In this document: in pieces, positions 1 to 54,587 of the stretch
Position numbering within the stretch: the stretch's first letter is position 1
Layout of the letters: each line of letters begins with the position of its first letter
Assembly: GCA_031283515.1 (NCBI GenBank)
Contig: JAITBS010000077.1
Coordinates: 1 to 54,587 of the forward strand
Reading direction: 5' to 3'
DNA: 54,587 nucleotides
Source: Planctomycetaceae bacterium
Lineage (GTDB): Bacteria; Planctomycetota; Planctomycetia; Pirellulales; Thermoguttaceae
Translations under genes and position numbers: made by a program
The notes under the pieces: generated by a model
What the model was told of the DNA's origin: nothing
Database searches by the model: none
What the model saw: the letters and a program-made list of their open reading frames with translations, nothing else

Positions 1-21
1 GTGAAAATGAGGTCGGTTTTT

Positions 22-237
22 AGTTGATAGTGGAGAGTTCGCACGCGGATTCAAAACGTTTTGGTCGTAATCCGCTTGCGAACTATCCACTCTCCACTAT
101 CAACTCTCAACTATTCCATTGCCCTTTCAGGGCGTTGGGTTGAAGAGGAGTTTTTACCCACCCCGTTGGGGCGGGTTATAATCCTGACGCCCCTATCGGG
201 GCTAATGGGAAAAACAATAATTCCACTGATAGATTAC
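22..237. repeat. Composite intergenic repeat: heptamer-arm palindrome (22-117), short GC hairpin modules, then the terminal motif TTCCACTGATAGATTAC (221-237)
   Basis: AGTTGAT/AGTGGAG arm, core CGCACGCGGA...TCCGCTTGCG, complementary ACT-type arm. Hairpins GCCCTTTCAGGGC, CACCCCGTTGGGGCGGG and CCCCTATCGGGG. The reverse complement of the 115-237 part recurs at 41851-41970. Confidence 0.7.
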
Positions 238-280
238 AAAACATCAATTAAATGACTACATGAAATATCGTTCTCAATCG

Positions 281-3200
281 TCAATACGAAATTAACACAA
301 ACGGTTCAAATAATCCGTAACCAATAGTGTCGTAACTTGCGCCGCTTGGTTGGTGTTCCGGTGCGCGATGGAAGGCGTTGGGCCACGCTTGTCCGCGCAT
401 TGCTCCGGCGTGGTGTGGTCCCAACAAATTTTTCGGCGTTCCGTAAACAATCATCGAAATTTCATTGTTACCTTCACGCAATAATTTTGTTACTTCAATA
501 GACTGATTCGCAGAAATAAAAAATCCTGCCGATTGACCATTGACCATAATTTGTACCGTCGAACCATGAACACTCCAATTCAAACCTTTCGGAGTTAGCG
601 GAAATCCTACAAAATAATTTTTTGCCGAATCAATTTTTTCAACATTAAATGTCTGCGAATATTCAACTTTACCCGCATAAAACGGCATACCCTGTTGATT
701 CCATGTCGGTTTGAACGCATTGAAACCGCTGCCGTCAGCAAGATACGACGCCTTGCGGTCATGAGAATCAGTCACCAACTCGCTTGATGTTCTTACCAGA
801 ACATTTTTGATCAAGGTAAGTACATTGTTTTCCTTCGTCCAAAATTGAACTTCGGCAAGTCCGACAAAACCATTGTCTTTCGGTTGTTCGTTTTCCCGAA
901 TCGGATAGGTTGCGCCGTTGTGATTGGAGAGAATTTTGAACGTTATTGTTTTGAATTTTTGTGACGAATTGAACGGCAATTCATAAGCCGAACCGTCGCC
1001 AATCGGTAAATCAATTTTGCCCAATCCGGTAATCTCAACCGTTTTCACTCCGCGTTGTTTCAGATTCCGCTCGTTGTAATTCCAAATCCGAATCGCCGCA
1101 ATTTCTTGTTCCCGACCGAAATCAAATTCCAATGTCGGTGAACGATCAACCAATTCCGGTTTATCAGAACGAAAATCAACTCCCGCCGAAAGCCACGCAA
1201 CATGATCCGGTTCCTCGTTGTGATTAAGAGTCTTATTACTGTCCGGAAAATTCATGGACAAATCCTGCGGAGGAACAACCGTAAATCCCTTTTCAGAATT
1301 TTGAAGCGAAAAATCACCGAGCAAATATGCCGGTTCGAGTTCGTGTTCAATCGTCATCGGTTGCGCAACAATTTTAACATTGTTTTCGCCGACTTTGGCA
1401 ACTTGGGACAAATCAATCTTGCCGAATGCCTTATCAAGCCACCACGCATTCGGAATCGCTTGCACTTCTTTATCGTTGCAATAAATCCTGTACAAATCGG
1501 GACGTTCAATCACAACCGCAAGATTTTTCGGAACCGATTCTTGCAACGTAAAATGATAAGTTGCCTCAAACCCGCTGTTTTCGGGGAATTTTTTCGTGAT
1601 CAATTCGTCTTTGAACTGAACCTGACTATCCCAAGGATTGCCCGACTCCATGCCGTGTTTTTGAAACACAAAACGGTTTGCCGCCCACGTGTAAATGTCT
1701 TGACGTTCTTCATTGCCGACTTTCACGTCAACATAATCCAATGTCAACACATTGTCCTCAAGACGGCGAATTTTCGTTTCCGAAATTGATCGAATCATAT
1801 CCCAGTCGATATTCCTTCGCCACATATTTTGTTCGCCTATTGCCTTATTCGAAAAGATTAATAACAGGCTTCCGGATGGATAGAGAGGAATTGAAAAATT
1901 GTAACTTGAGTTGTCCCATTCTTCGGCTCTCACCATTTCGCCCGTTTCTAAAGAACAAAAATACCAAAACTTAAAAAAGGGATAATTTTCGTTTGGCTTA
2001 ATGGAAACTTGGGCTTCGTCCGTCTGACTGGAGTTACAAAAAAACAACACTTCACCATCCGCAAACCTACGTCGATGATGAAAAATATGTTTAGCATCTT
2101 TTTCACGATAGGTTGCTTCTGTTGTTAAAGGATATGTTGTTATTGTTAAACCGTCTTTGTTGGTTCGTTCTTTTGCAATTTCAACAGCGTCCTTAACGGA
2201 ATGTATTGTGAACTTAAAATGGGTTGTTCCTTCTTTTACACCGCGTCTCCTGTCTCTATTCGTAACTTTTTTATGAGACACCTTAAACACATTCGCATCT
2301 TTCGGAGATGCGCCGTCACACAAATTCGGTTCCGTCTCAACGAGAATCAATTTACCGCCATTATTATGGTACAGCGATAAAAGTTCGGCTGTTTCACTAT
2401 TTAGATTTTCCGTATTGGGCGGAATAATCACCATATCATATTTTGCTTGATTGATGATAAATTCCTTGCCTTTAATTTTTCCGAAACGTTTAATAATATC
2501 TTCCGACGCTAGGTCATATTCGACGTGAGCGTGTTCGAGGGCGTTGACGAAATCGGTGAATGATTGCCCGATTTCATTGAGTTTCGGGTCGCCTTGATAC
2601 ATCCATGCGGTTGTTGTCGGTTCGATAACAACAATACGATTCACTTGCCGGCCTTGTGAAAGCATGTACGATAATCGTGTAAAATAATCCGCCAGAATGT
2701 GATAACCTTCAAACCACGATGCGTGATACGAAAATGATTGCGGATGATCGCGTTTTCGTGCGCCTTTAATTGTTACGTAAGACAAATGTTCGTTGTTCGT
2801 GTTGACTCCCAAAGCGTAAGACCAATCACCAAGCCGTTTTAAGTCTTCGAAACGAATATCCCAACCGCCCGCGCCGTAATTTTCCGAAAGTGTACGAGAA
2901 TGTCCCATCTGATTCGCAACCGACGCCAATTCCTTCACACTTCGGACGTTACCGAATTGAGCGTTTGGCGATTTATCGTTATACGTATTCATCAGCAAAT
3001 CAATTGCCGGACGTTGCGACCAAATGTACATTGCCATATTATCGGGACCATGCGATGTGTTGGGCCAGCCGTGTTCCCAATAATGTCCCGTAAATTCCAA
3101 ACCGTATTTTTCGCAACGTTCAAAATACGGTTTCGCCCAACGTTCAGCAAACAACTCAAGAATCAACTGATGATAATTATGTCGAACTTTTTTCCAGTCG

Positions 3201-4144
3201 CCGACCGTTTTTGACAACGACGGCAAATTGTCGATCAACGAATAACCGAAACGTTTTTCAAACAAATCAGGAATTTCGCCGTTCCATGTAACCCAAGTTC
3301 CGACATAGGAACCGGCTGGATGCGGTTCATCGGTGAAGATTCCGGGAACACGATTACCGAATTCTTTTTGAATTTCGGGAACGTTTTTATAAGCATCAAG
3401 AGTAATATCAAGAAATTTTTCCGTAACGCCTTTTTTCAAGAGATCAACATACCATTTTCCGCCGAACCAACCGCCTTGCGGTGTGTACTGAACTTTTCCG
3501 AGCAGATATTTTTTGCCGTTTGGCAATGGTTCGAGTTTACCGGAATTTTTTGTTTCGCCGGTGATGTTTTTATACGAAATATTGTTATCTTGATTGTTAT
3601 CTTTATTATTATCTTGATTATTATCTTGCGGGCAAAAAACGTACCGGATATTTTTGTCCAACTGATCCAATTTCGTAACTTCCTCAAATTTCAATCCCAT
3701 TCCGCGTGAATCGGGCAATGCTTCAGGAACAAGTCCTCCGGCAAAACCGCTTGGGTAGGAATTTTCGTCGTAAATCCAGACATTCATATCAAGTTTTTGC
3801 GCTTCGTCGAGTGCGGTTTTCCAACGGGCGAACCATTCGTCGGAGAGGTAAGGCGTCATCAAACCGGGTCTTGGGTGAACCCAAACTTGCCGGACATGTT
3901 GTTGAGCGAGATCGCGAAGTGTTCCGCGAACTTGTTCATCGGTTAATCGGTCATTCCAAGTCCAAAGCGGACCGGTACTGAAATCACGCGGCGGATTCTT
4001 AAAATTTTTCTGTAACTCCTCCAAAGTCGGATTTGTGATCGGGTTCAGTTTTGAGATTTGCGCCGCAGCAGTTACAACGTTAAGAAAAAATACAGCAACA
4101 AAAATAATCGCCGCAACCAACAATCTGAAAAAATTTGTTCTCAT
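281..4144 (-). CDS. Large secreted glycoside-hydrolase-like protein (N-terminal signal peptide, TIM-barrel-like N-domain, discoidin/F5-8-type-C-like segment)
   Basis: Uninterrupted 1287-aa ORF. Hydrophobic N-terminus LLVAAIIFVAVFFLNVVTAAAQ. Motifs WTWNDRL...VWVHPRPG...WIYDENSYPSGFAGG recall GH106/GH2-sugar-binding-annotated proteins. The family assignment comes from memory only. Confidence 0.7.
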   Translation of the reverse strand: MRTNFFRLLVAAIIFVAVFFLNVVTAAAQISKLNPITNPTLEELQKNFKNPPRDFSTGPLWTWNDRLTDEQVRGTLRDLAQQHVRQVWVHPRPGLMTPYLSDEWFARWKTALDEAQKLDMNVWIYDENSYPSGFAGGLVPEALPDSRGMGLKFEEVTKLDQLDKNIRYVFCPQDNNQDNNKDNNQDNNISYKNITGETKNSGKLEPLPNGKKYLLGKVQYTPQGGWFGGKWYVDLLKKGVTEKFLDITLDAYKNVPEIQKEFGNRVPGIFTDEPHPAGSYVGTWVTWNGEIPDLFEKRFGYSLIDNLPSLSKTVGDWKKVRHNYHQLILELFAERWAKPYFERCEKYGLEFTGHYWEHGWPNTSHGPDNMAMYIWSQRPAIDLLMNTYNDKSPNAQFGNVRSVKELASVANQMGHSRTLSENYGAGGWDIRFEDLKRLGDWSYALGVNTNNEHLSYVTIKGARKRDHPQSFSYHASWFEGYHILADYFTRLSYMLSQGRQVNRIVVIEPTTTAWMYQGDPKLNEIGQSFTDFVNALEHAHVEYDLASEDIIKRFGKIKGKEFIINQAKYDMVIIPPNTENLNSETAELLSLYHNNGGKLILVETEPNLCDGASPKDANVFKVSHKKVTNRDRRRGVKEGTTHFKFTIHSVKDAVEIAKERTNKDGLTITTYPLTTEATYREKDAKHIFHHRRRFADGEVLFFCNSSQTDEAQVSIKPNENYPFFKFWYFCSLETGEMVRAEEWDNSSYNFSIPLYPSGSLLLIFSNKAIGEQNMWRRNIDWDMIRSISETKIRRLEDNVLTLDYVDVKVGNEERQDIYTWAANRFVFQKHGMESGNPWDSQVQFKDELITKKFPENSGFEATYHFTLQESVPKNLAVVIERPDLYRIYCNDKEVQAIPNAWWLDKAFGKIDLSQVAKVGENNVKIVAQPMTIEHELEPAYLLGDFSLQNSEKGFTVVPPQDLSMNFPDSNKTLNHNEEPDHVAWLSAGVDFRSDKPELVDRSPTLEFDFGREQEIAAIRIWNYNERNLKQRGVKTVEITGLGKIDLPIGDGSAYELPFNSSQKFKTITFKILSNHNGATYPIRENEQPKDNGFVGLAEVQFWTKENNVLTLIKNVLVRTSSELVTDSHDRKASYLADGSGFNAFKPTWNQQGMPFYAGKVEYSQTFNVEKIDSAKNYFVGFPLTPKGLNWSVHGSTVQIMVNGQSAGFFISANQSIEVTKLLREGNNEISMIVYGTPKNLLGPHHAGAMRGQAWPNAFHRAPEHQPSGASYDTIGYGLFEPFVLISY

Positions 4145-4168
4145 GTTTTTTTACAGGTTAAAGTTTTT

Positions 4169-4380
4169 GTAATCTATCAGTGGAATCTTCGTCAATTTGT
4201 TTACCAATGGACTCCAAAGGTAGGTCGCAACGGTTGGTTTTTAATTTTCCGTCCGTCAACAGGGTCAAGTCGGCGAGTACGCCGACCGACCTTTCGGCGA
4301 AAGGTCGCCTACCTTTTAGATGCCTACTTTTTAATTTCCAACAGTAAACCAATTCAAAAAAAATTCCACTGATAGATTAC
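4169..4380. mobile_element. MITE-like non-coding element with 18-bp terminal inverted repeats GTAATCTATCAGTGGAAT / ATTCCACTGATAGATTAC
   Basis: Perfect TIRs at 4169-4186 and 4363-4380. The interior is made of short hairpin modules (GTCGGCGAGTACGCCGAC, CCTTTCGGCGAAAGG) shared with 43847-44214 and 36355-36430. It fills the whole intergenic gap. Confidence 0.7.
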
Positions 4381-5100
4381 TTATTTTTTGAACCAATTTT
4401 CGATTTTTCCTTTGACGGAACGGTTATATTCTTTTCTCATGGGCATTGATTCGATGATTTGCGTAAAAGTTTGTGTATTGACAAGTTCGAGGGACAATTT
4501 GTAATCGCGTTGCATATCACGATTGATTTCGGTTGTTCCAGAGGTGATTTTCGCGAAAAGCAAATAATCAACCGGAGTTCCGCCTCGTCCCATTGCTCCG
4601 GTAAACATCCGCATATTTTCTTCAATAAACAAATCGTCAGGACGTAAACTAAGTGTACGAAGACCAGCAGTTACCGCCCGATCACTAACAATTTCAAATT
4701 GGTCGGATTCTGAAACTTTTTCAAGAATTGCCGTTTTGATATGTTCTTTGAAATCGCCAAGTTCCTCAACACTGGCATTTTCCAAACTGATAAAACACAC
4801 TTTCCGTTTTAGCGGAACCGGCATCATACTGTTGTTGAACGTCACTTGCTGAATCGGTTCACCGGCAGCACGCGCAAGAAGTTTACCAACCGCTTCCCGA
4901 ACCATCGGATTATAAACTTCCGCTCCCGCCCGATCACTGCCAACATTGTCGGATTCGCCGCTGCGCATCAGCCGCGCCTGAGTTCCACGACATCCGCAAA
5001 TCAGTAAAATAATAAATCCAAAACAAATAAATCTTCTTAATATTCTCATTGTTTGTTGGCGGTTTTCTGTTTTTGATGTGTTCATTTTTGATTCTTTCAA
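4381..5100 (-). CDS. Putative lipoprotein (possible LpoB-like fold; function unknown)
   Basis: 239-aa ORF with signal peptide and lipobox-like ILLICGC. The LpoB-like similarity is a weak impression only. Confidence 0.65.
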   Translation of the reverse strand: MKESKMNTSKTENRQQTMRILRRFICFGFIILLICGCRGTQARLMRSGESDNVGSDRAGAEVYNPMVREAVGKLLARAAGEPIQQVTFNNSMMPVPLKRKVCFISLENASVEELGDFKEHIKTAILEKVSESDQFEIVSDRAVTAGLRTLSLRPDDLFIEENMRMFTGAMGRGGTPVDYLLFAKITSGTTEINRDMQRDYKLSLELVNTQTFTQIIESMPMRKEYNRSVKGKIENWFKK

Positions 5101-5164
5101 CTAAAAACAAATGCTCTGAAATAATTGAGACAAACCCTTAAACATATCGTTTTGTACATTTAAT

Positions 5165-5758
5165 TTAGGTATTGATCTCAATGGATACGTCCACCAAATC
5201 ACGTAACTCCTGCACCAAAAATGGAACACGATCTTGATGTAACGTAAGAATAAATGTTCGTGGAATCTGATGAGTGATGTGGAATCGAATCAATCTTGAC
5301 GTATCGTGTTGCATTTTGGGAGTGGCGTAATCAAAGTTTTCGAGTACCAAAATAGTGGGTCGTTGACTGGTTTCGTCTTCAAGAATACGATCACAAAGCC
5401 GTTGCCAAAGGATGGCGCGGTTAATGAATGGTGAATCGGTTTTGGGATTATTTTTTAATATCATTGGCAGATTAATGCGGAAAGTTCGTTCGGATTGTGA
5501 ATCTTCCAACGCCGAACAAAACACGCCCGACAAGGTCGCTTCACCAAAATCCTGAATGTCCAACGAAATAAATTGTCCGTTTTTTTCCTGAACAAACTCA
5601 TGGATTTTTTCGAGAAAATCCCACTCAGCATAGCAAGGTGAATCGTTGTGTAAAAGAAATCCGAGATGTTTGGATTGGTCTGTCAGAGATTGAATTTCAT
5701 TAAACAGATTACGGTCAAATATTTCCGTAATTTTTTGAGGCGAAACAAGTAAAGCCAT
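5165..5758 (-). CDS. Hypothetical protein, possibly a degenerate P-loop/AAA-like fold
   Basis: 197-aa ORF. TILVLENFDYATP resembles a Walker-B region, but no Walker-A GxxGxGK is present. Confidence 0.55.
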   Translation of the reverse strand: MALLVSPQKITEIFDRNLFNEIQSLTDQSKHLGFLLHNDSPCYAEWDFLEKIHEFVQEKNGQFISLDIQDFGEATLSGVFCSALEDSQSERTFRINLPMILKNNPKTDSPFINRAILWQRLCDRILEDETSQRPTILVLENFDYATPKMQHDTSRLIRFHITHQIPRTFILTLHQDRVPFLVQELRDLVDVSIEINT

Positions 5759-5982
5759 AAATATCCTCCTTTAATCACAAATTCATTATATGGGAGTAAA
5801 TTTGTAAATCAAACAATCGCAAACCAAACAATAAAAAGAAATTATGCTAAACATGGCATAATATCTTATGCGTTATAATATATTGATATTAGAATGAATG
5901 GGGGCATCATAACAAAAATCGGAAAATCAGAAAAGATCAATTTTGGCAATTTATGACGCCTATTTACCATTTTACCAGCCGC

Positions 5983-6023
5983 ACTGTGAACACAAAGCAT
6001 ACTGTGAACACAAAGCGTACTGT
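5983..6023. repeat. 18-bp direct repeat ACTGTGAACACAAAGCRT x2.3 in a divergent intergenic region
   Basis: Copies at 5983-6000 and 6001-18, with a partial copy at 6019-23. Confidence 0.6.
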
Positions 6024-6118
6024 CTATTTTATCAACGAACAACTCGAATACTGAATTTAAGTAGTCCGTTAATTCTGTATAAATAGTCCGCAGGTTGCGC
6101 GGATTCTTTAAAAAAGTC

Positions 6119-6322
6119 GTAATCTATCAGTGGAATCTTTTTCTCCTACGCCCTGAACGTAGTTGATAGTTGAGAGTTGATAGTGGAGAGTGGATAGTTG
6201 AGAGTGAATAGTTATGAGTGAATAGTGAATAGTGTCGCAAACGTCCTAATTTACCAAAACGGTATTACTCCGCTTGCGCAACTATTCACTATTCACTATC
6301 AACTATTAACTATTCACTATCC
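6119..6322. repeat. Composite element: left terminal motif GTAATCTATCAGTGGAAT plus a heptamer-arm palindrome
   Basis: About 11 AGTNNNN heptamers, core GTCGCAAACGTCC...CTCCGCTTGCGCAAC, then a complementary NNNNACT heptamer arm. Confidence 0.75.
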
Positions 6323-6364
6323 AGCACTCTTGTAAATTTGAAAACAGTAGGCTAAAATGATTTT

Positions 6365-7852
6365 ATGAAAAAGTTATACTCTCGAAAAAACCATTATATT
6401 GGTGTCGATGTTGGCGGCACAAAGATTCAGGCTTCTTTGATTACTGAATTTGGTTCGGTGCTTGCCAACCATCGTTGTGAAACCCCGCGTCCTGGAACTG
6501 CTCAAAACAGCTCCGTTAGCAGCGTTGCTGATCATAACGGCTCTGTCGAAATCACTCTCAATGCCATCGAAGAATCTATCCAAATTCTACTGCATGAGCA
6601 AAATCACACTCTTGATGAAATCGCCGGAATTGGAATTGCGGTTCCCGGAGTGGTGCAACAGGAAACAGGATTGGTTGTCGTAACCCCAAATATGAATCTT
6701 TCCGGAGTGGAACTCGGTCAGATTATGAACAATCGGTTTGGAGTTCCGGTTGCTATCGGTAACGATTGTAATCTTGGAACGCTTGGCGAATGTTGGCTTG
6801 GAAGCGGACGCCATGTTTCATCCTGTGTGGGAATCTTTGTTGGAACCGGTATTGGTGCAGGTATTGTTTTCGACAACCGTATTTTTAGCGGAGCAGGTCA
6901 GGCAGCCGGTGAAATCGGTCATATTATTTCCCAAATACCATGCGAAAATTGGCGAAATAATATCACCACAGCTAAACATAAACAAAGAACAAAATCTTCC
7001 AAAAACCATTTACCGAAATTACCTCGTTGCGGATGTGGTAATTACGGTTGTTTTGAAACATTTGCAAGCCGCACTGCTATGGAACGATTTATCCGTGAGG
7101 CAGTTGAACACGGTGCAAAATCAATGATTACAGAATTAAACGGAGGAAATCTCGATATTATCAAAAGCGGTGCGATTGCCAAAGCTCTCAAAGCAAACGA
7201 TAAAGTCGTAACTCCAATTGTTCGATATGCCGCTCAGGTTATTGGTTACGCCTGTTTGACCATCCGGCATTTGATTGATCCGGAAGTGATTCTGCTTGGC
7301 GGCGGTGTTATTGAAGCCTGCCAGAAATTTATGATGCCGATTATTGATGCGGTTGTTGCGAATGATCAATTACCTTCTGTAGCGGGTAAACGCCGGATTC
7401 TTGTTTCCTCACTTGGAGATAATGCGGTTGTTTTGGGAGCGGTTGCGTTGGTTCGGAGCATCAACGGCTCCAACCCTCTCAAGAAAACACAGCAAATTAT
7501 CCCCAAATATCCCCAACTCCGTTTTATGGCAGAAAATGTTATTTATATTGCAGACGAACCTTATACCAAAGATTTTTTCATTCTTGCCGATGGAACAATT
7601 CAACCAAGATTAAAGTTGCCGAAAAAAAATATTCATAGTTTTCGGCTTAAAGATATTCAAACAGCAACGAATGGCGGTGTTGATTTGATTATTTTGGGTT
7701 CCTCAAATGCGGGTGAAATTGCTCTTTCCGAAAAATGTCATGAGTATCTTTTTCGGCGCGGTATTGATTACCGTATTCTGCCGCTCAACGAAGCCGTTCA
7801 TCTTTACAATACCATTACTGTCCGGCGTTCCGCGATATGGCATTTCTCATAA
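6365..7852 (+). CDS. ROK-family sugar kinase fused to a C-terminal Mth938/DUF498-like domain
   Basis: IGVDVGGTKI, GNDCNLGTLGE and the CGCGNYGCFE zinc motif. The extra ~120-aa C-terminal domain (DLIILGSSNAGEIALSE...GIDYRILP) is assigned from memory. Confidence 0.85.
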   Translation: MKKLYSRKNHYIGVDVGGTKIQASLITEFGSVLANHRCETPRPGTAQNSSVSSVADHNGSVEITLNAIEESIQILLHEQNHTLDEIAGIGIAVPGVVQQETGLVVVTPNMNLSGVELGQIMNNRFGVPVAIGNDCNLGTLGECWLGSGRHVSSCVGIFVGTGIGAGIVFDNRIFSGAGQAAGEIGHIISQIPCENWRNNITTAKHKQRTKSSKNHLPKLPRCGCGNYGCFETFASRTAMERFIREAVEHGAKSMITELNGGNLDIIKSGAIAKALKANDKVVTPIVRYAAQVIGYACLTIRHLIDPEVILLGGGVIEACQKFMMPIIDAVVANDQLPSVAGKRRILVSSLGDNAVVLGAVALVRSINGSNPLKKTQQIIPKYPQLRFMAENVIYIADEPYTKDFFILADGTIQPRLKLPKKNIHSFRLKDIQTATNGGVDLIILGSSNAGEIALSEKCHEYLFRRGIDYRILPLNEAVHLYNTITVRRSAIWHFS

Positions 7853-7958
7853 CAGATCGTTGGGAGCAACCGTTCCGGTTTTCGTGAAAATCCGCAAACC
7901 TCAGCGTAATCTGCGGGCGGGTTCGGTTCTTATCCAAATTATCAGTATTTTATCAGTA

Positions 7959-8399
7959 TTACCGGTCAAGATTGGAACTAATTCGGACAGCTTCGTCACT
8001 TCTCAAGAAGTTTTTATCATTAATTTTGAATTTATCCCAGAATTTTTCTTTTTTTTCTTGAGTTGTTTTGATGCCATTTTCTTGTTGTTGTTGTTGTTGT
8101 TCTTGTTGTTCTTGTTGTTCTTCTTCTCCCGACTTAATGAGTCGTTCCATTTCGCGGTTGCGAACAATATGAACCTGATTCGTCATATTTTCACACTCAC
8201 GATCATGATAAGATCGTAATTCGGAGTTAATCTTACCATGCTGGTAATAGGGTGGCACCTCTTCGATGCGAGTTTTTTTGCGGCTTTCGAGTAAACCGCA
8301 ACCGGACAAGAACACCAAACTCAGTATGCCTAAAAGACTTAGAAAACCCAAAATCATTTCGAGCCGGAAATATCGGAATTGTTTTCTTGGTTTAGACAT
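7959..8399 (-). CDS. Small lipoprotein with a Glu/Gln-rich tract
   Basis: Start moved to the internal ATG (MSKPRKQ...) because of the lipobox FLSGC. Contains a low-complexity EEEQQEQQEQQQQQQ tract. Confidence 0.5.
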   Translation of the reverse strand: MSKPRKQFRYFRLEMILGFLSLLGILSLVFLSGCGLLESRKKTRIEEVPPYYQHGKINSELRSYHDRECENMTNQVHIVRNREMERLIKSGEEEQQEQQEQQQQQQENGIKTTQEKKEKFWDKFKINDKNFLRSDEAVRISSNLDR

Positions 8400-8562
8400 A
8401 GCCCACAATATCTGTATAGCAATAAGTACTAATTTATGATGATTGGAAGAAAAATATTTATTACCGTTATAATCGGCATTTTTTAAAGGAATATTCAAAT
8501 ATCAAAACAAATTTGTCAGTATTCACAAAGTTTTTATAGAACCAACCCAACCTGCCTAAATT

Positions 8563-8728
8563 GTAATCTATCAGTGGCATTTTTGTTTTTTTCGATTTTC
8601 ACCCCGACAGGGGCGTGGCAAGTTGATAGTTGAGAGTGGATAGTTGATAGTGTCGCAAGCGGAATTACTGCCGAAATGGTATTACTCCGCGTGCGAACTC
8701 TCCACTATCCAATCTCAACTATCAACTA
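8563..8728. repeat. Composite element: terminal motif GTAATCTATCAGTGGCAT, a CACCCCGACAGGGGCG hairpin and a heptamer-arm palindrome
   Basis: Arms at 8621-8652 and 8695-8728 around core TCGCAAGCGGA...CTCCGCGTGCGA. The last heptamer contains the rsgA stop codon. Confidence 0.75.
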
Positions 8729-9865
8729 CTTATAGCGTATGGTGAGGTAACTTTCATAGCGGCGGAGGTCTAATCGTCCTTCCGCAACCGCGTTTTTGAC
8801 CGCGCAATCATCTTCGTGAGAATGCGTACAATCAGGGAATCGACAACGATTTTCATACGGGCGCAAATCTCGGAATAAACCAAACACTTCTTCCGGTATA
8901 ATATCCCACAACATAAATTCCCGCAAACCCGGTGTGTCCACAACAAAACCTCCAAATGATAACTGATGTAATGCTGCTGTTGTTGTTGTGTGTTGCCCTT
9001 TTTGAGTACTGCCAAGATCGGCAACCCGCAGATTTAACGCCGGATCAATCATGTTGAGAAGCGACGATTTACCCACTCCACTCTGACCCGTCACCACACT
9101 TTCCCGATTAATGAGTTGTTGCCGTAACCGCTCCATCCCAAAACCCGTCTCCGCACTCAGAAGTATGACCTTGTAACCCATTTGGGAATACACCCCAATA
9201 ATCGGTTGCAACTCCGTTTTATTAATCAGATCAATCTTATTAATACAAATAATCGGTTTCACTCCGGTTTGTTCCGCCGTCAAAAGTAACCGATCAATCA
9301 GATTGGGTTTGAACACCGGTTGGTCGGCACTGGCAACAATCAGTATCTGGTCAACATTGGTAACAATCACATGTTTCCGGTGTTTACTTTCTCTCGAAAT
9401 ACTTCCGTGACGCGGTTCGACCCGCTCAATCATCGCCTCGTTCACCCCAGACACAACACCCACAACAGGACGAATAAGAACCCGATCCCCCGTCACAACC
9501 GGTTGCCGTTGCTCGGTGGACATTGTCTTCAGTATCCGGCGCGTCACACTTTGGAATATCCGACCATCGTCCGTCTGAACAACACTACTCGCCCCATGAA
9601 CACATAACACCCGACCAAATAACACCACTCCACTACTCGACTCAGGAAGAATCGTAAACCCATATTCCTCACCAGATTCAACCCACTCGCCAATAACCGT
9701 TCGGCGACGCGATAATTCACTCTTACCGCCAATCCGTTCCACAGATATTTCCGATTCCTCTTCAAAACCGTGTTCCTCAAAACGTTGTGTCCAGTCATCA
9801 ATTCGAGTTCGTTTGGATCGGTTCTTACGGAATGTAACACGGAGTTTTTTCGGTTTTTTCATCAC
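8726..9865 (-). CDS. rsgA: Ribosome small-subunit-dependent GTPase A
   Basis: Circularly permuted GTPase motifs (NKIDL ... GQSGVGKSSLLN) and the C-terminal zinc motif CRFPDCTHSHEDDCAV. Confidence 0.9.
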   Translation of the reverse strand: MMKKPKKLRVTFRKNRSKRTRIDDWTQRFEEHGFEEESEISVERIGGKSELSRRRTVIGEWVESGEEYGFTILPESSSGVVLFGRVLCVHGASSVVQTDDGRIFQSVTRRILKTMSTEQRQPVVTGDRVLIRPVVGVVSGVNEAMIERVEPRHGSISRESKHRKHVIVTNVDQILIVASADQPVFKPNLIDRLLLTAEQTGVKPIICINKIDLINKTELQPIIGVYSQMGYKVILLSAETGFGMERLRQQLINRESVVTGQSGVGKSSLLNMIDPALNLRVADLGSTQKGQHTTTTAALHQLSFGGFVVDTPGLREFMLWDIIPEEVFGLFRDLRPYENRCRFPDCTHSHEDDCAVKNAVAEGRLDLRRYESYLTIRYK

Positions 9866-10031
9866 CGTTCAGCTTGGTTTTGGTAATTCTTAATTTTAAC
9901 AAATGCCCCTTTTATAACCAACTCTCGATCCATAAACTCTGCCCAGCCTCAAATTATCACCCACAAAAATCAGTATAACCAATGTCAGAAAAAAATCAAT
10001 CGCCAGTTTTTGAATAGATAGTTTAGGTAGT

Positions 10032-10192
10032 TGATAGTGGATAGTTGATAGTGGATAATTGAGAGTTAATAGTGAATAGTGTCGCAAGCGGAGTAATACC
10101 ATTGCGGCAATAATCCGCTTGCGAAACTACTAACTATTCACTACTAACTATTCACTACTAACTATTCACTACTAACTATTCACTACTAACTA
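10032..10192. repeat. Heptamer-arm palindrome; the right arm is a 14-bp tandem (ACTACTAACTATTC x ~4.8)
   Basis: Core TCGCAAGCGGAGTAATACC...AATCCGCTTGCGA. The right arm abuts the ATG at 10193. Confidence 0.75.
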
Positions 10193-10645
10193 ATGCCGAT
10201 TCCTTTATTTCTTATTGTTCCGGATCGCCGGTTAATTCGGGCAATTCATGTTGCCGACGAACAGCACCAGTTCGAAATCACCCGCTTTCGCTCACTTCAA
10301 CACGCCCTCGAAAAAGGAAATACCGATAAAAATTCGCCAAGACTTCTCATTGTTCAATGGAATAGCGAAGACATTCTAAAAGAACTCGCCCAAAATAAAT
10401 CCTTCAATCCCATACCTTATTCTTCGCGTCTTATCGTTTATTATCCGGAACTTTCACAAAAAACGCCCGCCGAAGGTGAAGAAATCCGTTTCGCTCTCCT
10501 CCAACTCAAAATAATCACCGTTTTTTCGCAACTTCGTGAACTCCCCTCTGTCCTTGACATCGCCCAACATTACGCCAACCGCTTCACAACTCCGCAAAAA
10601 CAATGGACTCAAATCATTGACGACACGTTGCCCTGGAAAAAATAA
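10193..10645 (+). CDS. Hypothetical protein
   Basis: 150-aa ORF with no recognisable motif. There is no SD sequence, and the repeat arm abuts the start codon. Confidence 0.45.
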   Translation: MPIPLFLIVPDRRLIRAIHVADEQHQFEITRFRSLQHALEKGNTDKNSPRLLIVQWNSEDILKELAQNKSFNPIPYSSRLIVYYPELSQKTPAEGEEIRFALLQLKIITVFSQLRELPSVLDIAQHYANRFTTPQKQWTQIIDDTLPWKK

Positions 10646-10751
10646 AGTCAACTCAATTCCAAAAAATCGTAATTTAATAGAACATCAATCAACTGAATGC
10701 AAGAAGAATAAAAATATTATCGGGACGAAATTCTAATATTTCTTTATTGTT

Positions 10752-11666
10752 TTATTTTTTGGGCGAACAGAGTTCACACGAATTCAATCCGCAACAACAT
10801 TCCGTTAAACGGGCAAGATAATGAATATTGTCTCCGGCACCTTGAAAACCAATAACACGTTTATCAATAGTGGTTTCTTGACGAATAAAATGTCCGGCGT
10901 CAAGATCAAGTTCCATTTTACCGGATAAAAATTTGTCAAGGATTTGCGATTCTTCTTTGGGCGTCAGAGGAGTCAATATTCTTGTAGCGAATTTGATCAC
11001 CGCAATACCGGAATGAACACCGAACAATGTAAATTCTTGTCTTGTATTGATTTTTTTAACCGTACCGTTGGACTGTGCAATTTCAACCGGCATTACTTCC
11101 GACCAAGAATCACCGACAGCAACAGGTTCTTTCGGTAACAGAATTACAATACGATTTTCCGTACTTGTACTGCCGGAATAAATTCGAAGCGGTTTTTTGG
11201 AAGTTTTGCCAAGAACGTCAATCGAAATGTGTGCTAAGGGGACACCAATTGTTCCATCAAGATTGATAAATGCGCCGGGAATATTTTTATCCTTTCGGCT
11301 GTTGTACTCTGCGATTTTGGCACCATCTTTATCTGTTTGAAATTGACGCATATTTACATCGTCAACAAGATATTCAAATGTTGCAGTTTCTTTGTTATCA
11401 ACACTAATTACCGTCCAGACTTTGGTTGATCGGCTTGTTGTTTCAACAACTTCTTCAACTCCACTCACCGATGTCCGAATCTTCAACGATTGTAAAACAT
11501 TCCAACGCAGAACATTTCCCTTTTGGAAACGATAACGGAGTAAGTACTTATTAGATTCTGTTGACGAATCAGCATGAACATTTTGAATGTGATCCGAAAA
11601 TAACACAAACAACAAAAAAACTGCCGCGCAAAAAAACGCGGCACAAAAGAAAAAACGTTGCATCAT
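10752..11666 (-). CDS. Hypothetical secreted protein
   Basis: 304-aa ORF with a hydrophobic N-terminal signal-like segment and a Cys-rich C-terminus. Confidence 0.65.
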   Translation of the reverse strand: MMQRFFFCAAFFCAAVFLLFVLFSDHIQNVHADSSTESNKYLLRYRFQKGNVLRWNVLQSLKIRTSVSGVEEVVETTSRSTKVWTVISVDNKETATFEYLVDDVNMRQFQTDKDGAKIAEYNSRKDKNIPGAFINLDGTIGVPLAHISIDVLGKTSKKPLRIYSGSTSTENRIVILLPKEPVAVGDSWSEVMPVEIAQSNGTVKKINTRQEFTLFGVHSGIAVIKFATRILTPLTPKEESQILDKFLSGKMELDLDAGHFIRQETTIDKRVIGFQGAGDNIHYLARLTECCCGLNSCELCSPKK

Positions 11667-11684
11667 AACAGTACAATGAAAAAT

Positions 11685-12125
11685 TTACGTTGATGTTTCT
11701 GTTTCTTTTTTCTTATTTTTGGAACCTCGCCGCGGTTTTTTAACGGTTTTGATTTCTTCGGTTTTCCGTTTGACAGCACGTTCTTTGAGGCGTACTGCCT
11801 TACCGACACGATCTCGCAGGAAATACAATTTTGCACGATGAACAACTGCACTACGAACCGTTTCGATTTTAGCGATTCGTGGGGAATGAAGAGCGAATTT
11901 TCGTTCCACACCTTCACCTGCCACAATCCGGCGGACAGTAAACATTTCCCGTGTTCCGCTTCCGCTTCGGGCAATGACAACTCCGTTGAAAATCTGAATA
12001 CGTTCTTTTTCACCTTCGAGAATACGGCAATGTACATTAACCGTATCACCAATTTCAAACTGTGAAATTTCCGATTGCGGTTTTTTACTTTGTGCCTCAA
12101 CAATATTTATCAATTGGTCACTCAT
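11685..12125 (-). CDS. rplS: 50S ribosomal protein L19 with a Lys-rich C-terminal tail
   Basis: FEIGDTV.V...EG.KERIQ.F.G.VIA..G....E.FTVRR...GEGVER motif set. Confidence 0.95.
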   Translation of the reverse strand: MSDQLINIVEAQSKKPQSEISQFEIGDTVNVHCRILEGEKERIQIFNGVVIARSGSGTREMFTVRRIVAGEGVERKFALHSPRIAKIETVRSAVVHRAKLYFLRDRVGKAVRLKERAVKRKTEEIKTVKKPRRGSKNKKKETETST

Positions 12126-12207
12126 AATTTTGTCTCCATTTGTAACGAATTACTTCGTTATTTATTTTGTTTTGTCTTTGGTTATTGAAAATTGCGAAAA
12201 TAGTGTT

Positions 12208-12930
12208 TCAGTTTTTTGGTGATGAATTACCGGAAGCGGTTACTAATAAGTCGGGTCTTTTTTCTTTTGTTCGTTGTAAACTATTGTTGTTGCGCCATTG
12301 GGCGATTTCGGCGTGGTTTCCGCTCAACAGTATTTCCGGTACGGAAAAACCGCGATATTCTCTTGGTCTTGTGTAATGAGCGCAATCTAAAATTCGGTTA
12401 CCGGTTGAAAAGGAATCAAACCGGTTGGAATCTTCGTCACCCAAAACGCCGCGAATTAATCGCATTACTGTTTCAATGACAACCATTGCCGCAACTTCTC
12501 CACCATTGAGAATATAATCGCCGATGGAAACTTCTTCGGGTTTAAGGATTTCAGCAACACGTTCATCGAAACCCTCATATCTTCCGCAAAGCATTACAAT
12601 CCGTTGTTCTGTTGCGAGTTCCTCCGCAAACCTCTGATTAAAACAACGTCCTTGCGGCGTGAACATCAACAATCGTCCAGGTTGTTGTTGATGCTGTATT
12701 TCTTCAACACAGGGAACAACTCGATCAACTTTGAGCAACATTCCAGGACCACCGCCAAAAGGACGATCATCCATAGTTGCGTGTTTATCGTCTGCCCAAT
12801 CCCGCATATTATGAAGCCGAACTTCGATTTTTTGTGCTGCCAAAGCCCCTTTCAAAACACTTTCCGAAAGAAATCCTTCGAAAATACTGGGGAAAAGTGT
12901 TAAAACATCAAAACAAATTACTGACGGCAT
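12208..12930 (-). CDS. trmD: tRNA (guanine37-N1)-methyltransferase
   Basis: FDVLTLFPSIFEGF..., RPFGGGPGM, CGRYEGFDERV and IGDYILNGGE motifs. Confidence 0.95.
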   Translation of the reverse strand: MPSVICFDVLTLFPSIFEGFLSESVLKGALAAQKIEVRLHNMRDWADDKHATMDDRPFGGGPGMLLKVDRVVPCVEEIQHQQQPGRLLMFTPQGRCFNQRFAEELATEQRIVMLCGRYEGFDERVAEILKPEEVSIGDYILNGGEVAAMVVIETVMRLIRGVLGDEDSNRFDSFSTGNRILDCAHYTRPREYRGFSVPEILLSGNHAEIAQWRNNNSLQRTKEKRPDLLVTASGNSSPKN

Positions 12931-13020
12931 GAACTTTGCTAAACACGGAATCTTGCAAGCAGAACAAATAATACGATGATGATTGATATTTTCTGATTGA
13001 TATTTTGTTCAATACGGGAT

Positions 13021-13461
13021 TTATGTTTCTGTGGGTGTTGTTTCGGTAGTTGTATTATTTTTTTTCTTTTGTTTTGATTTTTTTTGTTGTTGCAGTGGTT
13101 GTTGCTGCAGTTGTTGTGTTTGTGGTTGTGGTGATGATTCGATTGTATAAGTTGAACGTGGGCGGCGATTTACCAAGCGTCCCAATGCCATTTTTTGGTT
13201 TTCGAGATGTGTTCCGTCGAGTCCGTATTTTTTGATGAGTACGGAAACTTTATCAGACGGTTGGGCTCCGACACCGATCCAGTATTTGATACGTTCGCCG
13301 TTCAAAATGGCACGAGCGTCGGTTTCCGATACCATTGGATCGTAATATCCCACCTCTTCGAGTACCCGACCATCACGCGGAGTTCGGGCGTCCATCACAC
13401 AAACACGGAAAAACGGACGATGAAGCCGTCCCATTTTTTTCATACGAATTTTAACTGCCAA
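13021..13461 (-). CDS. rpsP: 30S ribosomal protein S16 with a Gln/Lys/Thr-rich C-terminal extension
   Basis: MAVKIRMKKMGRLHRPFFRVCVMDARTPRDGR...GYYDP. Confidence 0.95.
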   Translation of the reverse strand: MAVKIRMKKMGRLHRPFFRVCVMDARTPRDGRVLEEVGYYDPMVSETDARAILNGERIKYWIGVGAQPSDKVSVLIKKYGLDGTHLENQKMALGRLVNRRPRSTYTIESSPQPQTQQLQQQPLQQQKKSKQKKKNNTTTETTPTET

Positions 13462-13623
13462 CTGTTTTCTCCTTAAATAGTTAAGTAAAAGTAAGAGGAA
13501 TGAATGCCGATAAAATTTTCACTTGACCCAATAAAAAAACTCCCGAATTGGTTCCCAATTCGAAATAACATGTTTTGCCTATTATCACTTACAATCTAGG
13601 GTACGAAAAGGGGGGGCTAAAAA

Positions 13624-13705
13624 AGTTGAAAGTGGAGAGTTCGCATGAGGAGTATTGGCTAAAACGTTCCGGCAGTAATCCTCATGCGAACATTATTCAC
13701 TGTCA
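13624..13705. repeat. Short, degenerate member of the heptamer-arm palindrome family
   Basis: AGTTGAAAGTGGAGAGT-TCGCATGAGGAG...ATCCTCATGCGAAC-ATTATTCACT. Confidence 0.55.
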
Positions 13706-13912
13706 CCCCCAAAATATCCAAATTAACTCGCCATTACACACCAGCCTGTAAGTGTTAGGCTTTTTTTGAAAAAACCATAAATATTGTAAAAGGGGGCGGT
13801 TGTTTTAGAACAAAATTGAATTAGAATGATCACTCACTTAAATTAATTTTCGAATTAGTAGAGAATTTTTTCAAAAAACAAAATATTTTTTTTGTGAGGG
13901 GGGAAATATCTC

Positions 13913-13940
13913 TTGACGGACATTTAGTGTTTACTATAAT
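13913..13940 (+). promoter_or_regulatory. Sigma-70-like promoter (TTGACG-N16-TATAAT)
   Basis: -35 at 13913-13918 and consensus -10 at 13935-13940. Structured sequence lies downstream. Confidence 0.5.
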
Positions 13941-14468
13941 TACTGCCGTATGCTGATGGTATGCGCCGCACGGCAGCGATAAATCGTGTTGAAAAAACAT
14001 GATTTCCCTCTTAAGTTGATGTCCGGTATTGACCGATAACGTCAGAGGTGAATTAAATTTGTTTCGACAAATTTAATTTCTATAAAAGTTGCTCGTAACA
14101 TAGTTTATGTTTGGCGGTCTGTTATTGTACTTTATAAAAACGATATACGTACTTTGCACAAAAACAAACAATAAATAAATCACCGCAACTCTCCAAACAA
14201 CAGAATACAGTTGCTGAAAACACAGAACCAAATTACCACACAAAGAATAGTACAGTCCAGATTATTCAGACAATTCGCTTAAATCAACAAAGAAAAATAT
14301 TCAGAATTGTCTATAATTATACCAATGAAACCGCAATATCCGTTTAGGTTAACACGTTCGGTTTTGCTGAAATTAGTATTTTGTAATTGAATATTTCAAT
14401 TGATTTTTTTAATTTATTACTACTAGATTCGTTAAGGAAGGCGAAAAAGAAGATCACGAGGTGAGCGT

Positions 14469-14684
14469 ATGAAAAACGTATTTGATACGATACTGGAAAC
14501 CGGACATGATGAAGAATTTGTTCCTGTTGTAACCGAAGATTTCCGACCGACAGATGCACCGGCAGGTTCTCCGGCAAAACTGGAAGTTTTGGCAGAACGT
14601 GTTCGTAAGGGCTTACCGCTTTGGCACCCCGAAGATCGGGTCGATTACGCCGGTTTAACCGGAGCAGTGCGGCCGCGAGACTAA
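14469..14684 (+). CDS. Small hypothetical protein (71 aa)
   Basis: ATG preceded by AGGAAGG...GAGGTGAGCGT. Locally higher GC than the surroundings, and a hairpin terminator follows. Confidence 0.5.
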   Translation: MKNVFDTILETGHDEEFVPVVTEDFRPTDAPAGSPAKLEVLAERVRKGLPLWHPEDRVDYAGLTGAVRPRD

Positions 14685-14710
14685 TTGAAATTGTTTTGTT
14701 TTATTTTATT

Positions 14711-14750
14711 ATCGCTAGTAACGGATTCATTCGTTCCTAGCGATTTTATT
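14711..14750 (+). terminator. Putative intrinsic terminator
   Basis: ATCGCTAGTAACGG-ATTCAT-TCGTTCCTAGCGAT stem-loop followed by TTTATT. Confidence 0.45.
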
Positions 14751-14817
14751 GTTATTATTCATTGACAATGAGGTAATAAACAACAGTAACAACCAAATTC
14801 ATTCAACAATTCACATT

Positions 14818-15774
14818 ATGAATATTCTTGCGTTGGATATTGGCGGTTCCAAATTGATTGCGGCATTGTTGTTTGCTGATGATTCTCGATTCGAGATATT
14901 TTCTGCGGCACACCGGAATTTGGCGATTGATTGTCGTCGGGAACAACTTCTCACTCTGATTGATGATGCTGTTGCGGAACTTGGAAATATCTCATTTGAA
15001 CGGGTTGGTATTACCATCCCCGGTTTGGCGGATTCTTGCAATGGTATTTGGGTTTACGCTTGTTTTTCGGGGATTCGGGATTTTCCGATAGTCCAAATTC
15101 TTTCCGAACGCTATGGCAATAAACCGATTGCCATCGAAAATGATGTTAATGCTTGTGCATTGGCAGAAAAAAAGTATGGCAAATGTCGGGAGTTAAACGA
15201 TTTTCTTTGGATAACAGTCAGTAATGGTATTGGCGGCGGTCTTATTCTGAACGGCGAAGTTTATTCGGGACATTTTGGCGGGGCGGCGGAGATTGGTCAT
15301 TTTGTGGTTATGGATTCAGTTGACGGTTGCCAACCTCCGATTCGTTGTGGTTGTGGTCATTTTGGTTGTCTTGAAGCCGAAGCTGCTGGACCGGGGATTG
15401 CCAAGCGTTACGCTTGGAAACTTCAGGAGCAGCATCAGTCGAACCCGACGCGGTCAACGCCGATTTTATCGGCTTATACAGCTCACAAGGTTGCGGAACT
15501 CGCTCGTAACGGCGATTCGCTTGCCTTGTCGGTGATGGAAACAACCGGCACACTTCTTGGTAAAGCGGCGAGTTATGCTGTTAACCTTTTGAACTTGGAA
15601 GCGGTCATATTTGGGGGCGGCGTGATACAATCATTTGATCTTCTCTTGCCTTCTCTGGAAAAATCATTCCGCACGCGGCTTTTCCGGAGTGCCAACCCTT
15701 CCGTAAAACTGGAACAAACGGGACTCGGTTATCATGCCGGACTTGCCGGAGCGGCGGCAATAACGTTGTTCTGA
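14818..15774 (+). CDS. ROK-family sugar kinase (second paralogue)
   Basis: Start set at the ATG (MNILALDIGGSKL). ENDVNACALAE and the CGCGHFGCLE zinc motif are present. Confidence 0.85.
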   Translation: MNILALDIGGSKLIAALLFADDSRFEIFSAAHRNLAIDCRREQLLTLIDDAVAELGNISFERVGITIPGLADSCNGIWVYACFSGIRDFPIVQILSERYGNKPIAIENDVNACALAEKKYGKCRELNDFLWITVSNGIGGGLILNGEVYSGHFGGAAEIGHFVVMDSVDGCQPPIRCGCGHFGCLEAEAAGPGIAKRYAWKLQEQHQSNPTRSTPILSAYTAHKVAELARNGDSLALSVMETTGTLLGKAASYAVNLLNLEAVIFGGGVIQSFDLLLPSLEKSFRTRLFRSANPSVKLEQTGLGYHAGLAGAAAITLF

Positions 15775-15798
15775 TCCAAGACGGGCTCTAATGAATGA

Positions 15799-17232
15799 TT
15801 ACGGTTCATGGGAATCCTTTTCGTTATTCACGATGATTTCACCGACAAGCGTATTTGTTGGGAAGTTTGCGAGGATGTACGTATTTCGTCCGGCGTCCAC
15901 CTGAATTGTTCGGCTATGTTCTGTTCCAAGACGAGTTGAACTTGGCGAATGCCGATAGCTATTGTCAGCAAGAGAAAATACACGGCTGGATGGTTGTAAG
16001 GAAAGGCGGTGCTCTCCTGCTGGTACTTCTATCCGTGCCGCTTGAATTTCTGCTGGTAAAAGATTCCAACAACGAGTATCAGCTGTTTCCAGAGCTTCCC
16101 AAAGAAGCCCGCCAAGTTCCATTGCCAAACTAATCCAAGGATTGGTATCCATTATTTCCTTACTTCCGTACACGATTCCTTTTTTGAGCGAACGCCGAAT
16201 CACTGCTCTTGCAATAACTTGCGGTTTCACTGCTTCAAATTGTTCTTCTGCCATACGTCCGATATTGGTTAATGTTTCTGTTTGAGCAGACCATTTTCCA
16301 TCGATCGACACGGTAAGAGCCGGCACTGCTTCACGCGGACGGACAACAACCGGAATCATCACCGGTGCGAAATCGGGAATAACTGGACGTTGACTTGACA
16401 TTGCGAGGATTAGTGTTGTCCAGAACTGGGCAGCTTGTAAAACTTCGCAATTCTGTTGCAACTTGTAAGGACCGGCGCCGACAAGTCCGAAAACATACAC
16501 GACACCATATCCTGAGGCACAGTGAAAACCTGTTTTAGCTCGTTCTAAATCGCGTTGTCCTTGTGTGAAATCTGGTTCCCAATGACAAACGGTTTCGTAG
16601 GCTTTGGCGACATCATCGTAATTGCGGAGTGTTTCTTCCTGCATAACACCGAACAGATAAGGTCCGACAGCGGTTTGCCGATAGGATTTTTCTTTAAGAT
16701 TTAGTGTTTTATGCTCATTGTTTGGGTCTTTGACGATTCCGTTTTGAATGATTTCATTTTGTTTTTGATTGATTTGCAGGGCATAAGCTGGGGCATCGGT
16801 TCCGTCATACATTAAGTTTGCCAGTGCGAGAAAAACACGAATCAACACTTTTTCGTAATCTTCACCGGCATAAGAGACGGTATTATCATCGAGCAACATG
16901 GAAACAGTTTTTTCGGCGACATTGACGACACGTTCTCTTTCATTTTTATCAAAATGGTCACGAACTTCTCGTAATAGTTTTTCGGCTTCGCGTGGTTTTC
17001 CGCTGCACAGTTCGATGATAGATTGATTTAATTTGAGCAAATCAATTTCGTGCCGTCGTTTTTTTTTCAGACATTTATTGATTTCTTTCTGGGCGTCTTC
17101 AAGTTTTCCCTGTTCAAAATGATTACGAATTTTGAGGTGCCGTTCGCCAAAACTGGCGCAGCCCGCAACTCCAATCAGAACACTGACTGCAAAAAAATAG
17201 AAAACCGGCTTAATCCCAATCAACAAATTCAT
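15799..17232 (-). CDS. Hypothetical lipoprotein with a TPR-like N-terminal part
   Basis: Start set at the ATG giving MNLLIGIKPVFYFFAVSVLIGVAGC (lipobox). Long uninterrupted ORF. Confidence 0.7.
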   Translation of the reverse strand: MNLLIGIKPVFYFFAVSVLIGVAGCASFGERHLKIRNHFEQGKLEDAQKEINKCLKKKRRHEIDLLKLNQSIIELCSGKPREAEKLLREVRDHFDKNERERVVNVAEKTVSMLLDDNTVSYAGEDYEKVLIRVFLALANLMYDGTDAPAYALQINQKQNEIIQNGIVKDPNNEHKTLNLKEKSYRQTAVGPYLFGVMQEETLRNYDDVAKAYETVCHWEPDFTQGQRDLERAKTGFHCASGYGVVYVFGLVGAGPYKLQQNCEVLQAAQFWTTLILAMSSQRPVIPDFAPVMIPVVVRPREAVPALTVSIDGKWSAQTETLTNIGRMAEEQFEAVKPQVIARAVIRRSLKKGIVYGSKEIMDTNPWISLAMELGGLLWEALETADTRCWNLLPAEIQAARIEVPAGEHRLSLQPSSRVFSLADNSYRHSPSSTRLGTEHSRTIQVDAGRNTYILANFPTNTLVGEIIVNNEKDSHEP

Positions 17233-17312
17233 GGGTGAAATAGTACTGTTTGCCCCAAATTTCCGCAAGACCAATTTTGATACTGTTCAAGATATATTTA
17301 CGGAAAGAACAT

Positions 17313-17527
17313 TAATATATTAGTGGAATTATTATTTTTTATTCTTCACCCCAAGCAACTGTGTTTTTGTCAAATGGAAGTGAATAGTTGCGCAAGCGGA
17401 GTAATACCGTTTTGGTAAATTAGGACGCTTGCGACACTATTCACTATTCACTATTCACTCATAACTATTCACTAATACGCTCCTATCGGGGCTAATGGGA
17501 AAAACAAAAATTTCACTGATATATTAC
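17313..17527. mobile_element. MITE-like composite with degenerate termini enclosing a heptamer-arm palindrome
   Basis: TAATATATTAGTGGAAT ... TTTCACTGATATATTAC. The core GTTGCGCAAGCGGAGTAATACCGTTTTGGTAAATTAGGACGCTTGCGAC is the reverse complement of the 6232-6281 core. Confidence 0.7.
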
Positions 17528-17727
17528 AAAATTTTTAATTTTTTTTTTCCTACCACTTCCCAGCCGTACACACATTCGTAGAATACTATACTCAATCCTG
17601 ATAATAATGAAGGGTTATGGCGATGCCGTGTTGGGGACTTCGCAATGAAAACTAAAATATACCAACCATTGGATAGTTACAAAATTTTATAGCGATTTTG
17701 ACTTTTTAAGGAGAAAATAGCCAAACT

Positions 17728-18210
17728 ATGACTGCCACATTAAAATCAAAAAGTATTAAAAACAATTCTTCCTCTGTAAAATCGGTCTCTGTCAAACCAA
17801 ATAAAATACAGAGTTCAGTACCGGTTGTTATGTTACCAACGGTTCCGCTGCCAACACTTCCGTTGCCAACTGCTCCGCTCTCAACTACTCCATCACCAAC
17901 TACTCCATCACCAACAGCTCCAATACCAGCAGTTTGGGTATCAACAGAACATAAACTAGTTAATTTTTTCATTGACGATTTCGATGATGATTTCGACGAT
18001 GACGATTTCGATATTGATTTCGACGATGATTTTGAAAGTCTTTCTGATGCCGAATTTGATGAATACGGCGATATTGATGAAAGTGATTTTGAAGATATTG
18101 AAATACCAGATGAAGACTTTGACGAAGATATTGGCGAAAATGACAACTTCGATGATTTCGACGGTCTGGATTCCGACGAAAATACCTTCGATGGCGATTT
18201 GCCCAAATAA
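17728..18210 (+). CDS. Hypothetical extremely acidic Asp/Phe/Glu-rich protein with a Pro/Thr-rich N-terminal part
   Basis: ATG 9 nt after AAGGAG. A mirror ORF exists on the opposite strand, so strand choice rests on the SD sequence and the ATG. Confidence 0.5.
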   Translation: MTATLKSKSIKNNSSSVKSVSVKPNKIQSSVPVVMLPTVPLPTLPLPTAPLSTTPSPTTPSPTAPIPAVWVSTEHKLVNFFIDDFDDDFDDDDFDIDFDDDFESLSDAEFDEYGDIDESDFEDIEIPDEDFDEDIGENDNFDDFDGLDSDENTFDGDLPK

Positions 18211-18399
18211 ATAAAACATAAGTAATGTATTGCCGTTGATATACCTATCACACTTGAATATTCGGTTTTCATTTTTTGGCAAGATCAATAGATTTTGACA
18301 AAATCAACAGAATTGGCAGAAGAATTAGCAGAATTTTCAAATAAAAGACACAAAAATTCTGCTCTTAGAAAAACGAATTTTAAAGTGTAATGATAATAA

Positions 18400-18478
18400 C
18401 GCAAGCGGAATGATTGCCGTTGCGGTAAAACTCCGCTTGAGGCACTGTCCGCTCTCAACTCCCCACTCTCAACTATTA
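18400..18478. repeat. Partial member of the heptamer-arm palindrome family (core plus one arm)
   Basis: CGCAAGCGGAATGATTGCCGTTGCGGTAAAACTCCGCTTGAGG followed by CTCTCAACTCCCCACTCTCAACTAT. Confidence 0.6.
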
Positions 18479-18647
18479 AATACATTCTTTTTTGGAAAAT
18501 CTTGGGCATGGGCTTGTCATTTTGTTGAATTGCGTCTAAGATATTGACCTGATTATTTTATTTGGTGAAATATAGGAAATTTGGTGATTTTGCTCCGAGT
18601 GTTTTTGATTTAATTTTGCCCAACTTCTTTAGATGGTGTAAATTACA

Positions 18648-19034
18648 ATGAAATTTGACGACATCGTATTTTTAATTCCGCTTTTTGCTCAGGAAACTCC
18701 TCCGGCATCACCACCGCCAGGAGGCGGATTTTCTGTAATTCTGTTGATGGTTTCGTTTTTCTTTGTTTTCTATTGGTTGTTCATGTTGCGCCCGCAGCAG
18801 AAACAAGAAGAGAAACATCGTAAAATGTTGAACTCCCTTGAGAAAAATGACCGAGTTTTAACTGTTGGCGGTATGATTGCGGCGATTCACTCTGTTGACA
18901 AAGAAAAAAATGAAATTGTCCTAAAAGTGGATGATTCCAACGGGACAAAAATTAAATTTCACCTTACAGCGATTGAAATGGTTTTTCCAAAAGATAAAGA
19001 CAAAGATAAAGATGCTGATAAAACCAATAAGTAA
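18648..19034 (+). CDS. yajC: Preprotein translocase subunit YajC
   Basis: Single TM segment, then RPQQKQ..H.KML..L.K.D.V.T.GG..G.I motifs. Lies directly upstream of secDF. Confidence 0.9.
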   Translation: MKFDDIVFLIPLFAQETPPASPPPGGGFSVILLMVSFFFVFYWLFMLRPQQKQEEKHRKMLNSLEKNDRVLTVGGMIAAIHSVDKEKNEIVLKVDDSNGTKIKFHLTAIEMVFPKDKDKDKDADKTNK

Positions 19035-19155
19035 AAAACTAATTACAAACCCTAACCTTACTAACATCAAAATTAAAACCGTCTGTTGTTTTGGACGGTG
19101 AAAAATATAATTACAATTTTCCATTCTTAATTTTTAATTCAATTTTCAATTTAAA

Positions 19156-22100
19156 ATGAACCGGATTTCTTTTCCAAGAATTCTCAATTTTGTTGCAGTT
19201 GCCCTGATTTTGGGATCGTTTTATCTACTGAGTTTGCCGAAAAACACAGCACAAGAAACTGCACCCGCAACGCCGACGGAAACCGCAACTCCAACGGAAA
19301 CTGTAACTCCGACGGAAACCGCAACGCCGACGGAAACTGTAACTCCGATGGAAACCGTAACACCGACGGAAACCGCAACTCCAGTAACACCGGCAACTGA
19401 ACCGCAACCAATTCCTGTTGTGATTCCTGCGCCGTCAACTCCGCCAGCGGTTAATTCTGCTCAGTCGGCGGAACAACCGGCTGAGGCTCAACCATCAACT
19501 CCCAAACCGGCAGAATCAGAGACAACCCCAGTATCAGAACCTGTATCAGAGACAACTCCGATTACATTCCCGATAGTTGACCAAGATCCCAACGCTTCAC
19601 CCGCATCATTTGAGAATGCTCCTGAAACGGCATCGAAACAATCGGAAGAAGTTCCGCAACCACAATCACCTGTACCGATTACACAAACAACCTCTTTTTT
19701 ATGGGGAGTATTTTTGTTGCTTGTATTGGGTTGTTTCTTTGCCGGTCATTATTTAGCGAAACACTGGCGTTTACCGGAACATAATATCAAGATTTTTGTT
19801 GTGATGTTGGCCTTTTTTGGGAGTATTACCGCGGTAACTCTTGGCTGGCACCGATTAACACTTGGGATTGATTTACAGGGCGGAGTGGTATTAATTTACG
19901 ATGCGATTCCAATCCGAACTTCGGGCGATGTGGATAGTGCTAATGAAACTCCCCAATCGCTTGATATGGACAAACTGACACGGGCAATTACAAAACGAAT
20001 CAACCCCGGCGGTGTCCGTGAAATATCGATTACGAAATTAGGAACACGTCAAATTCAAGTTGTGATTCCTCATGCGGAAGATGCGGAAGTGGCACGGATT
20101 GAACGGGTTATCAGCGAATCCGGTTCGTTGACATTCAGGATTCTTGCTTCCACTCTTTATGAAAAAGATAAGGATATTATCGCACGCGGTGAAAAAGAAT
20201 CGGGTCGGGATGTTCGGGATGCTTCGGGAAAATTGTTGGCTCGTTGGGTTCCTATTGTTGATTCGGAAAAAGCAAAGTTTGTCAATAATCCCGATATCAT
20301 CACACGACAACGCCATGAACAATGGGAAGTGTTGGTACTGTTCAATGACGGTATTGATATTACGGGCGAGTCGTTGACCCATATCGGTAAGGGAATGAGC
20401 GAAAAGAATGAACAGGGAGTTTCTTTCAGTTTCAATTCGGTCGGAGCAAGCAAGTTCAAACGTCTCACCAGTGCCAATCGTCCCGATCCCGCACAAGCAC
20501 GGCTAAAACGGCAACTCGGTATCATTTTAAATGATCAAATGTATTCCGCCCCAACAATTAACGATGTTATTTCCGATCATGGAATTATCACTTTTGAACG
20601 GCGTCAAACCGATGAAGAACGAATTAAATTAAATAAGGATATTGAAGAGTTAATTGATATTCTTACTGCTGGGGCATTGCCGGCGGATTTGAGCGAAGAA
20701 CCGGTGAGTCGGCTTTTGATTGGAGCCACGCTGGGAGCCGACACCATTCAAAAAGGTAAAATCGCCTTGATTATTTCGGCAATTGCGATTATGGTTTTTA
20801 TGGTTCTTTATTACCATTTGGCGGGATTAATTGCTTGTTTCTGTGTGATTACGAATACGGCATTACTTGTTGCGATTATGTTGGCACTCCATGCGGCGTT
20901 TACACTTCCCGGTCTTGCCGGTCTCGTTTTGACCATCGGAATGGCAGTGGACGCCAACATCCTGATTTACGAACGACTCCGCGAAGAACTGCTCGCCGGT
21001 GCCTCACTCCGAATGGCAATCCGAAACGGTTATGCAAAAGCGTTTTCCGCTATTTTTGACTCGAATATTACCACGATTGTTATCGGAGTTATTCTCTACA
21101 CGGTGGGAACCGAACAAGTTAAAGGTTTTGCGGTAACATTGTTTCTTGGTATTGCTTTGAACATGTTTACGGCGATTTACTGTGCGCGGGTGATTATGGA
21201 TGTCTTCGAAGCCCAACGTTGGATTAAAACATTTCACATGTTACAACTCTTTCGGCGACCCAATATTAATTTTCTCGGATCGCGGTTTTTCTGTATTGCA
21301 TTTTCGATAACACTTATGATTATTGGTCTTTCTGCGGTTATTGCACGTGGTCGGGGAATTCTTGATATTGACTTTATCGGCGGAGTTTCCATCGAAGTCG
21401 TGTGCAAAGAATCGCAAGATATCGGGCAAATCCGCTCCAAACTTTACGAAAAAGATAAAACAATTGCCGAAGAAGAAAATCGTTTAAACGATCTTGCGGT
21501 TCAAAACGTCCAGATGAATCTCAATAATGAACAAGATAAAAAAACACAAGAAAATACACATTTTATTGTTACGACCTCTATTCCGCAACTTGCCGGCGGT
21601 AAGGAAGTAAAACCGGAACAATATTTAGTTACCGTTCGAAATATTCTCAAAGAAACTTTGGGTGATGTATTGGTTTATTGTAAGTTGGATTACACGTTTG
21701 GAGAAACAACCAAAGTCGGTGAACATGATGAAACAACAATTCAACTGACTATATTTCCAACCATTAACCATGATGCACTTCATTCAATGATCGATCAGGC
21801 GGTTCAGAAAGCGGTTGCCGCCAAAGAATTGGAGAACGATTTTGCTTTTTCTATTTCGCGTGAAAATTTTATGGCAGGCAGTCAGCAATCCTATTCTGAT
21901 TGGACAGTCAAAGCACAAACGCCCAAAGAAATTCTCGAAAAGATTTTTGGTTCTTTGAAATTGGAAATGGATGAGATGCCGTATTTTCCAACATCAACAA
22001 CAGTTGGCGGCTCGGTTGCTTATGACACGCGTGTGGCGGGTTTAGCGGCGATTATTGCGAGTCTTATTTTTATTATTATTTATATATGGTTCCGGTTCCA

Positions 22101-22563
22101 TCGATTGGTTTATGGTCTTGTGGCGGCGATTGGGTTGTTCCACGATGTTTTGGTTGTTTTGGGGTTAATTGCGTTGAGTGCGTGGTTAGCGAATCCTCTT
22201 TCATTCCTGCAAGTTGAAGAATTTAAAATCGGTTTACCGGTTGTTGCTGCTTTTCTGACCATTATCGGTTATTCTATTAACGACACAATTATTCTTTTCG
22301 ACCGTATCCGCGAAAATATCGGCAAAAGTCCGGTTCTAACCGGTAAAATGATTAACAACGCAATTAATCAAACGTTGTCCCGAACAATCCTGACGTCATT
22401 AACAACATTTATTGTCTCGTTAATTTTGTATTTTTGGGGCGGTCAAGGGATTCACACATTTGCGTTTACCATTTCGCTGGGTGTTTTATTTGGAACGTAC
22501 AGTACAATTGGTCTTTGTGCTCCATTGCTTTATTGGATGGTGTGCCAAGACCGTGACCAATGA
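19156..22563 (+). CDS. secDF: Fused protein-export membrane protein SecDF with a long Thr/Pro/Glu-rich N-terminal extension
   Basis: SecD-like GIDLQGGVVLIY ... and SecF-like DFIGGVSIEV ... segments, each followed by multi-TM regions. Confidence 0.95.
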   Translation: MNRISFPRILNFVAVALILGSFYLLSLPKNTAQETAPATPTETATPTETVTPTETATPTETVTPMETVTPTETATPVTPATEPQPIPVVIPAPSTPPAVNSAQSAEQPAEAQPSTPKPAESETTPVSEPVSETTPITFPIVDQDPNASPASFENAPETASKQSEEVPQPQSPVPITQTTSFLWGVFLLLVLGCFFAGHYLAKHWRLPEHNIKIFVVMLAFFGSITAVTLGWHRLTLGIDLQGGVVLIYDAIPIRTSGDVDSANETPQSLDMDKLTRAITKRINPGGVREISITKLGTRQIQVVIPHAEDAEVARIERVISESGSLTFRILASTLYEKDKDIIARGEKESGRDVRDASGKLLARWVPIVDSEKAKFVNNPDIITRQRHEQWEVLVLFNDGIDITGESLTHIGKGMSEKNEQGVSFSFNSVGASKFKRLTSANRPDPAQARLKRQLGIILNDQMYSAPTINDVISDHGIITFERRQTDEERIKLNKDIEELIDILTAGALPADLSEEPVSRLLIGATLGADTIQKGKIALIISAIAIMVFMVLYYHLAGLIACFCVITNTALLVAIMLALHAAFTLPGLAGLVLTIGMAVDANILIYERLREELLAGASLRMAIRNGYAKAFSAIFDSNITTIVIGVILYTVGTEQVKGFAVTLFLGIALNMFTAIYCARVIMDVFEAQRWIKTFHMLQLFRRPNINFLGSRFFCIAFSITLMIIGLSAVIARGRGILDIDFIGGVSIEVVCKESQDIGQIRSKLYEKDKTIAEEENRLNDLAVQNVQMNLNNEQDKKTQENTHFIVTTSIPQLAGGKEVKPEQYLVTVRNILKETLGDVLVYCKLDYTFGETTKVGEHDETTIQLTIFPTINHDALHSMIDQAVQKAVAAKELENDFAFSISRENFMAGSQQSYSDWTVKAQTPKEILEKIFGSLKLEMDEMPYFPTSTTVGGSVAYDTRVAGLAAIIASLIFIIIYIWFRFHRLVYGLVAAIGLFHDVLVVLGLIALSAWLANPLSFLQVEEFKIGLPVVAAFLTIIGYSINDTIILFDRIRENIGKSPVLTGKMINNAINQTLSRTILTSLTTFIVSLILYFWGGQGIHTFAFTISLGVLFGTYSTIGLCAPLLYWMVCQDRDQ

Positions 22564-22590
22564 ATCTAAAAAAGAATTTCCGTAATGGTT

Positions 22591-22763
22591 ATAATAATTC
22601 AGTGAAATTTTTGTTTTTCGATTTTCACCCCGAAGGGTTCGATTTTCACCCCGAAGGGGCGGCATTTTCATAACCGCAGGTCAAGCGAAGCGCGACCTAC
22701 GGTCAATGTCTTTTCCTCAACATCGCCTGAAAGGCGAAACGGAACAATCCCATGATATATTAC
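22591..22763. mobile_element. MITE-like hairpin-module element with degenerate termini
   Basis: ATAATAATTCAGTGAAAT ... TCCCATGATATATTAC. Tandem TTCGATTTTCACCCCGAAGGG x2, plus AGGTC..GACCT and CGCCTGAAAGGCG hairpins. Confidence 0.5.
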
Positions 22764-22791
22764 TTGACTTGTTGTTTGATTTGAGAAAATT

Positions 22792-24120
22792 GTGTATCAA
22801 TCTATTATTCCACTTAACGGCATTTTGGATGCGGAGATTGTTTTGCCCGGTTCCAAAAGTATGACTAATCGGGCGTTAATTCTGGCGGTGCTGTCGGAAG
22901 GGACAACACTGTTGGAAGGCGTGCTTGATTCAGAAGACACCCAAGTTCTTTTCGAAGCTCTGCGCCAACTCGGTTTGGAAATAGAACATCATTCCAAACT
23001 CCAACAAATCCGCATAACCGGAACACATGGAATTTTTCCCAATCGGTTTGCGGAAATTTATGTCGGTAACAGTGGAACTACTGCACGGTTTTTAACAGCG
23101 TTGCTGGCTTTTTCCGATGGAAAATACCGTATTTACGGCAAACCGCGTATGCACGAACGCCCAATCCGTGATTTGGTTGACGCATTACAATCCTTAGGAG
23201 CGAAGATTTGTTACGATGAAAAGATTGGTTTTCCTCCCTTGTCTTTTTCCAGTTCCGGTCAACAAATTCCCGTAACTGTTTCCGGTACGAACCGAACCCA
23301 AAGTGCAACTGTTTCCGGTTCTGTTTCCAGCCAATTTCTAAGTGCCTTGCTCATGGCGGCGCCATTGGCTGCTCAATCGTGTGATATTGAACTCCATGTC
23401 GCGGGAAATCTTGTTTCAAAACCTTATATCCGTATGACTCTTGAAATGATGAAATCGTTTGGTGTTATAACGGAAATGGTTGGTGATTTCAAGACATTCC
23501 GGTTTGCGATGGGAACTGCCTATCGAACACCAAAAACATATCGTATTGAACCTGACGCTTCTGGAGCGTCCTATTTTTTTGCGGCGGCGGCGGTTTGCGG
23601 AGGTTCTGTTACGGTTCCGGGGTTGTCGCGGCAATCTCTGCAAGGTGATGCGGCATTCGTGGATTGTCTTGAAAAAATGGGTTGTGATGTTCAACGGCGG
23701 ATTGATTCGATTACGGTAAGCCGTTCAGTTGACAAACCGCTTCGAGGTATTTCGGTTGATATGAACTCACTAAGCGATACCGCCCAAACTCTTGCAACAA
23801 CAGCATTGTTTGCACAAGGAACCACAGAAATAACCAACATAGAACATGTTCGGTTTAAAGAAACTGATCGTATTACGGATCTTGCTCGAGAATTGCGTCG
23901 ATTTGGAGCAGTGGTGGACGAACGTCCCGACGGTTTGCGGATTACTCCGCCCAAACAATTAACACCGGCAACTGTTGAAACTTACGACGATCACCGAATG
24001 GCAATGAGTTTTGCAGTGGTTGGTCTGGGATTAGGTGGTGTGGTGATTAAAAATCCGGAATGTACTCGAAAAACATTCCCTGATTTTTTTAATCTACTGG
24101 ACAGTCTGAGAAGTAAGTAA
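22792..24120 (+). CDS. aroA: 3-phosphoshikimate 1-carboxyvinyltransferase (EPSP synthase)
   Basis: LPGSKSMTNRALILA, GNSGTTARFL, ETDRI and DDHRMAMSFAV motifs. GTG start. Confidence 0.95.
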   Translation: MYQSIIPLNGILDAEIVLPGSKSMTNRALILAVLSEGTTLLEGVLDSEDTQVLFEALRQLGLEIEHHSKLQQIRITGTHGIFPNRFAEIYVGNSGTTARFLTALLAFSDGKYRIYGKPRMHERPIRDLVDALQSLGAKICYDEKIGFPPLSFSSSGQQIPVTVSGTNRTQSATVSGSVSSQFLSALLMAAPLAAQSCDIELHVAGNLVSKPYIRMTLEMMKSFGVITEMVGDFKTFRFAMGTAYRTPKTYRIEPDASGASYFFAAAAVCGGSVTVPGLSRQSLQGDAAFVDCLEKMGCDVQRRIDSITVSRSVDKPLRGISVDMNSLSDTAQTLATTALFAQGTTEITNIEHVRFKETDRITDLARELRRFGAVVDERPDGLRITPPKQLTPATVETYDDHRMAMSFAVVGLGLGGVVIKNPECTRKTFPDFFNLLDSLRSK

Positions 24121-24639
24121 CTCTCTCTCTTATTAACCTTGTATTAACCGTTAAAACACATTGTTCAAGTAATCCGCAGATTATGCAGATTTTCGCCAAT
24201 TCTTTGTAACTATTCAGTAAAATCATTACAAAAGCACCTTATTTCCACCTAATTTTCCTAACAAAACAACCTCCATAGCAAAAAGATAATAACACAATAA
24301 TCTCATTACCTTATTGTTTCTTTTAATGAGGTTGGCGGGCGTGTTATCTATTGGCTACGGAGGTTGGTTTGTTATTAATAGGTAAAAATGAGGTTGTTGT
24401 TCGTTTGTTTATCAAAAAAACAAATAATAGTTAAGGTAATGTATAGCAACCAGTATCTGCAAAAAGATGGTAACTTTTATTAAATTTTATTATTTTTAGT
24501 TTGATACGTTGGGAGAGTTCACCATTTGACAGGGATTTAAGAAATGATAGAATAATCAAGTGTTTATTAAGGATGAAGTAATAGTGGCATTGGATGCCGA
24601 AAAATCCAATAACCGAAATTCGGTAAAGGAGATGATAAA

Positions 24640-24879
24640 ATGATTTATAGTATGATTTTTGGTTTTATGTTTGGTGCTAGTCCGTTTGCTTATATTATTT
24701 TAGCGGTGGTAGCTTTTTTATTTTTTGGTAATCGCCTGCCAAGTGTGATGCGTTCACTTGGGCGAAGTGTGGTCGAATTCAAAAAAGGTGTCGCCGGTAT
24801 TGAGGATGAGTTGGACGAAGCGGTTCGAACCGCAGACGAAAAAGCAACCGCAAAATCCAACGAAAAAACGGAGGTTTGA
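24640..24879 (+). CDS. tatA: Twin-arginine translocase subunit TatA/E
   Basis: AAAGGAG SD sequence. TM helix followed by FGNRLPSVMRSLGRSVVEFKKG. Confidence 0.85.
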   Translation: MIYSMIFGFMFGASPFAYIILAVVAFLFFGNRLPSVMRSLGRSVVEFKKGVAGIEDELDEAVRTADEKATAKSNEKTEV

Positions 24880-24880
24880 G

Positions 24881-25174
24881 ATGGGTTGCTATCTGTTTCT
24901 AACACCTACTCCGTTTCAGATTGTAGTAGTTTTGGTATTAGGGGTTTTATTTTTCGGTAAAAACCTCCCCGATGTTGCACGGCAAATCGGGTTGGGGTTA
25001 ATGGAATTGAAAAAAGGTCTGAATGAATTCAATGACCTGTCAAAAAATGTAACCAATCGATATTCCACCAAAAAATCCTCAACAGCAAACAAACCAACTG
25101 ATTCCAGTGACGAGGAAACAGAAAAATATGAATTGACCGGTACAAAGTTCGAACCGCCCACTTTCTCAGAATAA
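24881..25174 (+). CDS. Second TatA/TatB-family paralogue
   Basis: GGAGG SD sequence, and the ATG lies 1 nt after the tatA stop. FFGKNLPDVARQIGLGLMELKKG. Confidence 0.75.
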   Translation: MGCYLFLTPTPFQIVVVLVLGVLFFGKNLPDVARQIGLGLMELKKGLNEFNDLSKNVTNRYSTKKSSTANKPTDSSDEETEKYELTGTKFEPPTFSE

Positions 25175-25323
25175 ATTACCGAAACTAGTAAAAACTCAAC
25201 CGGTTAAATTTCAAGAATCAACATCTGTTCAATTTAATTAATCACACTTAATTCACCATTCACCTCCGTGTTGTACGTAATTTATTAACTTTTTAGATAA
25301 AATCTTGCTGTTCAAAAATACAG

Positions 25324-26355
25324 GTGTTTTTTATGGTTGTGTTTTTCAAATTACCGGTACAATGTGAACTTGCTCATCCTCACGATTTACTTGCACGGCG
25401 TTTTCTTCTTGATAAAGAGTTGATGGCGAGTTTGTTGAAACATTACGATAATACAGGTGTTGTTCGATTACTTGATCTTCAAGCATTACGGTGTGAATCT
25501 CCAACCACAATAGACAGCCAATTACAGGAAGTCATTGGCGATTTGCGCTTTTCCACAAAATTCAAAAACGGTGCTTATTCGAAAGTGTTCCTGTTTTTTG
25601 AACATCAATCAAAAAAAATTAAATTATATTCGCTTCACTGTTTACGTAAAATATTGGAATTTTACGAAGAATGGGCGGACAACCCTCAAAACGCTATCAC
25701 CGAAAATGGTAAATTTCCGTATCCGCTTGTTGTGGTACTTTATCACGGAGATATTTCATGGAGTGAAGTGTTGCAAATAAAAGATTTAATTGCCGTACCA
25801 CAAGGTGTGGATAGTAACGTGTTATGGTTCCAGATTATTGTAATTGATTTGTCAAAAATTCAACGCGAAAAATTACAAGGACATCCGGCACTCATTGCTC
25901 TTTTTGATACATTACAATCGTATTCGGAAGGAAAATTACCGGAAAGTCTGGAGCGAATCGTCGGATACTTCAACGAAGTTAAAACAGACCCACGAACAAT
26001 AGGTTGGCTAACTTCCATCGCCCATTACGTGTTGGCAGCCGCTAAAATCAGTAAAGATGTTATTGTTCGTGAATTTTCAAAAATTATAGATAAAAAAGGA
26101 GCTGAAAAAATGATTATGTCAACGATGGAAGAATTGTACACAAATGGAAAAATTGAAGGAAGGACTGAAGGCGAAGTTGAAATTTCAATTAAGAATATTC
26201 TTAAATTACTCAACAAACGCTTCAAACGAGTTCCAAAATCTATTTCGAGTGCTGTTAATTCTTATACGGATATTGTGGAGTTGGATTCCCTTTTTGATCG
26301 GGCGTTGGAATGTAAAACGTTGACAGAATTTGAACGAGACCTTGCGCACCGTTGA
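25324..26355 (+). CDS. Rpn-family recombination-promoting nuclease / putative transposase (PD-(D/E)XK, YhgA-like)
   Basis: N-terminal HPHDLLARRFL, DLRF....G....FLFFEHQSK, and a helical C-terminal module. The start (GTG 25324 or ATG 25333) is uncertain. Confidence 0.85.
   Translation: MFFMVVFFKLPVQCELAHPHDLLARRFLLDKELMASLLKHYDNTGVVRLLDLQALRCESPTTIDSQLQEVIGDLRFSTKFKNGAYSKVFLFFEHQSKKIKLYSLHCLRKILEFYEEWADNPQNAITENGKFPYPLVVVLYHGDISWSEVLQIKDLIAVPQGVDSNVLWFQIIVIDLSKIQREKLQGHPALIALFDTLQSYSEGKLPESLERIVGYFNEVKTDPRTIGWLTSIAHYVLAAAKISKDVIVREFSKIIDKKGAEKMIMSTMEELYTNGKIEGRTEGEVEISIKNILKLLNKRFKRVPKSISSAVNSYTDIVELDSLFDRALECKTLTEFERDLAHR
26110..26355 (+). CDS. Possible intragenic RpnS-like small ORF (same frame as the Rpn gene)
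   Basis: In-frame ATG preceded by AAGGAGCTGAAAAA. The same translation-initiation region heads the two downstream cassettes. Confidence 0.4.
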   Translation: MIMSTMEELYTNGKIEGRTEGEVEISIKNILKLLNKRFKRVPKSISSAVNSYTDIVELDSLFDRALECKTLTEFERDLAHR

Positions 26356-26424
26356 AATCATTGTGATATTTCCTGCTGGAAAGTTCAGAACGAATTGTCG
26401 AATACTTTGCAAGGAGCTGAAAAA

Positions 26425-26730
26425 ATGATTATGTCAACGATGGAAGAATTGTACACGAATGGAAAAATTGAAGGCTGGACTGAAGGAAGAATTGAAGGAA
26501 AAATCGAAGGAAGAATCGAAGGAAGAATTGAAGGAAGAATTGAAGGCGAAGTTGAAATTTCAATTAAGAATATTCTTAAATTACTCAACAAACGCTTCAA
26601 ACGAGTTCCAAAATCTATTTCGAGTGCTGTTAATTCTTATACGGATATTGTGGTGTTGGATTCCCTTTTTGATCGGGCGTTGGAATGTAAAACGTTGACA
26701 GAATTTGAACGAGACCTTGCGCATCGTTGA
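26425..26730 (+). CDS. Free-standing copy of the Rpn C-terminal module (RpnS-like), 7 tetrapeptide repeats
   Basis: Near-identical to 26110-26355 except for a 60-bp repeat expansion. Has its own AAGGAG-N8-ATG. Confidence 0.6.
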   Translation: MIMSTMEELYTNGKIEGWTEGRIEGKIEGRIEGRIEGRIEGEVEISIKNILKLLNKRFKRVPKSISSAVNSYTDIVVLDSLFDRALECKTLTEFERDLAHR

Positions 26731-26799
26731 AATCATTGTGATATTTCCTGCTGGAAAGTTCAGAACGAATTGTCGAATACTTTGCAAGGAGCTGAAAAA

Positions 26800-27033
26800 A
26801 TGATTATGTCAACGATGGAAGAATTGTACACGAATGGAAGAATTGAAGGCGAAGTTGAAATTTCAATTAAGAATATTCTTAAATTACTCAACAAACGCTT
26901 CAAACGAGTTCCAGAATCGATTTCGAGTGCTGTTAATTCTTATACGGATATTGTGGAGTTGGATTCCCTTTTTGATCGGGCGTTGGAATGTAAAACATTG
27001 GCGGAATTTGAAGAAGGCCTTGTGTATTTTTAA
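26800..27033 (+). CDS. Second free-standing copy of the Rpn C-terminal module, 1 tetrapeptide repeat and a diverged C-terminus
   Basis: Same SD/ATG context. The last ~12 codons differ (LAEFEEGLVYF). Confidence 0.6.
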   Translation: MIMSTMEELYTNGRIEGEVEISIKNILKLLNKRFKRVPESISSAVNSYTDIVELDSLFDRALECKTLAEFEEGLVYF

Positions 27034-27117
27034 AACATTGTGATCATTTATACCCTTACTGGAAAATTTGTGTTGTTTTCAAAACACGGAGTACCATAAC
27101 AGTTTAATCTATTATCA

Positions 27118-28416
27118 ATGCGAATTGTTTATTTTGATTGTCATTCAGGTATTAGCGGTGATATGACTCTAGGCGCACTCATAGACTTAGGTGTTCCGAC
27201 GGTTTTTCTGAACGAGGCAGTTCGTTCCGTTCTTGATAATGTTCAGATCGAGTCGGAAGTGGTTCACCGCAAGGGATTTCGGGCGACACTTGCGCGGGTT
27301 CGCGTGCCTCACGAACATGTTCATCGGCATCTTTCGGACATTCTAACCATGATTGAACGAAGCCGGTTATCTGATGGTAATAAGGAGCATGCGTCTGGTA
27401 TTTTCCGCATGATTGCTGAAGCGGAAGCCAAAGTTCACGGAGTTGAAGTGGACAAAATCCATTTTCACGAGGTTGGAGCGGCGGATTCTATTGCGGACAT
27501 TGTTGGAGCGGTGGCGGGACTGGACTATCTTCAAGTTGGTGACATTTACGCTTCACCGGTTCCGACAGGTTGTGGAACGATTAACATTGCCCATGGAACT
27601 TGTTCTGTTCCGGCTCCGGCGACAGCGGAACTTTTACGTGAAATTCCTATTGCTATTTCGGAAGTTCCTTTTGAGTTGACCACACCAACAGGTGCGGTGT
27701 TGCTTAAATATTTTGCCAAACATTTTGGTGTACTTCCTGCGATGACGATTCAATCGGTTGGTATTGGAGCTGGCGGGCGTGATTTGGAAGAACAAGCAAA
27801 CATTCTTCGAATTTTAGTTGGTCAATTGGAAACGGAACAAGTTCTTGATTCACACGTTGTTCGTTCACATTCCGCACCGGAACATCAATATGAAGATTTA
27901 CTTGAGAATGTTCCTTATTTGGGTCATGAAGCACCGCATCAACATGAAATACCGCATCAACATAAACTTCCTCTCAAGTCGGAAAAGAATATTCCGATGA
28001 CGGAAGCGGTGTGGATTGTGGAGACGAATATAGATGATGCGAGCGGCGAGTTGATTGGGCATTGCATTGAGCAACTCTGGAATATTTCACCGTTAGATAT
28101 TTGGGCGACGCCTGTTCAAATGAAAAAACAACGTCCTGGAGTTACACTTTCGATTTTGTGCCGTCGAGAGCAAATTGAAGCGATAGAGTCTATTCTTTTT
28201 ACGGAAACGACGACTATTGGCATTCGTCGTTTTCCGGTGGAGCGAACTGTATTACATCGGGAACCTTGCCGGATTGAAACACCTTGGGGAACAATTGATG
28301 CCAAAAAAACGGTTCTGCCCAACGGTAATGAGAAAATTACTCCCGAATTTGAGTCTGTCAAACGTCTTGCAGCGGAAAACAACATTTCTGTGCGGGAAAT
28401 TTTTGAAAGAAAATAA
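27118..28416 (+). CDS. larC: Nickel-pincer cofactor biosynthesis protein LarC (DUF111 family)
   Basis: MRIVYFDCHSGISGDMTLGALIDLGVP, FHEVGAADSI. His-rich insert HEAPHQHEIPHQH. Confidence 0.9.
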   Translation: MRIVYFDCHSGISGDMTLGALIDLGVPTVFLNEAVRSVLDNVQIESEVVHRKGFRATLARVRVPHEHVHRHLSDILTMIERSRLSDGNKEHASGIFRMIAEAEAKVHGVEVDKIHFHEVGAADSIADIVGAVAGLDYLQVGDIYASPVPTGCGTINIAHGTCSVPAPATAELLREIPIAISEVPFELTTPTGAVLLKYFAKHFGVLPAMTIQSVGIGAGGRDLEEQANILRILVGQLETEQVLDSHVVRSHSAPEHQYEDLLENVPYLGHEAPHQHEIPHQHKLPLKSEKNIPMTEAVWIVETNIDDASGELIGHCIEQLWNISPLDIWATPVQMKKQRPGVTLSILCRREQIEAIESILFTETTTIGIRRFPVERTVLHREPCRIETPWGTIDAKKTVLPNGNEKITPEFESVKRLAAENNISVREIFERK

Positions 28417-28760
28417 GGAATTGGTAATATTTTGCGGAGTTTTCGTAAATTTGTTTGCGACAGGAACTCAAGAGGTAGGCGACATTTCTCTGAAAAGCCG
28501 CAACAATTGTTCTGTAATTTACGACAGGTTTTGTATTTTCAATTGCCGCCGGAGAGCGGTTTCCAATCCCAATGCACCGAATAGCACAGATATGAAGGAA
28601 CGGCTATTTTCCTACTAGTTTTTGGCGGCAAAGAGTTGGTGATTATGCTGTTGAGGTGTTATTATTTTGAGTGCTGTTTAACAAAGTTGAATACAAAAAA
28701 TCTGCGTAATCTGCGGACTAAAAATCTACAAAATACCTCCACTCTCTGCGATACGGCAAT

Positions 28761-29654
28761 TCAAGGATTTGTGATTTCCGTACCAACACCCATACTAGTA
28801 AAAATTTCGAGCAAAAGAGAATGCCGTAAACGTCCATTGATAATATGAATTTTTTGTACACCGCGTTCCAGAGTTTCGAGACAGGCTTGAATTTTCGGAA
28901 TCATACCGCCAACAATTGCCCCTGAAGCAAGCATTTCCCGTGCTTTTTCTGCGGTGATCGAATCAATCATTGAATTGGGATCATTGGGGTCGGTTCGGAC
29001 GCCATTCACCTCACTAACATAAACAAGTTTTTCAGCGTGCAACTCTTTTGCTATTGCGGTTGCTGCGGTATCGGCGTTTATATTGAGAGTTTGACCGCTG
29101 TTGTCGTCCATCACGGCAATTGACGGAATCACCGGAACAATCCAATGATCACATAAATGCTTAATCGGTTCCGCATCAACACGTGTTACCGTACCAACCA
29201 ATCCCATATCAATTAATGTACCGGTTTCGTCCTTGAGTAACAACTTTTCCCCATAAAGAACATTGGTTCCGAAACAAACACTGAGAGATTGTGCTTGACC
29301 TTCAAACGTTTTGATTTTTGCAACGAGATGTTCATTGATTTCTTTACCGAGAACACGTTTGACGATTTCCAGAGAGTCTTCATCAGTGTAACGCCGTCCT
29401 TGTACAAAACGCGGTTCCAAGCCTGCACGATTCATTGCTTTGCTAATAGCTGCACCGCCGCCGTGAACCAGTACCGGTTTCATACCAACCGATTCCATAA
29501 AAACAATGTCCAGCAATAAATGCATCATTGCGGATTCGTCTTCCATAAGACTGCCGCCGATTTTAATAACACTGATCTTACCCCGATGTTGACGAATCCA
29601 TTTCATGGCTTCAATCAACACATCCGCTTTTTCCATCGCTTTGTCCATCATCAT
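28761..29654 (-). CDS. argB: Acetylglutamate kinase
   Basis: VIKIGGS, VLVHGGG, RFVQGRRYTD, NINADTAA. Confidence 0.95.
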   Translation of the reverse strand: MMMDKAMEKADVLIEAMKWIRQHRGKISVIKIGGSLMEDESAMMHLLLDIVFMESVGMKPVLVHGGGAAISKAMNRAGLEPRFVQGRRYTDEDSLEIVKRVLGKEINEHLVAKIKTFEGQAQSLSVCFGTNVLYGEKLLLKDETGTLIDMGLVGTVTRVDAEPIKHLCDHWIVPVIPSIAVMDDNSGQTLNINADTAATAIAKELHAEKLVYVSEVNGVRTDPNDPNSMIDSITAEKAREMLASGAIVGGMIPKIQACLETLERGVQKIHIINGRLRHSLLLEIFTSMGVGTEITNP

Positions 29655-29960
29655 GGGAGGTGAAAGAGTAAGAGGTGAACTACAAAAAAGAGGACAATAC
29701 CGTAACTCGTACAGTATAACACATCACACTGAATACAACAGATTTTTGTTATTCGGACGACATTATTTTGATTGTTTTATTTGTTGATGCTCAAAATAGG
29801 AAACTGCCCCAAACAGAGTAAAAAAGTGAAAGCGTGAAAAAGCGTTCCACAAAACACCTTTTTACTCTTTCACTTTTCGATTCTCCCATGAAAAACTTTT
29901 TAATTGGTTTCGCCGATTTTATTGGTAACGTAAACGTAATGAACAATCGGCAATGTAAAC

Positions 29961-30236
29961 TTAATCTGCGACATAGGGGAGCAATGCCATAAATCTTGCT
30001 CGTTTGATTGCGGCGGCGACGGCATGTTGGCTGACGGCGGAACATCCGGTTTTACGGCGGCTAATAATTTTTCCTTGTCGGCTCGTCAATTTTTTGAGCA
30101 GTTCTATGTCTTTGTAATCAATGAACATGGGATGCGGACGTTGACCATTGACGATCAATGGATCTTTCTTTTTACCGCGAACTTTTGCTTTTGCTCGTTT
30201 ACGTTGTTTGAATTTTGATTTTTTGAATCTTGCCAT
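29961..30236 (-). CDS. rpsR: 30S ribosomal protein S18
   Basis: Start at the internal ATG (MARFKKSKF...). [23 protein letters not shown]. .AIKRAR..ALLPY. Confidence 0.9.
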
Positions 30237-30497
30237 TGTATGAATTTTCCTTGTTTTATCTGTGTTAAGTTTACAAAAATAGAAAACAAAATATTGGGGA
30301 AGTGTTGTTTCCACATAACATTTCCAAAACATTCCCGAATATTTGAAGTAGTTTACCGTTTTTTTTTATTTCTTCAAGGTGAGGTCTTCGCAAAATTTAG
30401 ATTTTTTAGTTTATTCGGATTGTTTAGTTGTGTATTTTGAGTTTATCCGGCGGCGAGTATTGCAAACAGTCCGCCGGTTCCACAAGATCAGACAATT

Positions 30498-30667
30498 GAT
30501 CTTATTTGTTCCTATTTAATGGTAGTCAACCTTCCGCCGAAAGGTTGGTCGGCGAATGATCTTATTTGTTCCTATTTGATAGTAGTCAACCTTTCGGCGA
30601 ATGATCTTATTTGTTCCTATTTGATGGTAGTCAACCTTTCGCCGAAAGGTTGGTCGGCGAAAGCCGA
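30498..30667. repeat. Three tandem copies (60/45/65 bp) of GATCTTATTTGTTCCTATTTGATGGTAGTCAACCTTTCGCCGAAAGGTTGGTCGGCGAA
   Basis: Copies start at 30498, 30558 and 30603. Each contains a CAACCTTTCG..CGAAAGGTTG hairpin, truncated in copy 2. Confidence 0.8.
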
Positions 30668-30687
30668 CTTGTCCCAGTTTACAGCCG

Positions 30688-31380
30688 GTAAAAACCAGTT
30701 GACAATTGGTAAAAACCGGTTGACAATTGACAAAAACCAGTTGGCAATTGGTAAAAACCAGTTGGCAATTGACAAAAACCAGTTGACAATTGACAAAAGC
30801 CAGTTGGCAATTGTTAAAAACCAGTTGACAATTGGTAATAACCAGTTGACAATTGACAAAAACCAGTTGGCAATTGTCTAAAACCAGTTGACAATTGTCT
30901 AAAACCAGTTGACAATTAGTAAAAACCAGTTGACAATTGTCTAAAACCAGTTGGCAATTGTCTAAAACCAGTTGACAATTGTCTAAAACCAGTTGACAAT
31001 TGTCTAAAACCAGTTGACAATTGACAAAAACCAGTTGACAATTAGTAAAAACCAGTTGACAATTGGTAATAACCAGTTGACAATTGACAAAAACCAGTTG
31101 ACAATTGACAAAAACCAGTTGGCAATTGTCTAAAACCAGTTGGCAATTGGTAAAAACCAGTTGGCAATTACCAAAAACCAGTTGGCAATTACCAAAAACC
31201 AGTTGGCAATTGGTAAAAACCGGTTGGCAGAGAACCCAAACCAGTCGGTAGAGAACTAAAACCAGTCAGCAGAGAACCAAAACCAGTCGGTAGAGAACTA
31301 AAACCAGTCAGCAGAGAACTAAAACCAGTCGGCAGAGAACCAAAACCAGTTGGCAGAAGACAAAAATCAGTTGGTAAACA
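30688..31380. repeat. Tandem array of 33 x 21 bp (consensus GTAAAAACCAGTTGACAATTG), strictly in phase with no indels
   Basis: Units were counted by hand. Units 1-25 are the CAATTG type, with linker variants GTA/ACA/TCT/CCA and TTGACA/TTGGCA. Units 26-33 are a diverged ...CAGTCGGYAGAGA type. Confidence 0.95.
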
Positions 31381-31398
31381 GCAAAAAAACAGTCCGCA

Positions 31399-31550
31399 GA
31401 TGACGCAGATATTCGCTGATTGTTTTTCTGCGTTAATCAGCGAAAATCTGCGGACTAAGATGACGCAGATATTCGCTGATTGTTTTTCTGCGTTAATCAG
31501 CGAAAATCGGCGGACTTAGATGACGCGGATTAACGCCGATGATTTTTCCG
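31399..31550. repeat. 60-bp hairpin repeat x2.5 of the TCCGCAGAT family; the last partial copy overlaps the cinA 3' end
   Basis: GATGACGCAGATATTCGCTGATTGTTTTTCTGCGTTAATCAGCGAAAATCTGCGGACTAA at 31399 and 31459. A diverged copy starts at 31519. Confidence 0.85.
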
Positions 31551-32768
31551 CAATAAATTCATGGCTCGTTTGACGTACAGATCATCGATAATATTGGGAT
31601 GTCCGACATAAGGATACTTTTGTAAGGCGAGAACAGATTCTTGTAAATCGGTTTTTTGTGCGTCCACAACAGCGACAAAAGTTTCCTCCATTCGGTTTCG
31701 GTCAGGCTGTCCCGACGGATAGGCACCGATCAAAAGTAAGTAATCAACATTGAAAAGCCGCCGTCCGCGTCGAATCATTTCATCCGGTTCAATGGGTTGT
31801 TTCGGCGGCAGGACAATCCCTCCAGCAAAACAATCCGGTGATTCTTTGGAACCAGCAATCGCTTCCGCCAATAATCCTCGCGTTCCGGCTTCGATAACCG
31901 CAAGCGTTTTACCATACGTGTTCAATTTCCGGCACACAACTTCTTGTAACCGATCATCGCCTTCACCAAAAATCAAATCACCAAGCGTTTTGTAAATTAG
32001 AGTTGCTGTTGGTTCTATTTTTTTGAGACATTCTTCTTCCGTAACTGCTTCGGCAACGATTCGCAGTGTGATTGTTGCTTGATTGGCAGTAATTCCGACT
32101 TTGGGATCATGATTCCGATTGATAATATCCGGCAACATTGTTTCAATCTGACTTTCGCCCAAACCGAAAGAATGAATCGTCCGAAATCGTAATACCCGTT
32201 TTTGTCCGGTTAATCGGTCAAGCATTTCTTGAATAGACATTTGACCGCTATCGAACCACATCTCTTTCATTTCCGCCGGAACACCCGGATAAGCGATGAT
32301 ACGGAAAAAATCAAGCCGTCCATTTTGGGAAGTGTTTTTGCGTTGCACGGTAAAATCAATTCCCGGTGCGGTTCCGTGTGGGTTACGAATGGGCATTGCT
32401 CCATGCGGCTGGAATGCCTGAATTTCATTCGCTTGGGGCATTTTCTGACCGCGCCGTTGGAATATCTCTTGAATAAACCGCATCGACTCCTCATTTTTCT
32501 CCAACGGCACACCAACACTTTCGGCAATCGCTTGCCGTGCCAAATCATCCGCTGTCGGTCCAAGACCGCCTGTCCAAAGAATTAAATCAGCTCGTTCCGC
32601 AGCCGCGCGAAGAACTCCAATCATCGCCGACAAATCATCACCAACTGTTGTATGGTACAACGTTGTAATACCAATTTCCGCCAATTTAATACTCAACCAT
32701 TGTGAATTTGTGTCAAGAATTTTCCCGCTGGTCAGTTCGTCGCCATTCGAAATAATCTCTGCCTGCAT
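31530..32768 (-). CDS. cinA: CinA-family competence/damage-inducible protein (MoCF-type domain plus nicotinamide-nucleotide amidase domain)
   Basis: MQAEIISNGDELTSGKILDTNSQWLS...TGGLGPTADDL. Confidence 0.9.
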   Translation of the reverse strand: MQAEIISNGDELTSGKILDTNSQWLSIKLAEIGITTLYHTTVGDDLSAMIGVLRAAAERADLILWTGGLGPTADDLARQAIAESVGVPLEKNEESMRFIQEIFQRRGQKMPQANEIQAFQPHGAMPIRNPHGTAPGIDFTVQRKNTSQNGRLDFFRIIAYPGVPAEMKEMWFDSGQMSIQEMLDRLTGQKRVLRFRTIHSFGLGESQIETMLPDIINRNHDPKVGITANQATITLRIVAEAVTEEECLKKIEPTATLIYKTLGDLIFGEGDDRLQEVVCRKLNTYGKTLAVIEAGTRGLLAEAIAGSKESPDCFAGGIVLPPKQPIEPDEMIRRGRRLFNVDYLLLIGAYPSGQPDRNRMEETFVAVVDAQKTDLQESVLALQKYPYVGHPNIIDDLYVKRAMNLLRKNHRR

Positions 32769-32817
32769 AATAATAGTGAATAGTTAGTAGTGAATAGTGA
32801 ATAGTGAATAGTTAGGA
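32769..32817. repeat. Single heptamer arm (AGTGAAT/AGTTAGT units) abutting the cinA start codon
   Basis: TAATAGTGAATAGTTAGTAGTGAATAGTGAATAGTGAATAGTTAGG. No core or partner arm is present. Confidence 0.7.
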
Positions 32818-32838
32818 ATCATGCGTCAAGAACCTTAC

Positions 32839-33087
32839 TTATTTTTTGATTTGATTGAGTAGTTCCAATTTCCGTACAGTGGTGATGCCGGCGTTGTGTT
32901 TCTCTTCTTTTAACGCTACAACAATTTTGGACAAACTTTTGCTCGTCCAGAGAAGTGGAGTCATCGGGTCACCGCGACCAATCGATTTCGCTTCCGCTGC
33001 TGCCCAAACTCGTTTAGAACGTTCATCAAAAAATGCCTGAATGCTCTTGTACTTTTCGGAAATTGTTATTATCAGCATATTGTCCAT
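32839..33087 (-). pseudogene. Probable remnant of an ISAzo13-like (Rhodopirellula-type DDE) transposase N-terminus
   Basis: The 82-aa ORF (FFDERSKRVWAAAEAKSIGRGDPMTPLLWTSKS...) resembles, from memory, the N-terminal region of that transposase family with an internal deletion. There is no DDE domain. Confidence 0.4.
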
Positions 33088-33366
33088 AATAAAGATTAAA
33101 GATTATAGAAAACTACAAACCACAACACAATAGCAATTTCAGGGAATGTCACGTAATGTTATTGACGCATGATGCCTAATCTGCGGCTATCGGCGTAATC
33201 CGCGGACGAAGAATCTATTGTCTTTTTTGAGTCGAGGAACTCGACTGCAGAAACCAAATAGTGAGCAGGTAAAGTAGATGACTCCCAAATTCCGACATAT
33301 TCAGATAAAATCATAGTTAGTGATTTTGTTGAGTTGTTGTTTGCCTGAACCCATTTTGCCGAACCC

Positions 33367-34989
33367 ATGATTTCTGTTACTCAATTCCTAGATTTATTAC
33401 GCCGCAGCGGGTTGATCGATTCCGTCAAACTCGATGAAGCGTTGGCATCCATTGAATCGGAAGCAACAGAAGGACAATTAGATGATGTACAATATGTTGT
33501 TTCGGCATTGGTTAAACGTTATCTGTTGACAGTCTGGCAAGTGAAACAACTCCTGAAAAAACGCTATAAAGGTTTTTTTCTCCGTCAATACAAAATATTA
33601 GGACATCTTGGCACCGGCGGAATGAGTTCCGTGTATCTCGCCGAACACACCTTAATGCAACGCCGTGTTGCAATTAAGGTGTTACCGCGAAAACGGCTTG
33701 AGAAGTCGATTTATCTTGAGCGTTTTATTCGTGAAGCCCAAGCAATTGCCTCACTTGACCACCCCAATATTGTTCGAGCTTACGACATCGACCACGAAGG
33801 CGATCTCCATTATATTGTGATGGAACATTTTGCCGGTGAAAATTTGCAGAAAATTATCGAAAAAGAAGGAAAAATTACCTTTGCCCGAATCGCTAATATT
33901 TTACGTCAAACTGCCAATGCATTGGCTTATGCTCATGCGGTAGGAGTTGTTCATCGCGATGTGAAACCAGGCAACATTCTCGTCAATACACAAGGTGAAG
34001 TTAAAATTCTTGATCTTGGTCTTGCCTTGTTGGATGAACATCTTTACGAAGGACGTATCACACATATTCAGGAAGATACTATTTTAGGAACTGCTGATTA
34101 TTTAGCACCGGAACAAGCTCTGGATAGTCATAAAGTTGATGCCAGAGCTGATATTTATTCATTGGGAGGTGTTTTGTATTTTTGTTTAACGGGGCATCCG
34201 CCATTTCCTAACGGTTCTGTATCGAAACGGCTGTTAGACCATCAGCAAAAAGAACCGCCAAGTGTTCTTATTGACCGACCCGATACACCGGAAGATTTGG
34301 TTTTTCTCTGCCAAAAGATGATGTCCAAACACCCCAAAGATCGGCAACAATCAGCAATAGAAGTTGTACAGGATTTCGAAAACTGGCTTGTTAAATACGG
34401 TTACGCCGAACCCAATGAATTTTCACCGCCGAATTTCTCCGCGTTTGCTTCATGGAAAGCGGACAAGAGATTTTTCGGTGCAACATCAACACCAAACATC
34501 CAACGTGGAAAACTTTTACAAATTCTGCATCAAATGGATATGCAAGAAGCACGGAAAAGTAATACCGAATCAACAGGACATGATTCGGATTTTTCGATTC
34601 TTGGCGGGGATGTCAATGTGAATCTTTTGGATTCGGTACACGGATCGAGTATGTTTTCCCAAACGAGTCATTCGGGGGCGAGTCGTTCTTTAGCCGGCGG
34701 GCAAGGAGAATTTGACGATTCGGCTCTTCGCACTCTCAACGAAATTGAAAAAGCACGTTCCCATTTCCGCCGCCAAAACCTTGCTTCGGCAACTTCCCCA
34801 AAAACATCCAAACCGGAAACAATAAAAAAGTTGGAACCGGCAACGAAGCCAAAACAAGGAATTGATATTTGGTATCGTCATGTTCCGGTGTGGTTTTGGA
34901 CATTGTTCCTTTCTGGTTATGCTGCGGCGATTTTTCTTGCTGGAATTTTGGCAACTCTTATCGTTTTCATCGGAACAACTCGAAAATAG
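33367..34989 (+). CDS. Ser/Thr protein kinase with a C-terminal transmembrane anchor
   Basis: GTGGMSSVYLAEH, VAIKVL, HRDVKPGNILV, DLGLA, APE. C-terminal TM segment WFWTLFLSGYAAAIFLAGILATLIVFI. Confidence 0.9.
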   Translation: MISVTQFLDLLRRSGLIDSVKLDEALASIESEATEGQLDDVQYVVSALVKRYLLTVWQVKQLLKKRYKGFFLRQYKILGHLGTGGMSSVYLAEHTLMQRRVAIKVLPRKRLEKSIYLERFIREAQAIASLDHPNIVRAYDIDHEGDLHYIVMEHFAGENLQKIIEKEGKITFARIANILRQTANALAYAHAVGVVHRDVKPGNILVNTQGEVKILDLGLALLDEHLYEGRITHIQEDTILGTADYLAPEQALDSHKVDARADIYSLGGVLYFCLTGHPPFPNGSVSKRLLDHQQKEPPSVLIDRPDTPEDLVFLCQKMMSKHPKDRQQSAIEVVQDFENWLVKYGYAEPNEFSPPNFSAFASWKADKRFFGATSTPNIQRGKLLQILHQMDMQEARKSNTESTGHDSDFSILGGDVNVNLLDSVHGSSMFSQTSHSGASRSLAGGQGEFDDSALRTLNEIEKARSHFRRQNLASATSPKTSKPETIKKLEPATKPKQGIDIWYRHVPVWFWTLFLSGYAAAIFLAGILATLIVFIGTTRK

Positions 34990-35004
34990 AATCTCGCTAA
35001 TATT

Positions 35005-35073
35005 TCCACAGATTGTCTCAGATTAGTCCGCAGGTTACGCTGATTACGCAGATTAGTCCGCAGGTTGTCGCAG
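35005..35073. repeat. TCCGCAGAT-family repeat cluster (tandem GATTAGTCCGCAGGTTRYCGC)
   Basis: TCCACAGATTGTCTCAGATTAGTCCGCAGGTTACGCTGATTACGCAGATTAGTCCGCAGGTTGTCGCAG. Confidence 0.7.
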
Positions 35074-35206
35074 TAGGTTCGCGACATTTCGCCGAAATAT
35101 CGGCGATCTCTTTCCTGACAGTTCAACATCGGTATAATTTAAGAAAGCAAAACCGTTGTTAATCTTGTTAATCCCTTTCAACAATTATTGTATTTTTATT
35201 ATTCTC

Positions 35207-36259
35207 ATGAACATAGAATCTCCTTTTGATCGTCTTAGTCGGGTATCGACGGCATTTCAGGAATCGTGTCTTCTTGCGGCAGCGGCGGAACTGGACGTAT
35301 TCACGATAATTCTGGAACATAATAACCGCCTTACCGCTCAGGAACTTTCCGCAATTTGTAAAACAAACCTACACGGTATAACTGTTTTACTGGATACCTT
35401 AGCCGCAACTGAATATCTTTGCAAAAAAAGTGTCCACCCTAATTCCAATCCTAATTCTCCTCCTAATTCAGAATCTGTTTATTCTGTTGCCGAAGAGTTC
35501 CAAATATTGCTTGATCGCCGGAATCCAGAAACCTTTGTGCCGATGATTCGACACATGGCTTGTGTTCAACGATCATGGACAGAACTCGCCCGAACCATCA
35601 AAAACGGAACACCCTTTGAAATATCACCCAGTATTCTTGGTGAAAACGAAGATCGCGATTCGTTTATCTGGGCAATGAATTCTATTGCCCAAAAACTGGT
35701 CGAACCAACTGTTCTCTCACTGCAAAAAGCCGGTCTATTGAAATTCAATCACTTTATTGATGTCGGCGGTGCATCCGGAACATACACCTTAGCCTTTTTA
35801 GAAGCATTGCCGGAATCACAGGGAACAATCTTTGATCTGCCGGTAGGTATTGCGGCAGCTCGGCAACGGTTCACCGGAACAAAGTATGAAAACCGCGTTC
35901 AATTGGTCGAAGGCAATTTCGATAATGATGAATTGCCAATCGGTTTCGATTTTGCATGGATCAGTGCCATCATTCACCAATTCGGACGAAATGAAAGCCG
36001 GAAATTATACGAAAAAGTATTTCGTTCTCTTTATGCCAAAGGCAAAGTGGCTATTCGGGATTTTATGATGAACCCAGAACGTACAGCTCCAAAGGATGGA
36101 GCGTTTTTTGGTGTGTCTATGCTTGTGGAAACCAAAACCGGTATGGTGTACACTTTTGACGAAGTCAAAGCCGATCTTGAATCTGTAGGGTTTACGGAAG
36201 TACAATTTGCCGTTCCCACCGAAACAATGTCCGCTATCGTAACTGCCCAAAAACCGTAA
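35207..36259 (+). CDS. Class I SAM-dependent O-methyltransferase (family-2-like, with an N-terminal dimerisation/wHTH-like domain)
   Basis: Start at the ATG (MNIESPF...). SAM motif IDVGGASGTYTLAFL and acidic loop IFDLP. Confidence 0.85.
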   Translation: MNIESPFDRLSRVSTAFQESCLLAAAAELDVFTIILEHNNRLTAQELSAICKTNLHGITVLLDTLAATEYLCKKSVHPNSNPNSPPNSESVYSVAEEFQILLDRRNPETFVPMIRHMACVQRSWTELARTIKNGTPFEISPSILGENEDRDSFIWAMNSIAQKLVEPTVLSLQKAGLLKFNHFIDVGGASGTYTLAFLEALPESQGTIFDLPVGIAAARQRFTGTKYENRVQLVEGNFDNDELPIGFDFAWISAIIHQFGRNESRKLYEKVFRSLYAKGKVAIRDFMMNPERTAPKDGAFFGVSMLVETKTGMVYTFDEVKADLESVGFTEVQFAVPTETMSAIVTAQKP

Positions 36260-36442
36260 CCACAACCCCAAAACATAACTGCCTATTTTTATCAACAGAG
36301 TCCGCAATGGATACAGATAAATATTTAGTCCGCAGATGACACAGATTTTCACCTACGGTCGCAACGGTTGAGTTTACTATTGTGTTGTACGCAGTGAGTC
36401 CTCCATTTCCGTCCGTTAACAGGGGCAAGTCGGTTATCGCCG

Positions 36443-36498
36443 TATTGTTTATTGTTTATTGTTTATTGTTTATTGTTTATTGTTTATTGTTTATTGTT
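36443..36498. repeat. Heptanucleotide microsatellite (TATTGTT)x8
   Basis: Eight perfect units counted by hand. Confidence 0.95.
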
Positions 36499-36592
36499 TA
36501 AAACGTTTCGGCGAAACGTTGGCTGCCTTTGGAGTCCATTGGTAAACAAATTGACGAATATTCCACTGATAGATTACAATTAATGAATCACT

Positions 36593-37027
36593 TTACTTTG
36601 GTGTTTTCATTAGTTTATACATTGGTTCGCTCAAGGTTTTTGAGGTTGCCTGAGTCATTTTGTCCGTCAGAACCATATCGAGTTGACTCTGAAAAATCTC
36701 TTCGGCACGACCGCCATGAAAATAGGGATTCTTTTCTTGTGTCGCCCGCATTGACTTGAGCATTTGACCAAACAATGTCTGACCAACAAATTGGTGTAAC
36801 ACTTCTCGGAAACGTTTTTCGTCGTCCGATTCGGATGTTTCCTCTTTGAACAACTCTTGACGAATATCTTGACGAGTCACTTCACTACCGTCCGCTCGTT
36901 CATAGATGTCTGGCGAAGTCGATGTTTTTGTTTGGAGAATTGCCGGAGCCTTCGGTGCTGAACCCAACACCGATTGCGTTTCATAAGCCGATGAAATCCC
37001 TGAAAAATTCAATATAGAAGAAAGCAT
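36593..37027 (-). CDS. Flagellar rod-binding protein (FlgJ N-terminal-domain-like)
   Basis: FVGQTLFGQMLKSMRAT...FHGGRAEEIFQSQLDMVLTDKM matches the Rod_binding-type motif. Lies downstream of flgI. Confidence 0.7.
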   Translation of the reverse strand: MLSSILNFSGISSAYETQSVLGSAPKAPAILQTKTSTSPDIYERADGSEVTRQDIRQELFKEETSESDDEKRFREVLHQFVGQTLFGQMLKSMRATQEKNPYFHGGRAEEIFQSQLDMVLTDKMTQATSKTLSEPMYKLMKTPK

Positions 37028-37033
37028 TTTTTT

Positions 37034-37172
37034 AGTTGATAGTTGAGAGTGGATAGTTAGTAGTGAATAGTTAGTAGTTAGTAGTGAATAGTGTACAGTA
37101 AACCGCTTGCGAACTCTCCACTATCCACTCTCAACTATCCACTATCCACTATCCACTCTCAACTATCAACTA
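37034..37172. repeat. Heptamer-arm palindrome between flgI and the rod-binding gene
   Basis: About 9 AGT-type heptamers, core ...GTACAGTAAACCGCTTGCGAAC, and about 9 ACT-type heptamers. The flgI TAG stop is in the last unit. Confidence 0.8.
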
Positions 37173-38336
37173 CTCAATATAATGTACGTCGCCAAGTAAG
37201 GCTCCTTGTTGTTCGAGAATTTTAATGATCTCAATCATGTCTTGCGGCGTAACACGAACCGCATCAAGTGATGCCTGTAACGCCTTCAATTTCTGATTTG
37301 TTACCGCTTCACCCATCATTTGCCGATATTTTATATCCGTATCAATATCAACAAATTGTTGCGGATTGACTTCCTGTTCGCCCGGCGGAACAGGCGGACG
37401 AATTTCTGCCACAATATTTTTATGTGTTACAACCGTCGGCTTCACCTCCACTCCTTCGTCAATCGAAATAATCCCAACCCGCTCATTAATAACCACTCGC
37501 GGCATCAACGGCTCAACAACCGTAATCTCAACATTCATCAGTTCAGAAACAAATCGTAACGGATGATCGAAATATTGTTTGGGAAGTTTGACAATAACAA
37601 AATGGGCATCAATTGCTTTGGCAATTGTTCCTCCATACCGTTGGTTTGCAGTAGTGGCGGCGGAAGTTTCCGGTTCGTTATCACCCCAGAATTGATTGAT
37701 GGCGTTGGCAACATAAATAGCCATACGCGGATCGGAAAATTCCCGTTTAATCACAAGTGTTAAATTTCCGTCTTCAACATACGGGTTGATGAAATTATCG
37801 GTGAGTCGGCAACCGCGTTTAATTTTACCGACATTGGGCGCACTGGTTTTCTCTATTGTAACTTTTCCCCACGCCGTACCCAACACTTCGGCTTCCTGTC
37901 CCCGCGGTAACAACGAAGTCAACATTGTTGCGGAAAGAACTCCGTTTTCAATACTTTTGGCATTGCCCACCGAAACCAACGTACAATCCAATAAATCTCC
38001 GTCACGTCCGCCGGTTGACGGAATCGTTGCGGTAACTTCGACTAAAGCGTTATTTTTTGAAACGCCAATACCTTTGGGAGAAGTATTAGGCATTCCGGAA
38101 AGTTCAAACATCCGCATAATTGTTCGGGCGGTTTGGTCGTAGGCTTTGGGGTCATCGCCGGTACCGTTGAGACCGCTGACAATTCCGTAACCGCGAATTG
38201 TTGTTGGTTCCTGTCCTTTGAGCCGCGTTACATTTTCAATCCGAAGCGGCGCCGCCAATAAACGGACGGTAAATAAGGAACAGAATATTGTGAATACAAA
38301 AATCCACAATAACCCCAATAATTTCTTGTTTCGCAT
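37170..38336 (-). CDS. flgI: Flagellar P-ring protein FlgI
   Basis: Signal peptide, RGYGIVSGLNGTGD and a typical C-terminal region. Confidence 0.95.
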   Translation of the reverse strand: MRNKKLLGLLWIFVFTIFCSLFTVRLLAAPLRIENVTRLKGQEPTTIRGYGIVSGLNGTGDDPKAYDQTARTIMRMFELSGMPNTSPKGIGVSKNNALVEVTATIPSTGGRDGDLLDCTLVSVGNAKSIENGVLSATMLTSLLPRGQEAEVLGTAWGKVTIEKTSAPNVGKIKRGCRLTDNFINPYVEDGNLTLVIKREFSDPRMAIYVANAINQFWGDNEPETSAATTANQRYGGTIAKAIDAHFVIVKLPKQYFDHPLRFVSELMNVEITVVEPLMPRVVINERVGIISIDEGVEVKPTVVTHKNIVAEIRPPVPPGEQEVNPQQFVDIDTDIKYRQMMGEAVTNQKLKALQASLDAVRVTPQDMIEIIKILEQQGALLGDVHYIE

Positions 38337-38343
38337 AATACAA

Positions 38344-38486
38344 GTTAGTGAATAGTGAATAGTTAGTAGTGAATAGTGGATAGTTAATAGTGAATAGTTA
38401 ATAGTGTTACAAGTAGAATCTTTATTATTACGATTGTAATCCGCTTGCGCAACTCTCCACTCTCCACTATCAACTCTCCACTACTA
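38344..38486. repeat. Heptamer-arm palindrome between flgH and flgI
   Basis: About 10 AGT-type heptamers, a loop with ...GTAATCCGCTTGCGCAAC, and 5 ACT-type heptamers. The flgH TAG stop is in the last unit. Confidence 0.8.
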
Positions 38487-39182
38487 AAGCGGTTTCCAGT
38501 GTTCGATCAATCTTGCTCCCCAAGTACGGCGGACAGCATCGTAGGAACTGCCGCTCGGAATTTCTTTGTAAACAAGATCATCAATTTTGTTACTTTCAAT
38601 TGTGTTGCCTTGTCCGATATCTTCCGGTCGTATGTAACCGCTGATATACATGATCTTGCCTTCCTCACCAATATTGGACGAAAATGTTCCTTCAATAAAC
38701 AAATTTCCATTATCCTGAATTGATGTAACATGACAAGAGATATGAAAATCCAATGTTTCTTTTCGCAACAAATTTCCTTGATTCTGAGTTTTGTGGTCGA
38801 GTTCGCCGCCGATTTCCGGCAAGGAAGCATCCGATTTAACCGGCATGGAAAAAAGATCAGGCCACTTAAACCAACCGGAAATTTTCGCACTGGTTTTGAT
38901 GCTTTTTTTCCGTTGGTTATTCGCAACATTATTGTAATTCCAATTCTGTTTGTAGTGTACATGAATAATTTCTTGTTCCTTGTACACTTTTTGTCGCGGA
39001 GCCGCTTCCCACGTCAACGACACTTCCGCCATTTTCAACGGTTTGCCGTTCTCACGATTCAACACCGCCGAACCACCCAATGAACCGGACTGCGCAAAAA
39101 TATCGGGAACAATAAACAAAATATAAAAAAACAAACAGTAAATCAAAAATCGTGATTGGCAAATAATACTTTTTAACATCAT
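38484..39182 (-). CDS. flgH: Flagellar L-ring protein FlgH
   Basis: Signal sequence. ...FIEGTFSSNIGEEGKIMYISGYIRPEDIGQGNTIESNKIDD matches the FlgH C-terminal signature. Confidence 0.9.
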   Translation of the reverse strand: MMLKSIICQSRFLIYCLFFYILFIVPDIFAQSGSLGGSAVLNRENGKPLKMAEVSLTWEAAPRQKVYKEQEIIHVHYKQNWNYNNVANNQRKKSIKTSAKISGWFKWPDLFSMPVKSDASLPEIGGELDHKTQNQGNLLRKETLDFHISCHVTSIQDNGNLFIEGTFSSNIGEEGKIMYISGYIRPEDIGQGNTIESNKIDDLVYKEIPSGSSYDAVRRTWGARLIEHWKPL

Positions 39183-39209
39183 TCTTCTCCTGTTATTCCG
39201 GTATTTATC

Positions 39210-39336
39210 AATCCGCAGATTGCGCAGATTTTCGCTGATTGTTGAAACAAAATATTCTCCAATGAAACAAATTTTTACTGATTATTATAGAAACAAATTC
39301 AAACTAATTAGTGAAAATCTGCGTCATCTGCGGATT
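39210..39336. repeat. Inverted pair of TCCGCAGAT-family repeats flanking ~70 bp (MITE-like)
   Basis: AATCCGCAGATTGCGCAGATTTTCGCTGATT (39210-39240) against GTGAAAATCTGCGTCATCTGCGGATT (39311-39336). Confidence 0.75.
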
Positions 39337-39360
39337 AAAATGGATATAAATTTGTGTACA

Positions 39361-40590
39361 TCATTTACCGACAATAATACCGCTGGCGAAAACTTCAACC
39401 GTTTTCGGTTCACAAACTCGTGCAAGAAATGTTGATGTTTCGGCTTTTGAGTTTAGGGTGTTACGTTTTCCGTTATTGGGTCGAATTGTTTCAATCGGGA
39501 TGGTATCACCTTGTGTACCGTCATTTTTCGCAACACCTTCGGTACGTACGGAAATTCCGTTATTCAGCAGCCGGACAGTAACAATATCACCTTTGTGAAC
39601 CCATGTCGGTTTTTTGATCATTGCCGAAGTCAGAATACTCCGTTCCCGCACAGCACAGGTTGTTTCCTGCCCGATCACCTCCGTAAAATCAACGAAAAAG
39701 TTTTCTTCCCGAAGATTTTCGATACGCCGGAGCATGACATCGGATTCGCTGATAATGTAACCTTTCGGCAGTGAACGCCGTACCACAACAATCTGTTGCG
39801 GTAATTCAATTACGGTATCCACTGTTACAATAACATTTTGTTCTGTTGCCGGATCCAGTTTTTGCATTCGGATACTAAACTGTTGACGACTTGATGAAGG
39901 ATTCCATTGATCCAATGAACCACCGAAAATTTCCTCAATCTGTCCGCTTGTGGCAAACAATCGGGCTTGATCTTGTGTTAATTTTACCGTAACTTTCCAT
40001 GGATCATTTGAGATTTTTCCTGTTTCAATTGTTGTACAATGATTCAGGTAAGCAACAATGGCATCAGCAATTTGTTGTTCCAATGTTTTAATCAGTTGTG
40101 GAGTTACCGATTCTTTTCGAAGCGGATTAACGGCAGGTATTACTGATGATGTTAAATTTGAAGTTGTTTTCTCATAAGTGTACGATGCGGGAACAATCAC
40201 CGAATCATTGTTCAATTCGTTGACCACAACAATTTTGGCAGCTCCGGTCAGTTGATGTTGTACAGAACTGAAACCTAGACGGGATAAAATGTCACGCAAT
40301 TCAATCCGTTCCACTGTTCGCCGTTCACCTCGTACCGGAGCAGTAAACAAAACAGTTTGCTGTAATTGGTTGGTCTGTTGAATCGGCTCATTGGCTGCCG
40401 GAATAATTTCCGCAACATCAGGCAATGTTACAAGATTTTGCGAACAACGTACCGGTTCTGCCCGAAGCCGTATTTCAGCACCTAAGGAGTGAAACATAAA
40501 ACCGGAATCACCAACCGTAACAAAAATAACCGGAAAAAATATAGAAAACAAAAAATACGGCAATAATAAATGTTGCATTTTTTTTGACAT
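39361..40590 (-). CDS. flgA: FlgA-like flagellar P-ring assembly chaperone (long form)
   Basis: The C-terminal SAF/FlgA-type region (WVHKGDIVTV...GISVRTEGVAKNDGTQGDTIPIE) supports the call. Start set at the ATG after GAGG. The N-terminal ~250 aa are unassigned. Confidence 0.7.
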   Translation of the reverse strand: MSKKMQHLLLPYFLFSIFFPVIFVTVGDSGFMFHSLGAEIRLRAEPVRCSQNLVTLPDVAEIIPAANEPIQQTNQLQQTVLFTAPVRGERRTVERIELRDILSRLGFSSVQHQLTGAAKIVVVNELNNDSVIVPASYTYEKTTSNLTSSVIPAVNPLRKESVTPQLIKTLEQQIADAIVAYLNHCTTIETGKISNDPWKVTVKLTQDQARLFATSGQIEEIFGGSLDQWNPSSSRQQFSIRMQKLDPATEQNVIVTVDTVIELPQQIVVVRRSLPKGYIISESDVMLRRIENLREENFFVDFTEVIGQETTCAVRERSILTSAMIKKPTWVHKGDIVTVRLLNNGISVRTEGVAKNDGTQGDTIPIETIRPNNGKRNTLNSKAETSTFLARVCEPKTVEVFASGIIVGK

Positions 40591-40678
40591 AATAACCTCA
40601 TTAACCGGATAATCCCAGTGTTTCAATATTTGATATTCGTGATTTTAATATTTTACAAAAATAAATTTTCCCAATAAT

Positions 40679-40726
40679 CCACACTCTCCGCTCTCAACTC
40701 TCAACTCTCCGCTATCAACTATTATT
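40679..40726. repeat. Single ACT-type heptamer arm next to the flgG stop
   Basis: CCACACTCTCCGCTCTCAACTCTCAACTCTCCGCTATCAACTATTATT. Confidence 0.65.
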
Positions 40727-41533
40727 CTATCGTTTGATGCTGATAACTGTTTGTAACAATTGATCGCCGGTTTGAGTTGCTTTGCTATTGAGTTCGTAAG
40801 CCCGTTGTGAAGTGATCATATCGACCAGTTCAATGACCGGTGAAACGTTTGACATTTCAAGGTGTTGTGATTTCAACATTCCCGTACCGTTAATGCCGGG
40901 GTTATTCAAGACTGCGGGACCGGAAGATTGTGTTTCTCGATACATATTTTCACCGACGCGGAGTAAACCTTCGGGATTGATAAAGGCTGCCAGTTCGATT
41001 TGGGCGATATTTTGAAGTTGCTGAACTTCCCCGTTTTGTACGACCCAAACAATACCGCTGTCATCAATCTGAACTTTTTGAACACCATCAGGGATTTGGA
41101 CATTCGGTACGAGTAAACGTCCGGTGTGGCTACTTCCGAGAACCAACATACCGGTTGGATTAACACTGAAATTTCCTGCCCGTGTGTAAAAAGTCTCCCC
41201 TGAAAACGGATCAGTACACTGAAAAAAACCGTCCCCCGTAATTGCCACATCAAGATCACGTCCTGTTTCTGTCAATGAACCTTCGGAAAAGACGGACTGA
41301 ACACTTGTTACACGAGTTCCCACTCCAATCGCAATACCGGTTGCGCCAAATTCTCCGTTAACATCCTGCGAACCCGGATAACGCAGGTTATCGTAATACA
41401 AATCCTCGAAGTTGCAACGTTGTTTTTTATACGCGGTTGTTTCCATATTCGAGAGATTATTGGCGATGGTGTTGAGCTTTTTTTCCATGCCCAACATACC
41501 GGTTCCTGATGTATAAATCGTTTGAAAAGGCAT
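40727..41533 (-). CDS. flgG: Flagellar basal-body rod protein FlgG
   Basis: N-terminal SGTGMLGMEKKLNTIANNLSNMETTAYKK and C-terminal LEMSNV....LV.MI..QRAYE.NSK. Confidence 0.95.
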   Translation of the reverse strand: MPFQTIYTSGTGMLGMEKKLNTIANNLSNMETTAYKKQRCNFEDLYYDNLRYPGSQDVNGEFGATGIAIGVGTRVTSVQSVFSEGSLTETGRDLDVAITGDGFFQCTDPFSGETFYTRAGNFSVNPTGMLVLGSSHTGRLLVPNVQIPDGVQKVQIDDSGIVWVVQNGEVQQLQNIAQIELAAFINPEGLLRVGENMYRETQSSGPAVLNNPGINGTGMLKSQHLEMSNVSPVIELVDMITSQRAYELNSKATQTGDQLLQTVISIKR

Positions 41534-41850
41534 ATTTCTGGTAATTAATTACGAATACGATGGACAACAAACGAGACAAATAAATTAATGGCTTCACACT
41601 TTGGGTTTCTCTGAATGATAAAATTCTCTACCATTTATATCGGTTATTTTGAATTTACTCATTAAATAGAATGGATAAAATTTAACGATTTTTCCGATTT
41701 TTTTTGCAGCCTTGCCTGAATTAACATCAGGTTTTGCCCTGCTATTGAGTTGTTTTTCACGGAAAAAATTCACAATAAATAGAATCAAAATAACGTAAGT
41801 CCTTTTGTTTATTATATGTTATAAAGAATAAGATTAGTATTGAATTTTGG

Positions 41851-42147
41851 GTAATCTATCAGCGGCATTATTATTTTTCCCATTAGCCCCGATAGGGGCG
41901 TCAGGATTATAGCCCGCCCCAACGGGGTGGGTTTAAGTTCTTCTCCAACCTAACGCCCTGAAAGGGCAGTGGTTAGTTAATAGTTGATAGTGAATAGTTA
42001 ATAGTTGCGCAAGCGGAGTACTACCGTTTGGGTAAATAGGACGCTTGCGGCACTATTCACTATTCACTCATAACTATTCACTAATATCCAGCCCTTTCAG
42101 GGCGAATACCTTTTTAACCTCAAACAAAAATTCCACTGATATATTAC
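41851..42147. mobile_element. MITE-like composite: terminal motifs, GC hairpin modules and a heptamer-arm palindrome
   Basis: GTAATCTATCAGCGGCAT ... ATTCCACTGATATATTAC. The 41851-41970 part is the reverse complement of 115-237. Confidence 0.75.
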
Positions 42148-42177
42148 CTAAATAGATACAAAATTTTTTCAGTGGGC

Positions 42178-42206
42178 TTGACATATTTTTTGTTTTCGTG
42201 TATTAT
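42178..42206 (+). promoter_or_regulatory. Sigma-70-like promoter TTGACA-N17-TATTAT
   Basis: Perfect -35, 17-nt spacer and a 5/6 -10. Lies about 440 nt upstream of the DUF1559 gene. Confidence 0.55.
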
Positions 42207-42654
42207 CTCGACGTAAAGATTTTAGTTTTTTAATTTTCAATATTTGGAGATCAAATTACGTTTTGAAAAATAAGTTGCCCGAATTTTTGTTCGGGTGTTA
42301 AAAAATCGAGTACGTCAACTATTACGAAATCGCTTAGGCGAACTGTAATTTTCTACACTGCGACCGGATTTTCCGGGTAGAAAATTACCAGATTGATAGA
42401 GTTGCGTGGCTCCTGTTAAGGGAGTGCCGCGTATCAATCTATGGGTATAATTCTGCGTTATATTTTAAAACTATAATGCACCACTTTCGCAGGTGGGAAT
42501 GAACCTATTTTCGTAATCGTGTCGCTCCTAAGTCTAAGAGTGATATTCTGTTGCCGTTTCTCGGTGTTGCGTTTTTTCCCACTTTACGATAAAAACAGAT
42601 TATACGTTACATAATCTATTTAAATGTACCCTTTTTTTCATAAGGAGTATAACT

Positions 42655-43821
42655 ATGAAAAAAACAACTATTTTCGCTTTTACGTTGGTAGAATTATTGG
42701 TGGTGATTGCGATTATCGGCATGTTAATTGCATTACTGTTACCTGCTGTTCAGGCGGCACGCGAGGCAGCACGGCGAATGCAATGCTCAAACCACCTCAA
42801 ACAAATGGGAATTGGCATCCACAACTTCAATGATGTTCAAAATGCCTTACCACCTTCCAATTACTTTGATAGTTATCACGTAACCCTTTGGGTTTTCCTT
42901 TTCCCTTATATTGAACAACAGGCATTGTGGGATTATTTTCACGAATATGCCACACCTGCCGATTGGGGACGATTATCCAGCCACCGTGACCGTTGGGATT
43001 GGGGGCCCACTTCACCCAATGGTTATCCGCAAAATATGCGTGACGCGATGAGTAGTATTCCGATTTACCGTTGCCCCACTCGCCGATCCAGTGGTCCCAA
43101 TATGACACCACTGATGAGTTTTACTTCTGAAAATCCAGGACCACAAATTGACTATGCCTTCGTCTTTTCTTCCAAATCCACTGCGGACGATTCTGGAGGA
43201 GATATCCCTTGGTGGTCAATGGGTTATTCGTTAAAAAAAGGAGGTCCCGTTGAACCCAATCGCCCTATGGAACCAATGATTTGCAGCCCATTTAAACGAG
43301 CCGCTTTAGCAACAGGTGATCCACTCGATACTTCAGGTGATTTAACTGATCCCGGTGCCGGTACAGAAAAAGGGAACCAGATCCGTAATGGTTCTTTTGA
43401 ATGTCGTGTTTTATTGGCTGCTGTAACAGACGGATTATCAAACCAAATTTTTATTGGTGAAAAACACATTCCTATTGGTCGTCTTGGTGTTTGTAGTTCC
43501 AACGGTTGGAATGCTGGTGATTGTTCCTATTTAGTCAACGGAGGTTGGGCAGCGTTCAGTCCAATGCGATATTTTCATACAGGGTTTCGTGAAGCCCCAA
43601 TCGCCCGCCCCAATGATTATAGTGAAAATGATCCTTACGTTATTGCCAATCCGACATTAGGCAGTCCAGAACGTCTTGGGTTTGGTAGTTGGCATCCGGG
43701 AATTTGTCAATTTTTAATCGGTGATGGAAGTGTCCACTCACTGTCGATAACTACTCCTGTATCGAATATCCTTAAACCACTTTCGTTTATGGACGACGGC
43801 GAATCTGTCACATTACCGTAA
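42655..43821 (+). CDS. DUF1559-family protein with a prepilin-type N-terminal cleavage/methylation domain
   Basis: AAGGAG SD sequence. [42 protein letters not shown] and the C-terminal GDGSVHSL motif. Confidence 0.9.
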
Positions 43822-43846
43822 TTATAATTTAAAATCTCAATGATTC

Positions 43847-44214
43847 GTAATATATCAGTGAAATTTTTTTTGAATTGGTTTACTGTTGGAAATTACAAGG
43901 TAGGCAACTGAAAGGTAGGCGATTAACAGGTAGGCGACCTTATGTCGAAGGGTTGCGAACCCACGGTCGCAACGGTTGGTTTTTCATTTCCGTCCGCCAA
44001 CAGGGTCAAGTCGGCGAGTACGCCGACCAACGGTGGGTGAAAACCCTTCGGCGAAACGTTGGCTACCTTTGGAGTTCCACTGGAGTGAAAATCGAAAAAT
44101 AATAATTCCACGCCGGCAATCTGAGTTGGATTGCCGGCAATCTGACTCCAAAGGTAGGCGACCTTGTAATTGCCAACTGTAAACAAATTCAAAAATATTC
44201 CACTGATAGATTAC
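43847..44214. mobile_element. Largest MITE-like mosaic element with GTAATATATCAGTGAAAT / ATTCCACTGATAGATTAC termini
   Basis: Contains AGGTAGGCRAC repeats, the GGTCGCAACGGTTGG...GTCGGCGAGTACGCCGAC module shared with 4169-4380, and tandem GCCGGCAATCTGA. Confidence 0.7.
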
Positions 44215-44517
44215 GAAAATCTTGACAATCCAGAAGGTTTGGTAATATCGTTATTTTCCGTTAAATTTGTTTTTTTCATATAAATAATTCGTAAAATTCC
44301 AATCAGTTCTATTGAAGTGGGAATTTTTTTTTGTCGAAAAAAAACGTAGGCGTTCTCTTGTAATCTTATTGCCAATATGCAAAATACAAAAATTAGGAAA
44401 AATATAAAATTTATTATAGGAATAAGTTGAAATTTTGATTTTACAAGATATGCTATAGAATAATAGTTCCATTCGGTTTATTTTAAATTCACCTTTCTTG
44501 CAAATTGGAGCGGTAAG

Positions 44518-47500
44518 ATGACATTGCATCCCATTCAGATTATCGGGCATTTTTTTTCTGTTTTGGTTCTCTCTACCATAATCCTGACAAATTCTCTATC
44601 AGGAGAAGAAACACATGGTGAATATGCCTTTTACACTTCGCCGGAAGGAACAAGTTATGTGGCAGTTGGATTGCGGGGAGTTCCGATTCCAAGTACGGCA
44701 ATCACCGAAGTTGTGTTTCTCGTCGATACCTCCGCAAGTCAAGCCGGTCAGACTCGGAATGATACGTTGGCAACTCTTCACGAAACCATTAAAAATCTTC
44801 CGGCAAATGCGCAAATTCAAATTCTGGCAATGGATGTGGAAACAGAATCACTCACCACCGGTTTTGTAACCAACGGCTCGCCGGAACTCAATAACGCTTT
44901 GGCAAAATTACAACGCCGTGTCCCTCTCGGAGCAACCGATATCGGTAAAGGTCTCGAAATTGCCCAAAAAACCTTCGCCAGTCGTAGTATCGATTCACGA
45001 CGCGCCGTTGTTTATTTCGGCAACGGTCGGAGTATGGCAAAAACAGTGGATATTGCCCTGTTTGAAAAGGAAGTTAATGATTATGTTGCGGAAAGAATTC
45101 CGTTTACCGCATGCGCTGTTGGAGTGGGAACCAATCTTGGTCTTATTGGAGCTTTCACCAATCAGACCGGCGGTAATCTTATTGATATGAACACCCAAAT
45201 TCAAACCGGAAAAGATTTAGCTGTTGAACAGGCAGAAGCAAACAAAGCAAAATTTGTCGATTTACCAAAATTCCCGCAAATCATCGGAAAACAAATTGCC
45301 GACTCGGTTGGTGCAACGATTGTTTGGCCCTACCAGGATTCTTACGCATTTCCTGAAGAATGGGAAATTTATCCCAAAACGCTTCAACCAATTCGCAGTG
45401 ATCGTGAGACAATTCTCGTCGGAAGAACCAACGCCGAAAAACTCACCTCTTTCACCCTCAAACTCAAAGGCGCAACTCCCGGAAATGAAATGGATCTGGC
45501 ATGGAATTTTGTACCGAATCAAGAACCCGGAGCCGCTTCCGGTAACAATTTTCTTGTTACCGTTTTGGAACTTGCCGCAAAAGACAACGGTTTGACAATG
45601 CCTATTGTTGGTTGGGATTCATTGGCGACAATTCGTGACGGTTTTATTGTTAATATTACCGACCAAATTAATAAAGCCGATGCTGCAATTAAAACAGGGA
45701 ACCGTAATCAGGCAATGACCATTTTGAACAATGTATTGCGTCTCGATCCGAAAAATAAAACCGCCGAACGGCTTTACAAAACCGCTGAAAAATGTGTTGA
45801 AGGTGAACCGCTGAAAATTGAGGACGACGAAAATACCAATAATGCTGATTCACAAAAAAATTCATTCCGCAGAACACGTTTTGAAGAACAAACGGAACTT
45901 GGCGAAAAAAGCGGAGATATTGATGTAAATACCAGCTCCTCCGAAGTGCGTCCCACTCCTCAGTTGGTCGATGCGGTAACTCAAGAGCAAAATATTGTTT
46001 CGCAAAAAGTGATGAATGAAGTCCGGCAAACGATTAATGACGCAGCCTTGCGGATGAACAAAGATCCGGAAGGTGCTCTTCAAAATCTTAAATTGACGGC
46101 GTCGATGGTTCGTGATAACACCTCTCTCAATTCTGATGAACGCAATTTGGCATTGGATCGGATTGGTAATACGATTCGTCAGGTACAGCATGTTCAATAC
46201 ATTGAGGAATTTCGACGTATTCAGGCTGATACGAATGACGCTGCCAAACGTGATCGGCTTCAATCACTTCATGATCTTCAGGAATCACGGGTTAAAGCGG
46301 TACAGATATTCAACCGTTTTGCGTCTTTAATGGAAGCCAAAGAATACAAGGTTGCGACAACAGTTGCTGAAGTTGCTATGGAGATGATTCCCGATAGCAC
46401 AACACCATTTGCCGCTCAACGTTTGGCGGAAATGGCAAGTTATATTGTTGAATACAATGAATTACGGCATCGCCGTCATGTCGGGTTTGTGGAATCACTG
46501 ATGGAAGCGGAACGATCTTTTATTCCCATTCCTGAAGAACCGCCGCTCACTTATATTGAACCGGAACGCTGGCTTATCCTGACCCAACGCCGAAGAGAAC
46601 GCTACGCCGTTTCCGACCTTTCACAGACCAATGCAACGGAAAAGAAAATCAGTAAAGCTCTCGAAAAGAATATGGATTTAGACCTCGACGAAAATACAAC
46701 CTTCGAAGATTTATTCAATATGATTAAGGATAAAAATCCCGGAATCAATATTGCGATTGATCCCAAAGGTGCCGGAGCATTGGGAATCACTTCCAGTTCG
46801 CCCGTTGTTCGTGAACCGATGAAATACAACGGAATCAAATTACGCAGTATTTTACGAATCATTCTTAGTGAACAAGATTTAACTTATTGTATTAAGAATG
46901 AAGTTTTGCTGATTACTTCCGAAGAAGAAGCGAAAAAATATATGTCGGTCAAAGTTTATCCGATGGCTGATCTTGTGGTTGATCCGGCGCCGATTTCCGG
47001 CGGCATGGGCGGAATGATGGGCGGCATGGGCGGCATGATGAATGGCGGCGGTATGAGCGGCAGTGGCGGCGGAATGAGTGGTATGAGCGGCATGGGCGGC
47101 GGCATGGGCGGAATGGGAGGAGGTATGGGAGGCGGCGGAATGGGCGGAGGAATGTGGTCGATTCCCGACGAAGTTCGTAAAGATGTTCCCGCCAAAGCAA
47201 AACAAATTATTACCAACGCTAAATCCGCAACAAATTTAACGGAATTTTGGGATACGTTTTTTTCCGCCAACAATACAGATCAAGTTCTGATTAAAGAAAT
47301 CGGATATCGTTTACTTGACGAGATGAAAGCCCAAAAACCGGTTGAAGATCAAGTGGTCGCTTTTGTTGAATCGGCTATTCTCAATGACGCAAGACAATCT
47401 TGGATGTATGAAGCTCTTGCCATTACGCTTTACCGAAAAGGTGCTCCAATACAAGAAGTAGAACGAGCCGTATTATCCGCAGCGGATTTTTGTGAGAACC

Positions 47501-48699
47501 CGATTGATTTGATGAATGTCGGCTTTTTTATGCGAACGCTCGGTATGAAACAAAAAGCCTTTCCGTTATACAAACAGGCTCTCGAAGTAATGGTTCCGAA
47601 ACAGGAATTTTATTCGGCAACACTTCGTTTGGGACAAGAATTATATGACGAATTTCAAGAAGAAACATCGCTCCGTTGGATTGCTTTAGCCATCCTTGCT
47701 CAGGAATGGGATAATAATTCAGGTAAGAAAATGGCAGAGAGTGCTCTCAATTCGCTTCAGAATCTCGAAGCCAAAATGCAAAAAAACGGACGTAAAGAAG
47801 AAGCAACCCAATTAGCTGCCGAAATTCGGGAAGCCGGATTGCGGGATTGTGTTGTAACAATTGAGTGGACAGGGAATGCCGGACTTGATCTTATGGTTCG
47901 TGAACCGACCGATGCGTATTGTTGGTTCGCCAATCCCCGAACTCTCTCCGGCGGTATTCTCAAAACAATACCAGTTACAGAATCAGGCGAAATAATCACC
48001 GGAACTTTGACCGAACAATCCGGTGTCAAAAAAATCTCCTATGTTTGTCCGAAAGGTTTTAATGGAAGATACGCGGTTGTTCTTCGAAAAGATTGGGGCG
48101 AATTGACTAATAATATGGTTAAAATTGCCGTTGAAACCAATATTGTTCCCAATGAAAAAAGACGTGAAGGAACGGCTTTTCAAATGAAACAGGAAGGAAT
48201 TATTGTTTGTTTCGATTTGGAAACCGGTCGCCGTACCGAATCGTTGGAAGAAGGCATACTTGATGTCGCTTCACTTAGAATGAGTGTTGCCCAACAACAA
48301 ATGGTTCGCAATAACGCCCTGAAACGTTTAGCCGATGATGGTGTTTTAGGGCAAATTGTCGGCGGTTCGGGCGGAAGTAACGAATTTGGTTATAATCCGC
48401 TCACTTCAGGTAGTGGTTCCTCACGCAATTATTATCCGTACAATTTTGGTCCTAGTGCTGTTGGTTACCGACCGGTAATCACGACATTGCCGCAAGGAGC
48501 GATGTTGATGTCGAATGCTGTTGTTTCTGCGGATCGCCGTTATGTTCGGATTTCTCCTTCTCCGCAGTTCACAGATATTCGTAGCGTTTTTAAGTACAAT
48601 ATCGCCGGCGGTGATACGGAAGATATGACTAATATGACGGGTAGCGGTAGCGGTAGTGGTAGTGGTATGGGAAGCGGTATGGGAAGCGGCGGATACTAG
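44518..48699 (+). CDS. Large secreted vWA-domain protein with helical-repeat regions and Gly/Met-rich low-complexity segments
   Basis: 1393-aa ORF with an N-terminal hydrophobic segment. MIDAS-type DTSAS in VVFLVDTSASQ. Gly/Met-rich tract at 46997-47155. Confidence 0.85.
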   Translation: MTLHPIQIIGHFFSVLVLSTIILTNSLSGEETHGEYAFYTSPEGTSYVAVGLRGVPIPSTAITEVVFLVDTSASQAGQTRNDTLATLHETIKNLPANAQIQILAMDVETESLTTGFVTNGSPELNNALAKLQRRVPLGATDIGKGLEIAQKTFASRSIDSRRAVVYFGNGRSMAKTVDIALFEKEVNDYVAERIPFTACAVGVGTNLGLIGAFTNQTGGNLIDMNTQIQTGKDLAVEQAEANKAKFVDLPKFPQIIGKQIADSVGATIVWPYQDSYAFPEEWEIYPKTLQPIRSDRETILVGRTNAEKLTSFTLKLKGATPGNEMDLAWNFVPNQEPGAASGNNFLVTVLELAAKDNGLTMPIVGWDSLATIRDGFIVNITDQINKADAAIKTGNRNQAMTILNNVLRLDPKNKTAERLYKTAEKCVEGEPLKIEDDENTNNADSQKNSFRRTRFEEQTELGEKSGDIDVNTSSSEVRPTPQLVDAVTQEQNIVSQKVMNEVRQTINDAALRMNKDPEGALQNLKLTASMVRDNTSLNSDERNLALDRIGNTIRQVQHVQYIEEFRRIQADTNDAAKRDRLQSLHDLQESRVKAVQIFNRFASLMEAKEYKVATTVAEVAMEMIPDSTTPFAAQRLAEMASYIVEYNELRHRRHVGFVESLMEAERSFIPIPEEPPLTYIEPERWLILTQRRRERYAVSDLSQTNATEKKISKALEKNMDLDLDENTTFEDLFNMIKDKNPGINIAIDPKGAGALGITSSSPVVREPMKYNGIKLRSILRIILSEQDLTYCIKNEVLLITSEEEAKKYMSVKVYPMADLVVDPAPISGGMGGMMGGMGGMMNGGGMSGSGGGMSGMSGMGGGMGGMGGGMGGGGMGGGMWSIPDEVRKDVPAKAKQIITNAKSATNLTEFWDTFFSANNTDQVLIKEIGYRLLDEMKAQKPVEDQVVAFVESAILNDARQSWMYEALAITLYRKGAPIQEVERAVLSAADFCENPIDLMNVGFFMRTLGMKQKAFPLYKQALEVMVPKQEFYSATLRLGQELYDEFQEETSLRWIALAILAQEWDNNSGKKMAESALNSLQNLEAKMQKNGRKEEATQLAAEIREAGLRDCVVTIEWTGNAGLDLMVREPTDAYCWFANPRTLSGGILKTIPVTESGEIITGTLTEQSGVKKISYVCPKGFNGRYAVVLRKDWGELTNNMVKIAVETNIVPNEKRREGTAFQMKQEGIIVCFDLETGRRTESLEEGILDVASLRMSVAQQQMVRNNALKRLADDGVLGQIVGGSGGSNEFGYNPLTSGSGSSRNYYPYNFGPSAVGYRPVITTLPQGAMLMSNAVVSADRRYVRISPSPQFTDIRSVFKYNIAGGDTEDMTNMTGSGSGSGSGMGSGMGSGGY

Positions 48700-48713
48700 G
48701 AACAAGAAAAGTA

Positions 48714-49676
48714 ATGCATATAGCGAATCCGATTTACGATGTTGTCTTCAAATTCATGATGGAAGACGAAAAGGTTGCGAAATCTTTTCTTTCGGCAATC
48801 ATCGAAGAAGAAGTGTTGGAACTGAATTTTTCGGCACAGGAACATACCTTTCGCCGTCCCTTCAATAATCCAACCAGCGAGGAAACGGTTGAAAAATTGT
48901 TTCTCACCGTTTGCCGTTTTGATTTTGCCGCTCAAATAGCAGATTCTGACGGCGGAGTCAAAACGGTGATGATCGAGTTACAAAAAGCGAAACTTTCCAC
49001 AGACATTATGCGTTTCCGTCGTTATCTTGGCGTGCATTACCAAAATCCGAACAATACTTACGGCAGTGAAGAACACAAAAAAGCTTGTCCTATTTACGGT
49101 ATTTTTCTATTGGGTTATGACATTGGTATTCACGGTTGTCCCATTATCCAAGTCGATCACAGTATTAAAGACGGCACGACGAAACAAAAATTGGAGATAA
49201 CAAACGAGTTTATCCAAAGTCTTCATCATCGATCATGGATTATTCAGATCGACCAGCTCAAGCAACGCCACCGCAACGATGCCGAAAAACTATTGAGCAT
49301 CTTTGATCAGGATAACCGTACATCCAATCATCATATCCTGAATGTGGACGAAGATGAATTTCCGGAAATTTATCGTCCTATTATTCGCCGTCTTCGCATG
49401 GCTTCTGAAAGTGAGGATATTCAGGTCGAAATGGAAATGGAAGACGATTTCATGAAAGACCTTCAAGATAAGGAACGGCTTATCGCGAAACAAAACAAAG
49501 TACTTGAAGAAAAAGTTAAAACGATTGAAGACCAAGACAAAGCACTTAAAGAAAAAGACAAAGCACTTGAAGAAAAAGATAAAGCACTTGAAGAAAAAGA
49601 TAAAGCACTTGAAGAAAAAAATAAATTCATTGAAGAATTGAAGAAACAATTGGCAACCCCTCAAAAAAAGAACTAA
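48714..49676 (+). CDS. PD-(D/E)XK nuclease-family putative transposase (Rpn-related, PDDEXK_2-like) with a repeat-containing C-terminal helix
   Basis: N-terminal NPIYDVVFKFMMEDEKVAKSFLSAII..., VMIELQK. C-terminal KALEEKD heptad repeats. Confidence 0.8.
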   Translation: MHIANPIYDVVFKFMMEDEKVAKSFLSAIIEEEVLELNFSAQEHTFRRPFNNPTSEETVEKLFLTVCRFDFAAQIADSDGGVKTVMIELQKAKLSTDIMRFRRYLGVHYQNPNNTYGSEEHKKACPIYGIFLLGYDIGIHGCPIIQVDHSIKDGTTKQKLEITNEFIQSLHHRSWIIQIDQLKQRHRNDAEKLLSIFDQDNRTSNHHILNVDEDEFPEIYRPIIRRLRMASESEDIQVEMEMEDDFMKDLQDKERLIAKQNKVLEEKVKTIEDQDKALKEKDKALEEKDKALEEKDKALEEKNKFIEELKKQLATPQKKN

Positions 49677-49847
49677 TAGGAATTTTTGTAATTATTCAGT
49701 GGAATTTTCACAGCGATTCGGAATTTTTTAAATCACTTATTTTTTAACAAAACAACATTCCGTAATCAAAAGACAAATCAAATTATTACATTATTCGTTA
49801 ACACTTTCCCTCAAGAAGTTTCCCATAAACAATGTGAGATTCGAGTT

Positions 49848-50774
49848 TTGAACGAGAAAACAAGTTTTACAGTGCCTCAGTACACGGATGAATTATGTTG
49901 CGTTATTAATACGGCACTTGATGAGGCAACGCAATTCGATGTCGATTGTCCGGTTCGGCTTCGCGAGGCGATTCGGTACAGTCTTCTGGCTTCCGGCAAA
50001 CGGCTTCGACCAATCTTGGTACTTACTGCTTGCGAACTCTGCGGCGGTGATCGGCAAAAAGCAATTCCGGCAGCATGTGCAGTTGAAATGATTCATGCGT
50101 ATTCGTTAATTCATGACGATTTACCGGCAATAGACAACGATGATTTACGGCGCGGTTTACCAACATGTCATAAAAAATTTGATGAACCCACAGCAATTCT
50201 TGCCGGTGATGCATTACTGGCGTTGTCGTTTGAGATGCTTGGTAACTTGACTCCGCTGGAACTTGCGGGGCGATGTTGTAAGGAATTAGCGGTTGCGGCA
50301 GGTCCATGCCGGTTGGTTGGCGGTCAGATGGACGACATTTACAGTAGCAATAATTCCATAGAATCCGGCAGCATTCAAATTATTGAACATATTCACCGCC
50401 GTAAAACAGGTGCCCTAATTCGAACATCACTTCGGTTGGGTTGTCTCCTTGCCGGAGCCTCTGAAAAACAACAGATTGCTCTGGATGAATTTGGAACTTA
50501 TTTCGGTTTGGCGTTTCAGATTACGGACGATTTATTGGATGTTCTCGGTAATGAACAAACTGTTGGTAAACGTCTTCGCAAAGATACAGAAAATGATAAA
50601 TGGTCTTATCCGCGGTTTCTTGGAGTTGACGGAGCCAAACGTGAAGCTGAACAAACCCTCAAACTCGCCGAACATTCGCTCGAATATTTTCGAAATAATA
50701 ATCCTGCACAAAACAATATCCCGCTCCAAACTCTCGACAATATGGTAAAACATCTTGCCTTACGCGAAAAATAA
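49848..50774 (+). CDS. Polyprenyl diphosphate synthase (FPP/GGPP synthase family)
   Basis: First Asp-rich motif IHDDLPAIDNDDLRRG, second motif FQITDDLLD. TTG start, so the start is uncertain. Confidence 0.9.
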   Translation: MNEKTSFTVPQYTDELCCVINTALDEATQFDVDCPVRLREAIRYSLLASGKRLRPILVLTACELCGGDRQKAIPAACAVEMIHAYSLIHDDLPAIDNDDLRRGLPTCHKKFDEPTAILAGDALLALSFEMLGNLTPLELAGRCCKELAVAAGPCRLVGGQMDDIYSSNNSIESGSIQIIEHIHRRKTGALIRTSLRLGCLLAGASEKQQIALDEFGTYFGLAFQITDDLLDVLGNEQTVGKRLRKDTENDKWSYPRFLGVDGAKREAEQTLKLAEHSLEYFRNNNPAQNNIPLQTLDNMVKHLALREK

Positions 50775-50789
50775 AATAGACCGTTACAT

Positions 50790-52619
50790 TTATCCATGAC
50801 GTGAGGTTTGCCATTGATTTTGGCGGAACCGGAAAGTAATCCAGAATACAATCCATGTTACGGTTATAAGACTGGAAAAATGAATTTGTTCTCCATAGTA
50901 TATTGTTTGATTGGGATATTCACGGATTTTGAGTTCAAGTAGGAACAGTGCCGGTCGTGAATAGCAAAAGAACGACGCCCACCGGAATACTTCAACTGCC
51001 GGTTTGAGTTCCCAATCAGGCGGTAATGGCTCTTCCATTTCCGTCATTTTTGTTTCTGTTATCATTACCGGAATAATTCGTTCCGGTAAATCGAAAGAAT
51101 CTGCGGAATTACCCGCCGCAACAGTACTGAGCAGAATCTGCGGCATGATGAACAACGGCACCAGCGCAACCGCAACACTTTCTGTGGACACAAGACTCGA
51201 AATAAGCAACCCAAGCCCAACTCCCGCTCCGTAACAACCAAATAAAACACAAGGTAATATCAAACCATCTAACAACAACATTTTTTCATTCAGCGATTCA
51301 AGACAAAAAACACGACAACACCAATCAAGCGTTTGCCAAAGCAAACCGATTTGAATAAAACCCAGCAGGAAATAAAACAACATTTTCCCGAACAAAAAAT
51401 TATTTGTACTGAGACCGGATAAATGTTCCCGAACAAACCATTTTCGTTCACTAACAATTCCCCGAACCGAATTATTCATTCCGAACCAAAGTGAAACAAT
51501 AATAGCAAAAAAAAGTAAGGGATAAATATTACTTTCATTTTGCTGACTCAAAACAATTAGAAAACCAAGAATAAGCGGAAGAAATAGAGTTGAAATCAGT
51601 AAAAAACGGTCTTTTCCAAAAAGACGCAGATTACGTTCAAATACATCAAATATTTGACGTATCAAGGGAAATCCGATCATTATATTATCTGCAACATGAA
51701 ATAGAAAACAAAAAACGAAACGATATAGAAAACAAAAAATCAGACTCAAAACATGTCCCGCTGGACGAAGTGTTTCCCAAAAATTTTCCCATAGAAATCT
51801 AAATGGATTATTCTGTTCGGAGGTTTCTTCTTTTGTGTTCCAATAATAAATATCGAAATCCGCTTCGAGTTTTTCAAAAAATTCCGCGTAATCTTCATTT
51901 TTTTCGTACATTTTTTGGAGTAATTGTTCCGTCGGAAGAAAGTCGAGTAGTTTTCCGCATTCTGTTTCCTGACCGACAAGTTTGATTTTGTCGATAACTG
52001 CTACTTTATCGAAGAGTCGGATATTTTCCATGACATGTGTTGAACAGATGACGGTTGTTCCTGATTCTGCGATTCCTTTGAGTAACAACATCAATTTTCG
52101 TTCCATTGCGGGATCAAGTCCGGAAGACGGTTCGTCGAGAATGAGCAAACGCGGATTACCCGGCAACACCGCTGCAATTCCTGCACGTTTACATTGACCG
52201 CCGCTAAGTTTGAAAATCTGTTTGTCTTGATGCTCTTTCAATCCGACTCGATGTAACGATAAATTAATGTAATCCGAAATATCCTGAGCCGAACATCGCG
52301 GAAGTAAAAGTCTTGCAGCATACCAAATGTTTTCACGAACCGTCAAGGTCGGATATAACGTGTTGTATTGTGGAACATATCGAAACATTTTTTTGTATTC
52401 TTCAATATGTTCGGCAATATCATGATTACCGTCAAAAAGTATCCGACCGGAAGACGGTAATCCTGTTAATGACAGAATTTCAATTAACGTACTCTTTCCC
52501 GAACCGCTCGGACCAAGAATACCAATAAATTCGTTTCGCCCAACCGTAAACGAAATATCTTTAAGTATTTGCCGTTGTTCACGAATAACATTAATGTTTT
52601 CAATTTGTAAGTTCAACAT
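50790..52619 (-). CDS. Fused ABC transporter: N-terminal ATPase plus C-terminal ABC-2-type permease
   Basis: Walker A GPSGSGKST, signature LSGGQCKR, Walker B LLILDEPSSGLD, followed by about 6 predicted TM segments. Start moved to the ATG (MLNLQIENI). Confidence 0.85.
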   Translation of the reverse strand: MLNLQIENINVIREQRQILKDISFTVGRNEFIGILGPSGSGKSTLIEILSLTGLPSSGRILFDGNHDIAEHIEEYKKMFRYVPQYNTLYPTLTVRENIWYAARLLLPRCSAQDISDYINLSLHRVGLKEHQDKQIFKLSGGQCKRAGIAAVLPGNPRLLILDEPSSGLDPAMERKLMLLLKGIAESGTTVICSTHVMENIRLFDKVAVIDKIKLVGQETECGKLLDFLPTEQLLQKMYEKNEDYAEFFEKLEADFDIYYWNTKEETSEQNNPFRFLWENFWETLRPAGHVLSLIFCFLYRFVFCFLFHVADNIMIGFPLIRQIFDVFERNLRLFGKDRFLLISTLFLPLILGFLIVLSQQNESNIYPLLFFAIIVSLWFGMNNSVRGIVSERKWFVREHLSGLSTNNFLFGKMLFYFLLGFIQIGLLWQTLDWCCRVFCLESLNEKMLLLDGLILPCVLFGCYGAGVGLGLLISSLVSTESVAVALVPLFIMPQILLSTVAAGNSADSFDLPERIIPVMITETKMTEMEEPLPPDWELKPAVEVFRWASFFCYSRPALFLLELKIREYPNQTIYYGEQIHFSSLITVTWIVFWITFRFRQNQWQTSRHG

Positions 52620-52825
52620 TGTCGTTACTTTCTGTTTCAATTTCAGATAGATGTTGTTGATTTTCGGATTGGTTATAAATTTACAATAATGATTCAGTAA
52701 TATTTCAGTGGAATTTCCATAGATCATTGATTTATAACCGGTTTTGAAGTTGAAATCAAGATGCGGCGATCTTTCGCTGAAAGGTCATCTAAGTGGTATG
52801 ATGTAACTGTTTATTTTATTAACAG

Positions 52826-52977
52826 AGTCCGCAGATTAGGCAGATTTTTTAAAACGTTTATTGAAATTGAATATAATCCCAGTCTTCAGTTTATTCTCTT
52901 TTCGTAGTTTTGTTATTTTTTCTGTTTCGTGATTCTCAAAAAAATAATCTCTCAAAATCTGCGTAATCTGCGGACTA
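52826..52977. repeat. Inverted pair of TCCGCAGAT-family repeats flanking ~105 bp
   Basis: AGTCCGCAGATTAGGCAGATTTT (52826-48) against AAAATCTGCGTAATCTGCGGACT (52955-77). Confidence 0.75.
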
Positions 52978-53226
52978 AAAATCTGCAATTTCTGCCGAGA
53001 TATTATTCGGTTTATCTGTTTTTTAATTTTGAATTTGGTGTACAAAGGTGAAATTCTACATTTTTGTATGGTTTTTCTTTTAAAAACAGAAATGTAATTT
53101 TTAATGAATTTTGATATTGTTCTATGAAACTCATTTTAACTAAATTCTAACATATTTCGTACATTTTGGTAGGAATTTTGATTAAAATGTTCTTTTTTTG
53201 CCTTTTTTTCTATGATAGGAATTGTT

Positions 53227-53242
53227 TGGCACATTTAATGCA
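53227..53242 (+). promoter_or_regulatory. Sigma-54 (-24/-12) type promoter TGGCAC-N6-TGCA upstream of nifH
   Basis: TGGCACATTTAATGCA. The GG and GC elements have exactly the consensus spacing (TGGCACG-N4-TTGCW). It lies about 75 nt upstream of the nifH ATG in a very AT-rich region. Confidence 0.6.
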
Positions 53243-53272
53243 ATGTATTGATTTTCATGTTATTGATTATGA

Positions 53273-54139
<867 letters not shown>

Positions 54140-54203
54140 AAACGCAAGTGTAATTGTTCAAAAAAAATTTTTAGTTATAATAAAAATTTGGAAAATTTGT
54201 AAC

Positions 54204-54437
54204 ATGCCAAGAAATCATTCATTACTTAAAAAGATTACCGAAACTATTTTTGGTAACACAATTAACAAAACGCCAAAACTAAGAATGTTTCATAAACGAA
54301 TACTCAGTTTTGAATCGTTGGAGAACCGTGAACTTCTTTCTGTTACATCTTATTTTAATAATGATGGTACGATTAACAAAACGGATTATGAAGCACGACA
54401 TGGTGTGTTTGTAATTGTAACAATCCGTTTTATTTAA
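54204..54437 (+). CDS. Short ORF with a planctomycete-type N-terminal ...FESLENRELLS motif, possibly truncated
   Basis: ATG-initiated, 77 codons. The motif is normally found at the N-terminus of very large secreted proteins, so this may be a fragment. Confidence 0.3.
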   Translation: MPRNHSLLKKITETIFGNTINKTPKLRMFHKRILSFESLENRELLSVTSYFNNDGTINKTDYEARHGVFVIVTIRFI

Positions 54438-54587
54438 GTATGAATCCGCCATATAATACACCAATTGTAGGATCAGATGATACTGGACGTACTGGTTTTG
54501 GTAATCACGCATTTACATGCTTGGTAACGATGTTTTTGATGCTTGTGCTCTTACCATTGGTGTATCGTTTAATAATTACCTTACAAC

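Follow-up and report, generated by a model that had tools for sequence, protein, structure and literature searches.

Since 1990, bacteria have been known to carry tandem repeats of seven-nucleotide units, which are over-represented in the intergenic DNA of several phyla; to our knowledge, neither their origin nor their function is understood. The classic units of the cyanobacterial STRRs (short tandemly repeated repetitive sequences), CCCCAGT and CAACAGT, contain the same AGT triplet that anchors the repeats described here, and we know of no conserved core hairpin in STRRs. They are intergenic heptamer arrays that form hairpins between hupS and hupL, and a function in transcript stability or translational coupling has been proposed for them (PMC2670836). 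In Beggiatoaceae, Cyanobacteria and Bacteroidetes, TAACTGA repeats abut start codons (MacGregor 2015, PMC4679880); these are direct repeats of 2-6 units, oriented to the downstream gene, with 1 inverted set among 170 (PMC4679880). The GGGAATC heptamer repeats of Xanthomonas are intergenic as well, and some are inverted (PMC4692102).

The DNA studied here is a stretch of 54,587 nucleotides (the window) of an uncultured planctomycete from a termite-gut metagenome. It contains no tRNA or tmRNA. A cyanobacterial origin, which the heptamers might suggest, was rejected because the window carries flagellar and DUF1559 genes and matches Planctomycetaceae MAGs. Dispersed through it, at a density of 12 copies per 54.6 kb, is a family of hairpin repeats that is real and apparently undescribed. 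An element has a core of ~42 nt between two inverted arms, each an AGT-anchored heptamer array, the left one reading (AGTNNNN)n and the right one (NNNNACT)n; the modal element measures ~108 bp (5+5 units plus core). According to Tandem Repeats Finder and anchor-run scans, the 7-nt units stand head to tail, in intergenic DNA and at many loci per genome.

The earlier note had listed 12 copies or partial copies in which heptamer arms flank a conserved inverted core whose loop has a mini-hairpin, and the loci bear this architecture out (Table 1). Period-7 arrays are present at all 12, and at nine of them the arrays enclose the inverted 10-mers CGCAAGCGGA...TCCGCTTGCG, separated by a self-pairing spacer of 21-27 nt. 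The coordinates given there mostly hold, with two starts moved, from 10032 to 10029 and from 41972 to 41968. The full palindromic layout does not extend to the single arms at 32769-32817 and 40679-40726, or to 18400-18478, which is a core with a right arm only. Within the span on which the note was centred (6119-6322), the heptamer element begins at 6161, and positions 6119-6160 hold a truncated outer module and no heptamers. Both core halves are exact only in the copy at 10084-10122; the others carry 1-3 changes or have lost one half, as in the copies at 37034 and 38344.

Table 1. Heptamer elements, outer modules and one neighbouring gene fragment in the window (heptamer counts are left, right; z is from DNA folding)
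Feature	Positions	Arms, core and sequence	Fold z	Neighbourhood
Element 1	22-117	3, ~5 heptamers; core 40-80 (CGCACGCGGA...TCCGCTTGCG)	-10.2	
Element 2 (centre of the earlier note)	6161-6322	11, 6 heptamers; core 6236-6278, left half degenerate (CGCAAACGTCC), right half TCCGCTTGCG at 6269-6278	-8.4 (-34.4 kcal/mol)	
Element 3	8621-8728	5, 5 heptamers; core 8654-8695	-11.9	rsgA stop codon (8726-8728, minus strand) inside last unit
Element 4	10029-10192	8, 10 heptamers; core 10083-10123, sole fully exact core		ORF start at 10193, immediately past right arm
Element 5	13624-13705	short arms; core 13642-13688, two compensated stem changes (CGCATGAGGA / TCCTCATGCG)	-7.1	
Element 6	17369-17477	2, 6 heptamers; core 17391-17433, mini-hairpin TACCGTTTTGGTA	-5.6	
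Element 7	18400-18478	core 18400-18441 and right arm only		
Element 8	32769-32817	single arm, 6 units		abuts cinA start codon (32768, minus strand)
Element 9	37034-37172	10, 9 heptamers; only right core half CCGCTTGCG (37103-37111)	-8.3	fills flgI-flgJ gap: flgI stop 37170-37172, flgJ-like start 37027
Element 10	38344-38486	9, 5 heptamers, arms non-complementary; core 38408-38449, left half degenerate	-1.35	fills flgH-flgI gap: flgH stop 38484-38486, flgI start 38336
Element 11	40679-40726	single arm, 6 units		directly after flgG stop (40727), 52 nt before flgA start
Element 12	41968-42085	6, 5 heptamers; core 42008-42049	-8.7	
Outer module	118-175	small hairpin GCCCTTTCAGGGC (121-134) and second GC hairpin; aligns with 41910-41967		right of element 1
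Outer module, class b, truncated	6125-6160	CAGTGGAAT...CCTACGCCCTGAA; aligns with L046, L048, L063, L079		
Outer module	41910-41967	CGCCCTGAAAGGGC at 41954-41967		left of element 12
Outer module, class a	42086-42140	GCCCTTTCAGGGCG at 42091-42104		right of element 12
Solitary hairpin repeat of outer-module type	22617-22670	TTCGATTTTCACCCCGAAGGG, 2.4 copies, without heptamers		
DDE transposase fragment	32839-33087			beside element 8

Exact period-7 AGT or ACT anchor runs of at least 3 units were seen 18 times, against 0.12 expected from 200 first-order Markov simulations (maximum 1), and runs of at least 5 units 13 times, against 0 in the simulations. The 9-mer GCAAGCGGA has 9 matches where 0.2 are expected, and all 9 lie inside elements. 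The proposal that the arms can pair is supported by single-stranded DNA folding in seven of the eight copies tested (z = -5.6 to -11.9). It fails for the copy at 38344-38486, where the fold is not significant because the arms carry non-matching unit types.

The elements were said to be dispersed, and they are: copies lie at many loci. They are absent from Rfam, as the whole window gives 0 matches at its gathering thresholds. At E <= 1 the sole models to come up are those of plant microRNA precursors, well short of threshold, as expected of generic long hairpins. The searchable literature yielded no description of core-plus-heptamer palindromes. The further suggestion that the elements are unlike described repeat families is supported for this specific architecture and is too broad for its parts, since heptamer arrays and REP-like mosaics are already known.

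Like STRRs, the elements are intergenic tandem arrays of period 7, present in many copies per genome, and inverted sets that form hairpins between co-transcribed genes can occur in both. They differ in phylum and in units, and the planctomycete elements are discrete palindromes with a modal size, unlike the STRRs described. With TAACTGA repeats the family shares the look of its right-arm units (TAACTAT, CAACTAT and CCACTAT, or YMACTMT), arrays that end a few nt from starts and sometimes overlap the end of the upstream ORF, three-frame stops, the lack of a Shine-Dalgarno sequence and strain differences in 7-nt steps. The unit TAACTGA itself is absent, however, and of the layout as direct repeats that point to a downstream start, only the place beside start codons is shared; the planctomycete arrays have an inverted partner and a core, and their orientation is irrelevant. 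The Xanthomonas GGGAATC and Nostoc GGGGAYT repeats are likewise over-represented intergenic arrays, with some inverted pairs that could form stem-loops, and are retained between the same genes in related species while their length varies (PMC4692102), but they lack a conserved core, are rich in G, form quadruplexes and are in general not palindromes.

Like REP, BIME and REPIN sequences, the elements are high-copy extragenic palindromes, with inverted doublets that form long hairpins, mosaics of modules, mutual insertions and a GTAG tag on one outer module (PMC3116915, PMC3733652). Here, however, the arms are variable-number tandem heptamers, the core has no unpaired GTAG or CGTC, and no RAYT was found in the sequence searched. 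MITEs are also small, non-coding inverted-repeat elements of intergenic DNA that are present or absent between related genomes; for the planctomycete family the sequence searched showed no target-site duplication and no parent insertion sequence with matching ends, and what would be its "terminal inverted repeats" vary and resemble microsatellites. The small dispersed repeats (SDRs) of Nostoc may be an analogue of the 42-nt core centred in heptamer arrays; Elhai et al. are said to have described them in 2008 as very small sequences that insert into other repeats and into hairpins, some of them among heptamer repeats. The phylum differs, and the sequences are not known to be related.

The same elements occur in at least nine species-level termite-gut Planctomycetaceae MAGs. 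Of 103 genome matches, ~70 come from 9 termite-gut Planctomycetaceae species, and every other taxon is represented by a single match without arrays. Core and arms are separable modules: more distant planctomycetes have elements with other units (AGTCAGG, AGTGAGG, AGTGAAA), and the same core is found between different arms, AGTKRAK in the window, AGTCAGR in L117, AGTGAGG in a rumen MAG (L023) and AGTGAAA in Nc350. Given that its sequence is kept across genomes of 40-55% GC, the core is most likely the part recognised by the copying agent. Arrays without a core are present in L120 and L123. A phage or provirus origin was rejected, because all 24 pattern matches on viral contigs (24/24) are chance matches without arrays.

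Several patterns bear on how the family evolves. Identical or near-identical cores, or core plus arm, recur at unrelated loci within one MAG, and loop subfamilies group by genome: the nearest neighbour is from the same MAG in 59 of 69 cases. At some junctions both Im510 and Pcl387 (flanks ~82% identical) have an element, with different units, and at others only one of the two species does; unit number and type differ between these two species and also among orthologous junctions in L013, L019 and L031. Unit counts vary between 2 and 14, the two arms are frequently unequal, and runs of one unit type occur. Several orthologous junctions retain the element across species, even across FlgH lineages of ~50% identity, which could mean function rather than parasitism.

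We hold with moderate confidence that the element is a non-coding, non-autonomous, duplicative palindromic intergenic repeat, with minisatellite arms of the STRR/TAACTGA kind that are shaped by slippage and template switching, and that it is co-transcribed as a hairpin. In this scenario, copies would spread within a genome by some duplicative process. The patterns in the arms suggest that these then gain and lose 7-nt units through replication slippage, and that intramolecular template switching at the quasi-palindrome, and not selection on RNA, may keep them partly complementary. Template switching at quasi-palindromes is a known mutational mechanism. Arrays would expand until they reach coding sequence, and growth up to that limit would explain why many copies span the distance from a stop codon to a few bases before a start. 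Within operons the element would be co-transcribed and fold as a long hairpin that juxtaposes a stop and the next start, and such a hairpin could plausibly affect mRNA stability, RNase processing or translational coupling as a secondary consequence. The flanks of 34 complete copies show no target-site duplication and are often inverted-complementary instead, so that for the copying mechanism we rely entirely on inference. A search of the window and 131 loci (~0.9 Mb) for a transposase, RAYT or parent insertion sequence of the elements found none.

The position of the copies relative to genes invites a reading at the level of RNA. They are strictly intergenic and often reach from the upstream stop codon to 0-10 nt before the next start codon, as at four junctions of the flagellar flgG-A-H-I-J operon. 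Of 105 arms next to a stop, 27 lie within -13 to +5 nt of it, and of 94 arms next to a start, 14 lie within 10 nt of it. The element could be a dedicated post-transcriptional device, an intercistronic hairpin selected to couple or tune translation or to stabilise or process mRNA, although we regard this as rather unlikely. With a stop in its first unit and a start just after its last, it could be unmasked by the terminating ribosome or cleaved by RNase III, and (YMACTMT)n just upstream of starts would act like TAACTGA repeats, for which a part in regulating translation has been proposed. Consistent with such a role, elements fill four of the five flagellar intercistronic gaps exactly, from stop codon to start codon, and of 16 relatives, 14 have some palindrome at the flgH|flgI junction and 9 have heptamer arrays there (the junction is empty in L119 and L124). 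Start codons adjoining arms have no Shine-Dalgarno sequence, as for TAACTGA repeats (PMC4679880), and transcript stability or translational coupling is what was proposed for the hupS-hupL STRR hairpins (PMC2670836). However, most copies are separated by >80 nt from the nearest start or stop, they occur alike between divergent, convergent and tandem genes, and the copy between flgH and flgI in the window does not fold.

The pairing itself also speaks against selection on RNA. The two arms of one element are 78% complementary, compared with 64% when partners are shuffled (at most 72% over 1000 shuffles, with genome-specific unit usage uncontrolled), a pattern that suggests arm-to-arm correction, and the arm mismatches comprise 109 transversions and 22 transitions, with no G-U excess or wobble signature. 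Core orientation is independent of the direction of transcription and shows no bias. At the central stem position, 17 of 63 copies have a mismatch and 2 a compensated change, about the level of chance; there is almost no covariation in the stem, and the core is conserved in sequence rather than by covariation. On the strength of the missing G-U excess, the missing orientation bias and the near absence of covariation, RNA-specific selection was rejected.

The arrays might instead be something other than passive slippage products, if a dedicated trans-acting system recognises the CGCAAGCGGA core hairpin and adds, copies or binds heptamers symmetrically to its left and right; candidates would be a nuclease or polymerase specific for hairpins, or a protein that reads heptads. 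Units that drift by lineage while period and core stay fixed are what such a system would produce, and we consider it unlikely all the same. If it exists, the same kind of machinery would lie behind the STRR and TAACTGA heptamers of cyanobacteria, Beggiatoaceae and Bacteroidetes.

Quite unlikely, in our judgement, is that the arrays serve as double-stranded binding sites for a dimeric protein that takes one heptad per dimer and polymerises along the converging arrays from the core as its nucleation site. Such a protein, for example of the omega/ParG-type ribbon-helix-helix kind or nucleoid-associated, would shape chromosome organisation or control promoters close by. A precedent is the omega repressor of pSM19035, which binds heptad arrays co-operatively. 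The strict period of 7, the constant AGT and the drift of the remaining four positions with lineage and genome GC are what one would expect if a protein read few bases per unit and co-evolved with them. The conservation of the core by sequence and the orientation independence of the element fit as well, and 5 of the 9 divergent (promoter-bearing) regions of the window are occupied. However, this enrichment is not upheld in other MAGs, 22 of 44 period-7 arrays in relatives have no AGT anchor, no candidate protein was identified, and the model does not require the complementarity that the arms display. A promoter scan gave only weak 9-of-12 matches, produced by the repeat itself.

The dyad centre of larger REP-like palindromes is often occupied by a heptamer element, and in some elements the core holds foreign insertions. 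Core and outer GC hairpins are all intergenic, multicopy, imperfect palindromes. Because the elements are often nested inside REP-like GC hairpins, one class of which is GTAG-tagged, the whole has the character of a BIME/REPIN-like mosaic. The class b module is common to other genomes, and on the opposite strand the copy at 6125-6160 reads as a REP-like hairpin, then GTAG; the module at 42086-42140 has roughly 85-90% identity (by eye) to modules of the MAG Pcl387_bin141. One class of outer module reads GCCCTTTCAGGGC-GTAG-G and the other classes are without GTAG, while the core junctions are symmetric (AGTGT...ACACT) with no GTAG or CGTC tag.

These modules raise the question of whether the elements are of REPIN type and moved by a RAYT (Y1 HUH transposase), with the GC hairpins as ends and the heptamers and core as spacer, which we think very unlikely. 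In its favour, many elements are flanked by inverted pairs of small GC-hairpin modules (GCCCTGAAAGGGC and similar), and GTAG directly after the hairpin, as in one class, is the tag of RAYT-associated REPs (PMC3733652; REPIN concept PMC3116915); REPs with a GTAG tag are on record from the PVC superphylum (PMC3733652). But the outer module is absent from most copies in the window and many in the MAGs, and the module classes differ on the two sides of elements. A tblastn search with E. coli RayT against the window and 131 loci (~0.9 Mb) gave nothing below E = 2, although a single-copy gene could lie elsewhere in the genome, and Pfam scans of 40 window ORFs gave no Y1_Tnp domain.

Two other kinds of mobile DNA were considered and rejected. 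No pair of left and right element halves encloses an ORF in the sequence searched, and the sole candidate for a composite transposon with such halves as ends (L059) turned out to be two separate elements. Compared by eye with integron attC sites, the elements have the GTT-type motif on the 5' arm and the AAC-type motif on the 3' arm, opposite to the order in attC, and their neighbours are core genes.

A terminator role is unlikely, and we give next to no weight to the idea that the elements are bidirectional intrinsic terminators or transcript insulators. The hairpins are long and symmetric, and many copies lie immediately past stop codons. In addition, the earlier note had pointed out stops in all three frames within ~21 nt from both entries. 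These are present in the complete copies starting at 6161, 8621, 10029, 37034 and 41968 and are a property of the units of this genome, not of the family, as the (AGTCAGG)n arrays of relatives have no stop codon. No T-tract follows the stems, the arms are AT-rich, 0 of 29 terminator-like sites in bases 1-20000 coincide with an element, and four copies lie within the flagellar operon and five between divergently transcribed genes.

The family carries the heptamer-repeat phenomenon beyond cyanobacteria and giant sulfur bacteria into a new phylum, the gut-associated Planctomycetes, and adds to it a strict palindromic architecture and a sequence-conserved core that persists while the heptamer unit changes by lineage. 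With the core as bait, one could look for a protein that binds or mobilises the elements; the core could also serve as a census marker and as a fixed point from which to follow array growth and shrinkage. Elements occupy about a quarter of the window's intergenic regions and form the exact boundaries of several essential operon genes, and are therefore relevant to gene calling, assembly and expression in these uncultured symbionts.

For assembly, the relevance is that short-read contigs break at the elements. In an independent k=31 assembly of the source run, contigs end at every element, and the arms have 100-500 times the k-mer depth of their flanks (16x), which argues that the element class is real and multicopy. 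That an assembler created, collapsed or expanded the arrays is scarcely credible: the short-read breaks and unit counts that rest on a single assembly for the window would allow it, but the same core and architecture recur, at orthologous junctions, in dozens of contigs from at least nine independently assembled MAGs and in JGI metagenome contigs from other samples.

A mechanical scan of the window for exact period-7 AGT/ACT anchors recovered all 12 loci listed in the earlier note and none beyond them. Runs of at least three units number 18 versus 0.12 expected from 200 first-order Markov simulations, and runs of at least five units 13 versus 0. The core 9-mer GCAAGCGGA occurs nine times versus 0.2 expected, always within an element. 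In total the elements occupy ~1.3 kb (2.4% of the window, GC content 41%), or about one per 4.5 kb. The arms had been thought able to pair. As single-stranded DNA, seven of eight tested copies indeed fold far more stably than dinucleotide shuffles (z = -5.6 to -11.9; for 6161-6322, -34.4 kcal/mol and z = -8.4); the exception, element 38344 (z = -1.35, not significant), has arms that carry different unit types, which accounts for the result. The mini-hairpin described in the core loop, TACC-GTTTT-GGTA, is present.

According to Pfam, the window encodes a DUF1559 protein of a kind typical for Planctomycetes, alongside ribosomal, Sec and Tat genes and a flagellar cluster (flgG, flgA, flgH, flgI and a flgJ-like gene). 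Of the window words sampled, 95% are present in a single public run from a termite gut metagenome. The k=31 contigs of that run are interrupted at every element, and the window's unit counts come from a single assembly, that of the window. Arm words reach 100-500 times the flanking depth of 16x, which shows that the repeat has a very high copy number in the sample.

A census of one genome per bacterial or archaeal species, using a half-core and two ACT anchors, gave at least 103 loci. Among the matches listed, ~70 belong to nine termite-gut 'Planctomycetaceae bacterium' MAGs (Pcl387_bin141, Im510_bin74, Roe453_bin113, Ct408_bin98, Cc175_bin7, Gx481_bin193, Kf353_bin127, Nc350_bin95 and Cd354_bin63), and nearly all those in other taxa are single and lack arrays. 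The exceptions are two planctomycete MAGs with genuine copies, UBA8133 and, from the rumen, RUG11551 (units AGTGAGG and AGTTAGG). Viral contigs gave only chance matches, and no Rfam family matched.

From MAG loci we extracted 68 complete elements. The modal copy has 5+5 units and a 42-nt core (107-108 bp in total), with arms ranging from 2 to 14 units of pattern AGT-K-R/T-A-K (top six: AGTTAAT, AGTGGAT, AGTTGAT, AGTGGAG, AGTTGAG and AGTGAAT). The MAG core consensus is CGCAAGCGGA-ATTATTGCC-GTTTG-GGTAGTAAT-CCGCTTGCG. Its outer 10-mers are conserved in sequence across all genomes; spacer subfamilies group by genome (nearest neighbour in the same MAG for 59 of 69, in a sample dominated by one MAG). 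Many copies form the exact centre of symmetry of a larger palindrome, whose outer modules of ~55 nt contain one small GC hairpin apiece (GCCCTGAAAGGGC, CCCCGCTAGGGG or TCCCGCAGGGA). The modules fall into several classes, one with GTAG directly after the hairpin, and classes are mixed between the left and right sides. A comparable mosaic is known from BIMEs and REPIN clusters (PMC3116915, PMC3733652).

Features in the window (window coordinates) and in loci from related genomes and metagenomes (L-numbers, locus coordinates)
Feature	Position	Composition
Focal element	6161-6322	(AGTNNNN)x11, core CGCAAACGTCC-TAATTTACCAAAACGGTATTAC-TCCGCTTGCG, (NNNNACT)x6
Two-armed elements (9)	starts 22, 6161, 8621, 10029, 13624, 17369, 37034, 38344, 41968	two arms around core or core remnant
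One-armed element with core	start 18400	core and right arm only
Single arms	starts 32769, 40679	
Outer modules flanking elements	118-175, 6125-6160 (truncated), 41910-41967, 42086-42140	
Outer module standing alone	22617-22670	
Second dispersed repeat	6083-6110, 31393-31420, 31455-31480, 36337-36360; also L006, L015	AGTCCGCAGATGAC(R)CAGAT and inverse AATCTGCGTCATCTGCGGAC
secDF repeat	19265-19382	18-bp unit x6.6 (54-bp x2.1), in frame, near 5' end of long gene
YhgA-like (Pfam Transposase_31) gene	within 25324-26850	3' end and downstream: 375-bp tandem duplication, 1.9 copies, 98% identical, with 12-bp GGAAGAATTGAA repeats
LarC-type nickel-insertion protein	27118-28416	
rpsR-cinA tandem repeats	30549-31530	include 33 copies of 21-bp unit AAAAACCAGTTGACAATTGGC, equal to three heptamers
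DDE transposase fragment	32839-33087	82 aa, Rhodopirellula-type (ISAZ013 family), below Pfam cut-off
Heptamer array	36443-36500	perfect (TATTGTT)x8.3, then hairpin AAAACGTTTCGGCGAAACGTT; between convergent genes
NifH/frxC-family ATPase	53315-54139	Fer4_NifH, E = 3e-126
flgH/flgI junction	L117	(AGTCAGG/AGTCAGA)n, ACGCAAGCGG core, (CCTGACT)n
flgH/flgI junction	L113	(ACTCCTG)6 reaching into flgI ATG
flgH/flgI junction	L120, L123	AGGAGTT/AGGAGTC vs CTCCTAA arrays, without core
flgH/flgI junction	L106	TTACGAG/TGACGAA vs TCATTCG/TAACTCG
flgH/flgI junction	L109, L105	AGTTAAT-type arrays
flgH/flgI junction	five loci	GC-rich palindromes without heptamers
flgH/flgI junction	L119, L124	short, empty
Inverted heptamer pairs without AGT anchor, around flgH	L106 1715-1862 and 2889-3023, L104 841-973, L108 830-982	AATTGAC/ATTGTCA, ATAGATG/CTATCAT, GAATTGA/ATTCTCC
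Array at or just inside flgH 5' end	L110 918-947, L114 2455-2484, L117 3994-4023, L123 1705-1736	(CTGCCGT)x4-5

Two adjacent junctions are filled in each of the two or three species covering them (flanks ~82% identical), with unit types and numbers differing between species; in two of these species, other repeat sequence of 110-230 bp, with REP-like hairpins among it, takes the place of the left core half. Between the MAGs Im510 and Pcl387, some junctions are occupied in both, with differing units and spacers, and others in one only, the counterpart being a different repeat family or nothing. Identical core-plus-arm segments also occur at unrelated loci of one MAG. Copies are therefore both long-lived and prone to gain, loss and conversion. 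The second dispersed repeat forms tandem or inverted sets in related MAGs, at junctions without the heptamer element.

A FlgH probe retrieved 28 metagenome loci of more distant relatives (FlgH 46-58% identical, GC ~50%), and the flgH/flgI junction was inspected in 16 (table). Tandem Repeats Finder identified 44 period-7 arrays there, of which just half have the AGT/ACT anchor; anchor-less arrays (AATTGAC, ATAGATG, ATTCTCC) likewise form inverted pairs, and the mirror-image arrangement of heptamers thus extends beyond the AGT family. What is conserved, then, is the period of 7, the mirror arrangement, the intergenic position and, in many cases, the core. Unit sequence varies and follows genome GC. 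The stops in all three frames that had been deduced for either direction are present in the complete window copies at 6161, 8621, 10029, 37034 and 41968, but they are not a family trait, since (AGTCAGG)n has no stop codon. The (CTGCCGT)x4-5 array may lie within flgH coding sequence.

In the window, elements occupy five of nine divergent, six of ~30 tandem and none of seven convergent intergenic regions. In other MAGs, 22 contexts are tandem, 10 divergent and 11 convergent, which shows no general preference. Distances to genes are bimodal. Among stop-adjacent arms, 27 of 105 lie at -13 to +5 nt from the stop, several supplying the stop codon itself, and 14 of 94 start-adjacent arms are no more than 10 nt from the start; the remainder are mostly more than 80 nt away. 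In the window, the outermost heptamer contains the stop codon of rsgA, flgI and flgH, and 0-10 nt separate an arm from the starts of the flgJ-like gene, flgI, cinA and the ORF at 10193, at none of which a Shine-Dalgarno sequence is found. A terminator role is unlikely: the stems lack a following T-tract, and the elements overlap none of the 29 terminator-like sites predicted in bases 1-20000.

The elements thus form a modular palindromic repeat, specific to one clade and present in many copies, whose arms are heptamer arrays. It is old at some sites, was gained or lost elsewhere, does not depend on orientation and frequently reaches exactly to coding boundaries. We suspect that they spread by a copying process that recognises the sequence-conserved core. 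Arm complementarity at the four variable positions is 78% within an element versus 64% between elements (0 of 1000 shuffles above 72%), and the arms may be held partly complementary by intramolecular template switching at quasi-palindromes, an established mutational mechanism, which would account for matching arms that show neither wobble nor covariation. The arms may alter by slippage in 7-nt steps; for heptamer excess, a polymerase-footprint idea is quoted in PMC4692102.

An element inside an operon has to be transcribed, and folding of its hairpin would place the start of the downstream gene beside the stop of the upstream one. This makes effects on coupling, stability or processing plausible, and similar roles were proposed for STRR hairpins (PMC2670836) and TAACTGA repeats (PMC4679880). 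A dedicated post-transcriptional element is one main rival. Arm mismatches comprise 109 transversions versus 22 transitions, so there is no wobble signature. Core covariation is almost absent: at the central stem position, 17 of 63 distinct copies have a mismatch and only 2 a compensated pair, roughly what chance would give, and one window copy (13642-13688) has two compensated stem changes. G-U pairs make one core strand 8-9 kcal/mol more stable than the other when folded as RNA, and this strand is the transcribed one in only 4 of 10 informative tandem contexts. Another main rival is that a heptad-reading protein binds the arrays as double-stranded DNA, which would fit the constant period and varying units. 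The third is a RAYT-driven REPIN; the search for such a transposase that had been suggested earlier found none in the window or the 131 loci analysed.

Neither the YhgA-like gene nor the DDE fragment has a visible link to the elements. The fragment adjoins the single-arm element 32769-32817, the rest of which may have been removed by an insertion or deletion event. Half-element pairs enclosing an ORF were absent from the window and the 131 loci, and no target-site duplication was seen in the flanks of 34 complete copies.

Among described phenomena, the closest are cyanobacterial STRRs, TAACTGA direct repeats, G-rich heptamers of Xanthomonas and Nostoc, and REP/BIME/REPIN mosaics. The small dispersed repeats of Nostoc are possibly another. 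In none of these is a conserved core hairpin joined to mirror-image arrays of heptamers in a discrete dispersed element, and none has been reported from Planctomycetes. The interest would be higher if the core were the recognition site of machinery that makes or reads heptamer arrays.

Other repeats are present in the window. Tandem repeats make up nearly all of the 1.2 kb between rpsR (S18) and cinA: a 45-bp unit (x2.2) comes first, then the 21-bp array, then a 60-bp unit (x2.2), with hairpins in the 45-bp and 60-bp units. The (TATTGTT)x8.3 array appears to be multicopy too, because Logan word depth is ~5400 versus 16 in the flanks in the sole bin overlapping it (from 36500). The secDF repeat is coding and falls in the N-terminal part of the protein, and the NifH/frxC-family ATPase may be a nitrogenase iron protein or a related reductase.

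Follow-up and report, generated by a model that had tools for sequence, protein, structure and literature searches.

The window, that is the whole stretch of 54,587 nucleotides from a Planctomycetaceae bacterium analysed here, carries a gene for an Rpn/YhgA-type nuclease of 340 aa, and downstream of it the last ~80 codons of this gene recur as two intact free-standing copies. We consider it probable that this is an Rpn toxin/intragenic-antitoxin locus of known type, the 3' module of which has been tandemly duplicated twice, and that the extra copies are of different specificity. The family identity and catalytic residues of the nuclease, a conserved Shine-Dalgarno (SD)/ATG, the anatomy of the duplication, its recent gain and purifying selection in relatives are documented below. 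Compared with the published E. coli case, in which there is one such copy (rpnE-ypaA), the locus goes modestly further.

Anatomy of the triplicated array

The features of the locus are listed in Table 1. The long open reading frame spans 25324-26355 with GTG at 25324 as an alternative start, and ATG 25333 is the likely true start of rpnL because it agrees with the N-termini of homologs. The triplication was established by repeat search, TRF and MAFFT alignment. It can be seen that AAGGAGCTGAAAAAATG is present at 26096, 26411 and 26786, with periods of 315 and 375, and that AAGGAG-N8-ATG is common to the internal start at 26110 and to both free copies. Leaving aside 60 nt of inserted 12-nt units, copy 2 and copy 1 are 98% identical in DNA (241/246 nt), and TRF reports a 12-nt tandem array of 7.2 copies at 26461-26546 in module 2. 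Copy 3 shows 93% DNA identity to copy 1 (218/234 nt) with a 12-nt deletion; it is a mosaic, with ~2% divergence in the first ~230 nt and ~27% in the last 45 nt, and its C-terminal tail (AEFEEGLVYF) is diverged. A repeat of ~300 nt with 93-98% identity is far beyond chance. The three modules differ mainly by the number of 4-aa helix repeats, which is 3, 8 and 2.

Table 1. Features of the rpn locus and its downstream modules (window coordinates)
Feature	Positions	Strand	Basis
rpnL, full-length Rpn/YhgA-type PD-(D/E)XK nuclease, 340 aa	25333..26355	+	Pfam PF04754, hhalign, conserved residues
Candidate internal start: Shine-Dalgarno AAGGAG + ATG at 26110	26096..26112	+	conserved in homologs
Module 1, putative intragenic RpnS, 81 aa, 3 four-aa helix units (GKIE GRTE GEVE)	26110..26355	+	ORF, alignment; sub-threshold DUF4351
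Spacer 1, 55 nt	26356..26410	+	identical to spacer 2
Module 2, free-standing rpnSs-1, 101 aa, 8 helix units, own AAGGAG at 26411	26425..26730	+	
Spacer 2, 55 nt	26731..26785	+	identical to spacer 1
Module 3, free-standing rpnSs-2, 77 aa, 2 helix units, own AAGGAG at 26786	26800..27033	+	

A preliminary description of this DNA had reported a reading frame at 25324-26355 with an Rpn/YhgA-type N-terminal region, an SD-preceded in-frame ATG at 26110, and two intact free-standing ORFs (26425-26730 and 26800-27033) that it took for duplicates of the RpnS module differing in the repeat helix, the last one also at its C-terminus. All of this is borne out, including the coordinates of the two ORFs, by the identities and repeat counts given above and by the family and motif searches given below. 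Its periods of 315 and 375 stand as well, while the cassette starts that it gave (26098, 26413 and 26788) sit 2 nt inside the repeat start, at GGAG.

The three-module copy number was read from one assembled contig. The longest exact run common to the copies is 115 nt, and all k-mers of at least 116 nt are unique, so the array is resolvable by k119-type assembly.

Spacer 1 is made up of ~30 nt of ancestral 3' flank, similar to the flank after copy 3 and to that in a syntenic ortholog (L001), plus ~25 nt resembling decayed coding sequence from upstream of the internal start. The reading of the small ORFs as what is left of Rpn paralogs after deletion of their N-terminal part was rejected, because the spacers are identical and consist of the gene's own 3' flank plus the ~25-nt upstream coding remnant. 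No terminator-like site was found in a scan of the module array, and the modules are therefore most likely co-transcribed with rpn. In the predicted RNA fold (z -2.2) the AAGG of the next SD is paired with the end of the upstream ORF, through CCUUGCG and UGCAAGG. The promoter scan gave no sigma-70-like site on the + strand, such a consensus being uninformative for Planctomycetes, and the Rfam and tRNA scans of the window were empty.

The neighbours of the locus are SecDF, AroA, two TatA, LarC, ArgB, CinA and a Ser/Thr kinase. Since these surroundings are housekeeping genes, a defence-island setting was rejected; the locus differs from RpnL/RpnS phage-defence systems in lying outside any such island. 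PADLOC gave no match to Rpn or to the modules with its 2023 library, which is without this family.

RpnL belongs to the Rpn family and keeps the active-site residues

The N-terminal domain (aa 19-222) matches Pfam Transposase_31/YhgA-like PF04754 with an E value of 2.2e-24 and 86.6 bits (cut-off 21). When the family profile was compared by hhalign with E. coli RpnA/B/C/E, a probability of 98.3% and an E value of 2.5e-14 were obtained over 270 columns, including the repeat helix, and 118 homologs are annotated as Rpn family nuclease. By its sequence, rpnL is a bona fide Rpn-family member. It was demonstrated previously that mutation of D11, D63, E82 or Q84 inactivates RpnA (Kingston et al. 2017, PMC5350276). 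The residues of RpnL aligned to these, D18, D70, E90 and Q92 respectively, are invariant in 27 homologs. RpnL is thus like the E. coli Rpn proteins (PF04754, COG5464) in having a PD-(D/E)XK N-terminal domain with the D, D and E-x-Q residues, in the conservation of the second half of the Transposase_31 domain, and in the many paralogs found in each genome. In contrast, it is only ~21% identical to the E. coli proteins, and the PDDE motif of E. coli RpnA (D165) is not conserved. With the NCBIfam equivalog models (RpnA and others) the scores were far under the cut-offs, which indicates that RpnL has no ortholog among the E. coli paralogs. No identical RpnL protein is on record in an exact-protein look-up.

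Searches of the PDB with the RpnL sequence and with the family profile gave zero matches, and the RpnA-S structure 7TH0 was not reached by sequence. AF2 models of RpnL (pLDDT 77) and of module 2 (pLDDT 79) were compared with the PDB by Foldseek, and nothing significant was obtained; the weak matches were all nuclease-like (Cap4, EndoMS and EcoT38I, E 0.08-1.2). The predicted structures support nothing beyond the layout of the helices.

A candidate internal start and the RpnS module

AAGGAGCTGAAAAA precedes the in-frame ATG at 26110. The codon at this position, Met260, is invariant in 27 homologs, and GGAG was found 7-9 nt upstream of the module ATG in 65 of 66 modules, from more than 60 loci and from relatives down to ~36% identity. 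Moreover, ATG 26110 falls within 3 residues of the position aligned to M244, the iTIS of E. coli RpnA. The SD/ATG at 26110 is a candidate internal translation start for an intragenic RpnS, and at the sequence level the locus resembles RpnL/RpnS systems in having an in-frame internal SD and start codon upstream of a variable C-terminal tail.

RpnS has a long first helix with variable 4-aa repeats that start 8-20 residues past the initiating Met (Zhong et al. 2023, PMC10400941), and the crystal structure of RpnA-S (PDB 7TH0) is a three-helix bundle dimer. In the window, the 4-aa repeats (unit G-[KR]-[IT]-E) begin at about residue 13 from the internal Met, and the repeat number among homologs changes in 4-aa steps. 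The AF2 model of module 2 predicts a long helix at residues 3-58 followed by three short helices; in the Foldseek comparison with the PDB it gave no match with E < 1, small helical domains being poorly detected by such searches.

Against DUF4351 (PF14261) the modules scored 17.5-21.8 bits (E 2e-4 to 4e-3), under the gathering cut-off of 25, while three close full-length homologs (P0002, P0015 and P0028) reached the threshold. The profile searches proposed in the preliminary description were thus significant for the nuclease domain and below the cut-off for the modules. Stand-alone DUF4351 proteins, named 'Rpn/YhgA-type helix-turn-helix domain-containing protein' by NCBI, are likewise small, helical and equivalent to the Rpn C-terminal module; the window modules differ from them in scoring under the Pfam cut-off.

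Free copies recur among relatives, and those of the window are derived from the adjacent gene

The survey of relatives for tandem cassettes, another proposal of the preliminary description, turned up further cases. A free copy is present at 10 of 30 complete close-clade loci (termite-gut Planctomycetaceae relatives), and in eight of the nine free-copy loci other than the window it is longer or shorter than the intragenic one by a whole number of 4-aa steps. One metagenomic locus, L106, has three modules in tandem, with the differences between copies concentrated in the repeat helix, and is the one other example with two free copies that was found. Two free copies are unusual; the arrangement is a quantitative variant of a known one. 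In a metagenome scan, where the relatives were all at or below 46% identity, no intact free copies were found, only two decayed remnants (L059 and L077).

At L001, the syntenic ortholog (TatA-TatA-rpn-LarC), rpn stands without a free copy, which indicates that the copies in the window are a recent gain. Since the 3' end of module 3 and its downstream flank share states with L001, module 3 carries the ancestral 3' end of the gene. The top BLAST match of module 3 is the adjacent intragenic module, and the same was observed in most one-copy loci. Module 2 ranks the adjacent intragenic module second by BLAST score because of the gap in repeat length, the DNA being 98% identical. The free copies of L012 and L026 are older and more diverged, and their neighbours are not top-ranked. 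Judged from these similarities, the free copies of the window are derived from the adjacent rpn gene.

Orthologous free rpnSs genes are found in two species (L012 and L013), with a dN/dS of 0.28; in the same comparison the intragenic module has a dN/dS of 0.27 and the nuclease domain 0.13. The free copy in this pair is under purifying selection. In the window, only five substitutions separate copies 1 and 2, so that these copies are too young for a selection test, and copies 2 and 3 give a dN/dS of ~0.9 on 13 changes.

Comparison with E. coli rpnE-ypaA

The preliminary description had held the arrangement to be undescribed. This did not stand, as a separate RpnS gene downstream of rpn was reported for rpnE (ypaA/rpnESs) and rpnC (rpnCSs) of E. 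coli by Zhong et al. (2023, PNAS, PMC10400941). According to that work, the free-standing RpnSs are annotated as DUF4351 and originate from the adjacent gene; the YpaA/RpnESs protein has been detected; rpnSs genes are gained and lost among strains, loss occurring via deletion or fusion with the N-terminal domain; and the 4-aa repeat variation occurs also in the free-standing proteins. RpnS normally exceeds RpnL in amount in E. coli, and only a length-matched RpnS blocks RpnL, one extra repeat in E. coli RpnC abolishing neutralisation (PMC10400941). When ypaA of E. coli MG1655 was checked here, it was seen to begin with a duplicated SD/ATG and to have one KLEG unit more than the intragenic RpnES.

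The window agrees with rpnE-ypaA and rpnC-rpnCSs in that a small gene lies directly downstream of rpn on the same strand, duplicates the last rpn codons, opens with the duplicated internal SD/ATG and has its origin in the adjacent gene and not in another paralog; as in rpnE-ypaA, the free copy has more or fewer 4-aa helix repeats than the intragenic one. It differs in having two tandem free copies and three helix lengths (3, 8 and 2 units), more than one free copy at rpnE being found in none of 5,420 E. coli genomes. Furthermore, the 55-nt spacer is repeated with the module in the window, whereas ypaA lies 12 nt past rpnE; the window modules have 77-101 aa versus ~57-61 aa, with a fourth short helix in the predicted model; and the host belongs to the Planctomycetaceae. 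With the supplementary data of Zhong et al. aside, what exceeds the literature is the number of copies alone, two free ones with three helix lengths in all.

In HsdS of EcoR124I and EcoR124II, the number of a 4-aa (12-nt) helical repeat alters specificity by setting the spacer length of the DNA target. By analogy, specificity at the window locus might likewise be tied to the copy number of such a repeat. The difference is that EcoR124I/EcoR124II is a type I restriction enzyme, unrelated in sequence and with no toxin-antitoxin pairing. Zhong et al. (PMC10400941) had already raised the analogy with the HsdS TAEL repeats.

Proposed explanation and alternatives

For expression, toxicity, neutralisation and the specificity of modules 2 and 3 we infer the following scheme. 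RpnL, by analogy, would be a PD-(D/E)XK DNA endonuclease toxin. Its last 81 codons would be separately translated from the SD/ATG at 26110 to give RpnS which, as in E. coli, would bind the matching C-terminal helix of RpnL and thereby block it. In this lineage two tandem duplications of the 3' module, which took along the SD/ATG, the stop codon and a short stretch of flank, gave two rpnSs genes of the ypaA type, and slippage of the 12-nt unit afterwards probably led to helix lengths of 8 and 2 versus 3 in the resident gene. Translation of each module would start from the SD copy in front of it. Because of the published length-matching rule, for which E. coli RpnC with a single repeat added is the sole case and which may not hold in this clade, the extra proteins are probably not added antitoxin doses for the resident RpnL. 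Modules 2 and 3 are more likely RpnS paralogs of other specificity, which would pair with their own kind or with RpnL variants having 8 or 2 repeats, and they would also be substrates for homologous recombination, leading to their deletion or to fusion with the nuclease domain.

The free copies may, with a chance that we put well below even, be neutral by-products, left when short homologies underwent unequal crossing-over, perhaps under the stimulus of the recombination-promoting nuclease itself; they would be tolerated without a role and headed for loss or decay. They are very young (2% and 7% DNA divergence), the syntenic ortholog is without them, dN/dS in the window is uninformative or near 1, rpnSs genes come and go among strains (Zhong et al., PMC10400941), and distant relatives show only decayed remnants. 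However, both ORFs, their SDs and their start codons are intact, free copies are present at one third of close-clade loci, one of them has been kept across speciation in relatives under purifying selection (dN/dS 0.28), and the E. coli YpaA protein is produced (Zhong et al., PMC10400941). It is rather improbable that the copies serve as a cassette reservoir, in which recombination with a downstream copy would switch the helix length of RpnL in one step and re-tune its specificity against phage, the matching RpnS arising automatically from the same DNA. The exact runs of 113-115 nt between modules could support such recombination, and the mosaic copy 3, the helix-concentrated differences in L106 and the joining of the N-terminal domain to the rpnSs region in E. 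coli (Zhong et al., PMC10400941) would fit it. But recombination between direct repeats deletes copies irreversibly, so that the reservoir is not renewable; slippage of 12-nt units changes the length anyway, without need for cassettes; and the long-lived free copy of L012/L013 has diverged from its neighbour instead of exchanging with it.

That modules 2 and 3 do no more than increase RpnS relative to RpnL, neutralising the resident RpnL despite their other helix lengths, seems improbable to us to a still greater degree. Outside the repeats their proteins are nearly identical to module 1, all modules have the same SD/ATG, and more RpnS than RpnL is normally present in E. coli (PMC10400941); yet a single extra repeat abolishes neutralisation in E. 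coli RpnC (PMC10400941), and the length mismatch in eight of nine related loci, in the window and in E. coli ypaA would be unexpected if matched dosage were selected. Very improbable, finally, is an assembly artefact, either a concatenation of strain variants with different repeat numbers or a true copy number other than three. The window is a single contig, and related MAG contigs often break at or just past the modules (L009, L020 and L025). Against this, there is no exact repeat longer than 115 nt, and unique k-mers of at least 116 nt span the junctions and link copy-specific SNPs; the stop-spacer-SD junction is impossible in a single-copy locus; and an array of this kind exists independently in L106, while versions that have a single free copy are present at nine further loci as well as in complete E. 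coli genomes.

Going further than other specificity of the extra copies, length-mismatched free-standing RpnSs might, instead of being spare antitoxins, add to the Rpn system a second layer that is under selection, an idea to which we give only a small chance. By forming their own or mixed dimers they could confer trans-immunity to RpnL alleles of other helix lengths (incoming, recombinant or paralogous), or they could modulate how the resident toxin is released. Consistent with this idea, though no demonstration of it, are three findings: lengths are mismatched almost everywhere, the differences are concentrated in the helix, and an old free copy is under purifying selection. If it is true, tandem arrays such as those of the window (3/8/2) and L106 would be immunity arrays of several specificities, their repeat helix being kept diverse.

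Significance

On Rpn systems as such the locus adds little, as the gene-within-gene antitoxin, the downstream free copy and the repeat-length rule have already been published. It is, rather, a natural test case for the role of free-standing, length-mismatched RpnS, which the published work left open. Because one nuclease is found here together with three proteins that differ almost only in helix length, the rule on specificity can be tested directly, as can the role of the extra copies, and the related clade, in which one third of the loci have a free copy and one such copy is conserved across two species, adds further material for such tests.

Identity and organization of the locus

The N-terminal 220 residues of RpnL, the full-length nuclease of the window, match Pfam Transposase_31/YhgA-like (E 2e-24), and its closest proteins (at most 81% identity) are all labelled 'Rpn family recombination-promoting nuclease/putative transposase'. 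They belong to MAGs of Planctomycetaceae, and isolate names such as Roe453, Ct408 and Im510 hint at insect or termite-gut metagenomes as their source. When a profile built on 27 homologs was aligned with E. coli RpnA/B/C/E, the alignment spanned 270 columns (probability 98.3%, E 2.5e-14), starting at the HPHD motif, passing the internal Met and reaching into the EG-repeat helix. It was shown previously that RpnA loses its activity when D11, D63, E82 or Q84 is mutated (Kingston et al. 2017, PMC5350276); the equivalents here, D18, D70, E90 and Q92, are invariant in the family. The C-terminal modules matched DUF4351, the domain named in the account of Zhong et al. 2023 (PMC10400941), below threshold only. 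Confidence in the AF2 models is moderate; in that of the module, residues 3-58 form a long first helix, as expected. Foldseek and sequence searches of the PDB gave no significant match. The initial assignment as an Rpn nuclease with RpnS-like modules is borne out. The EG-rich four-residue repeat helix (26425-26730; homologous proteins P0121 and P0123) also draws spurious matches to 'FliH flagellar assembly protein', far under the NCBIfam cut-off (E 2e-4 to 8e-3), and JGI names of small homologs are alike; on free-standing RpnS-like proteins this label is a recurring misannotation.

Features of the rpn region and of two orthologous free modules
Feature	Position	Strand	Remarks
Small ORF adjoining the rpn region upstream	24640-24879		Pfam TatA_B_E protein
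Small ORF immediately 5' of rpn	24881-25174		Without Pfam match
rpn ORF	25324-26355	+	343 codons; likely true start ATG 25333 (340 aa)
In-frame ATG inside rpn (module 1)	26110	+	AAGGAGCTGAAAAA directly upstream
ATGs of free modules 2 and 3	26425 and 26800	+	Identical 17-mer precedes each, as at 26110
Orthologous free rpnSs	L012 5105-5362; L013 3066-3323		Both intact, 85 aa

The start favored for rpn is the one at which the N-termini of homologs match. A preliminary description had reported these ORFs and a triplicated cassette, and both were recovered in the assembled sequence by ORF listing, repeat finding, TRF and three-way alignment. The cassettes start at 26096, 26411 and 26786 (periods of 315 and 375 nt), and the spacers behind the first two stop codons are identical, at 55 nt each. 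Copy 2 shares 98% of its nucleotides with copy 1, leaving aside a 60-nt expansion of the 12-nt unit; for copy 3 the identity is 93%, with one unit fewer and a sharp divergence over the last ~45 nt. At the protein level the unit G-[KR]-[IT]-E occurs 3, 8 and 2 times in the helices of modules 1, 2 and 3. The array is unlikely to be an assembly artefact: the longest exact stretch common to any two copies is 115 nt, therefore all array k-mers of at least 116 nt are unique, and copy-specific SNPs are linked over every junction.

The neighboring genes are of housekeeping type (SecDF, AroA, two TatA, LarC, ArgB, CinA), and no second Rpn gene was found within the window. The order of the two small ORFs upstream of rpn is kept in the related loci L001 and L009, where the stretches matching the second ORF show weak similarity (26-33% identity) to TatA1. 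Among the neighbors tested with PADLOC, the sole match was a Ser/Thr kinase gene (33367-34989), to kinase-type defence models (PD-T4-6); it was not accepted as a defence gene, as such kinases are common in Planctomycetes.

Internal start and expression

Of 66 modules compared, which came from the window and some 60 related loci (protein identity as low as ~36%), 65 have a GGAG-type Shine-Dalgarno 7-9 nt 5' of an ATG at the same alignment position, whatever the encoded residues (KGAEKM, KETENM, KEAEKM, QETQKM and others). At the sequence level this conservation argues strongly that the clade uses gene-within-gene expression of RpnS, the mode that Zhong et al. 2023 (PMC10400941) demonstrated for E. 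coli and C. difficile. Since no terminator-like site was found between the modules, the simplest expression model is that they would be co-transcribed, each then being translated independently from its own copy of the Shine-Dalgarno. In the predicted fold of each spacer RNA (26340-26413 and 26715-26788), CCUUGCG, from the final codons of the ORF before it, pairs with UGCAAGG, a stretch that overlaps the following module's Shine-Dalgarno (MFE -22.7 kcal/mol, z -2.2; an equally good fold was reached by 5 of 200 shuffles). It hints weakly that translation of each free copy could be coupled to termination of the preceding ORF.

Free-standing modules in relatives and in E. coli

The arrangement had been thought not to be described. 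However, Zhong et al. 2023 (PMC10400941) reported that ypaA, downstream of rpnE, is a second copy of RpnES whose protein is made, and that some strains carry a similar copy downstream of rpnC. Such copies arose independently, each from the adjacent gene, and can disappear through deletion or by becoming fused to the N-terminal domain (PMC10400941). In MG1655, ypaA starts with a duplicated AAAAGGAGAGATTAATG, 12 nt past the rpnE stop codon, and has one KLEG unit more than the intragenic RpnES. Because of this duplicated start and one-unit difference, the anatomy of the window is the one already published, except that the free copies number two rather than one. It is a quantitative variant of a described arrangement rather than a system of a new kind.

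Architecture was scanned by HMM in 102 related loci. Among the 30 complete loci of the close clade (at least 50% identity) with enough downstream sequence, 10 have a free-standing module, and only the window has two; more distant loci hold decayed remnants only (L059, L077). The length of the free module departs from that of its intragenic neighbor by a multiple of 4 aa in 8 of the 9 loci with one copy. In most of them its nearest match is that neighbor, which indicates local duplication; the exceptions, L012 and L026, are more diverged. None of 5,420 complete E. coli genomes had more than one free copy at rpnE. A second, independent array of three modules in tandem (93, 93 and 81 aa) was reached by protein search with module 2 on another Planctomycete-like contig (L106, 1-1040; JGI 3300042605, Ga0466716_127675). 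This contig begins within the first module, and the array adjoins a Planctomycete-type SBP_bac_10 gene. Its spacers, ~70 nt and nearly identical, still contain some 13 codons from the coding sequence upstream, and the differences between copies cluster in the repeat helix.

Many MAG contigs of the clade stop in or just past Rpn C-terminal modules (L009 (at 3950), L017, L020, L025, L038-L041). L020 and L025 end within 60 nt of their free copy, and L009, syntenic upstream with the window (TatA-TatA-rpn, 87% identity), breaks right at the internal start. Short-read assemblies are probably fragmented by multi-copy modules, so arrays are likely more frequent than the counts show. A terminal fragment 64% identical to the N-terminus of the window Rpn occurs in a contig binned as 'Mycoplasmataceae bacterium' (L045, JAITFH010000038.1; Nm470_bin99) and is probably the result of misbinning or of a transfer.

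Origin and role of the free copies

No free copy is present in the syntenic ortholog L001 (TatA-TatA-rpn-LarC; protein identity about 82%), whose 3' flank matches the one behind copy 3 of the window. It follows that the two copies were gained by tandem duplication in the window lineage, and that copy 3 keeps the ancestral 3' end. Copy 3 is a mosaic (26985-27033 compared with 26310-26355): its first ~230 nt diverge from copies 1 and 2 by ~2%, and its last 45 nt, which have several states in common with L001, by ~27%. The tail of copies 1 and 2 (DLAHR) looks closer to more distant paralogs. This pattern suggests that Rpn C-termini have undergone gene conversion or recombination with one another.

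The best-supported reading is a standard RpnL/RpnS pair with two ypaA-type paralogs. These might simply raise the antitoxin dosage. However, the number of four-residue repeats varies in RpnS and in free-standing RpnSs, RpnCL is blocked only by RpnCS of equal repeat number, and a single extra repeat abolishes neutralization (Zhong et al. 2023, PMC10400941), so that proteins of 8 and 2 units are predicted to be poor blockers of a 3-unit RpnL. Simple dosage is further argued against, and distinct specificity favored, by the near-universal length mismatch in relatives, by that of E. coli ypaA and by the conservation of an old mismatched copy. The latter is seen in L012 and L013, collinear orthologous loci of two MAG species (Roe453_bin113, Im510_bin74; 83-85% DNA identity), where dN/dS is 0.28 for the free rpnSs, 0.27 for the intragenic module and 0.13 for the nuclease domain. 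Beside free copies of constant length, the intragenic modules measure 89 aa (L012) and 97 aa (L013); the free length was thus kept while the resident helix changed. Judging from this pair, free rpnSs copies can be old and functional.

A distinct specificity might be directed at other RpnL alleles or paralogs, might modulate toxin release, or might serve no purpose. That the free copies are a neutral by-product, or that they serve recombinational switching, are both live alternatives. For the unexplained part played by free-standing RpnS copies of mismatched length, the locus offers a clean test case from nature.

Follow-up and report, generated by a model that had tools for sequence, protein, structure and literature searches.

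The closest described relatives of the locus reported here are the RpnL toxin and the intragenic antitoxin RpnS of E. coli (Zhong et al., PNAS 2023, PMC10400941), which belong to Rpn, a widespread defence of the gene-within-gene toxin/antitoxin type that has been recognised only recently. Four-residue repeats of variable number are present in the dimerisation helix of RpnS, as was correctly stated in the sequence-only reading of this DNA that the present analysis followed up; they begin 8-20 residues past the RpnS methionine (PMC10400941). Only an RpnS with an equal number of repeats blocks RpnCL, and a mismatch of one repeat abolishes the inhibition (PMC10400941; commentary, PMC10400984). Free-standing downstream copies, named RpnSs, were reported in the same work, which also detected RpnESs (YpaA) as a protein in E. 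coli and described strains of this species with the rpn N-terminal region fused to the rpnSs region (PMC10400941). The HsdS proteins of EcoR124I and EcoR124II, which carry TAEL twice and three times, respectively, are cited by the same authors (PMC10400941).

Both the repeat-length lock-and-key and the free-standing copies are already known from that study (Zhong et al. 2023), and the locus described below is not a new kind of system. It extends the Rpn system to Planctomycetota from the termite gut, and it carries one intragenic and two free-standing RpnS-type modules that differ in their number of repeat units.

An rpnL gene with one nested and two free-standing modules

The window, i.e. the whole stretch of DNA that was analysed (54.6 kb), contained the following genes and motifs of the locus:

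25333..26355, + strand: rpnL, encoding a 340-aa Rpn/YhgA-like PD-(D/E)XK nuclease, a predicted toxin (from the ORF list and Pfam)
25540..25611, + strand: putative catalytic motif, D70 (25540-25542) and E90-H-Q92-S (25600-25611)
26096..26112, + strand: internal rpnS start, with AAGGAG (26096-26101), 8 nt and ATG (26110)
26110..26355, + strand: intragenic rpnS module (copy 1), 81 aa, matching an HMM of the C-terminal modules of homologues
26425..26730, + strand: free-standing rpnSs-1 (copy 2, or cassette 1), an ORF of 101 aa with its own AAGGAG-N8-ATG
26800..27033, + strand: free-standing rpnSs-2 (copy 3), an ORF of 77 aa with its own AAGGAG-N8-ATG

The RpnL protein, for which a GTG at 25324 is an alternative start, matched the Pfam family PF04754 (Transposase_31, YhgA-like) over residues 19-222 (2.2e-24, 86.6 bits, cut-off 21), and its nearest relatives, 81-82% identical and encoded in Planctomycetaceae MAGs, are named 'Rpn family recombination-promoting nuclease'. 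D70, E90 and Q92 were invariant among 34 homologues, and the same IEHQS motif is carried by E. coli RpnE; these three putative catalytic residues would be equivalent to those of RpnA. With the NCBIfam RpnA model the protein scored 31 bits, against a cut-off of 583.

The AF2 model of RpnL had an alpha/beta core (pLDDT 80). Foldseek comparisons of the AF2 models of RpnL and cassette 1 with the PDB gave nothing at E <= 0.001, and the PDB sequence searches, run with the protein as well as with a profile of 34 sequences, yielded no meaningful matches. The Foldseek list for RpnL consisted of scattered restriction and nicking endonucleases with E values of about 0.1-0.5, which were not counted as evidence. 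PADLOC had no matching model at the locus, and the rpn neighbours are housekeeping genes (SecDF, AroA, TatA, LarC and ArgB), with no defence island.

The internal SD and ATG can, as read from the sequence, yield a separate C-terminal RpnS. The internal methionine was nearly invariant among homologues, the SD motif was kept even in a different codon phase (K-E-A vs K-G-A), and in the related loci 51/51 intragenic modules and 11 of the 12 free-standing ones had a GGAG or GGAGG 9-14 nt ahead of the ATG. The protein collection also has a gene call for copy 3 (P0058/P0059). The three modules of the window scored 17.5, 18.0 and 21.8 bits against DUF4351 (PF14261), the Pfam family to which free-standing RpnS proteins are assigned and for which the gathering cut-off is 25; DUF4351 was matched at E <= 0.01 by six of the 12 related free-standing or intragenic modules (best 6.7e-6), a precomputed PF14261 match was present in two full-length homologues, and the module profile was aligned to E. 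coli YpaA by hhalign (E 8.5e-5). The assignment of the modules to an RpnS-like family, proposed when only the letters and ORFs had been seen, is borne out by the PF04754 match, the Rpn-named relatives and the weak DUF4351 scores.

Arrays of two, seven and one 12-bp units

The three modules carry different numbers of a 12-bp unit, ARAATYGAAGGM, which encodes K/R-I-E-G, i.e. one hydrophobic residue together with charged residues or glycine. The arrays begin 13 residues past the start codon, at RpnS residue 14, in all three modules:

26149-26172, + strand: copy 1 array, 2 units, AAAATTGAAGGA AGGACTGAAGGC, encoding KIEG-RTEG
26464-26547, + strand: copy 2 array, 7 units, encoding KIEG-WTEG-RIEG-KIEG-RIEG-RIEG-RIEG
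26839-26850, + strand: copy 3 array, 1 unit, AGAATTGAAGGC, encoding RIEG

In a pattern scan of the 54.6-kb window, the 12-bp units were confined to these three arrays. All eight exact matches of ARAATYGAAGGM fell within them, compared with a shuffle expectation of 0.11 +/- 0.35 matches, and 0/100 shuffles reached eight. The direct reading of the sequence agrees with the 2, 7 and 1 units first reported for copies 1, 2 and 3. Tandem Repeats Finder detected a period of 12 with 7.2 copies at 26461-26546 (score 116), as well as a 375-bp higher-order repeat with a 98% match. The single unit of copy 3 has the same DNA sequence as the final unit of copy 2. The units of the copy 2 array vary among themselves (ATT/ATC, GGA/GGC and K/R/W), so that this array is not the product of one very recent slippage burst.

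In the AF2 model of cassette 1, a single continuous helix (residues 3-58) takes in all seven units and precedes three short helices; the mean pLDDT was 81 (58-70 within the repeats and >90 in the C-terminal part). The RpnAS crystal structure has a long first helix, which is the dimer interface, and a compact helical bundle, but neither Foldseek nor the sequence searches gave a significant match to this or any other PDB entry. The repeats are therefore predicted to lie in a helix, as had been supposed. A glycine at every fourth residue is unusual in a helix.

Other identities for the repeat region were considered and rejected. A frame-shifting, phase-variable locus was excluded, since the differences are all multiples of four codons and the ORFs stay open; with a unit of 12 bp, a change in repeat number cannot switch the reading frame on or off. 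The antisense ORFs that overlap the arrays, e.g. 26385-26600 (- strand), are by-products of the repeats. For FliH (flagellar assembly), the NCBIfam match reached 20.9 bits vs a curated cut-off of 192 and covered the repeat segment only, such weak matches being due to the repeat composition. FliH is also suggested by some database names.

Proposed duplication joints and a mosaic third copy

In their flanks, the free-standing copies were 86-99% identical to 26110-26355. Copies 1 and 2 were 98-99% identical throughout, the 3' spacer included. Copy 3 was 97-100% identical only as far as ~26985, beyond which the identity fell to 25/37 bases for the CDS tail and to 29/55 for the 3'UTR. Between copies 1 and 3 there were 4/155 mismatches before this boundary and 38/92 after it (Fisher p = 4.5e-15). 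The flanks had initially been called nearly identical, which is correct for copies 1 and 2 over their whole length and for copy 3 up to ~26985, but not for copy 3 past that point. The modules are separated by two spacers:

26356..26424, + strand: spacer 1, with a diverged copy of the ancestral 3'UTR (~26356-26384), an rpnL remnant and an SD, AAGGAG (26411-26416)
26731..26799, + strand: spacer 2, identical to spacer 1 (56/56), with its SD at 26786-26791

The rpnL coding remnant of spacer 1 (26378-26407) is homologous to 25941-25970, with 24/30 identity and an alignment score that was reached by 1/500 shuffles, and this piece also matched the homologous rpnL position in five related loci (L001, L006, L007, L008 and L009). 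The two module junctions are identical. When compared with L001, a syntenic locus with a single module, the 3'UTR of copy 3 was identical at 38/60 positions, and the spacers of copies 1 and 2 at 26/56. Judging from these alignments, the tail of copy 3 after ~26985 and its 3' flank is the ancestral, orthologous gene end. Among the loci compared, no distant paralogue was found by blastn to be a better donor of the copy 1/2 tail, the matches reflecting general family similarity only. No terminator-like sites were found at 25100-27200, which is consistent with co-transcription of the modules; the promoter scan of the + strand gave nothing above the shuffle expectation and is uninformative for this phylum.

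The contig was assembled from a metagenome, the related MAGs are rich in rpn paralogues, many related contigs end in or next to rpn, and the 375-bp unit exceeds the k-mer length, all of which would favour modules or unit numbers created by mis-assembly or by a chimera of strain variants. However, exact runs common to the copy-1 and copy-2 regions do not exceed 113 bp, less than the k = 119 found in related MAG contig names, so that a de Bruijn assembly could have resolved the array, and the 84-bp array fits within one short read. Each copy also has private SNPs and a distinct context, with copy 1 following the unique rpnL, copy 2 lying between the junctions and copy 3 running into the L001-orthologous flank. 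Moreover, 11 related loci from independent MAGs or metagenome contigs had a downstream module behind a full-length rpnL, and unit numbers differed in eight of the nine loci with an intact downstream copy. Taken with this evidence, an assembly artefact is highly improbable.

Unit number and downstream modules in related loci

The distance between the methionine and the L..RF anchor was 25 + 4n residues in 55/56 related modules (n = 0-10). In syntenic group A, whose flanks share ~80% nucleotide identity, loci L002 to L008 had 3, 2, 3, 10, 5, 7 and 8 units, respectively, and a downstream copy was present only in L005 and L008; the loci of syntenic group B had 1, 4, 6 and 5 units. The lengths of the intragenic and downstream modules differed in 8/9 other loci (-24, +4, -4, -12, -20, -4, +8 and -4 aa), and E. 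coli K-12 ypaA exceeds the intragenic RpnE module by one unit (KLEG, +4 aa). Variation among paralogous copies within a single locus, which had been pointed out for this DNA, was thus observed, although it is not unique, as the K-12 rpnE/ypaA pair illustrates. Because the length differences are all multiples of 4 aa, the reading frame and the helix register are kept.

A downstream module was present in only 10 of the 51 loci having enough downstream sequence, and two intact extra copies were seen in this locus only. Such a low frequency would be expected if the downstream copies were decaying leftovers of tandem duplication, and the unit numbers unselected slippage without function. The same view draws on the frameshifted module fragments in L028 and the truncated ones in L058 and L076, on ypaA of E. 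coli K-12, which RefSeq labels a pseudogene, and on the strongly diverged tail of copy 3 (dN/dS 0.64 vs copy 1); copy 2, which matches copy 1 at ~99% of positions, is too recent for constraint to be visible, and its intactness says little about selection because the two copies are so similar. In contrast, the SD, the ATG and the full ORF were kept in all free-standing modules but one (11/12), including the old, diverged ones of L012, L013 and L025, and dN/dS across species was no higher for the free-standing copies of syntenic loci (0.18-0.31) than for the intragenic copies (0.21-0.38). Neutral decay is also at odds with length differences that are all 4-aa multiples and with the detection of the RpnESs (YpaA) protein (PMC10400941), and we regard it as unlikely.

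Another reading of the downstream modules is that they are stored alternative C-termini, from which recombination would switch helix length and pairing, e.g. in escaping a phage-encoded RpnS mimic; a deletion-fusion or gene conversion would re-equip rpnL and the nested rpnS in one step. The modules are direct repeats, and the arrays are flanked by near-identity tracts of 53 bp and >110 bp; the mosaic boundary in copy 3 and the identical junctions show past exchange between modules, the mismatch in length is usual (8/9 other loci and K-12), and fusions of the rpn N-terminal region with rpnSs have been reported in E. coli (PMC10400941). On the other hand, the direct orientation makes a deletion-fusion irreversible, with loss of the cassettes, the repertoire is small (one or two cassettes), neither a site-specific recombinase nor an inverted-repeat architecture is present, and the identity between module pairs showed no consistent gradient away from the arrays across nine loci, as would mark them as conversion hotspots. 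No recombinant alleles were observed, and the collections searched contained no same-species sequences: the assembly-index search for exact proteins gave no match for RpnL (two starts) or cassette 1, no metagenome contigs with the exact 23-nt module pattern were found, and no relative above 81-82% (RpnL) or 56% (cassette 1) identity came up in the protein searches beyond the contig itself. A cassette reservoir is rather unlikely.

Discussion

The repeats are likely to be hypervariable units of RpnS helix 1 in an Rpn locus with the duplication history and the length-specific pairing proposed here. An ancestral single-module gene, as in L001, would have been duplicated in tandem, with a joint between the 3'UTR (...CTGGAAA) and the rpnL codons near 25941, at a GGAAA microhomology, and the downstream copy would later have been trimmed to start at its SD. 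The third copy may then have arisen, and the 5' parts been homogenised, through unequal crossing-over or gene conversion among the modules. Unit numbers would have shifted in steps that keep the frame, either through slipped-strand mispairing or because the arrays recombined out of register. Tuning by slippage or recombination, as suggested from the first look at the letters, fits the 4-aa steps in 55/56 modules, the differences in units between syntenic loci and the mosaic footprints seen here.

Each unit is predicted to make helix 1 longer by about 6 A and to rotate it by about 40 degrees. From this geometry and the results of Zhong et al. (2023), we infer that RpnL would pair solely with an RpnS of equal length, so that the intragenic 2-unit RpnS would be the cognate inhibitor; by analogy, the 7-unit and 1-unit copies would be orthogonal and are predicted not to neutralise the resident RpnL. 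The extra copies would then be maintained under selective constraint as intact small genes, probably co-transcribed, that are specific for other lengths. The matched-length rule comes from one E. coli protein, RpnC, with a one-unit change and may not hold in a planctomycete; if it does hold here, the extra copies cannot be simple back-up antitoxins. We only tentatively suggest that the length mismatch is a rule and not an accident, and that downstream copies are orthogonal modules serving as a recombination reservoir, or as antitoxins or decoys against RpnL/RpnS of other lengths. On that tentative reading, the 2/7/1 locus would be a snapshot of the process, copy 3 being mosaic and the middle copy bounded by junctions.

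What is added to the published picture are the 4-aa steps in helix length in 55/56 modules, with variation in units and in downstream copies among syntenic loci; the length mismatch between downstream and intragenic modules in 8/9 other loci and in E. coli K-12 rpnE/ypaA; and a locus with two intact extra copies and recombination footprints. Helix length changes quickly between syntenic loci of related species, and these are natural data on what drives repeat number and on the role of RpnSs, questions that were raised by Zhong et al. and in the accompanying commentary (PMC10400941, PMC10400984). The three natural variants, with 1, 2 and 7 units in otherwise near-identical proteins, make the function testable.

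Comparison with known systems

The locus resembles E. coli RpnA-E and RpnP2 in its YhgA-like PD-(D/E)XK N-terminal domain. With E. coli RpnL/RpnS it shares what reads as an internal SD and ATG for a separate C-terminal protein, four-residue repeats that begin 8-20 residues past the methionine, in what is predicted to be a long helix, and a unit number that varies among relatives. It differs in its host, a termite-gut planctomycete, and in having only weak sequence similarity to the E. coli Rpn proteins (31 bits vs 583; E 8.5e-5 for YpaA).

As in the E. coli pairs rpnE-ypaA (rpnESs) and rpnC-rpnCSs, rpn is directly followed by a second module, in the same orientation and with a start of its own, and this downstream copy derives from local duplication of the upstream gene. 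Unlike these pairs, however, there are two free-standing copies and not one, the spread in units is larger (2, 7 and 1), and the spacer keeps an rpnL remnant that documents the duplication joint.

The HsdS proteins of EcoR124I and EcoR124II are similar in that the number of four-residue repeats in a helical spacer sets specificity, with 12-bp repeat changes occurring in frame. The HsdS repeat spaces the DNA-recognition domains of a type I restriction enzyme, whereas the Rpn repeat is thought to set the pairing between nuclease and inhibitor proteins. The likeness to Neisseria pilE/pilS is an analogy only: both have an expressed gene with nearby partial paralogues and mosaic tracts, but the cassettes of this locus each carry an SD and an ATG and are likely to be expressed, and they are only two, in tandem direct orientation, with no sign of programmed conversion.

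Repeat arrays of the three modules

Reading of positions 24800-27600 gave the same unit numbers (two, seven and one) and coordinates as had been claimed from the sequence alone for the 12-bp repeat, which encodes four residues ([K/R]-[I/T]-E-G) in the predicted first helix of each RpnS-type module. In all three copies the units begin in frame 13 codons after the ATG, and their number is what differs.

Open reading frames (from the ORF list) and repeat arrays of the rpn locus
25324/25333-26355, + strand: rpnL ORF, 343/340 aa (alternative starts), Rpn/YhgA-like nuclease, predicted toxin
26149-26172: array of copy 1, the intragenic module (rpnS, predicted antitoxin), 2 units, KIEG RTEG
26425-26730: cassette 1 (copy 2), separate ORF of 101 aa repeating the last 81 codons of rpnL
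26464-26547: array of copy 2, 7 units, KIEG WTEG RIEG KIEG RIEG RIEG RIEG
26800-27033: cassette 2 (copy 3), separate ORF of 77 aa repeating the last 81 codons of rpnL
26839-26850: array of copy 3, 1 unit, RIEG

Tandem Repeats Finder reported a period of 12 with 7.2 copies (score 116), as well as a 375-bp higher-order repeat with a 98% match. The degenerate unit ARAATYGAAGGM matched eight times in the window, always at the three arrays, against a shuffle expectation of 0.11, and none of 100 shuffles reached eight matches. Units of the seven-unit array vary at synonymous and K/R/W positions, indicating that it is not the product of one recent slippage burst. Frame-shifting phase variation was excluded, the unit being 12 bp long.

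The near-identical flanks described in the sequence-only reading were found throughout copies 1 and 2 (98-99% identity over the full length, 69-nt spacer included) and in copy 3 as far as about 26985 (97-100% identity to both), but not beyond, where copy 3 falls to ~55-68%. The mosaic boundary is sharp (mismatches 4/155 before vs 38/92 after; Fisher p = 4.5e-15), and the tail peptide reads AEFEEGLVYF in copy 3 vs TEFERDLAHR. Near-identical 5' parts beside a diverged copy-3 tail indicate a probable gene conversion or crossing-over ending near 26985. The three modules are unlikely to stem from mis-assembly: at 113 bp, the longest exact run common to the copies stays below the k = 119 that appears in names of related contigs, every copy carries SNPs of its own in its own sequence surroundings, and independently made assemblies show the same architecture.

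Cassette 2 is stored twice in the protein collection (P0058 and P0059; 77 and 83 aa, alternative starts), and cassette 1 was not returned by the protein search, its seven-unit gene being apparently uncalled on the contig. A FliH identity for cassette 1 was rejected, since the matches were weak and an artefact of repeat composition; two free-standing RpnS-like proteins (P0060, P0062) are called 'flagellar biosynthesis protein FliH' in JGI, the charged four-residue repeats misleading annotation.

Family assignment and internal start

The rpnL product matched Pfam PF04754 (Transposase_31, 'YhgA-like') at 2.2e-24. Its 56 database relatives were nearly all from Planctomycetaceae MAGs, many of them named 'Rpn family recombination-promoting nuclease/putative transposase', with contig titles pointing to one set of metagenome bins; from the isolate codes, we take the samples to be of termite-gut origin. 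D70 and E90-H-Q92-S were invariant across 34 homologues, and the EHQS motif is also present in E. coli RpnE. The C-terminal modules of the window matched DUF4351 weakly, at 17.5-21.8 bits where the cut-off is 25; six of the 12 related modules matched it at E <= 0.01 (best 6.7e-6), and a 12-module profile could be aligned to E. coli YpaA (E 8.5e-5).

The neighbours of rpn are housekeeping genes (SecDF, AroA, TatA, LarC, ArgB, CinA), not a defence island. The small membrane-protein ORF just upstream (24640-24879) is TatA/B/E (PF02416, 3.2e-9); an adjacent second one (24881-25174) is TatA-like by eye and had no Pfam match at 1e-5.

In the window, all three modules have AAGGAG ahead of their ATG at a spacing of 8 nt. 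For comparison, 107 related loci were gathered from genome and metagenome collections, and the stretch of 25 nt in front of every internal ATG was scanned in L001-L094, which extend to ~40% protein identity. GGAG or GGAGG was located 9-14 nt 5' of the module ATG in all intragenic (51/51) and nearly all free-standing modules (11/12). The motif is kept despite a change of codon phase (AAG GAG GCx, K-E-A, vs AAA GGA GCT, K-G-A), revealing a nucleotide-level constraint inside the coding region; there is good comparative evidence that a predicted internal ribosome-binding site, not protein-level constraint, explains this conservation.

Repeat number and downstream copies in related loci

Six-frame translations of every locus were searched with a module HMM, and module length proved to be quantised: the distance from Met to the L..RF anchor was 25 + 4n residues (n = 0 to 10) in 55 of 56 complete modules. 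Syntenic groups were identified by all-against-all blastn. In group A (L002-L008, flanks ~80% identical) rpnL carried 3, 2, 3, 10, 5, 7 and 8 units, with downstream copies only in L005 (10 units) and L008 (2 units); in group B (L011-L014) it carried 1, 4, 6 and 5 units, with downstream copies of 2, 3 and 3 units in L011, L012 and L013. Positions 24516-28422 of the window were syntenic over tatA-rpn-larC with L001 (JAITQV010000092.1, another Planctomycetaceae MAG), with flanks 82% and 79% identical, and the rpn gene of L001 has a single module and zero cassettes. Both the unit number and whether a cassette is present thus shift over the time in which species diverge. Invariant repeat numbers, the outcome that the sequence-only reading had set against its own proposal, were partly answered in this way, as unit numbers differ among syntenic loci of different species; no same-species sequence was found in any collection searched.

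Many related MAG contigs start or stop in or beside rpn (L002, L003, L009, L017, L030, L034-L049), and assemblies from this lineage appear to break often at rpn genes. Paralogues are abundant per MAG, with at least eight loci from Roe453_bin113 and eight from Cd354_bin63.

Among the 51 loci having at least 400 nt after rpnL, 10 had a downstream module and only the window had two. Downstream and intragenic modules differed in length in eight of the nine other loci with an intact copy (-24, +4, -4, -12, -20, -4, +8 and -4 aa). The sole locus with equal numbers (10/10) was L005 (4778-5512), where the order of K/R/E-LEG units differs between the two modules, indicating that the arrays were reshuffled with net length unchanged. 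The Shine-Dalgarno (SD) motif, ATG and full ORF were retained in 11 of the 12 free-standing copies, and dN/dS in syntenic-locus comparisons was 0.18-0.31 for free-standing vs 0.21-0.38 for intragenic modules (within-locus pairs, 0-0.84). By these values the free-standing copies look constrained; the test has the flaw that the two lineages are not cleanly separate, given concerted evolution or independent duplication. Frameshifted or truncated fragments in L028 (1605-2680), L058 (4069) and L076 (1567) indicate that downstream copies can also decay.

Origin of the three-module array

The 3'UTR of copy 3 aligned with that of L001 at 38/60 identity, and the spacers following copies 1 and 2 are forms of it that have diverged further (26/56) and lack 6 bp, indicating that copy 3 bears the ancestral 3' end. 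The distal spacer (26378-26407; twin 26753-26782) is homologous to rpnL 25941-25970 (...ESLERIVGYF..., 24/30 identity), with an alignment score reached by 1/500 shuffles; this ~30-nt remnant is out of frame with the cassette and also matches rpnL at the corresponding place in five further loci. Given the remnant, the first duplication would have fused the 3'UTR (...CTGGAAA) with rpnL at about position 25941, through GGAAA microhomology, and a later ~125-nt internal deletion would have trimmed the duplicated copy to its SD start. Junctions 26410/26411 and 26785/26786 are identical, and copy 2 combines the upstream context of copy 3 with the tail and spacer of copy 1, a hybrid that unequal crossing-over in a two-module array would yield. 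Unit number may have changed by slippage or out-of-register exchange. The proposal of RpnS-like modules tuned in length by slippage or recombination was supported by the quantised, labile length and these recombination footprints.

Predicted structure

An AlphaFold2 model of cassette 1 (36-sequence alignment) placed all seven units inside a single unbroken helix (residues 3-58), with pLDDT of 58-70 in the repeats, >90 in three short C-terminal helices and a mean of 81; the model agrees with the published repeat-lengthened helix. In standard alpha-helix geometry one unit adds ~6 Å and ~40 degrees of net rotation, so the seven-unit helix would be ~30 Å longer than the two-unit helix. An RpnAS-like fold of the window modules was not demonstrated, because Foldseek and PDB sequence searches recovered neither the RpnAS crystal structure nor any significant match. 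For RpnL, the model (pLDDT 80) shows helices after an alpha/beta core.

Comparison with the published Rpn system

An rpn gene yields two proteins, the toxic nuclease RpnL and, by translation from an internal start, the small antitoxin RpnS, which has exactly the sequence of the RpnL C-terminal domain; the long first helix of RpnS is the dimer interface (PMC10400941, Zhong et al. 2023). This helix may bear four-amino-acid repeats (one hydrophobic plus charged residues or glycine) starting 8-20 residues after the RpnS Met and strongly strain-dependent in number (PMC10400941); the sequence-only reading had correctly cited such variable-number repeats. One repeat added to RpnCS or RpnCL abolished inhibition unless both partners had it (PMC10400941), and repeat variation blocks inhibition in trans (commentary PMC10400984). 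By analogy with E. coli, the intragenic two-unit RpnS would be the cognate inhibitor of the two-unit RpnL, and the seven- and one-unit proteins would be orthogonal and should fail to neutralise it.

Co-transcription of rpnL and the cassettes is plausible because no terminator-like site was found between them. As to why orthogonal copies are kept, our first preference is the possibility that an additional antitoxin of matching length would inhibit the toxin too strongly, only length-shifted copies being tolerated, and these may act on other length variants; the second is a reservoir for recombinational swap of the rpnL C-terminus, and the third, neutral leftovers. A role of the cassettes as a specificity reservoir or trans-acting modules is, overall, rather doubtful.

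Second free-standing copies are known as RpnSs (DUF4351), for example ypaA downstream of rpnE; they have independent origins by local duplication and can disappear when they are deleted or become fused with the N-terminal region (PMC10400941). In E. coli K-12, ypaA (...GWQEG-KLEG-LHEQ...) has one KLEG unit more than the intragenic RpnE module (...GWQEG-MHEQ...). RefSeq labels ypaA a pseudogene and rpnE 'inactive' (NC_000913.3, 2356904-2358001; L108 in our set), although the YpaA/RpnESs protein was detected by Zhong et al. (PMC10400941). A search for later literature found no work on within-locus repeat-number mismatch. The anatomy of the window locus agrees point by point with E. coli RpnL/RpnS (PMC10400941), and it is a well-preserved RpnL/RpnS/RpnSs example in Planctomycetota, of a kind already known, which adds a naturally occurring set of near-identical proteins with one, two and seven units and supports the generalisation that a downstream copy seldom has the length of the intragenic module.

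What the first reader, a model, noticed from the sequence alone, without database searches (positions are those of the whole stretch)
30688..31380. Strictly phased array of 33 x 21-bp units with an A-tract, a near-palindrome and CAATTG: candidate protein-binding or curved-DNA locus
Thirty-three consecutive units are exactly 21 bp each, with no indel over 693 bp. The consensus is GTAAAAACCAGTTGACAATTG.

Variation is confined to a few positions:
- the 3-nt linker (GTA, ACA, TCT, CCA or TTA)
- one A/G position (TTGACA or TTGGCA)
- the last 8 units, which shift to a related ACYAAAACCAGTCRGYAGAGA type

Structural features:
- Each unit has an A4-5 tract, and 21 bp is two helical turns, so the A-tracts are in phase. 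Phased A-tracts are known to give intrinsic curvature.
- GTA-linker units form the 17-bp near-palindrome ACCAGTTG-A-CAATTGGT, typical of a dimeric HTH operator.

The period is a multiple of 3, but the TCT-type variants put stops in the open frames of both strands, so it is not coding.

The array sits between cinA and rpsR, flanked by other tandem repeats. I do not know a described element like this. Candidate roles are a centromere-like or partition site, a nucleoid-protein or regulator sink, or a structural DNA element.
Basis: partly seen in the sequence, partly recalled or inferred. Interest (0 to 1): 0.8.

Follow-up and report, generated by a model that had tools for sequence, protein, structure and literature searches.

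The report
Lineage-specific 21-bp non-coding minisatellite
A real, perfectly phased run of 33 copies of a 21-base unit sits between two housekeeping genes of a termite-gut planctomycete, and it is most likely young satellite DNA in a very repeat-rich genome, not a dedicated protein-binding site.

Summary
Window 30688-31380 holds 33 head-to-tail 21-bp units with no indel, between rpsR and cinA, flanked by a 45/60-bp repeat and a 60-bp hairpin repeat.

- No related array turned up. Metagenome, viral-contig, plasmid and phage searches had no related hit, the genome-contig scan was uninformative, and translated-array searches of two protein collections found no relative.
- Relatives with 83-89% identical CinA or 86-93% identical S18 have other neighbours and no such array.
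- The window shows no par or rep genes, no DnaA boxes, no GC-skew switch and no solitary copies of the motif.
- The 17-bp near-palindrome occurs in only 6 of 33 units.
- The predicted curvature is coherent, but 34% of shuffled-unit arrays are as curved.
It has no ATG, GTG or TTG, and no true homologue.

The window carries at least 16 heptamer arrays and a dispersed 21-24-bp motif. The units nearest cinA match the adjoining A-run plus motif head at 16 of 21 positions (P=0.002), which suggests the array was seeded there.

Best reading: a lineage-specific non-coding minisatellite made by slippage or unequal recombination. Bending and 22 sigma70-like hexamer pairs are probably by-products. Function remains untested.

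The parts
30688..31212 (.). Units 1-25 of the array (type 1): 4-nt variable linker plus the 17-bp core AAAACCAGTTG[A/G]CAATT
   Evidence: TRF gives period 21 and 0% indels.
31213..31380 (.). Units 26-33 (one hybrid unit, then type 2 ACYAAAACCAGTCRGYAGAGA). They degenerate towards the cinA side, and units 27-30 alternate with a 42-bp period.
31381..31404 (.). Degenerate 34th unit and presumed seed: an A7 run plus the head of the dispersed motif (CAGTCCGCAGATGAC). Positions 31384-31404 match the type-2 consensus at 16 of 21.
   Evidence: P=0.0024 against shuffles, and 11 of 15 against the dispersed-motif consensus (P=0.01).
31398..31530 (.). 60-bp hairpin repeat, 2.2 copies. Each copy carries the dispersed motif TAGTCCGCAGAT[GT]ACGCAGAT, which has 8 copies in the window.
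31383..31409 (-). Terminator-like hairpin followed by T7 on the cinA strand, immediately before the array in the direction of cinA transcription.
   Evidence: plus the sequence.
30498..30660 (.). Local 45/60-bp repeat, 3 copies, with CAACCTTTCGCCGAAAGGTTG and GTCGGCGAAAGCCGAC hairpins. It lies between the array and the rpsR upstream region.
30516..31265 (-). 250-codon open frame through units 1-27 and the 45-bp repeats (NCQLVF[TVDGN] heptads). It has no ATG, GTG or TTG and is judged not to be a gene.
30699..31105 (+). Ten TTGACA-17-GACAAT pairs (10 of 12 matches), among 22 sigma70-like pairs in the scanned region 29900-31700, generated by the 21-bp period. They point towards the 3' end of cinA (antisense).
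   Evidence: 22 found against 3.9 +/- 1.9 in shuffles.
29961..30236 (-). rpsR (ribosomal protein S18). The array lies 450-1150 bp upstream of it.
   Evidence: PF01084.
31530..32768 (-). cinA-family gene. The array lies 150 bp downstream of its stop codon.

Best explanation
The array is a lineage-specific, non-coding minisatellite in the chromosome of an uncultured termite-gut Planctomycetaceae bacterium whose intergenic DNA is unusually rich in tandem and dispersed repeats.

Proposed origin (inferred):
1. A 21-bp segment was duplicated in tandem. It spans the A-run that follows the cinA terminator-like hairpin and the head of a dispersed REP-like motif (AAAAAA-CAGTCCGCAGATGAC).
2. The array expanded by replication slippage and unequal recombination or gene conversion. 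Hairpin pairing between neighbouring units in single-stranded DNA would favour this.
3. Units diverged away from the seed: type 2, then a hybrid unit, then type 1.

On this reading the A-tract and the CAATTG or near-palindrome features are inherited or incidental. They were not selected.

Physical consequences follow automatically from a 21-bp period, which equals two helical turns. The array has a coherent intrinsic bend of about 22 degrees per unit in the wedge model. It also carries a dense series of TTGACA-N17-GACAAT hexamer pairs. These may have side effects on local transcription or nucleoid binding, but no dedicated function is indicated.

Shown: the structure, uniqueness, non-conservation, repeat-rich context and similarity to the flank. 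Inferred: the slippage mechanism, the seeding event and neutrality.
For: - The array is real and strictly phased.
- No related array was found:
  - JGI metagenomes: 0 hits for a two-unit pattern.
  - A looser three-unit pattern: 149 hits, all unrelated 21-bp repeats.
  - Plasmids and phages: no match.
  - Predicted proteins: no translation of a like array.
- Relatives lack it.
  - Where sequence extends beyond cinA in relatives with 83-87% identical CinA, the neighbours differ and the downstream spacer is about 180-190 bp. Contigs of closer relatives end next to cinA.
  - rpsR-argB is conserved in relatives, with 170-770 bp upstream regions and no array.
- The genome is satellite-prone.
  - The 54.6-kb window has at least 16 heptamer arrays, 91 units of [TG]AGT[GT][AG]A.
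  - It has 8 copies of a dispersed motif, plus local 45-bp and 60-bp repeats.
  - Surveyed bacteria have a median of 0-3 satellites per Mb (PMC6749651).
- Relative L118 has a different 13 x 21-bp non-coding array near its cinA, and an 18-bp x 6 array.
- Type-2 units match the adjoining 21 bp at 16 of 21 positions (P=0.0024) and the dispersed-motif consensus at 11 of 15 (P=0.01).
- Local duplication signatures are present: identical units 14-16, the 42-bp alternation in units 27-30, and all linker x A/G combinations.
- Single strands fold far better than shuffles, with z = -7.5 and -4.3.
- There are no par, rep or regulator genes, no DnaA boxes and no GC-skew switch.
Against: - Variation is not uniform along the unit.
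  - 6 of 10 state changes in units 1-25 fall in the 4-nt linker (P=0.005 uncorrected, about 0.1 after correcting for 21 possible blocks).
  - The 9-bp block AAAACCAGT is invariant between type 1 and type 2 (P=0.016 corrected). This could reflect constraint on a binding core.
- There are zero indels across 693 bp despite an indel-prone A-run in every unit.
- A second 21-bp A-tract array sits near cinA in a relative (L118). This hints at a recurring, possibly selected, architecture.
- Neutrality cannot be shown from one genome.
- Only 54.6 kb of this genome was available, so other copies elsewhere in it cannot be excluded.
Confidence: 0.58

Rival explanations
1. The array is a protein-binding platform. 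On this view it is iteron-like, centromere-like, or a sink for a regulator or nucleoid protein. A sequence-specific protein would bind the 17-bp core on one face of the helix every two turns, with the 4-nt linker free to vary.
For: - The pattern of conserved core and variable linker is present.
- The 21-bp spacing equals 2.00-2.01 helical turns.
- Every type-1 unit has a CAATTG palindrome or near-palindrome.
- A 9-bp block is invariant in both unit types.
- Relative L118 has a similarly built array with a CACGTG-centred near-palindrome.
Against: - There is no par, rep or HTH gene next to it.
- There are no DnaA boxes and no skew switch.
- No solitary sites occur elsewhere in the window.
- The 17-bp near-palindrome is in only 6 of 33 units.
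- The commonest polymorphism (A/G, 15:10 in units 1-25) sits at the centre of the proposed operator.
- Type-2 units lack CAATTG altogether.
- No related array was found in relatives or in the metagenome, viral, plasmid and phage collections searched.
- The core-versus-linker statistic is weak after correction.
Confidence: 0.2
2. The array is a promoter array or a transcribed repeat RNA. The period creates TTGACA-17-GACAAT pairs that recruit sigma70-type RNA polymerase. This would either make a repeat-containing transcript antisense to cinA or titrate polymerase near rpsR.
For: - The scanned region (29900-31700) has 22 promoter-like hexamer pairs against 3.9 +/- 1.9 in shuffles, ten of them at 10 of 12 matches with the optimal 17-bp spacer.
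- An A-tract lies just upstream of each -35-like hexamer.
- The plus-strand RNA is predicted to be highly structured, z = -7.5.
Against: - The match follows arithmetically from TTGACAAT recurring every 21 bp.
- 10 of 25 type-1 units carry TTGGCA.
- The -10-like hexamer is GACAAT, which lacks T1 and T3.
- Rfam shows no family at gathering score and only sub-threshold hits.
- There is no downstream gene in that orientation, since cinA is convergent.
- Promoter rules for this planctomycete are unknown, and no expression data are available.
Confidence: 0.08
3. The array is a coding heptad repeat. The minus-strand frame, open for 250 codons, would encode or recently encoded a protein with NCQLVF[T/V/D/G/N] repeats.
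For: - The frame is open from 31265 to 30516, with only 2 stops in the whole array.
- The periods 21, 45 and 60 are all multiples of 3.
- The two commonest polymorphisms are synonymous third-position changes in this frame (derived).
Against: - There is no ATG, GTG or TTG anywhere in the 250 codons.
- Four of six frames of the consensus unit are open anyway.
- Overall there are about 2 synonymous and about 10 non-synonymous changes (my own tally of the variants listed), which looks neutral.
- The word-indexed protein search found no homologue, and no predicted protein of the window covering the array was returned.
- The 1189 hits of the exhaustive search are generic heptad proteins or spurious ORFs on heptanucleotide satellites. 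None of the best 150 hits examined contains NCQLV or QLVFT.
Confidence: 0.03
4. The copy number or unit order is an assembly artefact. The locus is repetitive, but the 33-unit structure is mis-assembled.
For: - Short-read contigs of the same organism cannot bridge 30534-31509.
- No independent copy of the array sequence was found.
Against: - 22 distinct unit sequences occur in a non-periodic order, which is not what a collapse or expansion artefact produces.
- The array grades smoothly into its flank.
- Both flanks are reproduced to within one mismatch by an independent assembly.
Confidence: 0.07

Closest known systems
Non-coding prokaryotic satellites and minisatellites (VNTR loci; surveyed by Subirana and Messeguer 2019, PMC6749651)
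   Same: Both are head-to-tail intergenic repeats with 10-30-nt units. Both are usually unique to one species and thought to arise locally by replication errors. Some genomes, such as Methanosarcina, Burkholderia and Chloroflexus with its (GATAGRA)n heptamer family, are very rich in them.
   Different: 33 copies over 693 bp with no indel is long for a bacterial non-coding satellite with a short unit. The repeat density of this window (about 20 arrays in 54.6 kb) is well above the highest listed there (89 per Mb). Copy-number polymorphism, which defines a VNTR, could not be tested.
Plasmid and secondary-chromosome iterons (Rep-binding direct repeats of 17-22 bp spaced about 22 bp apart; from general knowledge)
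   Same: Both have a unit length and spacing close to two helical turns, a conserved core with variable spacer, and direct orientation.
   Different: There is no rep gene, no AT-rich unwinding element, no DnaA boxes and no skew switch. There are 33 copies where iterons number about 3-10. The context is chromosomal housekeeping genes.
Centromere-like repeat arrays of type II and type III partition systems (for example R1 parC 11-bp iterons, pSK41 parC 20-bp repeats, tubC 12-bp repeats; from general knowledge)
   Same: Both are tandem direct repeats that, in those systems, are wrapped by an adaptor protein into a curved or superhelical complex.
   Different: Those arrays lie directly beside parMR or tubZR operons. 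No such genes are in the window. The only P-loop NifH/ParA-like hit is a bona fide NifH (PF00142, E=3e-126).
Intrinsically curved DNA with phased A-tracts (kinetoplast-type bends, curved DNA upstream of promoters; from general knowledge)
   Same: An A4-5 tract recurs in phase with the helix. The wedge model gives 10.9 degrees per turn and an end-to-end/contour ratio of 0.13. Disrupting the A-tracts drops this to 4.5 degrees per turn.
   Different: There is only one A-tract per two turns, about a third of the bend of a classical A6 array in the same model (28.7 degrees per turn). 34% of shuffled-unit arrays are as curved. The array lies 450-1150 bp from the nearest start codon, which is too far for a classical upstream curved element.
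REP/BIME-type dispersed extragenic palindromes and cyanobacterial STRR heptanucleotide repeats (from general knowledge; REP review PMC3733652 listed but not read)
   Same: The flanks of the array and many other spacers in the window carry dispersed short motifs and heptamer tandem arrays. The array appears to have grown out of the edge of one such motif.
   Different: The 21-bp unit itself is not dispersed and occurs only at this locus in the window. It is not significantly derived from the heptamer family (P=0.06-0.3).

Membership tests
Non-coding minisatellite / VNTR | Head-to-tail tandem copies of a 10-100-bp unit | tested here: met
   33 x 21 bp with 0% indels.
Non-coding minisatellite / VNTR | Lies outside protein-coding sequence | tested here: met
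   It lies between the rpsR and cinA ORFs. The one open frame lacks any ATG, GTG or TTG and has no true homologue.
Non-coding minisatellite / VNTR | Copy number varies between strains | not testable with these tools
   Only one assembly contains the array. Short-read contigs of the same organism break at the flanks.
Non-coding minisatellite / VNTR | Species- or lineage-specific, absent at the orthologous place in relatives | tested here: met
   Relatives with 83-89% identical CinA and 86-93% identical S18 have no such array. The metagenome scan had 0 hits.
Iterons of a replication origin | Adjacent gene for a Rep initiator | tested here: not met
   Pfam scan of 30 selected ORFs of the window, mostly of at least 150 aa, found none.
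Iterons of a replication origin | Origin features: DnaA boxes, an AT-rich unwinding element, a GC-skew switch | tested here: not met
   No TTATCCACA with up to 1 mismatch in 30237-31529. No skew inflection. The array is 37% GC against 41% for the window.
Centromere-like partition site (parC, parS, tubC) | Next to a partition NTPase and adaptor operon | tested here: not met
   No ParA, ParM, TubZ, ParB or ParR family was found. The CbiA/ParA hits belong to NifH at 53315-54139.
Centromere-like partition site (parC, parS, tubC) | Bound by a cognate adaptor protein | not testable with these tools
   This needs a binding assay.
Dimeric HTH operator | Inverted-repeat half-sites conserved in the sites | tested here: not met
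   The 15-bp core of the near-palindrome (CCAGTTGRCAATTGG) occurs in 6 of 33 units. Its central base is the A/G polymorphism. Type-2 units lack CAATTG.
Dimeric HTH operator | Further single sites at regulated promoters | tested here: inconclusive
   None beyond chance in the 54.6-kb window: 3 hits at 3 mismatches against 3.4 expected. The rest of the genome is not available.
Intrinsically curved A-tract DNA | A-tracts of at least 4 bases phased with the helical repeat | tested here: met
   30 of 33 units have a run of at least 4 A (units 8, 19 and 27 are the exceptions). Model twist per unit is 2.00-2.01 turns.
Intrinsically curved A-tract DNA | Curvature beyond that of matched controls | tested here: inconclusive
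   It is the most coherently bent segment of the window, but 34% of shuffled-unit tandem arrays reach the same value. The wedge parameters were recalled from the literature, and no gel data exist.
Sigma70-type promoter | -35 and -10 hexamers with a 16-18-bp spacer | tested here: met
   22 pairs in the scanned region 29900-31700, against 3.9 expected. This is a consensus match only.
Sigma70-type promoter | Transcription start in vivo | not testable with these tools
   No expression data are available.
CRISPR array | Repeats separated by unique spacers of similar length | tested here: not met
   Units abut one another, and only 3-4 nt vary between cores.
Known RNA family (Rfam) | Match at the gathering score | tested here: not met
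   No hits at gathering score. The best sub-threshold hit is 25 bits against a 76-bit cut-off.

The most novel reading that the evidence does not exclude
Termite-gut Planctomycetaceae may carry a class of strictly phased 21-bp arrays with one A-tract and one (near-)palindrome per unit. This window holds 33 units and relative L118 holds 13 units, both next to cinA. Such arrays would serve as architectural or protein-loading sites. A nucleoid-associated or sequence-specific protein would coat one helical face every two turns and wrap the DNA into a superhelical body. The sequence of each array would co-evolve with its binder.
Probability: 0.12. Interest if true: 0.7.

Novelty: new member of a known kind. 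Interest (0 to 1): 0.3.

Why it matters
If the array is only a satellite, it is one of the longer, cleaner non-coding minisatellites seen in a bacterial chromosome. Together with the heptamer arrays, it marks this uncultured planctomycete lineage as exceptionally satellite-prone. Two practical points follow:
- These repeats fragment short-read assemblies. CinA-bearing contigs of close relatives are 1.3-10 kb.
- The repeats spawn spurious ORFs in protein databases.

It also gives a traceable example of a minisatellite born from the edge of a REP-like, terminator-like element.

If the array turned out to bind a protein, it would be a new kind of chromosomal repeat platform in a phylum whose nucleoid biology is poorly known.

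Tried and rejected
2. The looser pattern AAACCAGT-N13 x3 gave 149 loci in metagenome and viral contigs. All were unrelated 21-bp repeats, mostly coding heptads, eukaryotic or giant-virus DNA.
   - L211 looks eukaryotic.
   - L175 is a bacterial 14 x 21-bp intergenic array. Its 13-of-21 similarity to the units here has nominal P=0.015-0.04 against shuffles, and is not meaningful because the locus was selected for sharing the 8-mer.
3. Coding was rejected. There is no start codon, and the exhaustive search found only generic heptad proteins or spurious ORFs on heptamer satellites.
4. Derivation of the 21-mer from the window's heptamer family ([TG]AGT[GT][AG]A x3) was not significant, with P=0.06-0.3.
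5. Homology between this array and the L118 array was not established: 13 of 21, P=0.02, no collinearity beyond GRCAATT.
6. An origin or terminus of replication was rejected.
7. No Rfam family was found.
8. Plasmid or phage origin was rejected: no blastn match.
9. A special, optimised curvature was rejected, because shuffled-unit arrays do as well.
10. The core-versus-linker constraint test was suggestive before correction for post-hoc choice of block and weak after it.
Full report
**1. The observation**

Window 30688-31380 contains 33 consecutive 21-bp units in perfect register.
- TRF gives period 21, 25.6 copies, 88% matches and 0% indels for 30690-31226. It gives 33.2 copies for 30690-31387.
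- The 18-mer core with up to 3 mismatches occurs 25 times, only here, against 0.11 expected by chance.
- Units 1-25 (type 1) are a variable linker plus AAAACCAGTTG[A/G]CAATT[G/A]. Unit 26 is a hybrid. Units 27-33 (type 2) are ACYAAAACCAGTCRGYAGAGA and degenerate towards 31380.
- There are 22 distinct unit sequences.
- The array lies in a 1.29-kb spacer. On the minus strand the order is:
  - cinA (31530-32768);
  - a 60-bp hairpin repeat, 2.2 copies, ending in a terminator-like hairpin plus T7;
  - the array;
  - a local 45/60-bp repeat, 3 copies;
  - the rpsR upstream region and rpsR (29961-30236).

Two independent short-read contigs of the same organism (Logan SRR14710909) equal window 31510-32800 and 28703-30533, with one mismatch each. 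Both stop inside the flanking repeats. The flanks are therefore confirmed. The copy number is not.

**2.

- The 17-bp near-palindrome needs a GT linker after CAATTG, and is found in only 6 of 33 units.
- One minus-strand frame is not closed by the TCT variants. It is open for 250 codons (31265 to 30516), encoding NCQLVF[T/V/D/G/N] heptads.
- It is nevertheless not a credible gene, for these reasons:
  - It has no ATG, GTG or TTG.
  - Four of six frames of the consensus unit are open anyway.
  - The substitution pattern is about 2 synonymous to 10 non-synonymous, by my own tally of the variants listed.
  - A word-indexed search of 5.8 billion proteins found nothing.
  - The 1189 hits of the exhaustive search are generic heptad proteins or spurious ORFs on heptanucleotide satellites. 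For example NCQLSTV is the translation of (AACTGTC)n. None of the best 150 hits examined contains NCQLV or QLVFT.

**3. Organism and context**

- CinA and S18 homologues at 83-93% identity are annotated as MAGs of Planctomycetaceae. Several come from termite-gut metagenomes.
- The window is ordinary chromosome. Its genes include secDF, aroA, larC, argB, rpsR, cinA, a Ser/Thr kinase, flagellar ring and rod genes, a DUF1559 protein and nifH.
- It has no partition, replication-initiator or obvious DNA-binding regulator gene.
- There is no GC-skew switch, and the spacer has no DnaA box.

**4. Is it conserved or found elsewhere?**

- An exact two-unit pattern has 0 hits in JGI metagenomes.
- A looser pattern (AAACCAGT at 21-bp spacing, three times) hit 149 loci. 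None has the TTGRCAATT core. They are unrelated 21-bp repeats, mostly coding.
- There is no blastn match in plasmids or phages.
- Where sequence extends beyond cinA in relatives, its neighbours differ and the downstream spacer is short. Other relative contigs end within about 140 bp of cinA.
- rpsR-argB is conserved in relatives, but the gene upstream differs and there is no array.
- The motif has no solitary copies elsewhere in the window.

**5. The genome is exceptionally repeat-rich**

- The window has at least 16 arrays of the heptamer [TG]AGT[GT][AG]A, 91 units in all. Most are arranged as inverted pairs around a conserved palindromic core, TCGCAAGCGGAGTAATACC...GGTATTACTCCGCTTGCGA.
- It has 8 copies of the dispersed motif TAGTCCGCAGAT[GT]ACGCAGAT in intergenic spacers.
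- Further local repeats are present as well.
- Surveyed bacteria have a median of 0-3 satellites per Mb, and the richest archaeon has 89 per Mb (PMC6749651).
- Relatives show the same tendency.
  - L118 (CinA 87% identical) has its own 13 x 21-bp non-coding array, AAAAG[A/G][C/T]AATTCACACGTGCG, 400 bp upstream of cinA. It also has heptamers and an 18-bp x 6 array downstream.
  - L277 has a 21/42-bp in-frame insert in a FabH-like gene.
- The L118 array is not significantly homologous to this one: 13 of 21, P=0.02, with no collinearity beyond GRCAATT.

**6. Origin**

- The type-2 consensus matches the 21 bp that adjoin the array (31384-31404, AAAAAACAGTCCGCAGATGAC) at 16 of 21 positions. That gives P=0.0024 against composition-preserving shuffles over all rotations and offsets.
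- It matches the consensus of the other copies of the dispersed motif at 11 of 15 positions, P=0.01.
- Among type-1 units, the ACA-linker, G-variant units are also 16 of 21 to this seed.
- I infer that the array began as a tandem duplication of the A-run plus motif head just downstream of the cinA terminator-like hairpin, and diverged with distance.
- Several features fit slippage and unequal exchange:
  - identical units 14-16;
  - the 42-bp alternation in units 27-30;
  - free reassortment of linker type with the A/G site.
- Single strands of the array fold much better than shuffles, with z = -7.5 on the plus strand and -4.3 on the minus strand, through pairing of neighbouring units. This also favours slippage.

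**7. Physical properties**

I used Bolshoy-Trifonov wedge parameters recalled from the literature.
- One unit spans 2.00-2.01 helical turns.
- The array has the lowest end-to-end/contour ratio of any 693-bp segment in the window (0.13) and 10.9 degrees per turn, against a window mean of 7.2.
- Disrupting the A-tracts lowers this to 4.5 degrees per turn.
- However, 34% of tandem arrays built from shuffled units are as curved. A classical A6 array gives 28.7 degrees per turn. The bend is therefore real in the model but not evidently optimised.
- The period also places TTGACA 17 bp before GACAAT of the next unit. This contributes to the 22 sigma70-like pairs found in 29900-31700, against 3.9 expected. 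Most lie on the plus strand, pointing antisense into cinA. It is an arithmetical consequence of the repeat, and 10 of 25 type-1 units carry TTGGCA.

**8. Is there constraint?**

- In units 1-25, 6 of 10 state changes fall in the 4-nt linker. P=0.005, or about 0.1 after allowing for the 21 possible blocks.
- All 9 differences between the type-1 and type-2 consensus lie outside AAAACCAGT. P=0.016 after the same correction.
- This is suggestive but weak. It is the main point in favour of a binding core.

**9. Verdict**

- The array is a genuine, previously undescribed, lineage-specific non-coding minisatellite in a satellite-prone planctomycete genome (confidence 0.58).
- A protein-binding or architectural role (0.20) and a promoter-array or RNA role (0.08) remain possible but lack positive evidence.
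- Coding (0.03) and mis-assembly of copy number (0.07) are unlikely.
- It is a new member of a known kind. Interest is modest unless binding or conservation is shown.

Noticed in passing
window 81-114, 6160-6320, 8621-8728, 10028-10192, 17385-17474, 32772-32812, 37033-37177, 38346-38482, 40683-40720, 41974-42086: There are at least 16 arrays of the heptamer [TG]AGT[GT][AG]A, 91 units in all. Most form inverted pairs flanking a conserved palindromic core (TCGCAAGCGGAGTAATACC...GGTATTACTCCGCTTGCGA). Each pair with its core makes a long composite hairpin element of roughly 130-165 bp in many intergenic spacers. The family may be an undescribed REP- or MITE-like element.
   Followed up: partly
window 24170, 28700, 31390, 35024, 36326, 39317, 52825, 52957 (each about 21-24 bp): The dispersed motif TAGTCCGCAGAT[GT]ACGCAGAT(TTT) has 8 copies, against 0 expected, all in intergenic spacers. 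The 60-bp hairpin repeat beside the array carries it.
   Followed up: partly
L118 83-356 and 2195-2302: A relative with CinA 87% identical has its own strictly phased 13 x 21-bp non-coding array, AAAAG[A/G][C/T]AATTCACACGTGCG, 400 bp upstream of cinA. It also has an 18-bp x 6 array and heptamers downstream.
   Followed up: partly
L277 2307-2509: A 21-bp (42-bp higher-order) repeat forms an in-frame SPNATSA-type insert inside a FabH-like (ACP_syn_III) gene of a relative. The gene caller split the gene there.
   Followed up: no
L175 1-294 and 1614-1688: An unrelated bacterial metagenome contig starts with a 14 x 21-bp intergenic array (CAAACCAGTTGGGAGACCGAA) upstream of a membrane-protein gene that looks TerC-like by eye, and ends in (GGCAAAC)n. 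The architecture is similar, with no meaningful sequence similarity.
   Followed up: partly
window 26146-26850 and 25324-26355: A 375-bp tandem duplication (1.9 copies, 98% identical) overlaps the 3' end of a YhgA-like transposase gene (PF04754) and a small DUF4351 ORF.
   Followed up: no
window 32839-33087: An 82-aa fragment of a Rhodopirellula-type DDE transposase (PF07592) lies just upstream of cinA. This fits the broken synteny around cinA.
   Followed up: no
window 53315-54139: A full-length NifH/frxC-family gene (PF00142, E=3e-126) lies in this putative termite-gut planctomycete contig.
   Followed up: no
window 36443-36500: A perfect (TATTGTT) x 8.3 heptamer array, of a different sequence family from the main heptamers, lies next to a copy of the dispersed motif.
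   Followed up: no
proteins P0148, P0173, P0179, P0240 (public protein collection): Short predicted proteins made of NCQLSTV or NCQLPTA heptads are translations of heptanucleotide satellites such as (AACTGTC)n and (AACTGCC)n. They are spurious ORFs in public databases.
   Followed up: partly
window 22617-22670, 8590-8620, 41900-41975: Short G+C-rich hairpins of the type CACCCCGAAGGGG or GCCCTGAAAGGGC recur beside the heptamer arrays.
   Followed up: no
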